This document shows positions 1 through 46,279 of a stretch of DNA of 46,279 nucleotides, one piece after another. The stretch is from a virus (taxonomy: Duplodnaviria; Caudoviricetes): positions 1 through 46,279 of the IMG/VR virus record IMGVR_UViG_3300020045_005726. One strand, 5' to 3'. The notes beneath the pieces were generated by a model. The model was not told where the DNA came from, did not search any database, and saw nothing but the letters and a program-made list of their open reading frames with translations. How positions within the stretch are numbered: position 1 is the first letter of the stretch; each line of letters opens with the position of its first letter. A program made the translations under genes and the position numbers.

Positions 1-41
1 CGGCACATGTATCGCTTGACACTGATTGACGGTGATTAAAA

Positions 42-515
42 TTGGCTACTCTTAAATCTGAGCATAAGGTCTTTATCATTGGCAGGCTGGCGTCATTTGA
101 TACCCCGCACCAAGCGGCTGAGGCCGTAAAGGAAGAGTTTAACCTTGTCGTATCGCCTCAACAGGTGCAAACCTATCACCCTGAAAAGCATGCCGGCCGC
201 AATTTAAGCAAGACCTTTAGGGATTTGTTTTATGAGTTGCGCGCAAACTTCCGCGAGAAAACTGACGATATCCCAATAGCCAATAAGGCGTACAGGGTAA
301 AGGTTCTCAATCGCATGGCTTCCACTGCCGAGAAAAAAGGCAATATGGTTTTGGCCGCTTCGCTAATGGAGCAGGCCGCCAAAGAAATGGGCGAGGCGTA
401 CACCAATCGGCAGAAAATTGACCATACGTCTACAGATGGAACCATGACTCCTGCGGCGCCGCTTGTAGTTGATAAGTCGGTAATTGATGCCTTAGTCAGC
501 AAGCTAACCGATTAA
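42..515 (+). CDS. terS: terminase small subunit (DUF2280-like)
   Basis: 157 aa directly upstream of, and overlapping by 1 nt, the large terminase; DUF2280-like motifs 'IPIANKAYR..L.RM' and 'LMEQAAKEMG'. The TTG start is uncertain. Confidence 0.8.
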   Translation: MATLKSEHKVFIIGRLASFDTPHQAAEAVKEEFNLVVSPQQVQTYHPEKHAGRNLSKTFRDLFYELRANFREKTDDIPIANKAYRVKVLNRMASTAEKKGNMVLAASLMEQAAKEMGEAYTNRQKIDHTSTDGTMTPAAPLVVDKSVIDALVSKLTD

Positions 516-2074
516 TGGCCATACCCGTTCTTGAGTGGGAATCCCTCACTATCGCAGAAAGATTTGCGCTCAAGATAGCAGCAGAAACCAGCCCGCTCGC
601 ATTTACCGCACTATGGTTCAATCTCACTCAAGCGGATTCATTCCGGTCTAACTGGCATCACCACTATTACAACTGGGCAGCACAAAAGCTTCTCGCTGGC
701 GAATGTCAAAACATCGTTATTAACGTCCCCCCTGGTGCTACAAAAACTGAATTTTGGAGCATCCACCTACCCATATACACCATGGTCAAATACGACCGAA
801 TAAGGATATTAAACACCAGTTATTCGAGGGACTTGGTAAACGAAAACAGCGAACGCTCAAGGTCAATCGTTAAGTCTGCCGAGTTTCAAAGCTTCTACGA
901 TTTCACAACCGGAAAGGACAAGGTTGATGACTGGACTGTTGAGCGGAAAGGGAAGCGGGTGCACCAGCTGTTTAGCAGGCCAAGCGGCGGCCAAATTACG
1001 GGCGTTCGCGGTGGATTCATGTCGGATGAATTCAGCGGCTATGTCATGGCTGATGACTGGGACAAGATCGATGATTTATTTAGCGAGACAAAGCGCAAGA
1101 AATCGCACGTAAGGTTAATCAATACGCTCCGGTCTCGTAGGGCCAAAACTACAACCCCGTTTATATTTGTTCAGCAGCGCGGGCACATTGATGACAGCAC
1201 GGCGTTTTTGTTGTCTGGCGGAATGGGTGTTAAGGTTGATTTACATATCAAGATTCCTGCAATCATTGATATGGATTACATCAATACTCTCCCTGATGGA
1301 ATTCGAGAGCGCTGCATAAAAGATGTTTGTTCATCTGAATGCATAGACGGTCAGTGGTCATACTGGCCAGAAAAAGACACAATTCAAGACCTTTTGGCGC
1401 TCAAGGCTGCGAACCCCTACACATTCACCAGCCAATACCAGCAGGACCCGGAAAGCCTTGACGGTGGAATATTCAGCGAGGATGACTTTGTTTACTACGG
1501 CAATGTGGCTGATGGCGCAGACCTTCCTACGCCTCCGCTATTTGAGTATCGTTTTATCACCACCGATACGGCACAAAAAACAAATGAGTGGAACGACTAC
1601 ACTGTTATGGCTGAGTGGGGCGTTTATCAAAATAGGCTTTATCGCCTATCGTTTTATCGCGGCAAACTTGAGGCGCGCGGGCTAAGGGAAAAATTCGAGG
1701 GATTTGTAAAAGCTGCCCATGCTAAAAACTCTGCCGAGTTCGGCGCACTTAGATTTGCCGCCGTAGAAGATAAATCCAGCGGTACCGGTCTTATCCAGGA
1801 TGTGCGCAATATTTTGCCGGTACCAGTTCAGGCGGTACCGCGTGAGCGCGACAAGCTAACCCGCTCAATGGACTGCCAGCCATATCTATCAGCGCACCGT
1901 GTAGTTTTGCCATATGGCGATGAGCACAATACCGAGTTTGTCGCAGAGGTCGCCAGCTTTACCCATGACGATAGCCATAAGTTTGATGACCAGACCGATG
2001 TAATGATGGATGGGGTTGATATGGCGTTCATAACTCCATTGTTTGGCAGTCAGTACACCCTCGACAACTTATAA
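515..2074 (+). CDS. terL: terminase large subunit
   Basis: Walker A-like 'INVPPGATKT', 'GQITGVRGG', Walker B 'VMADD', nuclease 'TTDTA', 'VEDKSSG' and 'KFDDQTD'. Confidence 0.95.
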   Translation: MAIPVLEWESLTIAERFALKIAAETSPLAFTALWFNLTQADSFRSNWHHHYYNWAAQKLLAGECQNIVINVPPGATKTEFWSIHLPIYTMVKYDRIRILNTSYSRDLVNENSERSRSIVKSAEFQSFYDFTTGKDKVDDWTVERKGKRVHQLFSRPSGGQITGVRGGFMSDEFSGYVMADDWDKIDDLFSETKRKKSHVRLINTLRSRRAKTTTPFIFVQQRGHIDDSTAFLLSGGMGVKVDLHIKIPAIIDMDYINTLPDGIRERCIKDVCSSECIDGQWSYWPEKDTIQDLLALKAANPYTFTSQYQQDPESLDGGIFSEDDFVYYGNVADGADLPTPPLFEYRFITTDTAQKTNEWNDYTVMAEWGVYQNRLYRLSFYRGKLEARGLREKFEGFVKAAHAKNSAEFGALRFAAVEDKSSGTGLIQDVRNILPVPVQAVPRERDKLTRSMDCQPYLSAHRVVLPYGDEHNTEFVAEVASFTHDDSHKFDDQTDVMMDGVDMAFITPLFGSQYTLDNL

Positions 2075-2110
2075 TGTAATATTGCGCAATAACCAATCAA
2101 GGGCTATGCC

Positions 2111-3958
2111 ATGACCTCAGTAAACGACTCGCTTACCAATTTAGTTTCAGGCCTTGGCACTGATCGCGACAAGACGATCGCGACCAGTTACACGGTTAGA
2201 CTGCTGGGCAAGGTCGATCTTGACAATGCTTACCGGGGCGATTGGATAGCGCGCAAGATAGTTGATATTCCCGCGAAAGATGCCACCAGGGAGTGGCGAT
2301 CATGGCAGGCTGAGGCAGAGCAAATTACTCTGCTTGAAGCCGAAGAAAAGCGGCTTAAGCTGCAGGATCGGGTAAAGCAGGCGCTTACCAAAGCTCGATT
2401 GTATGGAGGCGCAGCTATTGTTATCGGCATAAAGAATGCAGGCAATGAGGTTTGGGCAAAAGAGCTAACACCGGAATCAATTGGGCAGGGCGGCCTGATG
2501 TACCTGCACACCTGCTCGCGACACGAAATAAGCTCAGGCCAGATTAACAATGACTTGCTTTCCCCATACTTCGGAGAGCCAGAATATTATCAAGTGAGTT
2601 CGCTTACCGCTGGCATGGTTACCGTTCACCCGTCACGAGTAGTTCGCTTTGTTGGTGCTGAGCTGCCAGACCGTGCGCTATCAATTGGCGGCTGGGGCGA
2701 TAGCATTATCCAGGCAATCAATGACGCCATTATCCATGCTGGACTCGCCCAGGGTGAGATTGCAAGCATGATGCAGGAGGCAAATGTCGATGTTATCAAG
2801 ATGCCCGGACTTATGCAGAACGTTGCTACCGATGCATATAGAAACAAAGTTATGCAGCGCTACCAGTTAGCGGCTATTGGCAAATCTGTAAACCGCTCGC
2901 TAATGATCGATGGCGATGAGGATTGGCAGGCTATTGTTAAAAACTTCTCGAACCTTCCCGAGCTGCTAAAAATTTATCTCAACATCGCCGTTGCTGCTGG
3001 TGATGTTCCCGCGGTTAGATTGGCGTGGGAGAATGCTGGAGCGCTTAATGCGTCCGGCGATGCCCATATCCGCATGTATTACGATAATGTGGCCAGCGAG
3101 CAAAAGAACACGATTGCGCCAGCGCTTTCCCGTCTTGATGAAGTGCTGATAATGTCCGCACTCGGCAAGCGTCCAGCAGAGGTTTTCTACATCTGGAAAC
3201 CGCTATGGCAGATGACCGAATCGGAAAAAGCCGATGTAATGGTCAAGAAATCGCAGGCGGTTAGCAATATCGTAAACACCCAATTGATTGATCCATGGGT
3301 TATGAATAAGGCCTTGGCTAACATGCTCATCGAGGATGGCTCATTCCCAGGGCTTGAGGCTGCATTGGAGGAATTTGAATCCATGCAAGGCGAAGAGGAA
3401 GCGCTTAACGAAGAAGACGAAAACGTCCAGGAGCAATTCGAGAAGGTAATGGGAGAGGAAGACGAAAAAGGCAACCCTGTCACTGATGCTGCTCCAAGAC
3501 CGCTTTACGTTCGCCGCGATGTGATCAACACCAAAGATATTTTAACCTGGGCTAAGGCTCTTGTTGATGCTGGCATTATCGATGAATCAGAGCTGATTAA
3601 AGCTGATGATATGCACGTAACCATTGCCTACAGTCGCACCCCTGTTGATTGGATGAAGATGGGCGAGAACTGGGATCAGGATAAAGATGGCAATGTGACT
3701 ATCGCCAAAGGTGGGCCGCGACTGGTTGAGCCTCTTGGTGGTCAAGGCGCTATCGTCCTCATGTTCTCAAGTAATGCCTTGGTGTGGCGCAATATGGGCA
3801 TGCGTGAGCGCGGCGCGAGCTGGGACTATGAAGAGTACCAGCCGCATATTACCATCGCTTACACCACCAAACCTGTTAGTCAGATCGATATTGATTCGAT
3901 CATGCCTTATTCCGGTGAGATTAAATTGGGTGCCGAAATATTTGAGGAAATAAAATAG
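2111..3958 (+). CDS. portal protein (DUF1073-like) fused to a C-terminal Acb1-like 2H phosphoesterase
   Basis: The N-terminal ~430 aa is portal-like ('W.ARKIVDIPA.DATREW', 'ARLYGGA', 'VHPSRV'). An acidic linker follows, then a domain with two HxT motifs, 'MHVTIAYSR' and 'YQPHITIAY'. Confidence 0.85.
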   Translation: MTSVNDSLTNLVSGLGTDRDKTIATSYTVRLLGKVDLDNAYRGDWIARKIVDIPAKDATREWRSWQAEAEQITLLEAEEKRLKLQDRVKQALTKARLYGGAAIVIGIKNAGNEVWAKELTPESIGQGGLMYLHTCSRHEISSGQINNDLLSPYFGEPEYYQVSSLTAGMVTVHPSRVVRFVGAELPDRALSIGGWGDSIIQAINDAIIHAGLAQGEIASMMQEANVDVIKMPGLMQNVATDAYRNKVMQRYQLAAIGKSVNRSLMIDGDEDWQAIVKNFSNLPELLKIYLNIAVAAGDVPAVRLAWENAGALNASGDAHIRMYYDNVASEQKNTIAPALSRLDEVLIMSALGKRPAEVFYIWKPLWQMTESEKADVMVKKSQAVSNIVNTQLIDPWVMNKALANMLIEDGSFPGLEAALEEFESMQGEEEALNEEDENVQEQFEKVMGEEDEKGNPVTDAAPRPLYVRRDVINTKDILTWAKALVDAGIIDESELIKADDMHVTIAYSRTPVDWMKMGENWDQDKDGNVTIAKGGPRLVEPLGGQGAIVLMFSSNALVWRNMGMRERGASWDYEEYQPHITIAYTTKPVSQIDIDSIMPYSGEIKLGAEIFEEIK

Positions 3959-5568
3959 TGTTGCGCCTTCGCGTGCATGATGCTGGCTGCCAGTGTCATC
4001 TATTCACCGATGCAAACCGTAGCGACCCTACCGGCACCAAGGGCATTCGTGTTGAATTCGAGAATAAGCTAACGGCCAAATTCAAGCGCATCAAGTCGCT
4101 GATCAATCAGGCCATTGTTCAAAATGATGTGTTTGGATTGAAAAAGCCGGTGTTTGGCGATGCGGCGCCGGCCATTATCATGGATGCCTCTGTGCCGCCC
4201 CCGCGCGCGTACCAGTTCACTCGATCGGCAGAAAAGGTTGACCAGTTCATGCAGTGGCTGCGCGCCGCCGAAGATGAGGAAATCCTGCAGATAATGCCAG
4301 GGGCTAACGTTGCCAGCTCGGCACGCACCGCTTGGACAAATACCTATATCGATACCGCTTATCAAAAAGGCATCCGCGATGCAGGCGCCAAGCTCAAGAA
4401 GGGCGGCGCCACCGTTGCAGATTCATGGGTGCGCAATGCGTTCAATCGACCGGTGCACGCGGATCGCCTCGGGCTCGCCTATACCCGCACGTTTACCGAG
4501 CTTAACGGCATCACTCAGGCAATGGATCAGCAGATAAGCCGCATCCTTGCCCAAGGCATTGGCGAGGGGCGCGGACCGCTGGAAATTGCCCGCCAGCTCA
4601 ATGAGAAGGTCGATAAAATCGGCATCACCCGCGCGCGCATGCTTGCCCGTACGGAAGTTGTGAGCGCTCACGCCGAGGCATCAATTAACGCTTACCAAGA
4701 GGCCGGATTGGAAGGTGTTGAGGTTGAAGCGGAAGTGCTAAACGGTAGCGATCCGTGCCCCGAGTGCCAAGACCTTGCCGCTGCTGGTCCATACACCATT
4801 AGCGAGGCGCGCGGACTAATTCCTGCGCACCCCAACGCCGTATTTGAAGGCTCAACTTTTGTTAGCTATGGCGAATGCCTTGAGATCGTCCGCGCTCGGT
4901 ATCTTGGCCCATCTGTCATACTTTCCTGTAATGGAGGGCTGTATCGGACGACAATCGGCCCTAATCACCCAATGCTCACCGCAAGGGGATTTGTTAAGGC
5001 TGCAGAAATCAATAAAGGCGACAAGATACTCTACGATCTTCGGCACGATAGGGCCATGCTTGGCGCCAGCCTTGATTTCGATAAGATTCCATTCTGTGAG
5101 GACACGTTCGAGTCTTGCATGCCGGTTGGCATGAACACGGGCATTGCCGCTTCCAGTTCTGATCTCCACGGCGATAGGGAGTTCTGCTATGGTGAAGTCA
5201 ATGCAATACGTCCCGCAAACGGTCTGCTGAAAAAATTTGATACCGGCTTGATTGAGGATATCAGCGAAAATATCCTCATGGGGGCCGATGCCTATTCCCT
5301 TCTCGTTTCTGGTCTTGCTTCTAGCCTCCCTGCTCTCGACTCTATCGACTTGCCCGCGTCTGGCGGCATGGGCTGCTCTAACTCCGGGATTGGCGCTGAT
5401 TACGTATGGCTTGTCGTTCATGATGTTGAGTTTTCCGTATTCGATGGATGGGCTTTTGACTATAGCACAGCATCTAGCCTATATTGCAATAACGGATTTG
5501 TTGTAAAGAATTGCGTTTGCTCACTTAACCCGAAAGTAGTTAACGGATCAGGGATAGACCTGATATAA
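3958..5568 (+). CDS. head morphogenesis protein (MuF/SPP1 gp7 family) interrupted by an intein
   Basis: 'RARMLARTE', 'CPEC' and the C-terminal P-x-H-P-N-C-x-C motif, here split as IPAHPN|intein|CVC; located after the portal. Confidence 0.9.
   Translation: MLRLRVHDAGCQCHLFTDANRSDPTGTKGIRVEFENKLTAKFKRIKSLINQAIVQNDVFGLKKPVFGDAAPAIIMDASVPPPRAYQFTRSAEKVDQFMQWLRAAEDEEILQIMPGANVASSARTAWTNTYIDTAYQKGIRDAGAKLKKGGATVADSWVRNAFNRPVHADRLGLAYTRTFTELNGITQAMDQQISRILAQGIGEGRGPLEIARQLNEKVDKIGITRARMLARTEVVSAHAEASINAYQEAGLEGVEVEAEVLNGSDPCPECQDLAAAGPYTISEARGLIPAHPNAVFEGSTFVSYGECLEIVRARYLGPSVILSCNGGLYRTTIGPNHPMLTARGFVKAAEINKGDKILYDLRHDRAMLGASLDFDKIPFCEDTFESCMPVGMNTGIAASSSDLHGDREFCYGEVNAIRPANGLLKKFDTGLIEDISENILMGADAYSLLVSGLASSLPALDSIDLPASGGMGCSNSGIGADYVWLVVHDVEFSVFDGWAFDYSTASSLYCNNGFVVKNCVCSLNPKVVNGSGIDLI
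4837..5511 (+). mobile_element. intein (225 aa, Ala1...Lys-Asn/Cys+1) in MuF
   Basis: Block A 'AVFEGSTF', block B 'TIGPNHPMLTARGFVKAAEINKGDKI', block F/G 'GWAFDYSTASSLYCNNGFVVKN/C'. Removing it restores HPN-CVC. Confidence 0.88.
4852..5421 (-). CDS. putative DUF559/Vsr-like endonuclease encoded antisense within the intein
   Basis: 189 aa ORF lying wholly inside the intein: 'E..FADIL..AGIKFFQQ...GTYCIDF....IAVEI..G....H...R.....WNLIEI'. An ACGGAAAA purine stretch lies upstream of the ATG. Confidence 0.65.
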   Translation of the reverse strand: MNDKPYVISANPGVRAAHAARRGQVDRVESREARSKTRNEKGIGIGPHEDIFADILNQAGIKFFQQTVCGTYCIDFTIAELPIAVEIRTGSGNARVHANRHARLERVLTEWNLIEIKAGAKHGPIVPKIVEYLVAFIDFCSLNKSPCGEHWVIRADCRPIQPSITGKYDRWAKIPSADDLKAFAIANKS

Positions 5569-5598
5569 TATTATCACTATCGAAATAATCGAGGCGTT

Positions 5599-5781
5599 AT
5601 GAATACCAATAATTCACCCGCACCAAAGCCCCAAAAACTTGACGATGCACAGCTCTTGCGCTGGGCTGCCTCCCGTGTGCAAGAATGCCAGAACGATAAA
5701 TTCTATGGCAAGCTAACTGTCCATTTCGAGAATGGCCGGATAGTGCGCACCACTTCGGAAAAGTCGGAGATACCATCTTGA
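5599..5781 (+). CDS. small hypothetical protein (DUF2292/YezD-like 'YGKLTVHFENGRI')
   Basis: GAGG RBS before the ATG; 60 aa. Confidence 0.6.
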   Translation: MNTNNSPAPKPQKLDDAQLLRWAASRVQECQNDKFYGKLTVHFENGRIVRTTSEKSEIPS

Positions 5782-5999
5782 GCAGTAATGACCAAGTATC
5801 AAATGAAAAAACATACACTATGAGTCAAATCAAGGAGGCCTTCTTTAAGGAGTTTCACAGGTCTGGTGAAGTTTTCTTTGATTATCTTGGTGACGACTTA
5901 TCGGCACATGAAAGCACGCAGGCTATTTTTGATGACTTTGCGCAAAGACTTGAGGCGCTCCAATCTCTTGAATTTGACACCGACACCAAACCAATCTAA
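5778..5999 (+). CDS. hypothetical protein
   Basis: 73 aa ORF overlapping the previous stop; the start may be the ATG at 5820. Confidence 0.55.
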   Translation: MSSNDQVSNEKTYTMSQIKEAFFKEFHRSGEVFFDYLGDDLSAHESTQAIFDDFAQRLEALQSLEFDTDTKPI

Positions 6000-6002
6000 T
6001 AT
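5974..6002 (+). promoter_or_regulatory. sigma70-like promoter
   Basis: TTGACA (5974-5979), 17 nt spacer, TAATAT (5997-6002). Confidence 0.65.
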
Positions 6003-6047
6003 CATGCCAACATTGCGCAAATAGCGCTTCCGGTATGTGAAAAACAC

Positions 6048-6084
6048 AGCCGCCATTCTCTCGGGATTGGCGGCTTTTTTATTT
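6048..6084 (+). terminator. intrinsic terminator-like hairpin
   Basis: AGCCGCCA...TGGCGGCT stem followed by TTTTTATTT. Confidence 0.65.
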
Positions 6085-6094
6085 GGGGATTAGC

Positions 6095-6259
6095 ATGACT
6101 TCATCTGTAAAAGTAACTGCCCACTGCGCCAAGACTAAGCATGTAAAAGTTGAGGTAACTGGACAGCCTGATGTTTTTATTGAAGATGGCGAAAGCCGCG
6201 ACTTCGTTGTATTCGATGAGCGAGAAATCAACGTTAAAGAAGTCTTAAAGGCTGAATAA
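6095..6259 (+). CDS. small hypothetical protein (54 aa, not in ORF track)
   Basis: GGGGA RBS; MTSSVKVTAHCAKTKHVKVEVTGQPDVFIEDGESRDFVVFDEREINVKEVLKAE*; ends 2 nt before the next gene. Confidence 0.65.
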   Translation: MTSSVKVTAHCAKTKHVKVEVTGQPDVFIEDGESRDFVVFDEREINVKEVLKAE

Positions 6260-6261
6260 CT

Positions 6262-7386
6262 ATGCTTTTTGCTGACCTGATGACATTGGACCGGAAGCCA
6301 ACAAAGACCAGTGACGGTTATCTAGTAGCAATGCCAAAGGTTGCGCGCACTGGCATTCAGGATTATGCAGGCTCTGAAATTGGCCGCCCTGATTTGGCTA
6401 TCGTCAAGGTTTACCGCCCCGAAAAAGAAGTGTTCTCCCGCGACTCCCTGCATTCATTCGCACACCGCCCGGTTACCGTTGATCACCCTCCCGTTATGGT
6501 CGATGCATCAAACTGGAAAAAATACGGCGTTGGCAATATCGGTGAAGAGGTTGTGCGGGATGGTGAATTTGTTCGCGTGCCAATTCTGCTTATGGATCAG
6601 TCGGCAATTAATGACGTTGAGTCAGGCAAGGTTGAGCTTTCCATGGGCTACACCGCCGATTTGGTTTTTGAGGCTGGCACAACTCCCGAGGGTGATCACT
6701 ATGACGCCTATCAATCAAACATTCGCGGCAATCACCTTGCCATAGTCGATAAGGCGCGCGGCGGATCACAGCTTCGCGTTATTGATTCAAATTATCGTCC
6801 ACACCAACCTAATCCAACCGAGGGTAACCCCGTGACTAAAACTATCATTGTTGACGGTATCACCGTTGAAGTTCCAGTTACTGCCGCTCAGGTAATCGAG
6901 AAATCGTTAAATGATGCTGCTGGCAAATTGACCACCGCTACCACTGAACTGGCAACAGCACAAGCCAGCGTGGCCACCCTTACCACCAACATTGCTACCA
7001 AGGACGCGGAAATCGCCACCCTTAAACAGCAACTGCTGGATGCCAAGAATCCTGCCGCTATTGATGCTGCAGTTAAGGCTCGCGCGGCAGTGGTAGATGC
7101 AGCCAAAAAGATTCTGCCTGCCGTTGTTGTTGACGGTAAATCAGATGTTGAAATCAAGCGCCAAGTGGTTGATAGCAAGCTGGGCGAAACCGCCAAGGGC
7201 TGGAATGATGAGCAGGTATCAGCATCGTTCGTTGCCTTATCGGTCGCACCTGCTGCGCCCAATGATCCATTTGCAAGCGCTGTGCGCGATGGTGCAACCA
7301 CTGTAACTATGGCCGATGCTGAAAAAGCACGTATTGAGCGCGATCAAGGCTATGCCGAAGCTTTTAACAAGGGCAGAATCGCCTAA
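6262..7386 (+). CDS. prohead protease/scaffold (DUF2213-like)
   Basis: 'ARTGIQ.Y', 'VYRP..EVF', 'PVTVDHP', 'ELSMGY', 'NHLAIV..ARGG', followed by an Ala-rich coiled-coil scaffold part. Confidence 0.88.
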   Translation: MLFADLMTLDRKPTKTSDGYLVAMPKVARTGIQDYAGSEIGRPDLAIVKVYRPEKEVFSRDSLHSFAHRPVTVDHPPVMVDASNWKKYGVGNIGEEVVRDGEFVRVPILLMDQSAINDVESGKVELSMGYTADLVFEAGTTPEGDHYDAYQSNIRGNHLAIVDKARGGSQLRVIDSNYRPHQPNPTEGNPVTKTIIVDGITVEVPVTAAQVIEKSLNDAAGKLTTATTELATAQASVATLTTNIATKDAEIATLKQQLLDAKNPAAIDAAVKARAAVVDAAKKILPAVVVDGKSDVEIKRQVVDSKLGETAKGWNDEQVSASFVALSVAPAAPNDPFASAVRDGATTVTMADAEKARIERDQGYAEAFNKGRIA

Positions 7387-7429
7387 AAGATAAAGGCTAA
7401 AACCCAACCCTAATTAGGAGCATTTAATC

Positions 7430-7903
7430 ATGCCATCTGTTCAAACTACTTACTCAGAAAATCAAGCAATTGCGCTCCCTGGTATGCCAGCGGATGCGGA
7501 TTACTCCGCCGATACTCGCATCTGCGAAACCGTTGCCGGTATTGGCTTTGGTGTTGCTGTTAGCCAAGGCTCAGCAGATAAGGGTGCACTTATCGGTGCC
7601 GCTGCTGCCGCCAACTTTGTCGGCGTAACAATTGCCGATAAAACCGTTGCAAATGATGGCGGTGCGGATGGCTACAACCAATACGACAACATGGGCGTGA
7701 TGTATCGCGGCACCATTTGGATTCAGGTTGGCGGCAACGTTGCAGATGGCGAAGACGCCACATTCAACTCAACTACTGGCGTGCTTTCAAGTGCTGCCAC
7801 ATCTGGCACCCAGTTCGCTATCGCGGGCGCCCGCTGGATGACCACCGCATCAAGCGGCGGCTTTGCAAAACTCCGCTTGGGCGGCGCGCTGCCTTCGGCT
7901 TAA
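7430..7903 (+). CDS. head decoration/cement protein
   Basis: 157 aa Gly/Ala-rich protein between scaffold and major capsid; strong AGGAG RBS. Confidence 0.7.
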   Translation: MPSVQTTYSENQAIALPGMPADADYSADTRICETVAGIGFGVAVSQGSADKGALIGAAAAANFVGVTIADKTVANDGGADGYNQYDNMGVMYRGTIWIQVGGNVADGEDATFNSTTGVLSSAATSGTQFAIAGARWMTTASSGGFAKLRLGGALPSA

Positions 7904-7940
7904 TTTTTGGCTAACATTTCCCTAATGAGGATGTAATAAA

Positions 7941-8885
7941 ATGACACAAATTATTGATGCTAGCCAAGCGCTCAGCTTCTTGACCCAACAAGCGGCGCAC
8001 ATCGAAACCGAAGTGTACCGAATTAAAATGCCTGAGATTCAATATCCAGGCTTGGTGTTCGTTGATACTTCCGCTGGCGAGTGGGCTAAATCGGTCGAAT
8101 TTATGTCACTGGAAACAGTGGGTAAGGCTGACTGGTTCCACGCTCAGTCAAACGATATGCCACGCGCAGATATCGCCATGAGCAAGTTTGAAACCACTGT
8201 GGCAATGGCCGGTATCGGCTACGGCTACGACTTGGCAGAGATTGGCTATGCACAGCGCGTGCGTGTCGATTTGTCCGCGGAGCGTGCTATCGCAGCCCGC
8301 CGCGCTGCCGAGGAATTTATGGAAGGTGTTGTGCTGATCGGTGATAGCCGTAAGGGCTGGCTTGGCCTGATCAACAATACTGCGGTGACCCCAACCACTG
8401 CGGCGGCTGATGGTGCTGGCGGCCTCACCACTTGGGCAAGCAAAACCGGCGATCAAATCGCGCGCGACATTAATAACAAGCTTTCAATTATCAATAGCTC
8501 AACTCTTGGCGTTGAGTATGCGGACACCTTGCTTCTGCCTATTGATCAGTACAATTTGCTGTCAACCAAGCGCCTAGGCACTAATGGTGAGATGATCACC
8601 GTTATGGAATGGATCATGAAGTACAACGTGTACACCGCAACAACCGGTTTACCGTTGACCATTCGTGTTGTTCGCCAATTGTCCACTGCTGGCGGCTCAT
8701 CTTCTGCGCGTATGGTTGCTTATCGTCGCGACCCATCAGTAGTTAAGCTGCACATGCCAATGACTCACCGCTTCTTGCCGGTTTGGCAGACTGGCCCGCT
8801 GCGCTTTGATGTTCCCGGCATCTTCCGCACTGGTGGTGTTGATATTCGCCGCCCTGGTGCATTTGCCTACCTTGACGGCATCTAA
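7941..8885 (+). CDS. major capsid protein (DUF2184-like, HK97 fold)
   Basis: 314 aa; 'YGYDLAEI..A', 'GD...G..GLINN', 'RMVAY', 'GGV.IRRP.A.AY.DGI'. Confidence 0.88.
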   Translation: MTQIIDASQALSFLTQQAAHIETEVYRIKMPEIQYPGLVFVDTSAGEWAKSVEFMSLETVGKADWFHAQSNDMPRADIAMSKFETTVAMAGIGYGYDLAEIGYAQRVRVDLSAERAIAARRAAEEFMEGVVLIGDSRKGWLGLINNTAVTPTTAAADGAGGLTTWASKTGDQIARDINNKLSIINSSTLGVEYADTLLLPIDQYNLLSTKRLGTNGEMITVMEWIMKYNVYTATTGLPLTIRVVRQLSTAGGSSSARMVAYRRDPSVVKLHMPMTHRFLPVWQTGPLRFDVPGIFRTGGVDIRRPGAFAYLDGI

Positions 8886-8887
8886 AA

Positions 8888-8921
8888 TAAATGCCCGTAC
8901 ATTGAGGCGGGCTAATTTATT
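8888..8921 (+). terminator. hairpin after major capsid gene
   Basis: AATAAAT-GCCCGT...GCGGGC-TAATTTATT; imperfect. Confidence 0.4.
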
Positions 8922-8941
8922 CACGCAATGAGGATTTTGTA

Positions 8942-9358
8942 ATGTCAAAAACAGTATTGGTTAATGATACAAATCAGCGCCTTGGTGTAACCCTCTTGAG
9001 CGGTGAAACCATCTATGTAGAGCCTCGCAGCAAAAGCAAGTCTATCGATATTGACGAAGGCACCTTGAAAGGCATTCGCGCATCCAGCAATTTAAAAATC
9101 GCTGGTGAGGAAGAGGATGTCGCCGGTCAATCATCCGGTGATAACGAAGCCTTGGCGCGCTTGGTCGCTGAAAATGAGGCGCTTAAAGGCCAGCTTGATA
9201 GAGCTGCCGTTACTCTCGCCGACCTAAAGGGCAAGCTGGATGAGGCTGAGAAATCAGTTACCGCATTGAGCGCCGACAATGCCGACCTAAAGGGCAAGCT
9301 GGATGAGGCTGAGCTGCTTCTGCTTGATAGCAAAAGTGATGGCAAAAAAGGCAAATAA
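8942..9358 (+). CDS. hypothetical coiled-coil virion-associated protein
   Basis: 138 aa ORF with GAGGA RBS; internal repeat ADLKGKLDEAE x2. Confidence 0.7.
   Translation: MSKTVLVNDTNQRLGVTLLSGETIYVEPRSKSKSIDIDEGTLKGIRASSNLKIAGEEEDVAGQSSGDNEALARLVAENEALKGQLDRAAVTLADLKGKLDEAEKSVTALSADNADLKGKLDEAELLLLDSKSDGKKGK
9218..9313 (+). repeat. 33-nt direct repeat, 63-nt period
   Basis: GCCGACCTAAAGGGCAAGCTGGATGAGGCTGAG at 9218-9250 and 9281-9313 (21 aa = three heptads). Confidence 0.9.
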
Positions 9359-9360
9359 TC

Positions 9361-9729
9361 ATGCCTTACGTGATTCCGACCGCTATTGAATTTAAGGCAC
9401 GCTTTGCTCCGGCTTTTGCTGATCTCGATGATGCATATATCGATGTGATGATCGCCGAGGCTGCGCGCAATGTTGATACCGGTTGGTCGGAGGAAGATTA
9501 TCAGCCTGCCATCATGTTTCTGGCTGCCCATAATATTGCCGAAGAGAAAAGCCTCGGTGGTGTTTATGGATCGCCAGGCATGACGATATCCAGCAAGCTC
9601 GGCGATGCCTCAGATACTTACGCACAGAACACAAGCATTGACTCTATGGGCATATACGGCGGCACTGTGTATGGTCGCCGTTACGCTCAGCTTTTAAGGC
9701 TCAATGCTCAAGCGGTTATATTGCTGTGA
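9361..9729 (+). CDS. head-tail adaptor (DUF4054-like)
   Basis: 'FKARF.PAF', 'LAAH', 'T.YGRRY..L'; position after the capsid genes. Confidence 0.75.
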   Translation: MPYVIPTAIEFKARFAPAFADLDDAYIDVMIAEAARNVDTGWSEEDYQPAIMFLAAHNIAEEKSLGGVYGSPGMTISSKLGDASDTYAQNTSIDSMGIYGGTVYGRRYAQLLRLNAQAVILL

Positions 9730-10058
9730 TTAATTACGCGAACCACATGAAACAGCAGCTTACCTACTGGGCGCCGCTGTCAAAAAACCAGTACAACGAA
9801 ACAACCTTTTCGGCTCCGGTTACCGTTATTTGCCGCTGGCAAGACAAGGCTGTTTTGTTTCGGAATAGCGATGGCCAAGAGGTAATCAGTAGTGCGGTGA
9901 TTTACCCGGTACAGCCGCTGGAGCTGAAGGGTTATGTGAAAAAAGGTGTGCATGCAGACCTTGAGCCGCTTGGATTGGCTGGTGCATTTGAGATTCGATG
10001 GTCTGGCGATAGCCCAAACCTAAGCGGAACAATTACGCTCAATAAGGTAATGGTTTAA
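9726..10058 (+). CDS. head closure protein
   Basis: 110 aa; synteny in the neck module; 4-nt overlap with the previous gene. Confidence 0.6.
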   Translation: MINYANHMKQQLTYWAPLSKNQYNETTFSAPVTVICRWQDKAVLFRNSDGQEVISSAVIYPVQPLELKGYVKKGVHADLEPLGLAGAFEIRWSGDSPNLSGTITLNKVMV

Positions 10059-10459
10059 TGGTCGATTCAGTAACCGGATTTGATGAGGTGATGAAAAACC
10101 TCAACACTCAAATAAACGGCATTAAAAACCGTTCGTTTGCCGGACTGATGGAATCTGGATTAAAGATTGAAGCAGCCAGTAATGAGCGTGCTCCAAGCGA
10201 ATACGGAAACCTTCGCGGCAGTTCATATACCAGGAAGTCGCAAGATGAATCTTTATCTGTAGAGGTTGGATATACGGCGGCTTATGCGGTTTATGTCCAC
10301 GAAAACCTTGAGATGAAATTAGCGGGCATTCTTCGCCCGAGTGGCCTCGGCAAATACTGGGGGCCAAAGGGTGAAAATAAATTTTTGGAAAAGACCGTGC
10401 GCTTAAATGAAGCCAATATACTCAGGATTATTCAGCATCATGCGAGCGTGGGCGAATGA
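10058..10459 (+). CDS. neck/tail completion protein (HK97 gp10-like)
   Basis: 'P...GNLRGS', 'VGYTA.YA.YVHE', 'KFLE'. Confidence 0.75.
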   Translation: MVDSVTGFDEVMKNLNTQINGIKNRSFAGLMESGLKIEAASNERAPSEYGNLRGSSYTRKSQDESLSVEVGYTAAYAVYVHENLEMKLAGILRPSGLGKYWGPKGENKFLEKTVRLNEANILRIIQHHASVGE

Positions 10460-10836
10460 ATAGCGCAGCACATGATATTGCAGCTCATCTTACCGCCTTG
10501 GATGTTGTTGTTGCCGGGTCGGTATTTATCGGCGAAGAGCCTTTATCGCCAAATGATTGCGTAACGATTTACGACACGGGCGGCGGCGATCCATTCCCTG
10601 ATATTGAGTTTTACGATACATCTATCCAAATCCGCGTAAGGGATACGAAATACACCGATGCTTACGCCAAGCAAAACCAGATTAGGGAGGCGCTGATTAT
10701 ACCAACCACCTTTGAAATTAACGGCACCCGGTATATCGGAGTTTGGAATCAGGGCGACATTATCAGCCTTGGAAAAGATCAGAACAACAGAGCAATTTTA
10801 ACCTCAAACTACAGAATCGAGAGGCAATCACTATGA
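10456..10836 (+). CDS. tail terminator protein
   Basis: 'P..P.DCVTIYDTGG', 'IQIRVR', 'LG.D.N.R'; directly before the tail tube gene. Confidence 0.7.
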   Translation: MNSAAHDIAAHLTALDVVVAGSVFIGEEPLSPNDCVTIYDTGGGDPFPDIEFYDTSIQIRVRDTKYTDAYAKQNQIREALIIPTTFEINGTRYIGVWNQGDIISLGKDQNNRAILTSNYRIERQSL

Positions 10837-11237
10837 GTGAAATTGGATATAACGGTCGAGTTTTTAAAATTAAGCTCGATGCCACGGTAATTGCTGCGAT
10901 TCAATCAAAAACGGCAACCCATGCGCGCGAGGCAGTTGATGTTACTAACGACGACTCTAACGGCTGGCGTGTACTCCTGCCAAATCCAGCAGTGCGATCA
11001 ATGGATGTATCCGTTGAAGGCGTCGCCACTGAGGACAACTACCAAATCATCCTTGATGAATGGCTTGGCGTGGTTAACAGCGCTATCACTATCGAGCATG
11101 CAGACGGATCAGTCGCCCAAGCTGCTCACGGTTTCTTCTTGGGTAACGTTGAGTTTTCCGGCACTAATGATGGCCATGTAGCATTTACCGCATCGCTGCA
11201 GTCATCCGGCGCCGTAACTATCACCCCAGCACCGTAA
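10833..11237 (+). CDS. major tail tube protein
   Basis: Start reassigned to the ATG at 10833 (GAGG RBS, MSEIGYNG); 'VDVTNDDS.GWR..L', 'F.ASLQSSG.VT'. Confidence 0.85.
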   Translation: MSEIGYNGRVFKIKLDATVIAAIQSKTATHAREAVDVTNDDSNGWRVLLPNPAVRSMDVSVEGVATEDNYQIILDEWLGVVNSAITIEHADGSVAQAAHGFFLGNVEFSGTNDGHVAFTASLQSSGAVTITPAP

Positions 11238-11254
11238 CAGTTGCGTGTAACCTT

Positions 11255-11280
11255 GCGGCTTGAAATATAGCCGCCTTTTT
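11255..11280 (+). terminator. intrinsic terminator
   Basis: GCGGCT-TGAAATAT-AGCCGC-CTTTTT. Confidence 0.65.
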
Positions 11281-11331
11281 ACGCCAACAAACCTAAACCA
11301 GACGCGAAAAGCGCTATAGGAAAACACGCAA

Positions 11332-11829
11332 ATGAAACAGTCATTACGCAAAACAATCGTTTTACCAATCCAGCTCGAAAACTCTATCGAAGAGGTTTTG
11401 ATTAATGTCGATTGGGATATCCTCGAAAAAGTCGAGCGCGTTTACAACACAAGCGCCGAGTATGTCGCCGCTCAAATCCTTGTTAATGTCGCGCACGTAC
11501 AGCGCCGCCATGTTGCGCAGATTCTTTGCCTATGGTGCCAAGGTAAAACCAAATTAAAGCAGGTCGAAATCACTGAGGCCGTACAGACTGCCGACCAGGA
11601 TCAGCTCTACCGCTATGTCGGAATGATTCAGGCCGCCGTGCTTTGGTCGATTCGCGGGGCCGACGGAAAGCCTTTAATTACTGATGCTCAGTTCGATCAG
11701 CTGGTTAATGGTGAGGATATCGAGCAGTCAGAAGATGAGGATCCAGCGACCGGCGCGGCACCAAGCAAAAAGCCCGGTGAAAAAGCAAAAAAGCCTATCG
11801 CGGGTACATCCAAGAAGCGTATCAGCTAG
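11332..11829 (+). CDS. tail assembly chaperone (gpG-like)
   Basis: Between tail tube and tape measure; slippery site near the 3' end. Confidence 0.8.
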   Translation: MKQSLRKTIVLPIQLENSIEEVLINVDWDILEKVERVYNTSAEYVAAQILVNVAHVQRRHVAQILCLWCQGKTKLKQVEITEAVQTADQDQLYRYVGMIQAAVLWSIRGADGKPLITDAQFDQLVNGEDIEQSEDEDPATGAAPSKKPGEKAKKPIAGTSKKRIS

Positions 11830-11975
11830 CCAACTCGCTCGGCATTCAGCCGGGCGAATTTTGGAAGATGAGCCCCGCAGAAACATGGCTCCTTTATGAT
11901 GGGGTCAAGCCGCCTGAAATGGTCGGCAATATGAAAAAAGATACGTTCGATCGCTTGCGCGACTTGCTTCACTAG
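11787..11975 (+). CDS. -1 frameshift extension of the tail assembly chaperone (gpGT, 11332..11975)
   Basis: In-frame A AAA AAG at 11787-11793. The -1 frame reads AYRGYIQEAYQLANSLGIQPGEFWKMSPAETWLLYDG...LRDLLH*, with the gpT-type 'G..P.EFW.MSP.E' motif, and ends 11 nt before the tape measure gene. Confidence 0.85.
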   Translation, partial: KKAYRGYIQEAYQLANSLGIQPGEFWKMSPAETWLLYDGVKPPEMVGNMKKDTFDRLRDLLH

Positions 11976-11986
11976 CCGGAGTTTTT

Positions 11987-13969
11987 ATGCCAAGTCTTGG
12001 TAATCTATTTGTCACGATTGGAGCCAAGACACAAGGCTTAGACGATGGCGCGAAAAAATCAGAATCAACACTTAATTCCCTTCAAAAATCGATGCGCTCG
12101 GTTATCGGGTCGTCCGCCCTTTTGGCAACTGCTGCCGTTGGCGCTGGCGCCGCTATTATTGCCAGTCTGGTTAATAGCGGGCGTCTTGCCATCGATACAC
12201 AGGCAAAGCTTGCGCAGGCGCTTGACGGAACCATAGGCGGATTGCGCGCCACCGAAATGGCGGCAGGCGATGCCGGTGTTGCCACTGAAGAGCTTTATGC
12301 TATTGCGGCAAAGCTTAACTCACGATTAGGAGAGGCGACCGGACAGACCGGGGCGGCCTATGATGCACTAACAAAGCTTGGGCTTTCCGCAGAATCTCTT
12401 ATAGGTCTCGATATCGATCAGCGTTTTGCAGCTATTGCAGATGCTATGCGGAGCATGAATTTATCTGGGGCCGAATCTCAGGACATAATGCGCGATCTTG
12501 GCGTAAGAAATGAAAACCTTGCAAACCTTATGCGACAGGGTGGCGATGCATTCCGTGAGCAGGCTCAAGCGGTTAGGGATTTGGGGCTTAATCTATCAAT
12601 GGTTGACGCTGCCAAAGTCGAGGCTGCAAATCGCGCCATCGATGATATGGGCGATGTGGTTACCGTCATCCAAGATAAATTAACCGTTGCTGCGGCTCCA
12701 TATTTGGAGGTTCTTGCCACTAAATTTAAAGAGCTGACCATTGGTAATAGTGGGTTTAGGGATGGTATTGATTCTACAATCAAAGGCATTCTTTCTGGAT
12801 TTGGGAAAGCCGCTGACGTAATACAAGGATTAAGGTTTGTCTTTAAAGGTGTAGAGCTTGCCGCCAAAGGGTTTGCGGCAACATCATTGATTGTTTTGGA
12901 GCGCACTTTTTCGGCGATAACGTTCGGTGCTGATTTGGCCATTATGGCCATAAATAAAATATCCGGCACAAAAATTGAATTGCTTGGCTCTGGCGCTTTT
13001 ATGTCAACCATACGAGAACTTAGGGACAGCACAATTGATTCGGTTTCAGAAGCAAGAGAAGAGCTTGCAGAAATTGCAAATCAGGAAATGCCGAGCGTAA
13101 AAGTTAAAAAATTTATGGATGAGGTGGCAGCACATTCATTGGAGGCGGCAAAAAAAGTAGTTGCAGCAAGACAAGCAATACTTGGCGAAGGCGGGGAAAA
13201 ACTAAAGCCAGTCGATACCGGAAATAAAAAGGATCAAGATCAATTCAAAAAGGATATGGAGGCGTGGAACGCTAAAAACGCCGCCGAGCTTGAGACCGTT
13301 AAGCAGCGATACCTCACAGAAGAGCAGCTGCTTGCCGAGCATCGCGAGTTAATGCTTGTTATTGGCGAAGAGTGGGATGCGGCGAAATTCGATACAGAAG
13401 AGCAATGGCGCAGCGTTAAAGAGCAGGCCGAAGCCGAGCACTTGCAGCGCCTAACTGATATGAATCGTAGCGCCTATGAAGGCATCGCGAACCTCATAGC
13501 ATTGAACTGGGGCAAGTCTGCTGCCTCCACTGCTGGTGCAATTAAATCAATTGTAGGCACCATGGCAACCGGCTCGCGCAAGGCATTTGAAATAAGCAAG
13601 GCGTGGGCTCTGGCTGATGCGCTCATCTCCACCTATCAAGGCATTGCGGCAGGCGTTAAACTCGGTTGGCCAATGGGCATACCTGCTGTAGCATGGGCAG
13701 CGGCTACCGGGTTTGCGCAAGTATCGGCAATTAAAAATCAATCATTTGGCGGTGCTGGTGGCGCTGCCGCATCAGGTAACGGTGCGCCCGCAACTGCTCC
13801 AAATCCTGTTGGTGTTGGCGGAAGCTCTGACCAGGGCGGCGGAGGCGGCACTTATCGATTTGAGGGTCTTAGTGCAGGCTCTTTTGTGTCGTCCGATATG
13901 GTGATAGAGATGCTAAAACAAGCTCAAAAAGACGGGGCATTGCGTGGACAAATTGAATTCGCTGCTTAA
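11987..13969 (+). CDS. tape measure protein
   Basis: 660 aa, Ala-rich and helical, N-terminus 'LGNLFVTIGA.T'; follows the chaperones. Confidence 0.88.
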   Translation: MPSLGNLFVTIGAKTQGLDDGAKKSESTLNSLQKSMRSVIGSSALLATAAVGAGAAIIASLVNSGRLAIDTQAKLAQALDGTIGGLRATEMAAGDAGVATEELYAIAAKLNSRLGEATGQTGAAYDALTKLGLSAESLIGLDIDQRFAAIADAMRSMNLSGAESQDIMRDLGVRNENLANLMRQGGDAFREQAQAVRDLGLNLSMVDAAKVEAANRAIDDMGDVVTVIQDKLTVAAAPYLEVLATKFKELTIGNSGFRDGIDSTIKGILSGFGKAADVIQGLRFVFKGVELAAKGFAATSLIVLERTFSAITFGADLAIMAINKISGTKIELLGSGAFMSTIRELRDSTIDSVSEAREELAEIANQEMPSVKVKKFMDEVAAHSLEAAKKVVAARQAILGEGGEKLKPVDTGNKKDQDQFKKDMEAWNAKNAAELETVKQRYLTEEQLLAEHRELMLVIGEEWDAAKFDTEEQWRSVKEQAEAEHLQRLTDMNRSAYEGIANLIALNWGKSAASTAGAIKSIVGTMATGSRKAFEISKAWALADALISTYQGIAAGVKLGWPMGIPAVAWAAATGFAQVSAIKNQSFGGAGGAAASGNGAPATAPNPVGVGGSSDQGGGGGTYRFEGLSAGSFVSSDMVIEMLKQAQKDGALRGQIEFAA

Positions 13970-13985
13970 AAAATTATGGGGTCGT

Positions 13986-14873
13986 ATGGCAATTTTTATT
14001 AGCAATATGCTTTACCTTGCGGCTATCGGTGGTGGTGGCGGTGGCGGTGGCGCAACTTACATAGTCAGAAATAAGCCGCTCATAGGGTGGCAATCACTGT
14101 ATGACGTTGGCGATGTTACAGCATCCGAATTTGTAGACGGATTTCCAGCTTCGGCGGTATGGAGTGGCGACACTTATACCCGGTGGAAGTCTCCCGCATC
14201 CGGCTTAACATCATTTGAGCGGTCACTTACATTTTTTAAATCCGGCTCTGGCTCAGTTGATTATGTTGGCATCGCTGGGCACAACCTTGGCGATAATGAA
14301 ATTTCTTATCAGCTTTTTTCAAGCACAGACGGGGTTTCATGGACAGACGAAACCCCCGCTCGCGTCCCTGTAGATAACAGCGCAATCATTGAGCATTTTG
14401 ATTCTGTCGTTGGCCCTTATTTCAAATTGGTTTTTGTCGTTCCGGCAGAAACTGAAGGGGTTACTGTTGCTCATGTAAAAATTGGGAGAATATTGCAGCT
14501 TGAGCGCCCTCGCTATGTTGGGGATATTCCTGCCGGTATGGATACACAAGTGGAAAAAATTGCATCAAAATCCTACAGCGGGCAGCACCTTGGCAGCGTT
14601 TTAATATCTCAGGGTAATAAGTTCAGCATAACTCAAGAAAATAATACCCCTGGGTTTATTCGCGCACCCGCACTGCAGAACTTTTTCAGGCATGCGCATT
14701 TGCTGCAAAAATTATCAAATGGCCCAACAGAAACATTTTTCTTTGCCTGGCGCCCTGATGACTTGCCGCTAGAGGTTCAGTATTGCGGCGAGACCACAAG
14801 CTTTAACGCTCCAACAAACCAGCGCGCAAATGGACTGATGCAGTGGTCAATGAGCGGGGATGCTTATCTGTGA
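13986..14873 (+). CDS. tail tip/distal tail protein
   Basis: Follows the TMP; 'VDYVGIAGHNL'; start taken at ATG 13986 (GGGG RBS). Confidence 0.65.
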   Translation: MAIFISNMLYLAAIGGGGGGGGATYIVRNKPLIGWQSLYDVGDVTASEFVDGFPASAVWSGDTYTRWKSPASGLTSFERSLTFFKSGSGSVDYVGIAGHNLGDNEISYQLFSSTDGVSWTDETPARVPVDNSAIIEHFDSVVGPYFKLVFVVPAETEGVTVAHVKIGRILQLERPRYVGDIPAGMDTQVEKIASKSYSGQHLGSVLISQGNKFSITQENNTPGFIRAPALQNFFRHAHLLQKLSNGPTETFFFAWRPDDLPLEVQYCGETTSFNAPTNQRANGLMQWSMSGDAYL

Positions 14874-17095
14874 GTGCGCAAGAGCTTTTATACGTTGAGA
14901 TGGATTGCCCTAAGTGCCCACACACTTATGGAGTCGCACCGTGCACGGCTGATGGTGATAATGAATGCAAGAACACGCCAAATACATGCCAAGACCTGCC
15001 AAATTTCGGAACTGGTGAGATTCAAACTATTAGATGGGTTCAAGCTGCAAGCTTTGTGCCTATTGAGCCTTACGCGGTGCCAAGCTTAAATAATGTAAGC
15101 ACCAGCTCGCAAAGAATTAACCCAGGTGAAAACTTGGGCAAGCGCGAGCGCGTAACGTGCACTTTTTTCAACCACACGCACAATGACACCGACCTTGACC
15201 CATATGTCGCAACACGCCCATATAACCCCTATGAGCGCGGCACTTACTGGGGCAAGTTTGCGGCGATGTATCCCAATGTGCAGGGTTACCCTGTGCGCAT
15301 TATTCGCGGCAATACTGATCAAGAATTCGCAGCTATGGAGGTTAGCCACTACATTGCCGATGTTGGCAAAATAGCGGGCGATAAAACCGGATATAGCATT
15401 ACAGCCAAGGACGTTCTCGATTTTGCAGAGGGAAATAAAACACTTTGCCCGGCGCCGAGCCAAGGACTTCTATCTGTTGATATCACATCATCGGACACCA
15501 GTGTTGTGCTTGAGCCTGTAGGCATTGGAGCTGAATATCCTGCAACATTTGACGCATCCATAGGTGATGAGTCGGTGCGGTGCAGCATATCCGGGGATAC
15601 AGTTACATTTATCGAGCGAGGGGCATATTTTAGCGTTGCAGATGAGCATGAAGAGGGCGACACACTTCAGATTATGGAGTCATTTATAAGTCAAGATGTA
15701 AGCCAGATTTTGGAGCGTCTTCTTGATTACACTGAAACCCCTGCAGATTATTACAATGTTGCACAATGGGATGCACAGGTTGCTTTGGTTAGCAGCCCGA
15801 GCCTTACTGCAAGGGTTGCACAGCCAACGCCGGTATTTGAGCTTATCCAAGATTTAATGAAAGATATGGCGCTCGATATCCACACGGATATTGTTGCCAA
15901 GAAAATTATAATGAAGTTTTTGATTGCCCAGTACCCGACCATGGGGATAACTGATGACAACATGGATTCTCCGCGCGTTAATTTCTACGATGATAAGCGC
16001 GTTGATATATTTTTCTTGTCTTTTGGGCGTAAAAATCCATTGTTAAAAATGGATGAGCCGCGTAACTATCCGGCGACTATTGTTCGCCCGTCATCCAATC
16101 CGGTGGCGGTAATTATGGGAAACCCTGCAGCTATTAGGCGGCAGCGATCAAGATGGATTCCTGCATTCTTGCGCGCGCAGGCGAGCCAAACCACTGAGTT
16201 TGTTGTGGGACGCTATGAGCTTGCCCCGCGCGGGCTTACGTGCAAAATGAAAGCAACTCTTGCGCCAGAAATGGCACAGGTTGTAAACGTTACCTCAAGT
16301 GTTTTTGAGGATGAATATGGCGGCACACCGACTATACCAATGCAGGTAGTTTCGCTCAGCAAAGCACAAGGAAATTATACCCTTGAGCTTGAAGAGTTTC
16401 GTGCTACCGGGTTTGATCCTGATGACCTTACAATTATTGTTTCGCTTACTGAAAGTAAATATAGGATGGGCGGGTTTAGCTCATTCAGAGCTATTTTTGA
16501 TTCTATTTATCCTACCGCTATACCGGTAGGGGCCACCGTTAGGTTTGAGGCTGATTCCGGTGTAATTTATGGCGCTGAAAATGTAATGTCCGGACTGTTT
16601 TCGGTTGTTATGGGGGACTGGCCGGAAGTTGATAGTGATGGGCTTATAATTCAAATTGTCGGACTATCAATAATCGGGCGCGGCGGCGATGCGGGTGAAG
16701 GGCTTGACGATGGCGATACCGATAACGATGGAGAGCAAGGCTACCATGGCTTTTATACCCGCGTTGACGTTGAGCTAATTGATTGCATTGTTGCGGGCGG
16801 TGGCGGGGGCGGTGGCGGGGCATCAAACGCCTCTCTTGGGGCTTACGGTGAAGGTGGTGGCGGAGCTGGTTATGAGGCTGGCACTGGATTTAATAATGGC
16901 ACCCTAACAACAGGCGGAGCTGGCGAATATGTTGGCGTTGCAACTGCAGGTGATGGTGGAGACCTTGGGCAGCCGGGTACAGATGGTGTGGGTATGGAAT
17001 TTGGCACTGGCGGACCTGCAGGCATCGCAATCGATGGAGTGAGTTATGTTACTCTCAGCGGCACAACTGTGACTTATGGTGCAACAATTAATTAG
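14870..17095 (+). CDS. tail hub/central fibre protein with Gly-rich C-terminus
   Basis: N-terminal 'C..TYG..PC.A...C.NT..TC' Cys cluster and C-terminal GGGGG repeats; likely GTG start at 14870. Confidence 0.75.
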   Translation: MSAQELLYVEMDCPKCPHTYGVAPCTADGDNECKNTPNTCQDLPNFGTGEIQTIRWVQAASFVPIEPYAVPSLNNVSTSSQRINPGENLGKRERVTCTFFNHTHNDTDLDPYVATRPYNPYERGTYWGKFAAMYPNVQGYPVRIIRGNTDQEFAAMEVSHYIADVGKIAGDKTGYSITAKDVLDFAEGNKTLCPAPSQGLLSVDITSSDTSVVLEPVGIGAEYPATFDASIGDESVRCSISGDTVTFIERGAYFSVADEHEEGDTLQIMESFISQDVSQILERLLDYTETPADYYNVAQWDAQVALVSSPSLTARVAQPTPVFELIQDLMKDMALDIHTDIVAKKIIMKFLIAQYPTMGITDDNMDSPRVNFYDDKRVDIFFLSFGRKNPLLKMDEPRNYPATIVRPSSNPVAVIMGNPAAIRRQRSRWIPAFLRAQASQTTEFVVGRYELAPRGLTCKMKATLAPEMAQVVNVTSSVFEDEYGGTPTIPMQVVSLSKAQGNYTLELEEFRATGFDPDDLTIIVSLTESKYRMGGFSSFRAIFDSIYPTAIPVGATVRFEADSGVIYGAENVMSGLFSVVMGDWPEVDSDGLIIQIVGLSIIGRGGDAGEGLDDGDTDNDGEQGYHGFYTRVDVELIDCIVAGGGGGGGGASNASLGAYGEGGGGAGYEAGTGFNNGTLTTGGAGEYVGVATAGDGGDLGQPGTDGVGMEFGTGGPAGIAIDGVSYVTLSGTTVTYGATIN

Positions 17096-17102
17096 GTGAT
17101 TT

Positions 17103-18113
17103 ATGGCATTTGAAAATTTCCCCATTCCATCTGCAAAAGTTAGCGAGCTATCAGCGGCCACGCTACCACTGACGGGAACCGAAAGCGTTCCAATAGTGCA
17201 GGGCGGCTTAACCGTAAAGGCGCCTGCATCGGCTTTTGGTGGCCTTCTGTACTTGTCGCAAGGTAAAGCTACCGCCGCTCCCAATGCAACAGTTCCGGTT
17301 GTTAGCTTGGTCGCCACAGGCTCAGAAACAGATATAGATTTCGTCTTATCCCCAAAAGGGCAGGGCGGATTTTCTCTTCAGGTTGCCGATAACACAACTG
17401 CAGGTGGAAATAAGCGCAATGGTAAAGCTGTTGATCTTCAGCTTATTCGGGAAACTGCTGCCGAGGTGGCAAGCGGTTATTTTTCTGGAATTTTAAGCGG
17501 CAGCTCTAACACAGCGTCAGGCGCTTTTGCTGTCGTTGTTGGCGGCAACAGAAACGTTGCCTCTGGGCAAAACTCATGGGTTCCAGGCGGTTCCGCGTGC
17601 CTTGCTGATGCAGGACTGAGCACCGCATCGGGCGGATTTGCTACTGCGCGCGGAGTGCGCGGGGTAGAAGCTCATGGCGTCGTAAGTTTTACCAGTGATA
17701 AGGGTAGCCGCCAGCGACGCAAATTTGACATGAGCAACCGGACAACTAACGCCACGCCAGCTAACTTATTAACTGATCATCTTGGTGGCGATGGAATATT
17801 GAATATAAATCTGCCTGTTAATGGCTCCTTGTATCTGGTGAAAGGGGTTGTTACAGCTATAGCATCGACAAGCTTTGATGTTAAAACATGGGAATTTAGC
17901 GCAACAGTTAAGCGCGGCGCAGGGGTTGGGACGGTTGCAATAATCGGAACACCAATTCTTACCGTTCTTGATGCAGATTCAGGTGCATCCGCGTGGGATG
18001 TAGATTTTGCGGCTGATACAACCAATGGTTATTTTAATATCGTTGTAACCGGTGAGGCCGCAAAAACAATCTCATGGGCTGCAACTGTTGAGACTACAGA
18101 GTCCACCATATGA
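17103..18113 (+). CDS. tail fibre protein
   Basis: 'A.PLTGTE.VPIVQ.G.T.K' N-terminus, 'GGN.R...AVDLQ', short S/G repeat units. Confidence 0.7.
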   Translation: MAFENFPIPSAKVSELSAATLPLTGTESVPIVQGGLTVKAPASAFGGLLYLSQGKATAAPNATVPVVSLVATGSETDIDFVLSPKGQGGFSLQVADNTTAGGNKRNGKAVDLQLIRETAAEVASGYFSGILSGSSNTASGAFAVVVGGNRNVASGQNSWVPGGSACLADAGLSTASGGFATARGVRGVEAHGVVSFTSDKGSRQRRKFDMSNRTTNATPANLLTDHLGGDGILNINLPVNGSLYLVKGVVTAIASTSFDVKTWEFSATVKRGAGVGTVAIIGTPILTVLDADSGASAWDVDFAADTTNGYFNIVVTGEAAKTISWAATVETTESTI

Positions 18114-18598
18114 GCGAGATTGGCTATAACGGGCGCGATTTTGAGATATTGCTTGCTGGCAATGTTATTGCGGCTGTTAAATCAAAAACCTCTGCCTATT
18201 CGCGCGAGGCAGTTGGCGTAACCAATGACGATTCAAACGGATGGCGGACTGTTTTGCCAGAGCCGAGCGTTAAGGGTGCTTCAGTATCAATTGAGGGCGT
18301 GGCAACAGACGATAATTGCGATATATTGCTGGATGAATGGCTTGGGATTGCCAATACCCTGATTACCATTAGGAATGCGGATGGATCAATAGCATCGGCT
18401 CAGCATGGTTTTTTCCTTTCATCGCTTGAGATAAGCGGCGGCCATGATGGCCATGTTGCATTTACTGCAACCTATGAATCATCTGGCGAGGTGACTATTG
18501 CTGCACCAAGCGGTGCATTATTTTCAATGGTTGCTACTGAAAATGGCTATGCATTAATGGCAGAAAGCGGCGAAGCATTGACCACAGAATCAATTTAA
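18110..18598 (+). CDS. second tail-tube paralogue with C-terminal extension
   Basis: About 85/130 identical residues to 10833..11237 (hand count, ungapped), plus a ~28 aa tail '..ATENGYALMAESGEALTTESI'. Confidence 0.85.
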   Translation: MSEIGYNGRDFEILLAGNVIAAVKSKTSAYSREAVGVTNDDSNGWRTVLPEPSVKGASVSIEGVATDDNCDILLDEWLGIANTLITIRNADGSIASAQHGFFLSSLEISGGHDGHVAFTATYESSGEVTIAAPSGALFSMVATENGYALMAESGEALTTESI

Positions 18599-18610
18599 AG
18601 TGAGTTATCT

Positions 18611-19300
18611 ATGGCTAACGGTGTATGGCAAGCAACTATAACAAGCGCTATTGACGGGCTGCCAATACCGGGTGCGACGATCTCCGTTAAGCTTGCCGGA
18701 ACCTCTACCGATGCTGATCTGCTCCAAAACAGGGCAGGCTCCGTATCAAAGTCAAATCCTTTTACTGCAAATGCGGAAGGGTTTGCCAGGTTCTATTGTG
18801 AGCCTGGGCGCTACGATATTTATGCATCATCAGATGGGCAGGATGCGGAATGGGTTGACGTTGTAATTATTGAAGGTCTAGGCGGTGGCGGTACAGCAGC
18901 GGGCGGCAATTTATTACCAACTTATTTAGAAAGCGATTTTACATTAAGTAATTTAATTTTCACAGGGAACGCAGGGCTGCAAGCTATCACAACAGGCGGC
19001 GGGGAAATTGTTTTTGAAACAAGAACGCCCGGCGATTTTACACCTGGTGATATATTGGCTTTTGATATTGTTAACATCGACGAAGTAGAAGACAATTTTT
19101 CTATTATTTTCGTCAGAATGGGGCAATTTGAAACAATAAATATCGCCCAATCTGGCGATGCGGTTACAACTCAATTCGCAAAAATGACGTTGTTTATGGA
19201 GGTTCCTTTTGAGCTTGATCCAGAAGAACCTTTCACCCTAGTATTTTTTCAAAATTACAACAGCTTTAAATTTATAGTAACTGCTATTTATAAAATATAG
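18611..19300 (+). CDS. putative tail appendage protein
   Basis: N-terminus 'GATISV...GT...A.L...NPFTAN.EG.A.FY...GRYDI' resembles virion-anchoring domains of tailspikes. Confidence 0.6.
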   Translation: MANGVWQATITSAIDGLPIPGATISVKLAGTSTDADLLQNRAGSVSKSNPFTANAEGFARFYCEPGRYDIYASSDGQDAEWVDVVIIEGLGGGGTAAGGNLLPTYLESDFTLSNLIFTGNAGLQAITTGGGEIVFETRTPGDFTPGDILAFDIVNIDEVEDNFSIIFVRMGQFETINIAQSGDAVTTQFAKMTLFMEVPFELDPEEPFTLVFFQNYNSFKFIVTAIYKI

Positions 19301-19381
19301 ATTTTATGGGAGTTGATAGAGTGCCAAACAAAGAGCAGCCGCCGAAACGCCAAAACAAAATGGCGCCAGAGGAAGATTCAA

Positions 19382-19873
19382 ATGTCGCCAAGAAAAATAC
19401 CTGTGCAATTGTGGTTATTGGGATTGTTGGTATCATGGTTTTACTTGCCACTATCCGCTATTTTTCCGCCTGATAACGCTTTTCTGCTGCAGATTTTTGG
19501 CTCCGAAAAGTATATATGGCTGGCAAAAAATCTACTGATCCAGTGGGCGCTTGTAATAGCGTGTTATATTTTAAGCCGCACCCGATGCTGTGCAGCTATT
19601 ATACTGATTGAGGTGTTTTGCATGGCCTACAATATAGCGGCTTGTTGCGCACCTGTTGCTTTACGCGACACTATTTACGACGTCAGGCCGCTAGTTGTAC
19701 TGGTAGCATTTATACTGCAATTGCTTGCAATCGCTATCAGCACCGGAGGCGGGGTTGGATCACACAACAACTATAATCGCCGCAAATCAGATACTGCTAA
19801 TCATTCTGATAGTGACTTCAATCGCGCACAGCTTATACCTAGCAGCTCGGGCTTACTGGAGGCGGCGAAGTGA
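19382..19873 (+). CDS. membrane protein
   Basis: About four hydrophobic segments; start uncertain (19313 or 19382). Confidence 0.55.
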   Translation: MSPRKIPVQLWLLGLLVSWFYLPLSAIFPPDNAFLLQIFGSEKYIWLAKNLLIQWALVIACYILSRTRCCAAIILIEVFCMAYNIAACCAPVALRDTIYDVRPLVVLVAFILQLLAIAISTGGGVGSHNNYNRRKSDTANHSDSDFNRAQLIPSSSGLLEAAK

Positions 19874-20124
19874 TCGGATCAGCAAGAGAAGCAATTCAAG
19901 AATGGGCGATGAATAAAATCTCCCTGTCATTTGTAGCGGTCGGTGTTGGTAACCTGGCCGCAAACGCAAAATATATTGACCTCGCAAATTCAGGCATTGG
20001 GCCGCTAAGTTACTCCGGCTGGATTGCCGCTATCAGTTGTTTCTGGATCATCACTTTGATTTTAGAAAAGTGGATAAAGTGGGCAATTGAGCTGCGGGAG
20101 AAGTTGCGTGCGCGAAAAAATTGA
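19870..20124 (+). CDS. putative holin/antiholin
   Basis: 84 aa, hydrophobic segments and basic C-terminus; upstream of the endolysin. Confidence 0.5.
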   Translation: MIGSAREAIQEWAMNKISLSFVAVGVGNLAANAKYIDLANSGIGPLSYSGWIAAISCFWIITLILEKWIKWAIELREKLRARKN

Positions 20125-20413
20125 GCAGTTCATTCTATGGCTTGGTGATTTTGTCGAAGACGGAAGCACTGGGCGCCCATCGGTTAAGCGCTTCGGTCTT
20201 GCTCTCGCTGTTACCGTCTTATGCGGTGTAATGCTTGGGCTTGGCGCGGTAATCGCTTACTCGACGTTTACGGCAGATAATGCTAGCAAGCTGGAGATGG
20301 TGAGGTCTTGCGCGGGCACGCTAGAGGTTTTAGCGGGGCTTGTGCTTGCGGCAGTGACAACTGGTTACCTAGTAGATAAAAACGCAGCGAGAAAGGCGGC
20401 AAAAGATGACTGA
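20108..20413 (+). CDS. putative holin
   Basis: Two TM segments and 'G.PS.KR' motif; overlaps the endolysin start; start uncertain. Confidence 0.55.
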   Translation: MREKIEQFILWLGDFVEDGSTGRPSVKRFGLALAVTVLCGVMLGLGAVIAYSTFTADNASKLEMVRSCAGTLEVLAGLVLAAVTTGYLVDKNAARKAAKDD

Positions 20414-21038
20414 AATAATTAAAAAAATCCTACTTGCAGTCTGCGATAAAACAGAATCAACTGCTGGCGCGCAAGCTGTTTACTTGCCATTGTCAAAACT
20501 ACTGCAAGAAAACGGCATAACCGACCCAAAAGAGATTGCGCAATTTTGCGCACAGTGCGCACATGAATCAGGCGGGTTTCGTCGGCTCATTGAAAGTTTG
20601 AACTACAGCGCTGAAGGTTTGGCGCGTACATGGCCAAATCGTTTTGCCGATGCGGATGGCTCACCAAACTTGCTAGCCAAAGATATCGCGCGCAATCCTG
20701 AGCTAATCGGCAGCTATGCCTACGCCAATCGCATGGGGAACGGCAATCCAGACACCATGGACGGATTTAAATACCGTGGGCGCGGGATTATCCAATTGAC
20801 CGGCAAATCGAACTACAAGGCTGCACAGGATGCGCTTGGGATTCTGTGCGTAAATAACCCCGATATGGTCAGCGGCATTGAATGCGCAGCGCGCGTTGCG
20901 GTGTGGTTCTGGGTTAAAAACAAATGCGGCAAGGCGCCCACATTTGAAGCGCAGACAAAAATCATTAATGGCGGTACCAAGGGGCTTGATGATCGCAAAG
21001 CTCGCTTGGCTCGCGCATATGCAGCAATCCCGGAGTAA
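20406..21038 (+). CDS. endolysin, glycoside hydrolase family 19
   Basis: 'AQFCAQCAHESGGF', 'YANRMGNG', 'YRGRGIIQLTGK.NY', 'INGG..GL.DR'. Confidence 0.92.
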   Translation: MTEIIKKILLAVCDKTESTAGAQAVYLPLSKLLQENGITDPKEIAQFCAQCAHESGGFRRLIESLNYSAEGLARTWPNRFADADGSPNLLAKDIARNPELIGSYAYANRMGNGNPDTMDGFKYRGRGIIQLTGKSNYKAAQDALGILCVNNPDMVSGIECAARVAVWFWVKNKCGKAPTFEAQTKIINGGTKGLDDRKARLARAYAAIPE

Positions 21039-21040
21039 GC

Positions 21041-22522
21041 ATGGCCATAGTGCGCACCCTATTTTTCACAATTCTTGCCAGTCGAAATCCTGAAACCGGC
21101 AATATTGAGCCGCCTTACACGCCTGCGCAGGTTTTGTGGGTGGATCAGTCTATTGGTAGCGACACCGTAAGCAATGGGCTTGGGCCGCACGGCAGCGAGA
21201 TAAACCCATTCGCTACATTCAACAGGGCACACTCGGTTTTGCAGCCATCCGGTGAGATTCACGCCAAGGCTGGGCGCTATTTTGAGTCTACTGTGGATAA
21301 CCCATTTGTCCCCGATCAGGTTCTGGCCACCTCAGTATTTGCGGCTACGGCTCCGCTGATTAGCGGAACCATTTTTCACCCGTGCGTCATGCGGGCTGCG
21401 TCCGGGCATGAAGGTTCGGTAATTATCGATGGCGGCGGCGAATACGCAGGCCTCGTTACTGAGGCGAAAAGTTATTGGCACATTTACGGGCTGCGTTTTG
21501 AAAACTGCATGAATGCCGGTATTGCCTCCTTGGGTGGGGCGGTTCTTACCCCTGACTTTTCAAGGATATCCGGTAACTGGCTGGTAGAGAATTGCTGCGT
21601 AACATCGGTTGACTCATATAGTACGAGCGGAAACGTATCGGGGATTGCGCCGTGGGGCACTCAAGACTGGGTTATTAGGAACTGCAAAATTTACGACATT
21701 CGTAGGAACGCAGGGGTAGATGCCAATCTTGTTGCCAATATTCAGACTTACGGGGCGATAAACTTATTTGTTCAAAATTGCCACTTTGAGCAAGCAGATT
21801 TTGGTTTTTTCGCAAAAGATCACTTCCTCTACCCTGATTTGGTAACTCCGTATAAGGGTGCGACATTTGACAGTTGCTACATGGACACGCGATCACGCCC
21901 GTTCTACTTAGGAGTCAGGGGTGGCGGCACCGCGCATTGCGGGGAGACGATTGTCCGGAATTGCATCCTTCGCAACAGAGGTAGTGGTGAGGGCGGTGGC
22001 GCAACGGTATCGGCAGAGATGGGGGCTGGACTTGAGCAATCAACCGACTTACTGGTCGAGCATTGCATTATTCGCGCGGATGACCCAACTACAAAGTTGA
22101 GTGTTATTTCTGGGTTCGCCAATGTTAGGCTTAAAAATAATATCAACATCGGCGGGCTTAACCAAATCCAGATAAACAATCAAGGGCACCCTACTGTGCT
22201 GACTGAGTGCAACAACAACGCCTATGCCGATTTTGACTATGCACGTATGAATGCCAATGGAGCTGGTGATATCAACCTTAGCTGGGCAGTTTGGCCGACT
22301 TCTGTGGCTGGAGTTCCTTCTAGTTTGGGGGTTAGTAATCCTGACTCGTTATCTGTTATCTCGACTCCTGCGGCCATGTTTATCGATATGGATGCGGATG
22401 ACTACCGATTTAAGGCTGGATCACCTACGATTGGACTGGCTGGCGGCGGGCTGAATGCCGGATGCTACCAAACAAACCTTGAGCACATCGGATTGCTCCC
22501 AACTTATAGCGCCGGAGCATAG
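21041..22522 (+). CDS. right-handed beta-helix (pectin-lyase-like) protein, candidate depolymerase
   Basis: 'WVD...GSD..NG...GSE.NPFATF..A' and repeated '.V.NC.I' beta-helix rungs. Confidence 0.7.
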   Translation: MAIVRTLFFTILASRNPETGNIEPPYTPAQVLWVDQSIGSDTVSNGLGPHGSEINPFATFNRAHSVLQPSGEIHAKAGRYFESTVDNPFVPDQVLATSVFAATAPLISGTIFHPCVMRAASGHEGSVIIDGGGEYAGLVTEAKSYWHIYGLRFENCMNAGIASLGGAVLTPDFSRISGNWLVENCCVTSVDSYSTSGNVSGIAPWGTQDWVIRNCKIYDIRRNAGVDANLVANIQTYGAINLFVQNCHFEQADFGFFAKDHFLYPDLVTPYKGATFDSCYMDTRSRPFYLGVRGGGTAHCGETIVRNCILRNRGSGEGGGATVSAEMGAGLEQSTDLLVEHCIIRADDPTTKLSVISGFANVRLKNNINIGGLNQIQINNQGHPTVLTECNNNAYADFDYARMNANGAGDINLSWAVWPTSVAGVPSSLGVSNPDSLSVISTPAAMFIDMDADDYRFKAGSPTIGLAGGGLNAGCYQTNLEHIGLLPTYSAGA

Positions 22523-22524
22523 TA

Positions 22525-23673
22525 ATGGCTAATTACCTTGAGCATTTAGCAAGCCCAAGCATGAACACCGTTACTTTTACCGGCGTAACACTTCCTGCTG
22601 GCGGATCGCTTATGCGATTTAGGTTCAGGATTCCCGCTGGATTGACTGGCGATTTAAATTTAATTGGCGAGGCAACTTCAGCAAATAGGGTTTATGTCAG
22701 CCTATCTACTGGGTTATTCGTTTATAGGGCAAATGGAACCACTTATAACTCCGCAGCAGCAGGAATTATCGCTGGCGGAACATATGAAATAGAGATCGAG
22801 GGATTTGTAAGCAGTACTGTTTACAGGTTGAATGGGGCGGTCAATACCACCAAGGGATTTGTGATCACTCAGTCGCAGCCTTTTACACGCCTCGGTAGTA
22901 GTGCTACTACCAGAAGTCGGATTGATATCTACGAAACACAGATCACCTCGCCAACAGTTAACCACCATTGGGATGCGGATGGCGTAACCAGCGGCACTGT
23001 TTTCCCGGATGTGGTTGGCGGCAATGACGGCATCCTTACAAACTTCGCAGGAAACCCATGGAAGGCAGAGGCGACGATCAACACCATTGATAATCCGATC
23101 CCTGCCGATGGCGCCTTCGCCGGTACGGCTACCGGGTTTACAGCGGGCGCGGCAACCCTAACAACTCCGGTAATCGGTGGGGGCACAGTAAGCGCTGCGG
23201 TAACGATAGCTGCTGGCACCGACCCAAAGGCATTCACAGCGACCTATCCGCCGCCAGTGAGCACCCAAGCCTATCCATTCATGGGCGCATCGCATACGCA
23301 CACACTGACGCAAGGCGCGACCGCTGCGACCGCTGCATCGGTTGTTGGTGCTCCTGCTGGCTACTCAATTGTCACGCTGAATATGCCAGTGACAGACAAT
23401 CCTGCGTACATCACTGCAAATCTTGATGTAACCCCGGCTACCGGTGATTTATTGGTTTACCAGGATGCAGATATCGCAGTTGACCCAAGCGGATTTTGGA
23501 CAGCGCCTGATCCGACTACTATCACTGTAATACATCAGATTCAATCGACCGGTGTGATTTATGTTTACGGCGTAACGATAGATGAAAGCGGTGTTGTTTC
23601 CCCGGTAGATTTTTTATCAGCAATAGGCGCCTCATCAATAACGGCATCATCGATAATAGCGGTGGGGTTATGA
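22525..23673 (+). CDS. putative structural/lectin-like protein
   Basis: Thr/Gly/Ala-rich and beta-rich; the N-terminal half resembles LamG/ConA-like domains ('HHWD...SGT..PD.VGGN.G.L.NF'). Confidence 0.5.
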   Translation: MANYLEHLASPSMNTVTFTGVTLPAGGSLMRFRFRIPAGLTGDLNLIGEATSANRVYVSLSTGLFVYRANGTTYNSAAAGIIAGGTYEIEIEGFVSSTVYRLNGAVNTTKGFVITQSQPFTRLGSSATTRSRIDIYETQITSPTVNHHWDADGVTSGTVFPDVVGGNDGILTNFAGNPWKAEATINTIDNPIPADGAFAGTATGFTAGAATLTTPVIGGGTVSAAVTIAAGTDPKAFTATYPPPVSTQAYPFMGASHTHTLTQGATAATAASVVGAPAGYSIVTLNMPVTDNPAYITANLDVTPATGDLLVYQDADIAVDPSGFWTAPDPTTITVIHQIQSTGVIYVYGVTIDESGVVSPVDFLSAIGASSITASSIIAVGL

Positions 23674-24188
23674 TTAATGTGATGACTGGCCTTTTGTCGC
23701 GCTACTGGCTGCATTTGCTAGCTATCGGGCTGGTGGCATATTCCTTTAAATATACTTACGATTCTGGCGTTGATTCAGAGCGGGATAGATGGGAAAAAAA
23801 TGCCTATCAATCCGTCATCACTGCACATGAAGTCGCAAACACTTTCACCGCTGGCGTTTTAAGCGATCACCAGGAGATACAAGACGATGCGCAAATTGAA
23901 ATTGAGCTACTTAAAAATCAGCTTGCTGCTGCCGATTCTGCTTATGACAGCCTGCACGACAACGCCAAATCCTATGCAAAGCGTGCCGCTGACAGTTCCA
24001 GGGCTGCCGCTAATTGCAAGGCAACCGAAGCCGCCAATCGAGTGTTTGCAGACATGCTCAAAGAGTCTGACCGACTCGCGGGAGTCTATGCAAAACACGC
24101 TGATGAAAGCCGAATAGCAGGGCAGGCTTGCGAAAAATCGTATGAAGTTTTAGCGGATTGGATAATGGCGTCATGTAGCATTAAATAA
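23670..24188 (+). CDS. i-spanin (Rz-like, DUF2514-like)
   Basis: N-terminal TM segment, coiled coil, 'AD..R.AG.ACE..Y'. Confidence 0.8.
   Translation: MINVMTGLLSRYWLHLLAIGLVAYSFKYTYDSGVDSERDRWEKNAYQSVITAHEVANTFTAGVLSDHQEIQDDAQIEIELLKNQLAAADSAYDSLHDNAKSYAKRAADSSRAAANCKATEAANRVFADMLKESDRLAGVYAKHADESRIAGQACEKSYEVLADWIMASCSIK
23887..24117 (+). CDS. o-spanin (Rz1-like lipoprotein) embedded in Rz
   Basis: Alternative frame wholly within Rz; signal peptide with lipobox 'LMTAC'; Pro-rich mature part; GGAG upstream. Confidence 0.8.
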   Translation: MRKLKLSYLKISLLLPILLMTACTTTPNPMQSVPLTVPGLPLIARQPKPPIECLQTCSKSLTDSRESMQNTLMKAE

Positions 24189-24199
24189 TCATCCAAAGC

Positions 24200-24236
24200 A
24201 AAAAAATAAGCCGCTTAATTGCGGCTTTTTATTTTT
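24200..24236. terminator. bidirectional intrinsic terminator between the convergent arms
   Basis: AAAAAAATAAGCCGC-TTAATT-GCGGCTTTTTATTTTT. Confidence 0.85.
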
Positions 24237-24429
24237 AGCACTTGTGATAAACGGACATACCTGGGCATTGAGTATAAATGCCGTAAGCTATAAGTACTGC
24301 ACTCAAAAAGCAAAGCAAGGCTGGTATCAGGTCAAACCAGTTCCTTGCGTTAATTACAAATGAAACCGCACCATAAGCCATAAGGAAAAATAAACCGATT
24401 ATGGCAATCTGCACTGCAATATCCATCAT
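24235..24429 (-). CDS. small membrane protein
   Basis: AAGGAG RBS; two hydrophobic helices. Confidence 0.6.
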   Translation of the reverse strand: MMDIAVQIAIIGLFFLMAYGAVSFVINARNWFDLIPALLCFLSAVLIAYGIYTQCPGMSVYHKC

Positions 24430-24644
24430 AACTCCTTAACCGCAGGCACAAGCCCGTCAGCGTTGTTGTCGATTGGCTGGTTTACGCATGCGCACAAGAC
24501 CATGGTAATAACCATTAGAATCAGTTTCATGTTTTTTTGCTCTTTATACAATAAGGCACACAATCCAAATAACTGCAAAAACACTTATTAGGCAAATACA
24601 ATACTCAAGCGCGATTTCTTCAAACGATTTCATGTTGTTTTCCC

Positions 24645-25136
24645 TTATGGCTTTGGGGATGCGGATAGCATGGCCTTGTAGCGCACTATTAGCGCTCGTT
24701 CGCTGAACTCTTCAATCAAGTGAATCTCTTTCAACATCTCAGGCGTTGGCTCAACCGGCACCAATTGCCATCCTTCCGGTATCGCTTGCGCTGGCAGTGG
24801 GTCATGAACCAGTACATCAAGCTCTGAAAACTCTTCCGGCGTCTCTGAAACTGAAAAAGTTGATTGATGCCCATCAACATCAATGCCACTCCACTTAACG
24901 CACTCACCGCAGCCCTGAATGCCATAGTGACAGGTAAGAACGTAAATTTTTTCTGGATGATCGAGGTAAGAGAACTTTGTACCAATTTGCACCTTGCCAA
25001 TCTTTTTGATTATAGGCTCCTGCTCCCCCGCCTTTTCCAGTACTGCGCGCTCGATTTCACGTGCAAAGTCATTCGTTGTTTTACGATTTCTGATGCAGTC
25101 GTTCCACATCGCTTGTATTTCTTCATCTGTTAGCAT
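24645..25136 (-). CDS. hypothetical phage protein
   Basis: Common phage modules 'LTDEEI...W...FAR.IE' and 'IPEGW.LVP.EPT.EM...Y.AML.A.P'. Confidence 0.75.
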   Translation of the reverse strand: MLTDEEIQAMWNDCIRNRKTTNDFAREIERAVLEKAGEQEPIIKKIGKVQIGTKFSYLDHPEKIYVLTCHYGIQGCGECVKWSGIDVDGHQSTFSVSETPEEFSELDVLVHDPLPAQAIPEGWQLVPVEPTPEMLKEIHLIEEFSERALIVRYKAMLSASPKP

Positions 25137-25147
25137 AAAAACCCCTG

Positions 25148-25624
25148 TTATGCGGTCTTAACGACACGATTTGTTTTAGTTAGCAGCGCTACGCCTCGAA
25201 AGTATTCGAGTGCTTGCGGCCAGTGATAGCCATCAACAAATCTCAATAGCTTACCTTGGAATTTCTCGCAGTTGGCTTTATGCGGTCGATCATCACAAAG
25301 AAAATCTCCAGCGTCCCCAAGCAACCCCTTATCGTGAGTAACGATTATTCTGCGCTTTAGTTCTGGAATGTTGTCAATGATCCATTTCGCTTTATCACCG
25401 TAGGCATAGTGCACGCCGGTTGGCGGTTTTGTTGCAATCCAAACTTCAAAGCCCATACCTATTAGGCTGCGCACTGCTGAGATTGCGCCTTCAATGGCGG
25501 GCATTGCAGCATAGGCGCCTTCAATCTTTTTTAGCTCATCACCAGTCAATCCGGTCGCCCGCATGTGCGCCTCAAAATCAACGATAACGCCATCCATATC
25601 AACAAACACTCTATCTACCATCAC
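25148..25624 (-). CDS. HAD-family 5'(3')-deoxyribonucleotidase
   Basis: 'FVDMDGVIVDF', 'K..WI', 'K.L..D...L.DDRP..N'. Confidence 0.85.
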   Translation of the reverse strand: MMVDRVFVDMDGVIVDFEAHMRATGLTGDELKKIEGAYAAMPAIEGAISAVRSLIGMGFEVWIATKPPTGVHYAYGDKAKWIIDNIPELKRRIIVTHDKGLLGDAGDFLCDDRPHKANCEKFQGKLLRFVDGYHWPQALEYFRGVALLTKTNRVVKTA

Positions 25625-25648
25625 TCTCTCCTATTCGCCATTGGGCGG

Positions 25649-25792
25649 TTATGCAGGTATTTTTGACCCATACTCTATGAGCTGATTAATTTTTTTCTCT
25701 AGACGCAATGCTAGCTCAATTTGCCCAGCCTTTATCGCCTCTCGCATAGCCTCACTAAGCTCTTTTACTGCCTGCTGTGAATCAAGTGGCAT
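25649..25792 (-). CDS. 47-aa protein with UVR-like helical hairpin (not in ORF track)
   Basis: MPLDSQQAVKELSEAMREAIKAGQIELALRLEKKINQLIEYGSKIPA*; AGGAG RBS. Confidence 0.55.
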   Translation of the reverse strand: MPLDSQQAVKELSEAMREAIKAGQIELALRLEKKINQLIEYGSKIPA

Positions 25793-25794
25793 AT

Positions 25795-26058
25795 CTACTC
25801 CTGCCCTGCGGGCTGTTGGTTAACTAAAATTGCGCTAGCAATCCACTCTGTTGCCTGCCTCTCAAACTCAAACCATTTCTTCATGCCGCGCGCGTGCAGA
25901 TCATTAATTCTTGAGTCCTTACTGCAAAGCATTCCGTGTGTGTAACCCTCCTCGAATTCGTCCTTTATTGCCTGAATTCCGTCTTCAACATGGAAAGGCA
26001 GTCTGCGGAAAGTGTGGTTGTCCCGCATGTAATAAATCGCAATTTCTGAATCTCTCAC
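25795..26058 (-). CDS. hypothetical protein
   Basis: 87 aa; GGGGGAG RBS before GTG. Confidence 0.65.
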   Translation of the reverse strand: MRDSEIAIYYMRDNHTFRRLPFHVEDGIQAIKDEFEEGYTHGMLCSKDSRINDLHARGMKKWFEFERQATEWIASAILVNQQPAGQE

Positions 26059-26112
26059 AACTCCCCCTAACCCTGTGTGGGCTGGTTAAAATTCATATGT
26101 AAACTAATCCAT

Positions 26113-26150
26113 ATTTTCTATACATATGGAAATCTATATGTATAGAAAAT
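26113..26150. repeat. AT-rich palindrome with perfect 15-bp arms
   Basis: ATTTTCTATACATAT-GGAAATCT-ATATGTATAGAAAAT. Confidence 0.9.
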
Positions 26151-26170
26151 CCGCGCAACTTAGGGTGAAA

Positions 26171-26299
26171 AATAAACCCGGAAATATACGGCCTACCCAT
26201 AAAAATCCCGTGCCAGATTTTAAGTTGCTGATTCTGCTAACAAAAAAATATCAACTTTTTGTAGTTTTGCGGGTCGAGCCGTATATTCCGCTGTTAAGT
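26171..26299 (+). other. array-leader recombination site (atypical attC/attI-like)
   Basis: AATAAAC-CCGGA-AATATACGGC...GCCGTATATT-CCGCT-GTTAAGT. Its core GTTAAGT is complemented by the R'' of the first cassette. Confidence 0.6.
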
Positions 26300-26560
26300 A
26301 GCAAGCAGCTCAACCACCAGCCTATTGCTTTTGTGTGTTCTATATGTGAGGCATCCTGCAAAAATTGATCTAATCCCTACTAAGTAATTATCTTGTATCA
26401 GCTTATCCGCATCCGCCTTGCTTATTAATTCTCTCCTTACTGGTCTTCCGTTTTTTAATTCGCACAAATTAAACACCCCACGGCTATCAGTAATAAACAT
26501 GTCCTTGCAAATCTTTGGGGTTTTTGTTCCTTTTCTTAAAGTGGTTTCTACCCATTTCAC
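26294..26560 (-). CDS. cassette 1 hypothetical protein
   Basis: Start reassigned to GTG 26560 (GAGG RBS) inside the cassette; stop TAA lies within core GTTAAGT. Confidence 0.65.
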   Translation of the reverse strand: MKWVETTLRKGTKTPKICKDMFITDSRGVFNLCELKNGRPVRRELISKADADKLIQDNYLVGIRSIFAGCLTYRTHKSNRLVVELLAT

Positions 26561-26572
26561 TTCGCGTACCTC

Positions 26573-26657
26573 ACTTAACAAAGTTATGAAATTGACGGAA
26601 TTTAAGCCGCCGCTCTTTACTACCAATGTGCAGCCGCAATTTATAACGGCGTTACAT
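26573..26657 (+). other. attC site 1
   Basis: ACTTAAC-AAAGT-TAT(G)AAATTG(A)CGG...CCGCAATTTATA-ACGGC-GTTACAT. Confidence 0.85.
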
Positions 26658-27518
26658 TTGGCTCGATAAGTATCTGTCTTCGCATCTAACACACATCATC
26701 AAGTTATCAGTTTCAGGATCGCCATCTCTCGCGAAGTCGCCCGTCTCCCAATCTTTCTTGTGCCCTGCTTCTTTTACTTTTTCCTGAATTGACTCAATAC
26801 GTGCGGCCACTTCTGGGTAAAATATTTTAATCTCAGCAAGTTCGCCTTTCTGCGCAAAAGCACCGCAAAGGCACTCACCGCTCATGCACAAATTATCTTT
26901 AACTGGATTGCGCGGCAAATCCCACTCGCGCATTAAAAGGCGCTGGTCGTCATCGGTAAAGTTCAGCATTGGTGAAACCCAAACCTGCGCGCCATCAACG
27001 TGAACATCTTTAACCGTACCCATTCGGCGTGCAGACTCAGCTTTTCTCACACCAGAAATCAGCATAATTTTATCAAAGCGTTCTTCTTTGTGGTCACGCA
27101 CAAGCCTTCTAACTTGTCGCTGCTTTAGTTTTGAGTACATAAATCTATGCGCAGCGGGGCCGGGGAATCCGTGCTCAATTACAATGTCTTCGTAAATTTG
27201 TGGGTCTGGCGATCCGTCAGCTTTGGTATTCTCCGCTGCGCGGTAAATCAAAAGCGGCCAATTGTTCTTCGCACAAACATCAATCACAAACTGCTGAGTT
27301 TCCGGTATTCCAATGCCCGTATCAATATGCACTACCGCATCAATTTCATCGGGTAGCGCAGCGCAAGCTAAAGCGGTGGCGGTCAGTGAATCGTGCCCAC
27401 CACTAAACAACGCAAAAATGTGTGTTGGCGCGTAATGGTCAATCGCGCAATTAAGTATCGTTCCTGCCTCACAAATTTGTTGAGCTAAACGTATTGAATT
27501 TTCTTCGTCTTTGGTCAT
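26652..27518 (-). CDS. cassette 2: PAPS-reductase-family (PP-loop) protein
   Basis: 'LFSGGHDS', 'HIDTG', 'GVRK.ES.RR', 'SP..N', 'SGECLCGAF'; start ATG 27518 or TTG 27530. Confidence 0.85.
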   Translation of the reverse strand: MTKDEENSIRLAQQICEAGTILNCAIDHYAPTHIFALFSGGHDSLTATALACAALPDEIDAVVHIDTGIGIPETQQFVIDVCAKNNWPLLIYRAAENTKADGSPDPQIYEDIVIEHGFPGPAAHRFMYSKLKQRQVRRLVRDHKEERFDKIMLISGVRKAESARRMGTVKDVHVDGAQVWVSPMLNFTDDDQRLLMREWDLPRNPVKDNLCMSGECLCGAFAQKGELAEIKIFYPEVAARIESIQEKVKEAGHKKDWETGDFARDGDPETDNLMMCVRCEDRYLSSQM

Positions 27519-27531
27519 ATTGCCCGCCAAA

Positions 27532-27616
27532 ATGTAACAAAATTATCAAACGGATGCGGCATAACACCGCGTTTTTAATTACTGTGTACTGCGCACCGTT
27601 TATAACGGCGTTATGT
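27532..27616 (+). other. attC site 2
   Basis: ATGTAAC-AAAAT-TAT(C)AAACGG(A)TGCG...CGCACCGTTTATA-ACGGC-GTTATGT. Confidence 0.9.
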
Positions 27617-27865
27617 GTTCTCTAGCAGGGCTGTCACTTCGGTATAAAGTGGGTTTTCATAAGGGCTGCCAGAATAATTTCCACCAATTCCGCATTTAAT
27701 TAAATCTAGTTTCTTGCGTAGCATTTTTTCAAGCTCGGCGGCTCTTGCGATTGCTTTTTCGCCTTCTTTAATTCTGTGAGCTGCCCATTCCGGTTCAAGT
27801 CTTACCATTTGAAAAATTGTGCGATCTTCACCATCACTGTCTTTGTAAACTCGTGCAGTATTCAT
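27611..27865 (-). CDS. cassette 3 hypothetical protein
   Basis: 84 aa; AGGA RBS; stop within the core site. Confidence 0.75.
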   Translation of the reverse strand: MNTARVYKDSDGEDRTIFQMVRLEPEWAAHRIKEGEKAIARAAELEKMLRKKLDLIKCGIGGNYSGSPYENPLYTEVTALLENT

Positions 27866-27904
27866 GTTTTAATTCCTAAAATTAGTTAATCGCAAGCATC
27901 CGGA

Positions 27905-27964
27905 ACATAACCAGTAGTAGCAACGCGACACCGCAAGCGGTGCGGTTGTACATTGGCGTTATGC
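27905..27964 (+). other. attC site 3 (60 nt)
   Basis: ACATAAC-CAGTA-GTA(G)CAAC(G)CG(A)CACCGC-AA-GCGGTGCGGTTGTAC-ATTGGC-GTTATGC. Confidence 0.9.
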
Positions 27965-28168
27965 TTAGTAGTAATGCCGCTCATGCTGGTCGCCGTTTTC
28001 TTTTGTAAATTTGCATTTTATTGCAGATGGCCCAATCTTGCCTTTCTCAAATTCAGGAGTGTATTCTAAATTTGTACCGTGTTTTGATTCACAATTTTCA
28101 GCGGTTTCAAAATCCGTATGCACGTATAGACATTTCGCGCATTGAAAACCATCTATTTTAATCGGCAT
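27965..28168 (-). CDS. cassette 4 hypothetical protein (CxxC...C...H, possible Zn finger)
   Basis: Start reassigned to ATG 28168 (AGGA RBS). Confidence 0.65.
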   Translation of the reverse strand: MPIKIDGFQCAKCLYVHTDFETAENCESKHGTNLEYTPEFEKGKIGPSAIKCKFTKENGDQHERHYY

Positions 28169-28194
28169 AATCTTGCTTCCTATTGTAGTTGTTT

Positions 28195-28281
28195 GCATAA
28201 CAAGGCGTTACACGCGCGATGCGGGTAGAAATCACCTTGTCGTTATTTGTTAAAAGGCACGCGTGAACATGGGCGTTACAT
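28195..28281 (+). other. attC site 4
   Basis: GCATAAC-AAGGC-GTT(A)CACGCG...CGCGTGAAC-ATGGGC-GTTACAT. Confidence 0.85.
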
Positions 28282-28560
28282 TGCTCTCAGCATTAGTTGT
28301 GCCGCACCATGCGCTTCTTGCGTAGGGGTGCCATCACAAAATTTATAGCGTATGCCTTTTTCACCGCCACAATGACCACTTGCATCAAACGCATCGGCAA
28401 AGGTATATATTCCAGCCTGCTTAATATCGCTTGTGTAGCCAGCTCTATCATTGCCCCACCATCTACACCATTCGTTAGACCAAATCATTACCGTACGGTG
28501 TGCATTTTTAGCAAGCCATGCTCTGCCAGTTTTAGTTTTTAATCGCTCAAGCTTAATCAT
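28276..28560 (-). CDS. cassette 5 hypothetical phage protein
   Basis: AGGAG RBS; 'IWS.E...WW...AGYT.D...AG.Y'; stop within the core. Confidence 0.75.
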   Translation of the reverse strand: MIKLERLKTKTGRAWLAKNAHRTVMIWSNEWCRWWGNDRAGYTSDIKQAGIYTFADAFDASGHCGGEKGIRYKFCDGTPTQEAHGAAQLMLRAM

Positions 28561-28579
28561 AAAATCTCCTGTTCAACCA

Positions 28580-28664
28580 ATGTAACCAGTCGCAGCAACT
28601 GGACGGTTCAAGAATTTCGCACTTTTCCGGCTGTTAAAAGCCGCCGTTGTGCTCAACGTTAGCT
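28580..28664 (+). other. attC site 5
   Basis: ATGTAAC-CAGTC-GCA(G)CAAC(T)GG(A)CGG...CCGCCGTTGTGC-TCAAC-GTTAGCT. Confidence 0.88.
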
Positions 28665-28880
28665 GTTTGCGTGCTCCGAAAAATACAGATCAATTAACCT
28701 ATCATTGCTATCTTTTTCATTCTCACAATATGTTTTTTCAACCCTAAGTCTATCTCCTGATCTATGATTGCACTCTGTACATTCTGTTTCCGCATGCATA
28801 AGTGCTGCGCTAAGTGAGGCTATCTTATTTTCCAGCCTGAATTTCTCTTTAAAAAGCGCCTCTAAAAATTTTTTACTCAT
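28659..28880 (-). CDS. cassette 6 hypothetical protein
   Basis: GGAG RBS; 73 aa; stop within the core. Confidence 0.7.
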   Translation of the reverse strand: MSKKFLEALFKEKFRLENKIASLSAALMHAETECTECNHRSGDRLRVEKTYCENEKDSNDRLIDLYFSEHANS

Positions 28881-28903
28881 AGTCTTTCACTCCGTTAAGT
28901 TTC

Positions 28904-28982
28904 AGCTAACAAGGCGTAGCAACATCACTACACTTCGTTCCGTTCGACACGCTTCGCGTGCGGTTGTACATGGGCGTTACAT
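28904..28982 (+). other. attC site 6
   Basis: AGCTAAC-AAGGC-GTA(G)CAAC...GTTGTAC-ATGGGC-GTTACAT. Confidence 0.85.
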
Positions 28983-29135
28983 TCATTCGGTTGGGCGCTT
29001 TGGCCTATTCGGGAAATACCAATCGCGGTTATCGAATCCGCATTCTGTGCATTCCCATCCAGTGTCCGTTGCACCACCGCACTTAATGCACGGTTGTTCT
29101 TCATCGTCCAACTCTAAAACCGTATCATTTGCCAA
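28983..29135 (-). CDS. cassette 7 small Zn-ribbon protein
   Basis: TTG start after GGAGG; 'CIKCGG..DTGWECTECGFD'. Confidence 0.65.
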   Translation of the reverse strand: MANDTVLELDDEEQPCIKCGGATDTGWECTECGFDNRDWYFPNRPKRPTE

Positions 29136-29155
29136 TTGCGAAACCTCCAAAATAA

Positions 29156-29239
29156 ATGTAACAAAGTTATCAAACGGATGCGGCATAAGTTGCCGCACGT
29201 ATCACTATCTACTGCGCACCGCTTATAACGGCGTTAGGC
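29156..29239 (+). other. attC site 7
   Basis: ATGTAAC-AAAGT-TAT(C)AAACGG(A)TGCG...CGCACCGCTTATA-ACGGC-GTTAGGC; arms nearly identical to attC 2. Confidence 0.9.
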
Positions 29240-29659
29240 TGGCGTTTTACCTATGCTATTAATTAAACTTTTAAGTTCGTTAATATATTCGGTTTGGCTC
29301 CAGCCTTCTATTTCACATATTGTTAAATCAACTAAAATATCATTAAGCAACTTGTGTTTAAATTTTTGCCTTGCAAGGTCATTAACTGTTTTTGCCTGGC
29401 TTGCATCAAAAACAAAACTGCCGCTTGGCTTTGCCTGTTTTACAGTGGCTATTTCCATTTTGGAAACAACCACCAAATCATTAAAAGGTAGGCCTTGCTG
29501 TTGCTGTACAACTCGCAACAAAGCGCGCTCTTGGCCTTTTAAGGGGCTTTTGCAATTTGTTACAAATGCATATCCGCAAAGCGGTGAACCTGCTGTTTTG
29601 TCTATTGCCCATCCTTGCGGTATTTCATCAAGCAGAGGCCAGTTTTTATATGTTTTCAT
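29234..29659 (-). CDS. cassette 8 hypothetical phage protein
   Basis: Likely start ATG 29659 (MKTYKNW); stop within the core. Confidence 0.7.
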   Translation of the reverse strand: MKTYKNWPLLDEIPQGWAIDKTAGSPLCGYAFVTNCKSPLKGQERALLRVVQQQQGLPFNDLVVVSKMEIATVKQAKPSGSFVFDASQAKTVNDLARQKFKHKLLNDILVDLTICEIEGWSQTEYINELKSLINSIGKTPA

Positions 29660-29677
29660 ATCGCACCAAAACAAAAA

Positions 29678-29810
29678 GCCTAACAAGGCGTTGCAGCATC
29701 ACTTCGCTGCGCTACGTTGGACAGTCTTTAAGTCGCCTTTTTATGGTTTGCTTCGCAAAGTATTCCATAAAAATTCGCCTTAAATCCTGCCGCTGAACTT
29801 AACGTTACAT
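29678..29810 (+). other. attC site 8 (133 nt)
   Basis: GCCTAAC-AAGGC-GTT(G)CAGC...GCTGAAC-TTAAC-GTTACAT, with a long internal hairpin (TTTTTATGG...CCATAAAAA). Confidence 0.85.
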
Positions 29811-29836
29811 GCTGCCTGTGAGAGCGCAGCAGTTAA

Positions 29837-30154
29837 CTATTTGTCTTTTAGTAAATCACCGTTTACCTCAAGTCTTGTGCGGTTTAGCTCGCGTACCGTT
29901 TCAATAACATCACTGGCATAAAATACTTCTTCTCGCGTGTAATTTGTTTTGTACTCGCGGTTAATAATATCTTTCTTGTAGTCGGCGGCAATATATCCGT
30001 AAGCCAAAAAGCAGTAAAAGAAAAGGCCAATAAATCCCAAAACAACAAATACTGGGCAGAAAAGTTCGTGGAATGCAGAGCACCAAACATCTTTTTGTGC
30101 GCAGTAAGCCGCGATTAAGGTAACTGCAATAATGGCTATCAAAATTAAAATCAT
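29837..30154 (-). CDS. cassette 9 membrane protein
   Basis: Two TM segments; GAGG RBS before ATG 30154. Confidence 0.7.
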   Translation of the reverse strand: MILILIAIIAVTLIAAYCAQKDVWCSAFHELFCPVFVVLGFIGLFFYCFLAYGYIAADYKKDIINREYKTNYTREEVFYASDVIETVRELNRTRLEVNGDLLKDK

Positions 30155-30194
30155 GGTAAAACCTCTCACTTGGTTAAATTAAACCTGCTACAAC

Positions 30195-30278
30195 ATGTAA
30201 CAAGTCACTCAAAGCGACTGTCCAGAAATTTGCGTTTTTATCACTTGTTAAACGCAGCGCTTTAGCTAAACGTTACAC
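30195..30278 (+). other. attC site 9
   Basis: ATGTAAC-AAGTC-ACT(C)AAAGCG(A)CTG...CAGCGCTTTAGC-TAAAC-GTTACAC. Confidence 0.9.
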
Positions 30279-30282
30279 GCAA

Positions 30283-30489
30283 TCACAGCTCAACGCTAAG
30301 CGCATTAACGATTGCCTGTACGCACAGCTTACACGGCTGCACAGAACCCCCAGCTGCAAGCGCCGCATGCTGCGCGTCTTGAAAATGCCACTCATGGCGC
30401 TGGATTGTGTGGCCGCACCATGCAGTAGGTCTTGGCAACTCTATGCCATTATCGTGCGTGTATTTAATAACGTGTCGCGCTTCGCTCAC
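30283..30489 (-). CDS. hypothetical protein
   Basis: 68 aa; H/C residues 'WCG...HA...C..C'. Confidence 0.65.
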   Translation of the reverse strand: MSEARHVIKYTHDNGIELPRPTAWCGHTIQRHEWHFQDAQHAALAAGGSVQPCKLCVQAIVNALSVEL

Positions 30490-30490
30490 A

Positions 30491-31483
30491 TCAACCCCCT
30501 ACGCTTTCATCATTAAGCACCAATTGCCGCACATCGGCATTTTCGTTTTCAGATAAAATAGCGTCAGCCCATTCAAGCAGGTTCGATATTTCGCCTCTTG
30601 AGCCACCAAAGACGATGTATTTGTCGTCATCTTTCAGCTTGCCGCAGTTTACCTGACTGCGGATAACCGATGATAGGTCGCGAATCATTTCAAGACATTG
30701 GGCAACGGTACGCGCTTGCGCATCCTGCTCGGTGATGCGCGGTGATTTGGCAGTATTCGCACATAGCCATTCATCATCACCGACCTCTACATCTGCCCAT
30801 TGAATGGCAACTATCTCCCCATTGCTCCAACGACAAGTGACATTACCGGCAATGTCGGCATCTTCTTTTTTCGGTAATCTATCGCCGCAATTAACCCACT
30901 CAGGCACCGCCACTGCGGGCTCATTGGGGGCGCTGGGTGATGACAATACAGTGATTGCAAAATCAACTGTATTTTTCATAACAGACAAACCAGTTTCCTC
31001 TAGTCTTCGGCTTACAATTTCAAGCTGCTTGCACAATGTACTTGGCACCGCCACTGCTGGCGATTGCTGCGCGGGGATTGGGCGGGCATAAACCAAATAC
31101 CCACCAGACACATCGCTTTCAAAGATTGCCGCGATAGTGGCATCGCTATATAGACTGCTGCCGACAATAAACCCATCGGGCTCCTGCGCATTAGCCGCAT
31201 CAATGATAGATTGCAGGCGGGCGTTTTCGGCTTCAAGTAAATTAATCTTTGCCTGCTGAACATTCCAAACTAAATTAGGGTTTTCGCAATCAGAAGGGCT
31301 AACGTAATCGCACTCAGGGCAGCGAATATCATCATAATCGCCAGAATCAGCAAGAGGTGCGCCACCATTGGCATTCTCACTGCTAAACACATGACCGCAA
31401 TTTTCGCATTCGCAAACATAATATCCGCCTGTATTGTCGGAAGTTACGAAATTTTTCTTATCAACATCCATTTCACTCTCCAA
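30491..31483 (-). CDS. mosaic hypothetical phage protein (Zn finger + DUF551-like)
   Basis: N-terminal CxxC...CPxC, coiled coil, 'WV.C.DRLP'; start may be ATG 31471. Confidence 0.7.
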   Translation of the reverse strand: MESEMDVDKKNFVTSDNTGGYYVCECENCGHVFSSENANGGAPLADSGDYDDIRCPECDYVSPSDCENPNLVWNVQQAKINLLEAENARLQSIIDAANAQEPDGFIVGSSLYSDATIAAIFESDVSGGYLVYARPIPAQQSPAVAVPSTLCKQLEIVSRRLEETGLSVMKNTVDFAITVLSSPSAPNEPAVAVPEWVNCGDRLPKKEDADIAGNVTCRWSNGEIVAIQWADVEVGDDEWLCANTAKSPRITEQDAQARTVAQCLEMIRDLSSVIRSQVNCGKLKDDDKYIVFGGSRGEISNLLEWADAILSENENADVRQLVLNDESVGG

Positions 31484-31784
31484 TAGCTTTTAAGAAATTT
31501 ATAATTAACGCCGCAAACAGGCACGCCGCCGACGCCATCCACATAAATCGTTCAATTGGCACATATGGATCATCAAGGATAACTATGCCTGTCGGGACCT
31601 GCGGAAGCGCTCCGGCATCATTTGGCGATGAAATCCATACCAGTCCATTGACGAACTTGACCGGGATTATAGAACTGGTGTGGTAATCGTAAGCCCAGCG
31701 ATTGGCCCAGCTTGGCAGCGCCTTAACCGGGTATTCAATCTCAAGGTTTAAGGATTGCATTTTTGCCGCCGTCATTTTTTTCAA
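31473..31784 (-). CDS. hypothetical protein
   Basis: 103 aa with C-terminal hydrophobic segment; start uncertain. Confidence 0.5.
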   Translation of the reverse strand: MKKMTAAKMQSLNLEIEYPVKALPSWANRWAYDYHTSSIIPVKFVNGLVWISSPNDAGALPQVPTGIVILDDPYVPIERFMWMASAACLFAALIINFLKAIGE

Positions 31785-32103
31785 TTTCAGATAGTAGTGC
31801 TGATGCGTTAACCCATGCGGCGCGCGCCTTCTTAATCTCGGCGGCGCTCTTTGGTAGAAAGGTAAGTGTTCCAGGATTGGTTTCTTGCATGGCCTTTAGC
31901 GCTGCGATAAGGCGGTCGCGCTCATAGCTTATGCGCAGGCTTTCTTCATCGGTGAGCCGCTCATTTTTTAAAGAAAAAAGAATGCTAAATGTGTTGAGCG
32001 CAACAACAAAAAGAACAAATAAAAGAGAGCACTCGGCGTCTTTAATATCTGTTGATACAAGCAAAAAAAGTACAAACACAAGTGATATTGAAATGTTTTT
32101 CAT
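31741..32103 (-). CDS. hypothetical membrane protein
   Basis: ACGGAGAAAACC leader; two N-terminal hydrophobic segments. Confidence 0.65.
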   Translation of the reverse strand: MKNISISLVFVLFLLVSTDIKDAECSLLFVLFVVALNTFSILFSLKNERLTDEESLRISYERDRLIAALKAMQETNPGTLTFLPKSAAEIKKARAAWVNASALLSEIEKNDGGKNAILKP

Positions 32104-32135
32104 TCTGGTTTTCTCCGTTGGTTATTGGTCTATTC

Positions 32136-32177
32136 AAAATAACACAAGATAAAACTTTATCAAGTTAAATTTATCAA
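32136..32177 (-). promoter_or_regulatory. early promoter/operator copy 1
   Basis: Minus strand TTGATA-AAGTTTTATCTTGTGT-TATTTT; contains palindrome GATAAA-AC-TTTATC; 26 nt identical to 39884-39909. Confidence 0.7.
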
Positions 32178-32188
32178 TTCCAACAAAT

Positions 32189-32213
32189 AAAAAAGCCGAG
32201 CTATTAACTCGGC
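32189..32213 (-). terminator. intrinsic terminator after rdgC
   Basis: Minus strand GCCGAG-TTAATAG-CTCGGC-TTTTTT. Confidence 0.75.
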
Positions 32214-32234
32214 AAGTCGCTTCCTCTGACTAAA

Positions 32235-33152
32235 TCAGGAATCTAAAAGGGTATCATCTTCGCCGCCATAGGCAGCCAATAGCGCTTTGATAAAGTTGCT
32301 CAGCTCAAGGCCCATGATTGCAAAATCGGCGTCGAACTGTTCGGCCTTACTTTCGGGGTTGCGGTCGTTGGCCTTATCGCTGATTGAATCCTCGAATCTC
32401 AGGCGCTTAATGGCGACCTGATCATCAATAATGCAGGTTATGGCCTCTTTCCAAACCAGTTCGATTTTGCTTGCGTGCATACCACTTTCAAGGTGGTTAA
32501 GTATTTCGCTGGCGGTAAGGTCCTGGCGCTTCGCACGGATCACGCGGCCATCTTTGGCGGCCTGCAGCTCTACCTCATCACCCAATTCAAACTGGTGCGG
32601 CGCTTGGCTTTCGTATAGCCAATTGGTCATAACTTGGGTAGGGATATTCTTTGGCGCAATAGGAATGCACCGAAGCGACCCCAGCGCCTCGCGCAGCTTG
32701 CTGAGTAAATCCTCTGCGCGCTTGGCTGATGAGGTATTCACCACAATCATCTTGCTATCAGGATCAATGTAGGCATAGGTTAGCGTTGATCGCGTGAAGG
32801 CGCGTGGAAGCAGCGAAAAGATAATTTCGTCCTTCAGTGTGTCGCGTTCTTTGCGGCCAACAGGGCGAGACTCAGCTTCATTGATCGCCAATATTTTGGC
32901 TTCTAGCTGCTCCTTGATAACACCACCAGGGAGTATTTTTTCCTGCTTCTTGGCGCATATCATGATACGACCATTGGTAACGTGAACAAACTCAGTGCCG
33001 TGGCGCCCAAGAGGCTCAGTAAAGCCGTAGCGCATAGGGTCAAGGCTTCCGCATTCGTTGAATTTAAATTCGGCCAGCTTAGCGGCCAAATCCTCCGGCG
33101 ATATCGCCCATGCTTCGGTCAATCGGTAAAGCCTTGCATTGTTAAACCACAT
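32235..33152 (-). CDS. rdgC: recombination-associated protein RdgC
   Basis: 'MWFNNARLYRL', 'EKILP..VIK', 'LLPRAF', 'SAKRAEDLLS.LR.ALGSL', 'FDADF.IM..EL'. Confidence 0.95.
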   Translation of the reverse strand: MWFNNARLYRLTEAWAISPEDLAAKLAEFKFNECGSLDPMRYGFTEPLGRHGTEFVHVTNGRIMICAKKQEKILPGGVIKEQLEAKILAINEAESRPVGRKERDTLKDEIIFSLLPRAFTRSTLTYAYIDPDSKMIVVNTSSAKRAEDLLSKLREALGSLRCIPIAPKNIPTQVMTNWLYESQAPHQFELGDEVELQAAKDGRVIRAKRQDLTASEILNHLESGMHASKIELVWKEAITCIIDDQVAIKRLRFEDSISDKANDRNPESKAEQFDADFAIMGLELSNFIKALLAAYGGEDDTLLDS

Positions 33153-33172
33153 GGTTTTGCTCCGTTTTTTGG

Positions 33173-33343
33173 TTAGTTATGGTTCTGGTTTTCTGGCCAT
33201 TCAAATGGCTTTAATTCATTAGCGCTATTCCACATCTTTTCAAATGTAGCCGGGTTCGATACCTGCGCAAATAGCTGGTTTTCCCACTGGTTAATTCCGG
33301 TTATCTCGGTTACTTCCGGCACCGGTAAAGGTTTGTTGTTCAT
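33173..33343 (-). CDS. 56-aa hypothetical protein (not in ORF track)
   Basis: AAGGA RBS; MNNKPLPVPEVTEITGINQWENQ...WPENQNHN*. Confidence 0.5.
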   Translation of the reverse strand: MNNKPLPVPEVTEITGINQWENQLFAQVSNPATFEKMWNSANELKPFEWPENQNHN

Positions 33344-33565
33344 GGCATTAATCCTTAAAAAATTCGATGGCCGAATTTATCGGCGTCAAGCCCGCATTTA
33401 AGCGCCCCACTCGGCTAGCGATTGCATCAGGGGCATGGCCGCCACTCCACAGAAACGGCCAAATTCTAAAATAGCAAAAGATCGAACCACCTGCGCTATT
33501 GTTGCCCCTCCCCCTAGTTTCGGACTCTGGCAACGGCTTGGTTACAGTTTTGCTTGCTAGGCGAT

Positions 33566-33660
33566 CTTTGATCTTGCCTCCAACCTGCGCACGTTAGCTA
33601 TTCGTGAGACTACGGAGGACAACATGGAGGCAAGATCAAAGCCCTCTCTTTCGAAAGGGC
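33566..33660 (-). ncRNA. candidate structured RNA element
   Basis: Perfect 17-bp inverted repeat CTTTGATCTTGCCTCCA/TGGAGGCAAGATCAAAG, plus a GAAA-tetraloop hairpin on the minus strand. Confidence 0.45.
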
Positions 33661-33666
33661 GGTAAA

Positions 33667-33900
33667 TCAGCTCGTAAATGCCGGAATTGATTTAATAATA
33701 TTTGAAGTGCAAAGGGCAACGTATTTTTTGCCGTCGATATCTTCAAAAACAAGATCGACAGTAGAGTTGACTTCTTGAGTGCCTTTTCTAACGACAACAG
33801 CCTGTTTAAGCGTTAGGATTTTATAATCCTCTTCATAAACATGGCCTTGCGCGGATGCCTCTTCCGGTGTAGCGCAAATTTTTATTTCTAAGTGCTGCAT
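33667..33900 (-). CDS. hypothetical protein
   Basis: GAGGA RBS; 77 aa. Confidence 0.75.
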   Translation of the reverse strand: MQHLEIKICATPEEASAQGHVYEEDYKILTLKQAVVVRKGTQEVNSTVDLVFEDIDGKKYVALCTSNIIKSIPAFTS

Positions 33901-33942
33901 TTAAAAATCCTCTAATTGAGTTAATTGGCAATTGATATTAAT

Positions 33943-34528
33943 CTAGCCCTGAAACTTCATGGCCTCGAAAAATACATCCTTGCACGCATGCGCGGCGGCA
34001 ACTGCGCTATTGGCGCCTTCCAGTTCAGAGCCGAAAAAATGCACATAAGCCTGAGCCAAGGTCGGGTTTTTAAAGCCCTTCTTTGCAGCTGGAACTTGCA
34101 CGATAGGCTTGGTTAGCGCTGCGGTGCAAATCACCTCGGATGCCTTCCACTTATCGGCAATCTCATCGCCCAAGAAGCCGCTTAGCGGCAATGCGCAAAA
34201 CCTTATTTTGGAATGATGAGCTGTGACATACAAGCGGCAAATCGCCACGCAGCTCGTTAAATTCGGCCATCACTTCCGCTTCGGGGCGGCCAACTACGGC
34301 AGCCAGATCGGTGGTAATGCCATGGACGCTTGCGGCGCCCTCTGGAATCTCCCAGCCATCCGGTTTAATCATTGACTCAACGCTGCCAACAATCTCGCGG
34401 GTAGCCAGGTTAACCTTAATCGCGCAAATGCTTACTATGTGCGGCTGGTGCGGAGCATCCGATGGCGCCTGAAAATCAGGAAATCCGGTGGTTTCGGTCT
34501 TAACAAAGACCATAAAATCATTTTTCAT
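33943..34528 (-). pseudogene. DEDDh (DnaQ-like) exonuclease, catalytically degenerate and frameshifted near 34178
   Basis: 'VFVKTETTG', 'IKP.GW.IP......HGIT', 'LVCHSSSFQ' in one frame; 'CT...K.PTL..AY..FFG..LEGANSA..A' in the next. Confidence 0.75.
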
Positions 34529-34563
34529 TTTGTTGCGTCCTTAGTTGGTTATCGACAAGAACC

Positions 34564-34593
34564 AAGATAAACTAATGATAAAACATTATCAAG
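34564..34593 (-). promoter_or_regulatory. early promoter/operator copy 2
   Basis: Minus strand TTGATA-ATGTTTTATCATTAGTT-TATCTT (17-nt spacer); GATA-N6-TATC palindrome. Confidence 0.65.
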
Positions 34594-34606
34594 CTTTAAT
34601 TAAAAA

Positions 34607-34885
34607 TTACGGCTTTTTAATTGACCCAATACCAACCGCTTCGCCCATGTAGGTATCAAATCCGGCCATGCGGTGAAGCGTTTCGTGCATGCCATGCGCT
34701 TGCTGTTGCAGTGTGTTGCACAGGTGTTGCGCATACAGCGGATTCCAGCCGCAAGTATCAGGATGGCAATTGCCGCCACAAACGGCGCAGCCATCGCCCT
34801 GCGTTTCATCCTGAAGCTGTTTCTTAGCGGCCTGTAGCGCCTCTATTGCAGTATTGTATTGCTCAATCGTAAATAAACGCATCAC
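34607..34885 (-). CDS. hypothetical protein
   Basis: 92 aa with Cys/His cluster. Confidence 0.7.
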   Translation of the reverse strand: MMRLFTIEQYNTAIEALQAAKKQLQDETQGDGCAVCGGNCHPDTCGWNPLYAQHLCNTLQQQAHGMHETLHRMAGFDTYMGEAVGIGSIKKP

Positions 34886-35142
34886 TCAACCCCTATGCAA
34901 TTCTCAAAAAACCGGTGCCTGCAATGCGCGAGCGCCGTAGCGTGATCAATCTCGGCCTCATCAATAAACGTGCAGTGCTTGCCATTGGCGAAAGTTACTC
35001 GCCAATAGCGCTTTAGCTCTGGTTTAGGCGTTTTTGATTTGGAGGCACTTGTGCTGTCCATCAAAAATACTCTTGGTGATGATTGCGGCCAGTGCTGGGG
35101 CAAGGCCGTTGACGGTTTCAAAGTCGCGCTGCACTTGCTCAA
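34882..35142 (-). CDS. hypothetical protein
   Basis: Coupled to the downstream ORF; true start probably ATG 35061. Confidence 0.5.
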   Translation of the reverse strand: MSKCSATLKPSTALPQHWPQSSPRVFLMDSTSASKSKTPKPELKRYWRVTFANGKHCTFIDEAEIDHATALAHCRHRFFENCIGVE

Positions 35143-36754
35143 GCGTGGTTAGAGCCTTGGCTGCCAAAGGCTCAAGGAAGGTGCTTTGCTGAGGTTTTGA
35201 TATAGCTCCGCCTCCCGATCCGCCACCGCCATAAACAATCTTCGGCTCTATCGTTACAGGCTCTTGCGCTGGCGCTTCCGGCTCTGCCTGCTTAGCTGCC
35301 TGCTGCTGGTTAAATTCCTCAGCTGCAACCCGGTCGGATTCTTGCTTATCAAGCACAGCCTGTGCCGCGTCATCCGCCTCCTTCTGCTTGCGGATTTTTT
35401 CATTAGCCAGTACCTCAGCCGCATCGTCAATGCGCTTTTTCTCGGCTGCATCATGATCGGCTATGCGCTGCTTGCAAATTGCCTCCAGCGCCTCGCTATC
35501 CTTGACCACAAGCTGCTGCTTATCGGCGAATAGAAATAAATGCTTTTCGCCAATAGTGTTAATGATGGCAATATTCTTTTCCAGAATTGCAGTCAATCTA
35601 TCGCATTCAATTTTTTCATTTGCAATTGCCGTATTAAGATCGGACCGCATATTATCAAATGAGCTTTTACCCTTAATTACCAAGCTAAAATCAGGCATGG
35701 CATAGGGGTATTTTATTGGCGATAGCTTTGCATCAATAAGCTGCACATGGGATGCCAGCGCATTTTTTGCAGTAAGAACCAGTTCGGCTTTAAGTGATGT
35801 ATTTCTGGTGTCAATTTGATTTTTTTCGGTAGTGCGCGCCTTTTTAATAAATTCCTTAATTGAATTAAGGTCTTTTACAAAGGTATCGGCGTCGCCCATT
35901 TCGCCCATTACGCGCGCGACAAGGCTATCAATATTTGACTCGGCAGTCGTATAGCTTTTGATCCTAGTCTTTGCGTTTTCAAAATCCTGATCCGTAGTTA
36001 GCGGTATCTTTGATTTTTCCACTAACTCCATTGCCTTGGATTTAAATTCTGCAAGGTTGCTGGTGATTGAAATTCCTTTATCGAAAGTAAGGTCATAGAT
36101 AATTTCAGGCAATGACATAACCGGTTCGGCTATTGGCTTTGGCGCCTCCGGCTCGGTTTGCGCATAGCTATCCAGGTCGATAGAAAATTGTTTCCAGCCG
36201 CTAATAATTCTATCGCGTAAAGCGGTATCAGATTCATACCAAAGCGTTACCGGCTGCTCGCTTGAATCGGTGCCGAGCGATCCACGAAACAACCCTTTAA
36301 TCGCGCCTGAGCAAATCAATTGCTGTTCAAGTTGGATTCGATAAACCAAAGGAATTTCACCAGATGCACCAGCAGCGCGGATAGCCTTATTCAGCGTCTT
36401 GTGTTCGTAGATTATTTCCTCATCCATTGTCCAGCCATCGAGAGAGGCGGACAAGCGCAAGCCATCAAATTCAACCGACACCGTTGCAGGGAATAATTCT
36501 TGCCCAATCACTTCCTCGGCAAGCGGTCTATCCTGCTGCTCGTATCGGTGCCCGGCGTCGAATAGCTCTTGGGTGCGAGCATCAACATCAGGACGCAAAC
36601 CGGTAGCCATTTCGCGGAGCAATTCATCGCGGCTTTTGTATGGGCTTTCTCCCAGCATTGCCGGTGCATCACTGGCGTTAAATTGTTTTGGTATGGCGCG
36701 GTATGCGTGCCACTCTGGCGAGCCTTGTACTAGGTTATGGATTTCACGCTTCAT
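35024..36754 (-). CDS. YqaJ-like viral recombination exonuclease with long C-terminal extension
   Basis: 'QGSPEW..YR', 'ASDAPAMLG.SPYKSR', 'GH..E', 'ASLDG', 'EHK', 'Y..Q..QQL'. Confidence 0.9.
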   Translation of the reverse strand: MKREIHNLVQGSPEWHAYRAIPKQFNASDAPAMLGESPYKSRDELLREMATGLRPDVDARTQELFDAGHRYEQQDRPLAEEVIGQELFPATVSVEFDGLRLSASLDGWTMDEEIIYEHKTLNKAIRAAGASGEIPLVYRIQLEQQLICSGAIKGLFRGSLGTDSSEQPVTLWYESDTALRDRIISGWKQFSIDLDSYAQTEPEAPKPIAEPVMSLPEIIYDLTFDKGISITSNLAEFKSKAMELVEKSKIPLTTDQDFENAKTRIKSYTTAESNIDSLVARVMGEMGDADTFVKDLNSIKEFIKKARTTEKNQIDTRNTSLKAELVLTAKNALASHVQLIDAKLSPIKYPYAMPDFSLVIKGKSSFDNMRSDLNTAIANEKIECDRLTAILEKNIAIINTIGEKHLFLFADKQQLVVKDSEALEAICKQRIADHDAAEKKRIDDAAEVLANEKIRKQKEADDAAQAVLDKQESDRVAAEEFNQQQAAKQAEPEAPAQEPVTIEPKIVYGGGGSGGGAISKPQQSTFLEPLAAKALTTLEQVQRDFETVNGLAPALAAIITKSIFDGQHKCLQIKNA

Positions 36755-37637
36755 CGACTAATTCCCCTTCAATGGCAGGCTTAACCGCATTGATAGCATC
36801 AATTTGGCTTTGGCTTAATGTGTATTTAGAGCTGATTTTTGCAATTACCTGCTCTGGTGTGTTTTTGCCTGATTGAATTCCGTTTTTATAAGTCGGGAAA
36901 TTGGAATTAAATTTTGCATCTTCCATCGGCGGCAATGAATCCGGTTTTGCTGCATCCGCTGGTGATGGATTAATTACCTTTTCAGGCTGATCATCGTCCG
37001 CCAATTCATCGGCGGAATAAACGCCGAGAATCACATCAGGGCAGTTAAGTCTCGCCCATTTTTTTGTAGCAAGGTAGGCAATTTGCTGCTTAGGGTCTTC
37101 CGCCCAAAGTGTTGAATTGCGGGTTCTTACTTGGGTAAGCTTCAGGGTTAACTCGGTTGGCTCATCATCGCCGCGAAGTGTTGCCGTAACGGTAACACTA
37201 AGGCCAATTTCATCGTTAATATTCCAATTTGGCACGCGGAATTTAACGGGATTACCAGCGTCATCCTTTTTGGTTTTGCTTTCCAATTCCTTCATGTTGC
37301 CGAGAATCTTGTCCCAGTTTCCATCCCAGCGAAATTTTAGACGGCCTTTCGTTACGCCAGACGACTCAATAACCGCGTTAACAAGCTGCGCCTCATATCC
37401 CAAAACGCCATTGACTACATGGGTTTTTTGAGCCACTACAAACGGGTTCATTTGCCACTGCATGGCCTGCAATATAACGGCAAAGCAGTCGGCGGGATTA
37501 CCCTGGAAGTGCTTAGGCGTTTGAACCTTTCCGCTCGCCATGAGATTGGCAAGCCTGTCCATAGTCTCAAAAGACTGCGCCGAAAAAATCAGGTCACTGC
37601 CACGAACATGGCCGACCTCCTTAGATGTTTCGCTCAT
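36744..37637 (-). CDS. recT: RecT-family single-strand annealing protein
   Basis: 'P.HFQGNPADC.AV..QA.QW.MNPF.VAQKTH.VNG.LGYEAQLVNAV', 'RNS.LW..DPKQQ.AY'. Confidence 0.9.
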   Translation of the reverse strand: MSETSKEVGHVRGSDLIFSAQSFETMDRLANLMASGKVQTPKHFQGNPADCFAVILQAMQWQMNPFVVAQKTHVVNGVLGYEAQLVNAVIESSGVTKGRLKFRWDGNWDKILGNMKELESKTKKDDAGNPVKFRVPNWNINDEIGLSVTVTATLRGDDEPTELTLKLTQVRTRNSTLWAEDPKQQIAYLATKKWARLNCPDVILGVYSADELADDDQPEKVINPSPADAAKPDSLPPMEDAKFNSNFPTYKNGIQSGKNTPEQVIAKISSKYTLSQSQIDAINAVKPAIEGELVDEA

Positions 37638-37711
37638 ATGGTTTTGCTCCGTTTTCCGCTGCGAAATGGCAGCTATGCGATTGTATCGCTATGATAATGT
37701 TTTATCAATCA

Positions 37712-38341
37712 CTAAAGCCAAGATGGGCGGGTTATTTCATCCTGTTCGCGAATTGGCGCAACAAGCACAAACGCATCGCAGTGGGCGCTAACCATAAGCA
37801 GAGCCGAGCTCTCATTATTTTGAAAGCAGCGGACACCGTTCCATTTATTTCTTCCACCCTGAAATTCAGAGAAGAAATTGAAACCGCGCAATAGGTAATT
37901 CTGATTAATCATTGATGCGGCAATACCGGGCTTTAACTGTGTGAAATCAGGGAATACACGGCTTACGGTTGGGAAATTACCGTCAATGGTTGCGGCCTTA
38001 TAAAGCAATCCAGGAACGCTTTGAAGATCAATAAAATCAGCATCGCCAACGTAAAGAGAGCCATCAGCAAGGACGTTTGCTTTTCCCTTCTTTGGCAATT
38101 TTTTCACAACATCTGCGTGGATGATCGCACCCTCTTCGGTTGAGCGACCATTAGCGTCATAAATCACGCAAGCGGTATGCCCGTCTGACGCCTCGATAAC
38201 TACGCCATCATCATAGCCAGTAGCAGCGCGGCGCACGTTAACACCTTGAAGGTAATAGCGCACATCGCGAACGGCGGCGAATTTCACAGCCATATGCAAC
38301 AGGCGAGCATCAACGGTTAATTTTACTTGGGTTTCCTGCAT
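37712..38341 (-). CDS. DNA polymerase III beta-clamp-like protein (truncated DnaN-like)
   Basis: 'A..DVRYYLQGV', 'ASDGH', 'IDGNFP...RVFP'. Confidence 0.75.
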   Translation of the reverse strand: MQETQVKLTVDARLLHMAVKFAAVRDVRYYLQGVNVRRAATGYDDGVVIEASDGHTACVIYDANGRSTEEGAIIHADVVKKLPKKGKANVLADGSLYVGDADFIDLQSVPGLLYKAATIDGNFPTVSRVFPDFTQLKPGIAASMINQNYLLRGFNFFSEFQGGRNKWNGVRCFQNNESSALLMVSAHCDAFVLVAPIREQDEITRPSWL

Positions 38342-38364
38342 GGTTTTTTCTCCGGTTATTAAAT

Positions 38365-38562
38365 TTAATCAAGCTTGCGCTGTATCCGGTTAAGGATTTC
38401 GTTTTGCTTTGGGCTGAGCGTGTAATCGTCGCCGCGCTCGGCAATGTCGTTGATAAAATCCCACTCCCAGTCCGTTAGCTTGTCGGGCTGGTCGAGAGCG
38501 TCTTTAACGAATTTAATTTGAACGCGATTCACTTTTAGATTGCTCCAATTGTAATTGCTCAA
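38365..38562 (-). CDS. hypothetical protein
   Basis: 'LTDWE.DFI.DI......LSPKQ..IL.RI', a common phage motif. Confidence 0.7.
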   Translation of the reverse strand: MSNYNWSNLKVNRVQIKFVKDALDQPDKLTDWEWDFINDIAERGDDYTLSPKQNEILNRIQRKLD

Positions 38563-38651
38563 GAGTCCTGCGCGCCTGCTTGCGCGTAGCCTCCACCGCT
38601 TCGAGATTGCCCGCTATCGCAACAAATAGGCCGTTGGTGTAGGGGATGGTT

Positions 38652-38927
38652 TTAATTGCTTTCATCGACCTTGGGCTCCTTGTGATCTTCCAAAAACGCA
38701 ACGCCAAGAGCTGTAAGGCGCTTTACCTCGCCGAACTTAGCATCAACTAAAAAACCACCGGTAGTAACAATGCCGTAAGCGGTATGTCCAGACCAATAGC
38801 CGTTAACCTGATTGCGCAAAGTCTTGGCAATTACATCGCGCTTTGCTTCGGTGGAGTTATTGATATCTTCACCAAAGTTAGTGCCCGCAAAAAGGTGCTC
38901 GATGTATTCGTCGGTTACTACGTTCAT
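38652..38927 (-). CDS. hypothetical protein
   Basis: 91 aa in operon. Confidence 0.7.
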   Translation of the reverse strand: MNVVTDEYIEHLFAGTNFGEDINNSTEAKRDVIAKTLRNQVNGYWSGHTAYGIVTTGGFLVDAKFGEVKRLTALGVAFLEDHKEPKVDESN

Positions 38928-38930
38928 AAA

Positions 38931-39260
38931 TCACCCTGCAATACAGTTAACTTTAAGCGCTAATTGATTGCGCGATAAATAAGCAACCATTTGGCCAAGT
39001 TCATATTTTTGAATCGAGGTCATATCATTTCTTTTGCCAAGCTCTTGCGACAAATGAAATATTGATTTTTTCAAATACTCATCAGTGTAATAAGCGCTGA
39101 ATTCGTATTGATTGTATGGCGTAATCTTTGCGCACTCTGGCATCTTGTGGTTCCAGATCATGCGCAAAGTATGGAACAGATGGCGCGTCTTCATTTTTGA
39201 CGGGTAAATAAATTCCCCTCCTTTCTGGCGCCATTTGAACGCCTGCACAACTTGGTTCAC
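38931..39260 (-). CDS. hypothetical protein
   Basis: 109 aa; 4-nt overlap with the upstream gene. Confidence 0.7.
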   Translation of the reverse strand: MNQVVQAFKWRQKGGEFIYPSKMKTRHLFHTLRMIWNHKMPECAKITPYNQYEFSAYYTDEYLKKSIFHLSQELGKRNDMTSIQKYELGQMVAYLSRNQLALKVNCIAG

Positions 39261-39607
39261 AGAATAAACCCCAGCTCTTCCGATTCACCATCGAACAGAT
39301 ATTCACAAACCTGCCATTGGGCGCAGCGGATGGTTAAATCGCGGATTGATGACGGATCATTTTCGTTTGCGCGATGCATGGCAGCCGAAAATAGGGCGTG
39401 ATTAATTACAAGGTTAAGCACATCGTCAAACGTTAGCGTGTGATCGCCCTTGCGGATGCGCACCGGCTTTCCATCGATCAGCTTTTTGGCACAGGTCATG
39501 ACCTCTGTGCGCTTCTCGAATTTCTCTTTAAGGTAGCGGCGCTCTTCTACCGGCGTCACGCTATTATGCGCAACCTCGGCGGCGGTATTGCTGCATGGTT
39601 CGCTCAT
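39257..39607 (-). CDS. hypothetical protein
   Basis: ACGGAGAAAACC leader; 116 aa. Confidence 0.75.
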   Translation of the reverse strand: MSEPCSNTAAEVAHNSVTPVEERRYLKEKFEKRTEVMTCAKKLIDGKPVRIRKGDHTLTFDDVLNLVINHALFSAAMHRANENDPSSIRDLTIRCAQWQVCEYLFDGESEELGFIL

Positions 39608-39651
39608 GGTTTTCTCCGTTAATTTTTATTGGTTAAGCCGCGATTAGGCGG

Positions 39652-39837
39652 CTATTCAATTTCTTCGACAAAAAAGTCTTTCCCGCCTTGAGCATTGGGG
39701 CATATATCAACAACATTCATATCCTTTCCGCAAGAATTGAAATAATTATCAATTCCGCTGCGCGTGTCCGATGCCGCAATAACCTCTCTTGTGGCAAATG
39801 AGAAAATACGAAACTTGCTTAAATGTTTGTGGTGCAT
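39652..39837 (-). CDS. hypothetical protein
   Basis: GGGGA RBS; first gene after promoter copy 3. Confidence 0.6.
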   Translation of the reverse strand: MHHKHLSKFRIFSFATREVIAASDTRSGIDNYFNSCGKDMNVVDICPNAQGGKDFFVEEIE

Positions 39838-39880
39838 CTCAATCCCCTAATTTCCAGAAGCCCCGCGCTTCCATGAATCA

Positions 39881-39922
39881 AAGATAACACAAGATAAAAC
39901 TTTATCAAGCAAAGTTTATCAA
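39881..39922 (-). promoter_or_regulatory. early promoter/operator copy 3
   Basis: Minus strand TTGATA-AAGTTTTATCTTGTGT-TATCTT. Confidence 0.7.
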
Positions 39923-39927
39923 ATAAT

Positions 39928-40410
39928 TCAAAATTCTTGAAAATCCCAGCCGCCGCCCTTGCGCTTTGATGCCTTTATCATCTTGAAAACCGGCAGCGCT
40001 TCGGCGCATAGCTTTATTTTCATTTGGCCTTTGTCGCTGGTGTAGCCGCCCTTGGTCTCGTATATGGCCAGCTCACCGGTTGCCAGCAACACCAGGAAAT
40101 CAATTTCATAAAATGTATTCTTGGCCAGCCGTACGTTTGCCGGGTGAAACTTCCACCAAAGCACGGCGCCAGCGGCTTGGCGTTCGGATAGGTAGGCGGC
40201 AAAGGCGGCTTCGGTCTTGTTCATATCGCCTTTCGGCAATCGCCCCAAAGCCTGCCAGCGCTTTACGCCATCCAGAATGGCCTTGGCGCCTTCTTTGGGG
40301 GTGTGGGTGCTACCAGTGCCAGCGGAGCCGGTAGATTTTGCAGCCTGCGCAAGCTGGCGCTGTTTGGCAGCGCGTTCGGCCACAGCTTCCTCTGTCATTC
40401 TCGGTCGCAT
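39928..40410 (-). CDS. PD-(D/E)xK nuclease (DUF1064-like)
   Basis: 'MNKTE..FA.YL', 'RLA..TFY.IDF.V', 'YETKG'. Confidence 0.75.
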   Translation of the reverse strand: MRPRMTEEAVAERAAKQRQLAQAAKSTGSAGTGSTHTPKEGAKAILDGVKRWQALGRLPKGDMNKTEAAFAAYLSERQAAGAVLWWKFHPANVRLAKNTFYEIDFLVLLATGELAIYETKGGYTSDKGQMKIKLCAEALPVFKMIKASKRKGGGWDFQEF

Positions 40411-40589
40411 TTTGAAACCCTCACCCCAGTTAAAACCCGGTCATGCAGCACCATGGAGGCAATGCGCATCCTGATAGCCATGCGCGGCGATCTGGTGCGC
40501 CAGCGCATATACAGCTCATGGCAAGTTATGGTAATCGCCAAAGCATCCTCTGGCGGAAGCGGTAGGCCTATAGTTCGCTTGAATCTCAT
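40395..40589 (-). CDS. hypothetical protein
   Basis: 64 aa; 4-nt overlap with the upstream gene. Confidence 0.5.
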   Translation of the reverse strand: MRFKRTIGLPLPPEDALAITITCHELYMRWRTRSPRMAIRMRIASMVLHDRVLTGVRVSKCDRE

Positions 40590-41038
40590 ATTGATTTAAC
40601 CGTAGCTGTGAATTTGGTGTGTAGGTAGAATTTCTTGTTCTTGTGATCGCCCGGCACCGCTGCGAATTCCATATTTTTGGCCATGTAAAACGCATCGCGA
40701 ACATTGCGGAACTTCTCGCCCATCGGGTAAATAATTCCGCGATAGTTAAACCGGTGAAATTCGCTATGCTCTTTCTCGACGTTTTCGCGGTTCGGCATGC
40801 GGTAAATATTTTCTATTTCTACGAACCAGTTAAACGATAGGCTGGCGAACTGCGATACATCGGCCAATCCATGGCGGCGCAATAACAAATCAGCATTGGC
40901 ATTTGTCTTGGTATCGAAATAGTAATTGATCAGCATATCGTCAGACATGCTTAAAGGCTCGGCATCTCTCCACGTAACGACCGACCCTATGAGAAATTTT
41001 TTAATTCTTGGCGGAAGGTTTAGAGCGCGCATGTTCAA
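40586..41038 (-). CDS. hypothetical protein
   Basis: 150 aa; GGAGG RBS; coupled to the MTase. Confidence 0.7.
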   Translation of the reverse strand: MNMRALNLPPRIKKFLIGSVVTWRDAEPLSMSDDMLINYYFDTKTNANADLLLRRHGLADVSQFASLSFNWFVEIENIYRMPNRENVEKEHSEFHRFNYRGIIYPMGEKFRNVRDAFYMAKNMEFAAVPGDHKNKKFYLHTKFTATVKSI

Positions 41039-41769
41039 AATAGCGCCTCCTGTGCGGTGCGTAGAATTACATTCTCGACTGCAGCATCAAACATATTCGG
41101 ATCAAGCTCGGTACCACAGAACTCAGCAAAACCAAAATAGTGCGCGGCTATGGCTGATGATGCGCTGCCGGAGTGTGAATCAAACACCCGGTAATCTTTC
41201 CGGCCGTAATTCAAATATATCCAGTCATACAGTGCTTTTGGCTTTTGTGTGGGGTGAATTCGCTTCTCATTCTTGCGAACATCGCCGCCCATGCTTCCCT
41301 GATGCATGCCATTCAATGTGTATTTGAATATTACGGCCGGAACTTGGAAGCTAGTCCAAGCAAGCTCATAATCATTGAATGAGCTGGCGCCGTTGTCCTT
41401 ATCCCAAACTATCCAGCCAGGATTATTATCCATCCATTCGTAAATCTCATCGCCGCGCGGAGTCTTGAACGGTTCGCCGATGAAATCGTAATAATTTGCG
41501 CCCCAGATAATTTGGTTTTCAGTGATGCGTTTTAATTCTTGAAAGTAATGCTCATCTGGTACCGACCATATAGGAAGGCTGTCGTAATGTTTTGAGCGTT
41601 TAACCCCGAGACTCGAATAACCCTTTCCATAGTAACCGGACTTATTTGGTCCGTTAAAATATGGCGGATCAACCACGCCAAGATTAAATTTTTTATCCGG
41701 TACCTTGCTCATAAATTCCATACAGTCGCATTGGAGCAAGGTTATATTTCCTTGTTTAAATTCTTTCAT
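41035..41769 (-). CDS. N6/N4 DNA methyltransferase (beta class)
   Basis: 'VDPPY', 'IIWGANY', 'IHPTQKP..LY', 'FDSHSGSASS'; start reassigned to ATG 41769. Confidence 0.9.
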   Translation of the reverse strand: MKEFKQGNITLLQCDCMEFMSKVPDKKFNLGVVDPPYFNGPNKSGYYGKGYSSLGVKRSKHYDSLPIWSVPDEHYFQELKRITENQIIWGANYYDFIGEPFKTPRGDEIYEWMDNNPGWIVWDKDNGASSFNDYELAWTSFQVPAVIFKYTLNGMHQGSMGGDVRKNEKRIHPTQKPKALYDWIYLNYGRKDYRVFDSHSGSASSAIAAHYFGFAEFCGTELDPNMFDAAVENVILRTAQEALF

Positions 41770-41773
41770 GGTT

Positions 41774-42121
41774 TTATTTCCCGTAACTTGCAATAGCTTG
41801 AATAATTTCTAAGGGTATTTCTACAGGGTAAATTTCTACATGTTTTAACCATAGTTCGGATTGACTTCCGTATAGGCTTTCAAATTCCGATTTGCGATTA
41901 TGGAATAACCAATGCTCTTGCGTGGTTAGCGGAATGCAAAACCAGTGACCGATATGCACCCGCTTTACGCCGACATAGGTTTTAGTGCTTGACCCGACAC
42001 AATGATGAACCTCTACGCCGTAAGCTCCAGATACAATGCTGGGCTGCTCTTTGCTCCACGATAGGAATTCTCGCTCGGATATATTTATATTTCTGCTTTG
42101 CGGTGATGATTTCTTTTGCAT
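41774..42121 (-). CDS. His/Cys-motif nuclease-like protein (Ref/DUF968-like)
   Basis: 'EVHH...', 'H...IPL...H....H....FE..YG.Q.EL'. Confidence 0.55.
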   Translation of the reverse strand: MQKKSSPQSRNINISEREFLSWSKEQPSIVSGAYGVEVHHCVGSSTKTYVGVKRVHIGHWFCIPLTTQEHWLFHNRKSEFESLYGSQSELWLKHVEIYPVEIPLEIIQAIASYGK

Positions 42122-42624
42122 TATTGTTGCGCCTCACGATAATTTTGATAACACTCTAAAGCCTTCTCTGACCACTTAACGCCAGCCGCCGAACCAGTCG
42201 CATAAAGGAATTCAATAAAATCCCCGGTATCGCGCTTGCTCCACTCGGTGGTGCTTGGCCTAATGCTTATCTGCTGCCCAGTGATTGGGCAAAGGAAATT
42301 GCGTGGCGGCTTTGCCAATGGCTCACCAGCGATGGCGCGCTCATTCGCAAACCAAATCACCAGCAAGGCCTTGCACTGCTCAATATCGTAATCCGCCATC
42401 ACGATACGGCGGCCAGGGATAGCGATTACAGCCTGCTCGTGAATATCCCCTATCATCGCGTGGATCTTCTTGTTCTGATCGCTGTTGCGAACTGGCGCAG
42501 GCCTTCCCACGCTAATCTCAACCGGCCCAGCCTCCAAGCCTTTGCAGATCATACCGTCAAGCCAGTTAAGGGCTTTGTTAACCTGGGCCAATTCGTGGAC
42601 TTGTTTAACGATTTTATCGGTCAT
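42121..42624 (-). CDS. NinB-like recombination protein
   Basis: 'R..DQN.KIHAMIGDI..Q', 'ST...SK.....FIEFLYA.G...GV.WS'. Confidence 0.75.
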   Translation of the reverse strand: MTDKIVKQVHELAQVNKALNWLDGMICKGLEAGPVEISVGRPAPVRNSDQNKKIHAMIGDIHEQAVIAIPGRRIVMADYDIEQCKALLVIWFANERAIAGEPLAKPPRNFLCPITGQQISIRPSTTEWSKRDTGDFIEFLYATGSAAGVKWSEKALECYQNYREAQQ

Positions 42625-43600
42625 GGATTGACTCTAAGTAACTTTCGATGAAGATTTGCGCTTGGTAAGCATTGATCGCGTTTCCGTAGGCGCGCAATCG
42701 TCCCACTCGATTGGCAACCCCATTAGCCAGCGGGAATGCGCCGGATTCAACTGGCCGCCATTTTCCATCCCTGCAGTGGAGCCAATCAGCAGTTGACCAG
42801 AGGCCGTTAACCGGGCCGGGCAATAATTCAGGTCGATCGATTCGTAAGGCGGTGCTGATGCTATTAGGTAGGGCGCATCCTTCAGGTCCTGCCGCCAGCT
42901 CCCGTCCTGCATCGGGTCGCGGTTGCCGTCCTTCTTGAATCTCGGCGCTCTCACGCCCGCACCCGCATCGAATGCCTGCGGAGTCGGCCATCCGCACACG
43001 CCCACCATCATGCTCAATTCCACCGATTTTCCTATTCTCGCTCTTCGCTGAATAGCTGGACTGTCCCAGCTCCCCCTGTCCCGGTTGTCCGCTGCGCAAG
43101 GAGTGAGCCGCCCAATAAGACCTGTCTCTGATGTGCGGCGCACCGACGCTCGCAGACGGAAACGGGACACACCCGAAGGCGTAACCCATGGCTTCCAAGT
43201 CAGCGTGTACAAGGTCGATCCAAGCATCTGCGTCTTTGCTTGCAACCTGCTCTCCAAGGACTTCTGAAGGCTTGCACTGCTGGATGAGCCATTGGAAGTG
43301 AGGCCATAGGTGCCGCTCATCATCAAACCCATTTCCTTTGCCTGCCGAGCTGAAAGGCTGGCATGGGCAGCTTCCGGTCCATACGGGTTTATCGTCTGGC
43401 CAACCGGCTTGGCGGAGTGCATAGCTCCATACTCCGACTCCTGCGAAAAAGTGGCACTGGGTATATCCCAAAAGCTCATCTGGACTAACATCAACTATGC
43501 TCCGTTCGTCAACAATGCCAGGTGCTATGTGCCCAGCTTCGATTAGGTTTCTTATCCACTGCGCGGCGTATGGATCAATCTCGTTGTAGTAGGCTGTCAT
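42614..43600 (-). CDS. C5 cytosine DNA methyltransferase (main frame)
   Basis: 'HFFAGVG.W', '[11 protein letters not shown]', 'EQV', 'PHIRDR', C-terminal 'RLRAYGNAI'. Confidence 0.9.
42634..43494 (-). CDS. overlapping alternative-frame partner of the C5 MTase (carries motif IX)
   Basis: 286-codon open frame on the same strand with 'WPTP' and '[17 protein letters not shown]'; true start uncertain. Confidence 0.7.
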
Positions 43601-44343
43601 TGAGATTTAATCCTCTCCAATTTTTCCAAGTCTTTAATATCGGCGGCGGTTAGCGGTTTAGGCTCTGGCGTGTCGCTAACCATTGCCAGTACGCGCAAGC
43701 GTTCAATCTCTGCCTGCTCTGCACTCACTGGCGTTTCAATTTCTTCAAGTAACGCAAATGGCCTCTTTGGCTCATAAACCGGCGATCCAGAATTTAACTG
43801 CTCAACCGTTGCCATGTATGCGAATTTAAAAATCTCTACCTGCTTGTCCAGCTTTAGCGTTTTGAACTGGTAAAAATCCATATTGCAATGAATCGTGTGA
43901 TAAACCGCTGGGCTAAGCTGCTCAACCTTGGACCGCCCAATCAGGTACTGGTGAAGCTCTCCGTATGCAGCCGCTGGAGTTGGTAGCGCTAACCCGCTAT
44001 TCAGGCACAGTGCACGAAATTCTGGCGCCGCTGGAGGCCATGAGCGTCCAGACTTGCGCACTGCCTCAATGCCATCGGCGACCTGCTTTCTGGTTAGGCC
44101 CCTGAGGGTTTCCGCCCATTGGCCGCTCTGGTCGATTTTCTCGCCAAAGCTGCGAACCCATGTATCACCGAACAGGGCTATCATCACCCCCCACAATTCG
44201 TAAATTATCTTGGCTGACTTCATCGCATCGCGATCCCGCTGGGCGCCCTCCTGCGAAGTTCTCGAATTGGTTTCCTGATTGGTGGTTTTGCATGAATCGC
44301 TCGATAGCAGATTTGGGTTGTTGTGCATTGCTTTGCGCTCCAA
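43597..44343 (-). CDS. replication protein P-like
   Basis: 'W...L.GLT..Q...G........WPP.APEFR.LC'; follows the initiator; true start probably ATG 44223. Confidence 0.7.
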   Translation of the reverse strand: MERKAMHNNPNLLSSDSCKTTNQETNSRTSQEGAQRDRDAMKSAKIIYELWGVMIALFGDTWVRSFGEKIDQSGQWAETLRGLTRKQVADGIEAVRKSGRSWPPAAPEFRALCLNSGLALPTPAAAYGELHQYLIGRSKVEQLSPAVYHTIHCNMDFYQFKTLKLDKQVEIFKFAYMATVEQLNSGSPVYEPKRPFALLEEIETPVSAEQAEIERLRVLAMVSDTPEPKPLTAADIKDLEKLERIKSQ

Positions 44344-45124
44344 GTGCTGGGGGTGTCCAAGGGTTATTAATATTATCCATCGATCCGAAAAAGGTCGCTG
44401 CTTGCTTCACGTACTCGGTTGACGCCTTGCCAGTGGCTACAACGTAATACTTGTATCGGTCTACAGCGTTGTATAGGTCTTGGTGAGATTTGCCCTCCTT
44501 GACCCGCGCGCCAGCCTTTTGGAATGCCATGCGCTTGTTATCACCGCCCGCCCGGGTTGGGTAGTGCGACCAGATAGCCTCAAACCATTCAGGGTAATCA
44601 GGTTTAGCCTTTGCCGGTTTTACAGGTTCAGCCGGATCGGGATTGCCCAATGTGTCGTTAGGCGCTTGCGCCGAAGGTTTTAATATATTGGTTTCTGGTT
44701 CTTGGTTAGTGGTTAATGGTTCTTGGTTAGGGTTATGTTCGGGTTCGAGTTGGGTTTCTGGTGGAAACCCGCTGGGTTTTGGTTGGGTTTCTTCGCAAGC
44801 CGCGTCTTTCCTAGGTCTCCCGCCCTTAGCACCATTTGACCGATTATTTTTTGCAGTTTTGCGATATTCTTTTAACAAAACGTCACAGCGTTCATGAATG
44901 TAACCCTTGTCAGTTTTGGTAAAGAATTCATCGATAATCTGCTGCGCTATAACCGACTCAGAAGCCATTCGTAACCGGCGAAAAACCGACTGGGTTTCAA
45001 GTGAGATAGGTAGCTCAGAGTCGTAATAGAAGTTTATCAAGCGAAAGTAAATAGCCTCTTCTACCAGCGAAAGGTGAGCGGTGCCCAGGTTCCAATCGGC
45101 TATATTGAATTTGTAGTAATGCAT
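44165..45124 (-). CDS. replication initiator (DUF1376/YdaU-like)
   Basis: 'MHYY.FNI.D....T.HLS..E..IY.RL...YY..E.P', 'NG.KGGRP', 'F..IW..YP.R'. Confidence 0.85.
   Translation of the reverse strand: MHYYKFNIADWNLGTAHLSLVEEAIYFRLINFYYDSELPISLETQSVFRRLRMASESVIAQQIIDEFFTKTDKGYIHERCDVLLKEYRKTAKNNRSNGAKGGRPRKDAACEETQPKPSGFPPETQLEPEHNPNQEPLTTNQEPETNILKPSAQAPNDTLGNPDPAEPVKPAKAKPDYPEWFEAIWSHYPTRAGGDNKRMAFQKAGARVKEGKSHQDLYNAVDRYKYYVVATGKASTEYVKQAATFFGSMDNINNPWTPPALGAQSNAQQPKSAIERFMQNHQSGNQFENFAGGRPAGSRCDEVSQDNLRIVGGDDSPVR
44690..44792. repeat. iteron-like GGTT/GGGTT repeats, candidate replication origin
   Basis: Dense GGTT/GGGTTTC repeats and the palindrome GGGTTTC..GAAACCC inside the initiator gene, as in lambdoid origins. 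Confidence 0.55.
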
Positions 45125-45477
45125 TACGCTCTCACCCTTATGCGCATTTTCTTTGCGAATGAATACTTCTTGCCGCTATTGTTTTTAATCTTCTTGGTCA
45201 TTTCGTGGGTTTTAATCTGATCAGCCCACTGATACCAATCTCCGTTAAAATCTTCGCTTTTCGCCATTTTGAATAGGGCGCGGTTAATGAGGAAATAAAT
45301 ATCCCGCAACCCAGTCTTAAGCGAGTAAAGGCCGCGTTTCTGCGCTCGCTGGGCGAAAATAATAATCATCTGAGGGTTACGCATAGCTTCCCTGTAAATC
45401 AGGGTTACATAGAGCGTACGGGCGCGCCGTAGGTTTTTTCCCTCAAGGGTGAATTTCTTACGCGATTGCTCAAGCAT
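45124..45477 (-). CDS. hypothetical basic protein
   Basis: 117 aa, coupled at both ends. Confidence 0.65.
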   Translation of the reverse strand: MLEQSRKKFTLEGKNLRRARTLYVTLIYREAMRNPQMIIIFAQRAQKRGLYSLKTGLRDIYFLINRALFKMAKSEDFNGDWYQWADQIKTHEMTKKIKNNSGKKYSFAKKMRIRVRA

Positions 45478-46150
45478 GGTGCTTTAACCATAGTTCAGAA
45501 ATCCACTGAATCCCTTTAGGCGTAAACTTTGCCGCCGTATAGTTATGATCGTTGTCGCTAGTGCCCGTTGATGTGTGAAATCGCCCCAGCACGATATGGC
45601 AGCCGTAAGGCACCCAATCGCCGCCCAGCTTGTACATTATTTTTTGTTCGCTAAGGAATGCGCGGAATTGAGTTTCGTTTGCCTTTAGCAGCTTGCACAC
45701 TTGACGAAAGCCCAAGTTACCGGTGGATTGCACGTATCGCTCTACAAACTCCACAGCGGGCTTGGCGATCTCTACATAGTGGATTGCCTTAAGTTCAGAT
45801 TCTTTAGCGTCAGCCCATGCGCGCGCGGCGGCAACAGGGTTATTGAAATCAGGGATTGATAAATTATTTCGTAATTCAAGCTCTTGCCAGCGGTCAACAA
45901 GTGCGGCGGTAAACTCGGGCGATAGCCTGGCAATGATTACCAAGCTGTCACGCTTGTCGCTCAAAAATTCGGGATATTGCTGATTGTTTTGCGGGTTAGT
46001 CCAGTTTGATAGTGTCGTATTTTTTAGGACACCCCCATCTATCAAGGTGCTGATCAATTTCAAAGTGTTGTCGTGTCGCTTATCAGCAAGTTTTGATAGC
46101 TCACGGCTTGACATTGTTAATGCGGCTTTGCTTTGAATAACTTGAAGCAT
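45470..46150 (-). CDS. Rha-family / antirepressor (ANT C-terminal) protein
   Basis: 'TMSSREL..L..KRHDN', 'FTAALVDRWQELE', 'ARAWAD', 'P.V.FV..YV', 'FTPKG..W'; start reassigned to ATG 46150. Confidence 0.85.
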   Translation of the reverse strand: MLQVIQSKAALTMSSRELSKLADKRHDNTLKLISTLIDGGVLKNTTLSNWTNPQNNQQYPEFLSDKRDSLVIIARLSPEFTAALVDRWQELELRNNLSIPDFNNPVAAARAWADAKESELKAIHYVEIAKPAVEFVERYVQSTGNLGFRQVCKLLKANETQFRAFLSEQKIMYKLGGDWVPYGCHIVLGRFHTSTGTSDNDHNYTAAKFTPKGIQWISELWLKHHA

Positions 46151-46169
46151 AAATTTACCCCATAAAAAA

Positions 46170-46254
46170 ACCGTTTGTAGAAGCTGGGTGGTGATCCTTG
46201 TTCGCACATGGGAGAGAAAGCCCACGAACAAGAAAGCCAGCTTTTACAAACGGT
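46170..46254. ncRNA. long nested hairpin in the leader of the Rha/ant gene
   Basis: ACCGTTTGTAGAAGCTGG/CCAGCTTTTACAAACGGT, inner CTTGTTCG/CGAACAAG, apical TGGG/CCCA. Confidence 0.5.
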
Positions 46255-46279
46255 CTGGTTTCCTCTTGATTTGTGTATA

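What the first reader, a model, noticed from the sequence alone, without database searches (positions are those of the whole stretch)
4837..5511. Intein whose apparent homing endonuclease is encoded on the antisense strand
Seen: the MuF intein has splicing blocks at both ends, but its ~120 aa middle has no recognisable LAGLIDADG or HNH motif. The opposite strand has a codon-aligned 189 aa ORF (5421 to 4852) wholly inside the intein. It reads 'GPHEDIFADILNQAGIKFFQQTVCGTYCIDFTIAELPIAVEIRTG...H...RLERVLTEWNLIEI', the pattern of DUF559/Vsr-like (EDxHD-related) nucleases. Its C-terminus overlaps intein blocks A/B, so both strands would be constrained. An ACGGAAAA stretch before its ATG resembles this phage's ACGGAGAAAACC early-gene leader. 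Established: intein homing nucleases are normally in-frame domains. Inference: antisense coding would let the nuclease be made on the early (-) strand during replication while the host gene is late. Caveat: the usual 'E.DG' reads 'EIRTG', so activity is uncertain.
Basis: partly seen in the sequence, partly recalled or inferred. Interest (0 to 1): 0.92.

Follow-up and report, generated by a model that had tools for sequence, protein, structure and literature searches.

The report
Ala-start intein with backwards nuclease gene
A phage head-assembly gene carries a protein insert that likely cuts itself out (an intein), and the opposite DNA strand of that insert encodes a conserved protein predicted to be the DNA-cutting enzyme that likely spreads it; a 2025 preprint already described this layout, but this branch also lacks the usual first splicing residue and would splice by a rarely seen route.

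Summary
Confirmed. Bases 4837-5511 are a 225-aa intein in the MuF gene (HINT fold); an intein-free allele is 96% identical. The codon-aligned antisense ORF (5421-4852) is a real gene: open in 40 of 40 distinct parsed homologues, 0 stops against 185 expected, with selection switching strand inside the insert. Its model matches Vsr, DUF559 and I-Bth0305I (Z 9.5-10.8). The layout is not new: Gosselin et al. (bioRxiv 2025) report antisense VSR-like nucleases in minor-capsid inteins, and their REQ3 intein is a full-length homologue (43%). This scan also noted the layout in 16 other windows. What this branch adds: it starts with Ala and has no WCT triplet, so it is class-2-like by sequence (the preprint calls REQ3 class 3); the nuclease lacks the HTH domains and the EDxHD His; a sigma-70-like antisense promoter is enriched in splicing blocks F/G (lead from an earlier scan note). 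The 'early-gene leader' claim is not supported. Splicing, expression and cleavage are untested.

The parts
3958..5568 (+). MuF / SPP1 gp7-like head morphogenesis gene, between portal and head maturation protease, interrupted in its HPN^C motif
   Evidence: Pfam Phage_Mu_F E 1.3e-5, below the curated cut-off; TIGR01641 E 5.6e-5; neighbours by PHROGs
4837..5511 (+). 225-aa intein: Ala1, block B G-P-N-H (His44), block F Asp208, penultimate Lys, terminal Asn225; no WCT triplet
   Evidence: HINT fold, Z 11.3, rmsd 2.1, 116 aligned, model residue 1 on intein residue 1; boundaries from intein-free alleles; signature tally
5512..5568 (+). C-extein, 18 aa beginning with Cys+1, identical to that of the intein-free allele L092
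4852..5421 (-). 189-aa Vsr/DUF559-like endonuclease gene, codon-aligned antisense to intein residues 6-195; no HTH domain
5113..5277 (-). Conserved predicted active-site core: Glu49, Gln66, Asp75, Glu86, Asn93, Arg103
   Evidence: each invariant in 39 of 39 antisense translations while five of the six sense residues opposite them vary; Glu49 and Asp75 align with Glu170 and Asp196 of I-Bth0305I
5459..5467 (-). Predicted extended -10 promoter box (TG-C-TATAGT) for the antisense gene, overlapping the codon of block F Asp208; no good -35 in this copy
   Evidence: family-wide enrichment against synonymous recoding in the same call; not reported by the consensus scan
5431..5438 (-). ACGGAAAA, a weak Shine-Dalgarno-like stretch (3 of 6) before the ATG
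   Evidence: 26 of 39 homologues have a start codon with a match of 4 or more here, against 0-11 in six other windows

Best explanation
This is a dual-strand mobile element: the + strand encodes an intein inside the MuF head-assembly protein that likely splices itself out, and the - strand encodes, codon against codon, a conserved Vsr/DUF559-fold protein predicted to be the endonuclease that likely cuts intein-free MuF alleles and so spreads the element. Shown by sequence and tools: the two folds (predicted models), the exact insertion point, purifying selection on each strand in its own part, and the scattered presence of the intein among intein-free alleles. Inferred: (1) host sigma-70 RNA polymerase reads the nuclease from a promoter written into splicing blocks F/G, independently of the late head operon; (2) in mixed infection the nuclease nicks or cuts the uninterrupted HPN^C coding site, and recombination (the phage has RecE/RecT-like genes) copies the 675 bases across; (3) the late MuF precursor is repaired by class-2-type splicing, Cys+1 attacking the Asn-Ala1 bond directly with His44 and Asp208 assisting; (4) the element arose when a free-standing HTH-HTH-Vsr nuclease gene, lying antisense beside its MuF target, entered a Cys1 MuF intein; this branch later lost Cys1 and, in most members, the HTH domains, leaving two Arg-rich helices and the catalytic domain to bind DNA.
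For: Open antisense frame in 40 of 40 distinct parsed inteins at 35-57% identity to the window's and in 17 of 19 further loci read by eye; 0 stops against 185 expected in 36 loci, while 43 against 29 lie outside the ORF. In the insert (intein residues 68-182) the wobble position flips: single-base codon differences silent only on the antisense strand 16801, only on the sense strand 5522; in blocks F/G 478 against 6583; pN/pS is lower on the antisense strand in 19 of 19 disjoint pairs there and 0 of 19 in F/G. Insertions in L019 and L048 read as the family's HTH-like module on the antisense strand (E about 1e-15). A shortened intein (L050) has antisense stops, so the intein alone does not force the frame open. 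Antisense model pLDDT 89.5; best matches Vsr 1cw0 Z 10.8 (rmsd 2.5, 110 aligned), DUF559-like 3hrl Z 10.2, I-Bth0305I 3r3p Z 9.5; profile hits 3hrl E 8e-6, 3r3p E 0.003. Intein-bearing MuF alleles are scattered among intein-free ones: 6 changes for 10 intein-bearing rows in a 66-row tree, at least 4 forced by strong branches; the window's sister allele is intein-free at 96% identity, while the nearest intein (82%) sits in a 72%-identical extein. Promoter score 7.5 against 4.1 +/- 0.6 under synonymous recoding. A free-standing homologue lies convergent with an intein-free MuF gene in Acinetobacter phage IME285. The Ala1 branch is one clade in the nuclease tree (29 of 41 rows, 97% SH-aLRT).
Against: No activity, splicing or expression was measured. 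No near-identical intein was found in divergent exteins among 65 sequences, so very recent homing is not shown; exact loss could also give the patchy tree. The His and last Asp of the EDxHD motif are absent (Asn93; no acid), and the HTH domains of most relatives are missing (only 7 of 67 scored relatives have a short N-terminus). Pfam DUF559 is below cut-off (16.1 against 20.6 bits) and no Foldseek match reached E 0.001. The window's own ribosome-binding site is weak and its promoter lacks a -35 box. The intein lacks the block B Thr (Gly in 40 of 40) and the penultimate His. The homologues are related, so the pooled counts are not independent.
Confidence: 0.78

Rival explanations
1. The antisense gene is a real but no longer mobile nuclease: after losing its HTH domains and catalytic His it is kept for another job (for example DNA binding or nicking during phage recombination or competition between phages), and the intein is inherited vertically and lost exactly now and then.
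For: No HTH and no EDxHD His; the window's intein and its closest relative diverge as much as the last 130 extein residues (82% and 83%); no near-identical inteins in distant exteins.
Against: Acidic active-site residues are invariant; intein-bearing alleles are isolated tips among many intein-free ones, including a 96% sister, which would need many exact losses; intein and extein identities correlate weakly (Spearman 0.24); the gene stays tied to one target site across all loci read.
Confidence: 0.15
2. The nuclease homes, but the Ala1 insert does not ligate: it only cleaves at its C-terminal end, or stays in place, and the phage tolerates this because MuF is dispensable.
For: No Cys/Ser1, no WCT, no block B Thr, no penultimate His. 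That MuF-type proteins can be non-essential is recalled, not tested here.
Against: His44, Asp208, Asn225 and Cys+1 are kept in all or nearly all of 40 inteins, with strong sense-strand selection in both splicing halves; the C-extein is unchanged from the intein-free allele; Ala1 KlbA inteins splice without a first nucleophile (PMC2807308).
Confidence: 0.12
3. The antisense ORF is a shadow of the sense frame: codon-aligned reverse frames are often open by chance.
For: Codon-aligned antisense frames have few stops in GC-rich exteins (several loci with 0-2 stops in about 225 codons).
Against: 0 against 185 expected stops, strand switch of selection, confident nuclease fold, 404 related proteins, a free-standing homologue, decay in L050.
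Confidence: 0.01

Closest known systems
Full inteins with an anti-sense VSR-like homing endonuclease in actinobacteriophages, including minor-capsid (IPR006528) inteins; Gosselin, Arsenault and Gogarten, bioRxiv 10.1101/2025.01.02.630785 (read: abstract, first part of Results, section 15, passages; supplements not seen)
   Same: Same layout, host gene and nuclease fold. The paper names a 225-aa minor-capsid intein in phage REQ3 and says all its minor-capsid inteins have non-canonical nucleases; the REQ3 intein is 43% identical to this one over 225 of 225 residues and has the antisense ORF at 39%.
   Different: The paper files REQ3 as class 3, but neither it nor this intein has the WCT triplet; 'class 2' and 'promoter' do not occur in its main text. 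[quoted passage not shown] The supplementary table, which may list REQ3's nuclease type, could not be seen.
I-Bth0305I and the EDxHD (Vsr-like) homing endonucleases; PMC3239194 (read: passages and section 17) and PMC2677866 (read: passages)
   Same: Vsr-like catalytic fold; Glu170 and Asp196 have counterparts.
   Different: No His213 or Asp222 counterpart, no N-terminal NUMOD/HTH region in this copy; those genes lie in introns or on the same strand between split-intein halves.
Class 2 (KlbA-type, Ala1) inteins; PMC2807308 (read: passages), PMC7664689 (read: passages)
   Same: Ala1, no WCT triplet, Cys+1, Asp at block F position 4, His in block B.
   Different: Phage MuF host instead of archaeal KlbA; Gly instead of the block B Thr; nuclease tree places the branch next to Cys1 MuF inteins; KlbA is not the closest structure (Z 8.6, rank 22 of 32).
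Cys1 MuF inteins with antisense HTH-HTH-Vsr genes in cultured phages (Gordonia Affeca, Vivi2, Malisha; Cronobacter ES2; Pseudomonas BR313c; Edwardsiella MSW-3; Klebsiella KpTDp1; Salmonella PhiSTP2; Aaphi23)
   Same: Same site, same codon-aligned antisense nuclease, unannotated in the records read.
   Different: They begin with Cys, keep T-P-N-H in block B and carry long HTH-type N-termini.

Membership tests
Intein (HINT superfamily) | HINT fold | tested here: met
   Predicted model, Z 11.3, rmsd 2.1, 116 aligned to Mxe GyrA intein; 22 chains at Z 8 or more
Intein (HINT superfamily) | In-frame insertion whose removal restores the host protein; terminal Asn followed by Cys/Ser/Thr; block B His | tested here: met
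   L092 and P0195 intein-free alleles; Cys+1 in 40 of 40; His44 and Asn225 invariant
Intein (HINT superfamily) | Protein splicing activity | not testable with these tools
   needs a splicing assay
Class 1 intein | Cys or Ser at position 1 | tested here: not met
   Ala in the window and in 39 of 40 inteins, Ser in one; structural alignment puts Ala at position 1
Class 3 intein | WCT triplet (Trp B12, Cys F4, Thr G5) | tested here: not met
   B12 Met/Ile/Val in 40 of 40, F4 Asp in 39 of 40 (one not parsed), G5 Val in 40 of 40; definition from PMC2807308
Class 2 intein | No N-terminal nucleophile and no WCT triplet, with Cys+1 | tested here: met
Class 2 intein | Typical block B Thr (position 7) with His (position 10) | tested here: not met
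   His present; position 7 is Gly in 40 of 40, partly set by the parsing pattern but also invariant in the 39 independently found proteins
Class 2 intein | Direct attack of Cys+1 on the N-terminal amide | not testable with these tools
   needs mutants and intermediates
Vsr/DUF559-like nuclease fold | Vsr-like alpha/beta core with conserved Glu, Gln, Asp | tested here: met
   Z 10.8, 10.2, 9.5 to 1cw0, 3hrl, 3r3p; Glu49, Gln66, Asp75, Glu86 invariant; Pfam DUF559 E 0.01, below cut-off
EDxHD homing endonucleases | Composite E-D-x-H-D motif | tested here: not met
   E and D present; His213 position is Asn93 (invariant in 39 of 39), Asp222 position not acidic, by profile alignment to 3r3p
EDxHD homing endonucleases | N-terminal NUMOD/HTH DNA-binding region | tested here: not met
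   absent from the window's ORF even stop to stop; present in L019 and L048 and many relatives
EDxHD homing endonucleases | Site-specific cleavage beside the insertion site | not testable with these tools
   needs a cleavage assay
Anti-sense VSR-like HEN inteins (Gosselin et al. 2025) | Contiguous intein with a VSR-like ORF on the opposite strand and no folded in-frame nuclease | tested here: met
   (low confidence in much of the sense insert); full-length homology to the REQ3 intein

The most novel reading that the evidence does not exclude
A widespread clade of phage class 2 inteins, evolved from Cys1 MuF inteins independently of archaeal KlbA, that splices without Cys1, the block B Thr or the penultimate His, and whose 675 bases also hold a complete antisense gene (own promoter in the splicing blocks, ribosome site, start and stop) for a minimal, HTH-less Vsr-like homing nuclease with Asn in place of the catalytic His that still drives homing.
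Probability: 0.45. Interest if true: 0.62.

Novelty: new variant of a known kind. Interest (0 to 1): 0.42.

Why it matters
The layout is published, so the main claim is a confirmation with better numbers. The added points matter to specialists: (1) class 2 splicing has been studied in a handful of archaeal KlbA inteins (five, plus one putative case, in PMC2807308), and this clade would supply dozens of natural variants that also lack the block B Thr; (2) these nucleases are missed by annotation because they lie inside another gene on the other strand, so 'nuclease-free' inteins in phage genomes may be mobile; (3) it is a clean natural case of two proteins plus a promoter sharing one stretch of DNA, with selection switching strand along it; (4) a near-identical intein-free allele supplies the target for a direct cleavage test.

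Tried and rejected
Single-sequence searches were weak: no PDB sequence hit, no Pfam hit for the intein, no viral contig with the intein alone as query, no PHROG for the antisense protein; alignments solved this. Foldseek gave no match at E 0.001 for either model. The 'early-gene leader' reading was rejected: the leader ACGGAG(A/C)AAA(A)CC is real before five minus-strand genes, but the ORF's ACGGAAAA is further from the ATG, and the pattern is at chance level. The consensus promoter scan found no minus-strand promoter inside the intein. C-terminal insertions in L031, L036, L044, L079, L080 look HTH-like by eye, but Pfam and the family profile (best E 0.05) did not confirm it. No RNA holder was listed among sequencing runs. 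Recent homing, as near-identical inteins in distant exteins, was looked for and not found. Cys at intein position 2 (3 of 40) or nine from the end (21 of 40) was considered as a substitute nucleophile and rejected as not conserved. Paper searches for MuF plus intein gave nothing on this family; 'intein, anti-sense, VSR-like' and 'REQ3, intein' each gave only the 2025 preprint; 'class 2 intein, KlbA, Ala1' gave six listings, two of them read in passages. These searches cover open-licence papers only. L082 was a false hit.

Full report
Observation. The window is a tailed-phage genome with terminase, portal, MuF, protease and major head genes on the + strand and recombination and replication genes on the - strand. 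The MuF gene (3958-5568) holds a 225-residue insert after the HPN motif, beginning AVFEGS and ending GFVVKN before Cys. A 189-codon ORF runs 5421 to 4852 on the other strand, codon against codon. An intein-free allele in a viral contig reads HPN-CVCSLNPK with the same C-terminal 18 residues (L092), a freshwater contig skips 675 bases at this place, and another intein-free protein is 96% identical to the window's exteins (P0195). The insert's model has the HINT fold with its first residue on intein residue 1 (pLDDT 78; Z 11.3). So the boundaries are exact and Ala is residue 1.

Is the antisense ORF a gene? Reverse frames in codon register are often open, so this needed controls. From the window's own codon usage 8.2 stops are expected and none occurs. 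I fetched 82 loci; a pattern parsed 58 full inteins including the window's, 40 of them distinct. All 40 have 190-307 open antisense codons across the core, and 36 have an ATG before the first conserved motif. Of the 25 unparsed loci I read 19: 17 have the open frame, one (L050) is a shortened intein with antisense stops, and one is a false hit; six were not read. In the 36 distinct loci with enough flanking genes to estimate codon usage (one near-duplicate and three short loci dropped), 0 stops were seen against 185 expected, while the ends outside the ORF had 43 against 29. Selection changes strand along the element. In residues 68-182 the first sense codon position varies more than the third (0.59 against 0.45); in blocks F/G the reverse holds (0.36 against 0.66). 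Sense columns that alternate Leu/Phe or Val/Ile are invariant Glu, Asp and Asn on the other strand. In 19 disjoint closest pairs, median pN/pS in the insert is 0.51 antisense and 0.83 sense, lower on the antisense strand in all 19; in F/G it is 1.58 and 0.31. In the overlap with the N-terminal splicing blocks the sense strand dominates (0.40 against 0.81), but some codon choices serve the antisense protein, for example Pro42 uses CCG or CCT (antisense Arg) in 38 of 39. These sequences are related, so pooled counts overstate independence; the direction is nonetheless uniform.

What the protein is. It has 404 relatives at E 0.001 or better among cluster representatives; many of the 40 scanned hit DUF559, MTES_1575 or HTH families weakly. 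The model (pLDDT 89.5) matches Vsr (Z 10.8, rmsd 2.5, 110 aligned), NGO0050 (10.2) and the homing endonuclease I-Bth0305I (9.5); Foldseek ranks the same proteins first but at E 0.002. By profile alignment to 3r3p and the residue roles in PMC3239194, Glu49 and Asp75 match Glu170 and Asp196; His213 corresponds to an invariant Asn93 and Asp222 has no acidic counterpart. It works like a Vsr-type homing nuclease but does not meet the EDxHD motif. Unlike most relatives it has no HTH domain; two members of the same clade do (L019, L048).

Signals. A start codon with a Shine-Dalgarno match of four or more bases sits opposite the approach to block F in 26 of 39 inteins, against 0-11 in six control windows; the window's own match is weak. 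After an earlier scan note mentioned a promoter in such inteins, I tested it: the best sigma-70-like score on the antisense of blocks F/G averages 7.5 against 4.1 +/- 0.6 (maximum 5.7 in 300) when the same amino acids are recoded; 18 of 39 reach 9 or more against 3.5. Four inteins have no match, and a missing match was scored -1 in both data and null. The window has only an extended -10 box (TG-C-TATAGT, 5467-5459).

Mobility. In a tree of the last 130 extein residues (10 intein-bearing, 56 intein-free rows, chosen as the closest to the window) the intein needs 6 changes, at least 4 forced by strong branches, and the window's sister is intein-free. The closest intein (82%) is in a 72%-identical extein. 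This is the pattern homing leaves, but exact loss cannot be excluded, and no near-identical inteins were found in distant exteins.

Splicing class. Thirty-nine of 40 inteins start with Ala, all have Cys+1, none has the WCT triplet, block F position 4 is Asp, block B position 7 is Gly and the penultimate residue is Ser, Lys, Thr or Ala. By the definitions in PMC2807308 (passages) that is class 2, known there from five archaeal KlbA inteins and one putative case. The Ala1 members form one clade in the nuclease tree, next to Cys1 MuF inteins of cultured phages, which suggests an origin apart from KlbA (inference; the tree is of the nuclease, not the splicing domain). Splicing is inferred from conservation only.

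Origin. Related antisense genes with HTH-type N-termini lie in Cys1 MuF inteins of Gordonia, Cronobacter, Pseudomonas, Edwardsiella, Klebsiella, Salmonella and Aggregatibacter phages. In Acinetobacter phage IME285 a homologue is a free-standing gene facing an intein-free MuF gene, their 3' ends overlapping by 7 bases. That is the arrangement expected before such a gene entered the intein, though it could also be a derived state.

What is known. Gosselin, Arsenault and Gogarten (bioRxiv 10.1101/2025.01.02.630785; abstract, part of Results, section 15 and passages read) report anti-sense VSR-like nucleases in full inteins of actinobacteriophages and say all their minor-capsid inteins are non-canonical. 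They name the 225-aa REQ3 minor-capsid intein as class 3; it is a full-length homologue of this one (43%; antisense 39%) and has no WCT triplet. Their supplements could not be seen and may bear on REQ3's listing. PMC2677866 (passages) describes Vsr-like genes on the same strand between split inteins. The scan's own notes list this layout in 16 other windows; none of those listed held the word Ala1 together with the other terms.

Verdict. The Ala1, WCT-less splicing signature, the HTH-less nuclease with Asn for His, the embedded promoter and a 96%-identical target allele make it a new variant worth a bench test. Interest 0.42.

Noticed in passing
L090:455-2055 (Acinetobacter phage IME285): A free-standing HTH-Vsr-like homologue faces an intein-free MuF gene, 3' ends overlapping by 7 bases; identical protein in three Acinetobacter phage records. 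Possible precursor arrangement.
   Followed up: partly
L050:2501-3067: Ala1 mini-intein of the same family, about 36 residues shorter, with stops in the antisense frame: the decayed end of the homing cycle.
   Followed up: partly
L098 and 45 Salmonella phage records; L084-L089, L091, L099: Cultured phages carry Cys1 MuF inteins with an unannotated antisense nuclease gene (read in nine records; the other Salmonella records only as matches under head morphogenesis genes).
   Followed up: partly
window 32103-39620 (- strand): A repeated leader ACGGAG(A/C)AAA(A)CC precedes five minus-strand genes (starts 32103, 33152, 37637, 38341, 39607).
   Followed up: partly
window 5540-5999: A strong + strand promoter-like site (TTAACG-18-TATAAT with TG) at the end of MuF precedes two small ORFs of no known family (5599-5781, 5778-5999) inside the head operon; a similar small ORF seems to follow MuF in L093.
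   Followed up: no
window 3499-3958: The portal protein ends in a 2'-5' RNA ligase/phosphoesterase-like domain (phrog_755, E 5e-17).
   Followed up: no
window 4826-4836 joined to 5512-5515: The intein-free site reads CGCA-7 bases-TGCG, a short inverted pair around the insertion point, as might suit a dimeric nuclease; too short to weigh.
   Followed up: no
L031, L036, L044, L043, L047, L077, L079, L080: A ~50-residue insertion before block B that reads as a helical, HTH-looking segment near the C-terminus of the antisense protein; not confirmed by Pfam or the family profile.
   Followed up: partly
L092:3450-3655: A run of short tandem CTGCTGACT-type repeats downstream of the intein-free MuF gene.
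   Followed up: no

Follow-up and report, generated by a model that had tools for sequence, protein, structure and literature searches.

The early operon of a phage of the class Caudoviricetes likely carries an integron without an integrase. Its left end is an attI-like site, behind which stand nine cassettes, each bounded by attC and each holding a single gene that lies antisense to its sites; the host's integron integrase (IntI) is the probable enzyme in trans. The window, as we call the whole 46,279-nt stretch analysed, is IMG/VR record IMGVR_UViG_3300020045_005726, which is linear and 90% complete according to CheckV. As far as sequence can tell, the window and its counterparts combine attC anatomy, an attI-like end, an exact chain of cores, mobility of a gene together with its right-hand attC, and breaks at G^TT; the antisense layout recurs across unrelated phages.

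A preliminary description had read this region as an array of nine attC cassettes in a phage lacking an integrase. A host-trained attC model, the core chain and a PF00589 search confirm and extend that reading, and the attC family, the G^TT breakpoints and the frequency of IntI in the host genus support it. It was nevertheless incomplete: it did not notice that the genes run antisense or that an attI-like site is present, and it did not cover the host, how widely such arrays occur, or the swapping of attC bodies and ORFs inside fixed frames.

Anatomy of the attC sites

All nine hairpins were located at the starts first given for them, on the + strand: attC 1 (26573-26657, 85 nt, 41.6 bits under the covariance model described below, bottom-strand pfold 0.18), attC 2 (27532-27616, 85 nt, 40.6 bits), attC 3 (27905-27964, 60 nt, 32.1 bits), attC 4 (28195-28281, 87 nt, 38.2 bits), attC 5 (28580-28664, 85 nt, 45.5 bits), attC 6 (28904-28982, 79 nt, 41.1 bits), attC 7 (29156-29239, 84 nt, 45.8 bits), attC 8 (29678-29810, 133 nt, 66 bits) and attC 9 (30195-30278, 84 nt, 40 bits). 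Each of the nine has the attC palindrome with extrahelical bases, in the layout R''-5 nt-L''(8 nt) ... L'(7 nt)-5/6 nt-R', and the unpaired base reported on the + strand arm is indeed present, as an extra base at position 4 of L''. L-box mismatches, where present, are A.C on the + strand, that is, G.T on the - strand, and therefore the + strand is the attC top strand. With nine neighbouring sites within 3.7 kb (a CALIN requires at least two) and no intI nearby in the window, the expectation of a CALIN on the + strand held for the strand; the array is not a bare CALIN, however, since an attI-like site stands at its left end.

Our detector gave 11 hits in the window, nine of them clustered (score 17-20) and two scattered and weaker (15.5 and 16), whereas 20 Markov simulations gave a background of 0.6 hits per 46 kb. 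A covariance model trained exclusively on 32 host (Cellvibrio) chromosomal attC bottom strands recovered all nine sites at 32-66 bits, with the next best hit at 12.3. The long attC 8 belongs to a host chromosomal family of 130-140 nt and is 93-94% identical to sites in G013, G027 and G038, while phage attC are mostly 80-89 nt (348/416). These comparisons support assigning the window sites to the attC of the Cellvibrio chromosomal-integron family.

The claimed chain of 7-nt cores, in which each R'' is complementary to the upstream R' so that each unit is bounded by G^TT, is exact in 9/9 cassettes (permutation P = 6.6e-5). It is exact in 283 of 337 phage cassettes, compared with a permutation mean of 45 and maximum of 66, and in 132 of 164 host cassettes. 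The departure of several cores from GTTRRRY proves normal for this host, as only 43/148 host and 60/317 phage cores fit that consensus.

Folding estimates for the window gave a bottom-strand pfold above 0.1 in five of the nine sites and below 0.02 in the other four; the bottom strand folds better than the top in seven sites and the top better in two. The asymmetry between strands is weaker in phage than in host sites (mean -0.8 versus -4.6 kcal/mol), and pfold exceeds 0.1 in 29% of phage sites versus 80% of host sites.

An attI-like site at the left end

The attI-like entry site spans 26248-26299 (+), with a predicted crossover G^TT between 26293 and 26294; the first G^TT of the array (26293) is part of it. 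It ranks first among the 1486 GTT sites of the window (40.2 vs 10.9) when the matrix comes from 38 other phage array ends, and only fourth of 1486 with a host-only matrix from 15 attI sites. Among 14 relatives, the host-only matrix gives its top rank to the left end of the array in eight. The site resembles the attI adjoining host intI; by sequence likeness, the array's 5' end has an attI. An attI-like end is retained in 41/88 arrays, the motif having been drawn from those same ends.

A direct-repeat copy of the motif lies upstream at 26167-26214 (+), without the GTT core. It has the second-best score (20.9) of 92,462 positions under a 40-nt core-less phage attI matrix, and several further phage attI regions show a comparable copy; the window copy is a candidate accessory integrase site or decayed second attI. 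A weak scan matched no promoter-like sequence near the window attI. At the other end, a few bases separate the last G^TT, that of attC 9, from the stop of a resident early-operon gene (30283-30489, -; phrog_4090) whose 5' end has no matching R'', and 29 of 50 arrays stop at a core that coincides with the stop codon of a resident gene.

Antisense genes and their spread among phages

The ORFs of an integron are expected to lie on the top strand of attC and to be transcribed from a Pc promoter at attI. The window departs from this: its ORFs are all on the - strand (9/9), antisense to attC and co-directional with the phage early operon. Phage cassettes generally share this polarity (302 reverse, 14 forward and 1 none; n=317), whereas host cassettes are mostly forward (124 forward, 23 reverse and 1 none; n=148). 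When the ORF was required to cover at least 65%, the counts were 269 reverse and 6 forward for phage versus 93 forward and 6 reverse for host, and a ribosome-binding site with a start codon was found on the reverse strand in 227/317 phage cassettes and on the forward strand in 65/148 host cassettes. By array majority, 74 of the 78 arrays with three or more sites (window array included) are reverse, four are tied and none is forward.

The layout recurs, at the sequence level, in 78 arrays in largely unrelated phages. Fourteen array-bearing phage sequences have 0-4 proteins in common with the window, and no attC was found in 15 terminase relatives, positive controls being detected. The 351 phage cassette segments are nearly all without known function, and cassettes are shorter in phages than in the host (median 262 vs 454 nt). 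No whole cassette was found in common between the host (n=164) and phage (n=337) sets; only attC bodies are common to both.

Cassette genes and neighbouring functions

The preliminary description placed one ORF between each pair of sites, which is borne out, and cassette 1 (26293-26579) also has one, of about 88 aa (26294-26560), with no assigned function and a stop codon inside the attI core; a contig piece in run X1 spans 26303-26592. All window ORFs that follow are likewise on the - strand. Cassette 2 (ORF 26652-27518) encodes a 288-aa PAPS-reductase-domain protein (PF01507, E 5e-12; phrog_424); it recurs at 94.7% in array L219, flanked by different neighbours, and its ORF has a 48% homolog in L294 with no attC nearby. 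The 84-aa ORF of cassette 3 (27611-27865) had no match in PHROG, Pfam, NCBIfam or PADLOC. Cassette 4 (27965-28168, 67 aa) carries a leader of a six-member family common to unrelated ORFs. Cassette 5 (28276-28560, 94 aa) has four relatives only in the protein database and directly follows an attI variant in one low-depth contig of run X1. The leader of cassette 6 (28659-28880, 73 aa) is carried by two unrelated ORFs. The zinc-ribbon-like product of cassette 7 (28983-29150, 50-55 aa, start uncertain) has weak Pfam zinc-ribbon matches below cut-off, and 94-96% identical copies of this cassette occur in L003 and L071 with other left and right attC bodies. Cassette 8 (29234-29659, 141 aa) has Atlas matches below 0.8, to be taken as leads only, and a contig piece of run X7 (29232-29686) terminates at both of its cores.

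Cassette 9 has a 105-aa ORF with a hydrophobic N-terminus (29837-30154), between a trailer of core plus small hairpin (29804-29836) and a leader running from the core to the ribosome-binding site (30155-30201), all on the - strand. The trailer is common to unrelated ORFs, the leader to at least eight unrelated ORF families, and the cassette 9 frame holds eight such families. Joints skipping about 320 nt between this trailer and leader were present in all four runs examined. The shared frame hints at a route of new cassette formation. Identical leaders on unrelated ORFs occur in 67 of 351 phage cassettes and 0 of 148 host cassettes, and 23 of 291 cassette proteins correspond to phage genes found both free and in cassettes.

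Integrase and likely host

The report that no tyrosine recombinase is visible in the window was upheld: PF00589 gave no match even at E<=1, PHROG and Pfam scans showed no integrase, and no linked intI is present, in a record that is 90% complete. Host IntI gave no tblastn hit against the phage loci. Any tyrosine recombinase at all was found in 3 of 42 array-bearing viral records, none of them IntI, and two complete, terminal-repeat array-bearing genomes had no PF00589 match. No small Xer-type recombinase was found beside the array, with no PF00589 in the window or in 39/42 array-bearing records.

The host of the window phage is likely Cellvibrio, on the basis of sequence likeness and MAG binning. 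One clue is an rdgC-like gene (32235-33152, -; PHROG label 'exonuclease recombination-associated'); in a comparison within the genus only, most of 64 genomes have a gene with 64-76% nucleotide identity to it, and 62/64 have some match. An intI had been anticipated in the predicted host, and IntI above the curated cut-off is present in 41 of those 64 genomes, with a LexA-type box just upstream of intI in 6/8 loci checked. We infer that host IntI probably rearranges the array in trans.

Cassette movement and breakpoints

If IntI acts on these arrays, related phages should differ at G^TT, and cassettes do recur in new neighbourhoods with breakpoints there and the right-hand attC kept. In 12 cassette pairs at least 97% identical, the right attC only was retained in six, the left only in none, both in four and neither in two (background 1%). 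These near-identical cassettes have dissimilar left neighbours and break at G^TT; movement with the right-hand attC is as IntI predicts. In none of 50 binned pairs did the left attC alone travel with the gene.

Of 38 pairs at 70-97% identity, 32 had kept neither attC, a result that simple IntI shuffling leaves unexplained. The raised identity that follows R'' continues through the 5-nt spacer (the pairs are not independent), a poor fit to a clean cut at AA^C. A decayed cassette also occurs outside any array (L001 vs L071 cassette 4).

Proposed mechanism and alternatives

We propose that SOS-regulated host IntI would excise phage cassettes during infection through bottom-strand attC x attC recombination, and that circles from the same or a co-infecting phage would be inserted by it at the phage attI; SOS control of the integron integrase is described in PMC8946536, and the bottom-strand preference and lagging-strand effect in PMC5371416. 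Because the genes are reversed, the phage's leftward early transcription would read them, incoming cassettes would join the array at its promoter-distal end, and the recombinogenic bottom strand would be the one that codes. A host-type cassette in the phage attI would lie antisense to phage transcription, and a phage cassette in the host attI antisense to Pc, so that one enzyme would serve two mutually silent pools. Host integron arrays are described as rich in anti-phage genes, and a recent view treats integrons as arsenals against phages (bioRxiv 10.1101/2024.07.02.601686). Exchange between the two pools and a benefit of silencing are offered as a proposal, with no whole cassette common to the two sets. 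On a slower time scale, the ORF within a fixed leader/trailer frame, or the attC body between R'' and R', would be replaced, likely via phage RecET-type short-homology recombination or rare top-strand IntI events, and new cassettes would form from ordinary phage genes. The RecE-like and RecT-like genes of the window (35024-37637, -; phrog_7655 and phrog_561) are candidate machinery for such swaps.

These same genes invite an explanation independent of IntI, in which a single capture from a host integron brought in attI and attC, and these now act only as fossil patches of short homology for RecET/Red-type recombination and replication slippage. Exchange of attC bodies and ORFs at points other than G^TT, the poor folding of several sites and the decayed cassette fit this account. 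We nonetheless consider it unlikely, as cassettes that are nearly identical have unlike left neighbours, part from them at G^TT and retain the right attC 6:0, the L''/L' arms have stayed complementary and many sequence families preserve the extra base, the core chain is exact in 283/337, and 41/88 arrays have an attI-like end (by a motif from those ends).

Rather less probable is that another recombinase uses the sites, be it a Xer-like host enzyme, a satellite's or one encoded in the unsequenced 10%, or that the strand called top is the one used. The three records of 42 with a non-IntI tyrosine recombinase and the weak strand asymmetry lean this way; against it, sites and attI match those adjoining bona fide intI in the host genus, the two complete genomes lack PF00589, and use of the top strand predicts a left attC travelling alone with its gene, as seen in none of the 50 binned pairs. 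That the hairpins are RNA-level elements of the early transcript (processing sites, attenuators or conserved gene-boundary repeats), with attC likeness secondary, we regard as very improbable. Every gene boundary within an operon segment does have a hairpin, and in most cassettes the core overlaps a stop codon (111/199 at offset 1), but the 32-66 bits from a host-trained attC model, one site 94% identical to a chromosomal attC, and a core chain, attI end and G^TT breakpoints that have no RNA rationale all oppose it, and a terminator scan showed no excess over shuffles. The hairpins may have an additional RNA role besides that of attC.

We suggest, tentatively, that unrelated Cellvibrio phages run a parallel, phage-only integron on host IntI, insulated from the host pool by reversed polarity, and form cassettes de novo by start-to-stop ORF replacement in a fixed core-leader-trailer frame and by attC-body exchange at R''. 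How cassettes arise de novo is, according to PMC5371416, largely unknown. If the suggestion is true, it supplies a concrete, testable route; the frames shared by unrelated ORFs, together with the genes that occur free as well as inside cassettes, make the question of cassette origin directly testable. Reversed polarity is a simple rule for telling cassettes of phages from those of hosts, and it may reveal 'bacterial' CALINs in metagenomes that have been mis-assigned. The phage cassette genes are candidates for counter-defence or host-takeover functions.

Comparison with known systems

Integrons are regarded as devices by which bacteria capture genes. The phages described here seem to bring an attI and cassette arrays of their own for the host enzyme to act on, a hitchhiker platform across unrelated lineages, and many unrelated phages likely borrow the host integrase to reshuffle their own pool of small genes. 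The sedentary chromosomal integrons of Cellvibrio share with the phage arrays the same attC family ends, core usage, attI types and exact core chain. They differ in that they include intI, their ORFs run forward, most of their attC measure 110-140 nt and their median cassette is 454 nt; in the phage arrays intI is absent, the ORFs are reversed, most attC measure 80-89 nt and the median cassette is 262 nt. The two have no cassettes in common.

Phage mosaicism can arise by exchange at conserved gene-boundary sequences. Here too, whole ORFs are swapped between conserved flanks, but an integron cassette supplies these flanks, in the form of its R boxes and leader, and each swap would therefore yield a new IntI substrate.

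Cassettes are also described as integrating at non-att secondary sites, attG (bioRxiv 10.1101/2022.09.11.507474), which may account for array right ends at resident stop codons (29/50). Unlike the attG case as described there, insertion here would be into a dedicated attI, giving long ordered arrays.

Phage CALINs have already been published, with 17 in 10,705 genomes, and 5 of 6 tested phage attC recombined with IntI1 (PMC9892861, 2023); the Shewanella M16-3 prophage CALIN in that account has its own attI. In MW202573, our detector gave one weak site only. Like the window, the published CALINs are attC clusters without intI in phage genomes. TJE1, the one published phage CALIN we checked, has three attC with ORFs on the attC top strand, that is, in sense, whereas the window is antisense. 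Relative to the CALINs as that paper describes them, the window combines an attI with nine cassettes, all antisense, within one site family that extends over 78 arrays, and its cassettes bear phage-type cargo and shared leader frames.

The window array and its attC sites

The array is real and exceeds the account given of it in a preliminary description. It lies in a linear record (G000) of 46,279 b, 90% complete, in which a rightward half holds head, tail and lysis genes and a leftward early half holds replication genes, methyltransferases and RecE/RecT-like genes. The nine attC-shaped hairpins first reported, at 26573, 27532, 27905, 28195, 28580, 28904, 29156, 29678 and 30195, are all present. 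Every site pairs an 8-nt L'', in which position 4 on the + strand is a single extra base, with a complementary 7-nt L'; L-box mismatches, where present, are A.C on the + strand, that is, G.T on the - strand. Because of these mismatches and the extra base, we assign the attC top strand to the + strand. For the same reason we rejected a canonical array read on the - strand, a reading also contradicted by the fact that the left attC alone never moves with the gene.

When a covariance model was trained exclusively on chromosomal attC sites (32, from loci adjoining host intI genes), it recovered 9/9 window sites at 32-66 bits, the best other window match reaching 12.3, and Markov simulations gave 0.6 scattered detector matches per genome length. 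The exact R'/R'' core chain that had been described holds in 9/9 window cassettes (permutation P 6.6e-5). Cores departing from GTTRRRY were considered as something special and rejected, such cores being normal in the host. Since unconstrained MFE folding gave the attC fold for some sites only, strand folding was measured by constrained pfold. PHROG, Pfam and PF00589 scans found no integrase in the 90% complete record, and promoter and terminator scans of the window showed no excess, with matches at or below shuffle level.

Antisense cassette ORFs

Although the sites and the chain were correctly described, the polarity of the ORFs and an attI-like site had been overlooked. All nine cassette ORFs (about 88 aa in the first cassette) lie on the - strand, antisense to attC, so that the window cassettes mirror normal ones in polarity and point the same way as the phage operon. 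The ORFs start 10-40 nt after the R'' core; their stops lie inside the R' core in 6/9, just past it in 2/9 and 33 nt in for one.

Eight of the nine ORFs had no PHROG, Pfam or NCBIfam match; the Pfam scan covered the cassette 1 ORF only within a longer frame, and elsewhere the cut-off was not reached. PADLOC gave only PAPS-domain cross-matches and one weak NucC match (E 0.005), and Atlas searches on the cargo gave leads only, with scores at or under 0.85.

An attI-like left end

At the first G^TT (26293) the upstream sequence is a motif instead of an attC (attI-like site, 26248-26299). Many other arrays begin on the left with the same motif, which resembles the attI adjoining intI in the host genus. 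Locus L227 was left out of the attI matrix. Under a matrix built from 38 other phage array ends, this site ranks first among 1486 GTT sites; under one built from 15 host attI sites it ranks fourth, and the array end ranked first in 8/14 relatives. A second copy of the motif, lacking a core, lies 81 nt upstream.

The R''-spacer-L'' ends of attC 2 and attC 7 (27538 and 29162, - strand) also have attI-like scores under both matrices. Such an R'' end, when double-stranded, might serve as an attI in reverse, and attC bodies could perhaps be swapped in this way. To the left of the attI-like site, two genes end in a cassette-type GTTATGC core (25147-25153 and 25650-25656), and the junctions near them have a short motif in common following the stop codon; these genes may be remnants of eroded cassettes.

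Genes move with their right-hand attC

As the core chain alone cannot assign an attC to a gene, we compared cassettes that occur more than once. Among 12 pairs at least 97% identical, the right attC only was kept in six, both in four, neither in two and the left only in none (background 1%). The identical stretch opens at G^TT and closes a few bases past the next G^TT, consistent with the breakpoints that had been predicted. Judged from these comparisons, the gene with its right-hand attC is the canonical bottom-strand unit. Cassettes 2 and 7 of the window recur in other arrays beside different neighbours. Public sequencing runs contained at most 0.11 of the window words, with no RNA run among those listed; contigs of other phages from four runs have breaks at cores, and one low-depth contig among them joins an attI variant directly to cassette 5, which is weak evidence.

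Another 38 pairs at 70-97% identity are not explained by this simple picture: 32/38 keep neither attC, so that attC bodies turn over faster than genes. (One of 51 pairs fell below the 70% bin; locus L338 was excluded as too short.) The switch from one attC to another falls between R'' and L'', and identity is still raised across the spacer, though the pairs are not independent. Clean AA^C cuts were rejected as the origin of the swaps, identity continuing into the spacer. Candidate routes would be rare top-strand IntI events or short-homology recombination; the weak bottom/top strand asymmetry of phage attC sites is compatible with the former.

Arrays in unrelated phages

Pattern scans of viral, metagenome and genome collections yielded 88 distinct arrays including that of the window, along with 337 distinct cassettes; at least three sites are present in 78 of the arrays. 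The metagenome contigs were often short, and we took them for phage on the strength of the common layout. A false two-site array (L014) and an ordinary forward bacterial array (L100) were left out of the phage counts. The chain is exact in 283/337 cassettes (permutation maximum 66). In 317 cassettes with at most one core mismatch, the longer ORF is reversed in 302, forward in 14 and neither in one; 74/78 arrays are majority-reverse and none is majority-forward. These orientation counts, and those for the host, omit 20/337 phage and 16/164 host cassettes with at least two core mismatches, mostly missed internal sites. A rise in chain mismatches with distance from attI was rejected, there being no trend.

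Fourteen larger array-bearing sequences, which form several unrelated groups, have 0-4 proteins in common with the window, and none of 15 terminase relatives of the window phage carries attC. For both reasons the array appears to follow the host rather than the phage lineage. No close relative of the window phage was found, the best rdgC-like match in the viral collection being 41% and the best terminase 72%. Apart from short chance matches, all that turned up in the annotated phage collection was a 90-nt attC match in Shewanella M16-3.

Three phage records (G079, G080 and G077) have two separate arrays apiece. At array right ends, the next upstream gene has its stop codon within the last core in 29/50 scorable arrays (of 78), and this bordering gene is without a matching R'' in 34/46; arrays may have been seeded at stop codons, or the oldest attC may have been lost.

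Integrons of the likely host

In the genome collection, the scan matched three contigs whose titles name Cellvibrio, a further one from a genome of that genus and, elsewhere, a single ordinary forward array. An intI gene in the predicted host, which the preliminary description had proposed to look for, was found: 41/64 genomes of the genus encode an IntI above the TIGR02249 cut-off, and a LexA-type box lies upstream of intI in 6/8 loci checked. Sites in G013, G027 and G038 match window attC 8 at 93-94% identity; G027 is a contig of 1.8 Mb whose cassettes are forward, and the tiny contig G013:C22 may itself be phage. The window rdgC-like gene has up to 76% identity to a genus gene, in a comparison made within the genus alone. 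Host cassettes, counted without loci L237 and L246, are forward in 124/148 (93 forward vs 6 reverse under a strict rule) and are longer than phage cassettes; the two sets have no ORF in common. Tyrosine recombinases occur in 3/42 array-bearing viral records and IntI in 0/42.

A phage-like contig binned in a Cellvibrio MAG (L096, G006:C54) has eight attC sites and an attI nearly identical to the chromosomal attI of L160 and L173. One host array (L158, G020) repeats a block of several cassettes, and 49/148 host cassettes are without a dominant ORF.

Unrelated ORFs in shared cassette frames

Defining a leader match as at least 25 of 30 nt and an unrelated interior as one with no blastn or tblastx match at E 1e-3, we found that 67/351 phage cassette segments share their 30-nt leader with a cassette of unrelated interior, vs 0/148 host cassettes; the phage set rarefied to 148 averaged 20 such segments and never gave fewer than 9. 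The stretch in common runs up to the start codon (median -2; 5-95%, -9 to +6). Window cassette 9 has a frame (29804-30201), made up of a leader and a trailer 18-20 nt after the stop, that encloses 14 ORFs in 8 unrelated groups; the leaders of cassettes 4 and 6 are of other families. Homologs without attC within 400 nt exist for 23/291 cassette proteins, the window's NT5C-like gene among them. In our reading, phage mosaic exchange would drop whole ORFs into existing frames, and fresh substrates for IntI would arise in this way. Short ORFs that diverge very fast could also leave unrelated interiors, but this is less likely and is disfavoured by the near-identical flanks. Phage-type frames in host integrons were rejected: the commonest leader occurs in 3/64 genomes, once on a phage-type contig and twice without attC.

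In the window, the 5'-nucleotidase-like gene (NT5C; 25148-25624) stands free, and at L001 7897-8522 it lies inside a complete cassette (89% aa); identity breaks off close to the ORF ends, which would fit conversion of a free gene into a cassette, or the reverse. Outside the array of L001, at about 3900-4300, the cassette 9 frame recurs around the ORF of L071 cassette 4 (100% aa); having lost its left core, and with a decayed attC, this copy is a de-cassetted relic. The ORF of the cassette 9 frame lies between two internal direct repeats, GTTAA, and a 7-nt stretch of the trailer is complementary to the ribosome-binding region; either a nested insertion or RNA pairing may be involved. Homologs of one of the window DNA methyltransferases (41035-41793; the other is at 42614-43600) are cassettes in L074 and L201 (38-40% aa).

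A proposed mechanism and its alternatives

We consider it probable that host IntI, SOS-induced during infection, excises and inserts phage cassettes in trans. SOS control of IntI is among the points made in PMC8946536. Host IntI in trans had been proposed before; the cassette unit and the presence of IntI in the genus support it, and from these we infer, with good confidence, the trans action itself. That the array is an IntI-independent fossil is unlikely. Action of a different recombinase on the sites is more improbable still, and hairpins acting as RNA-level repeats are the least likely of the three.

Given host IntI acting in trans, reversed ORFs would let the phage operon express the cassettes and would make the coding strand the recombinogenic strand. 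PMC5371416 includes the statement that this strand recombines better on the lagging template, and a lagging-template benefit for phage cassettes is our conjecture. With genes reversed, a host cassette in a phage would also be silent, as would a phage cassette in the host, and mutual silencing of the two pools might be a benefit. No captured host cassette was found in the phage arrays, with one plausible forward ORF in 317. We propose, tentatively and with some doubt, an integron pool confined to phages, in which new cassettes are also made.

That forward ORF, the sole one with a ribosome-binding site, is in L112 cassette 1 (379 nt), where it is convergent with a reverse ORF; the 133-nt attC is almost identical to window attC 8. 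The window also encodes an anti-repressor, Ant (45470-46231), and no repressor or integrase was found in the 90% complete record; conceivably, Ant might relieve LexA repression of host intI.

Comparison with known systems

Phage-borne attC clusters are already known: the results of Qi et al. (2023) include 17 phage CALINs and recombination of phage attC sites with IntI1 (PMC9892861). In their example TJE1 the ORFs are sense to attC, whereas the window ORFs are antisense. Our literature search, with subscription journals and bioRxiv supplements beyond its reach, returned no antisense attI-bearing phage arrays and no shared cassette frames. The window array differs from an integron in two features, having no linked intI and no sense ORFs under Pc. 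It is a CALIN by definition, yet its sequence suggests that it works like an integron.
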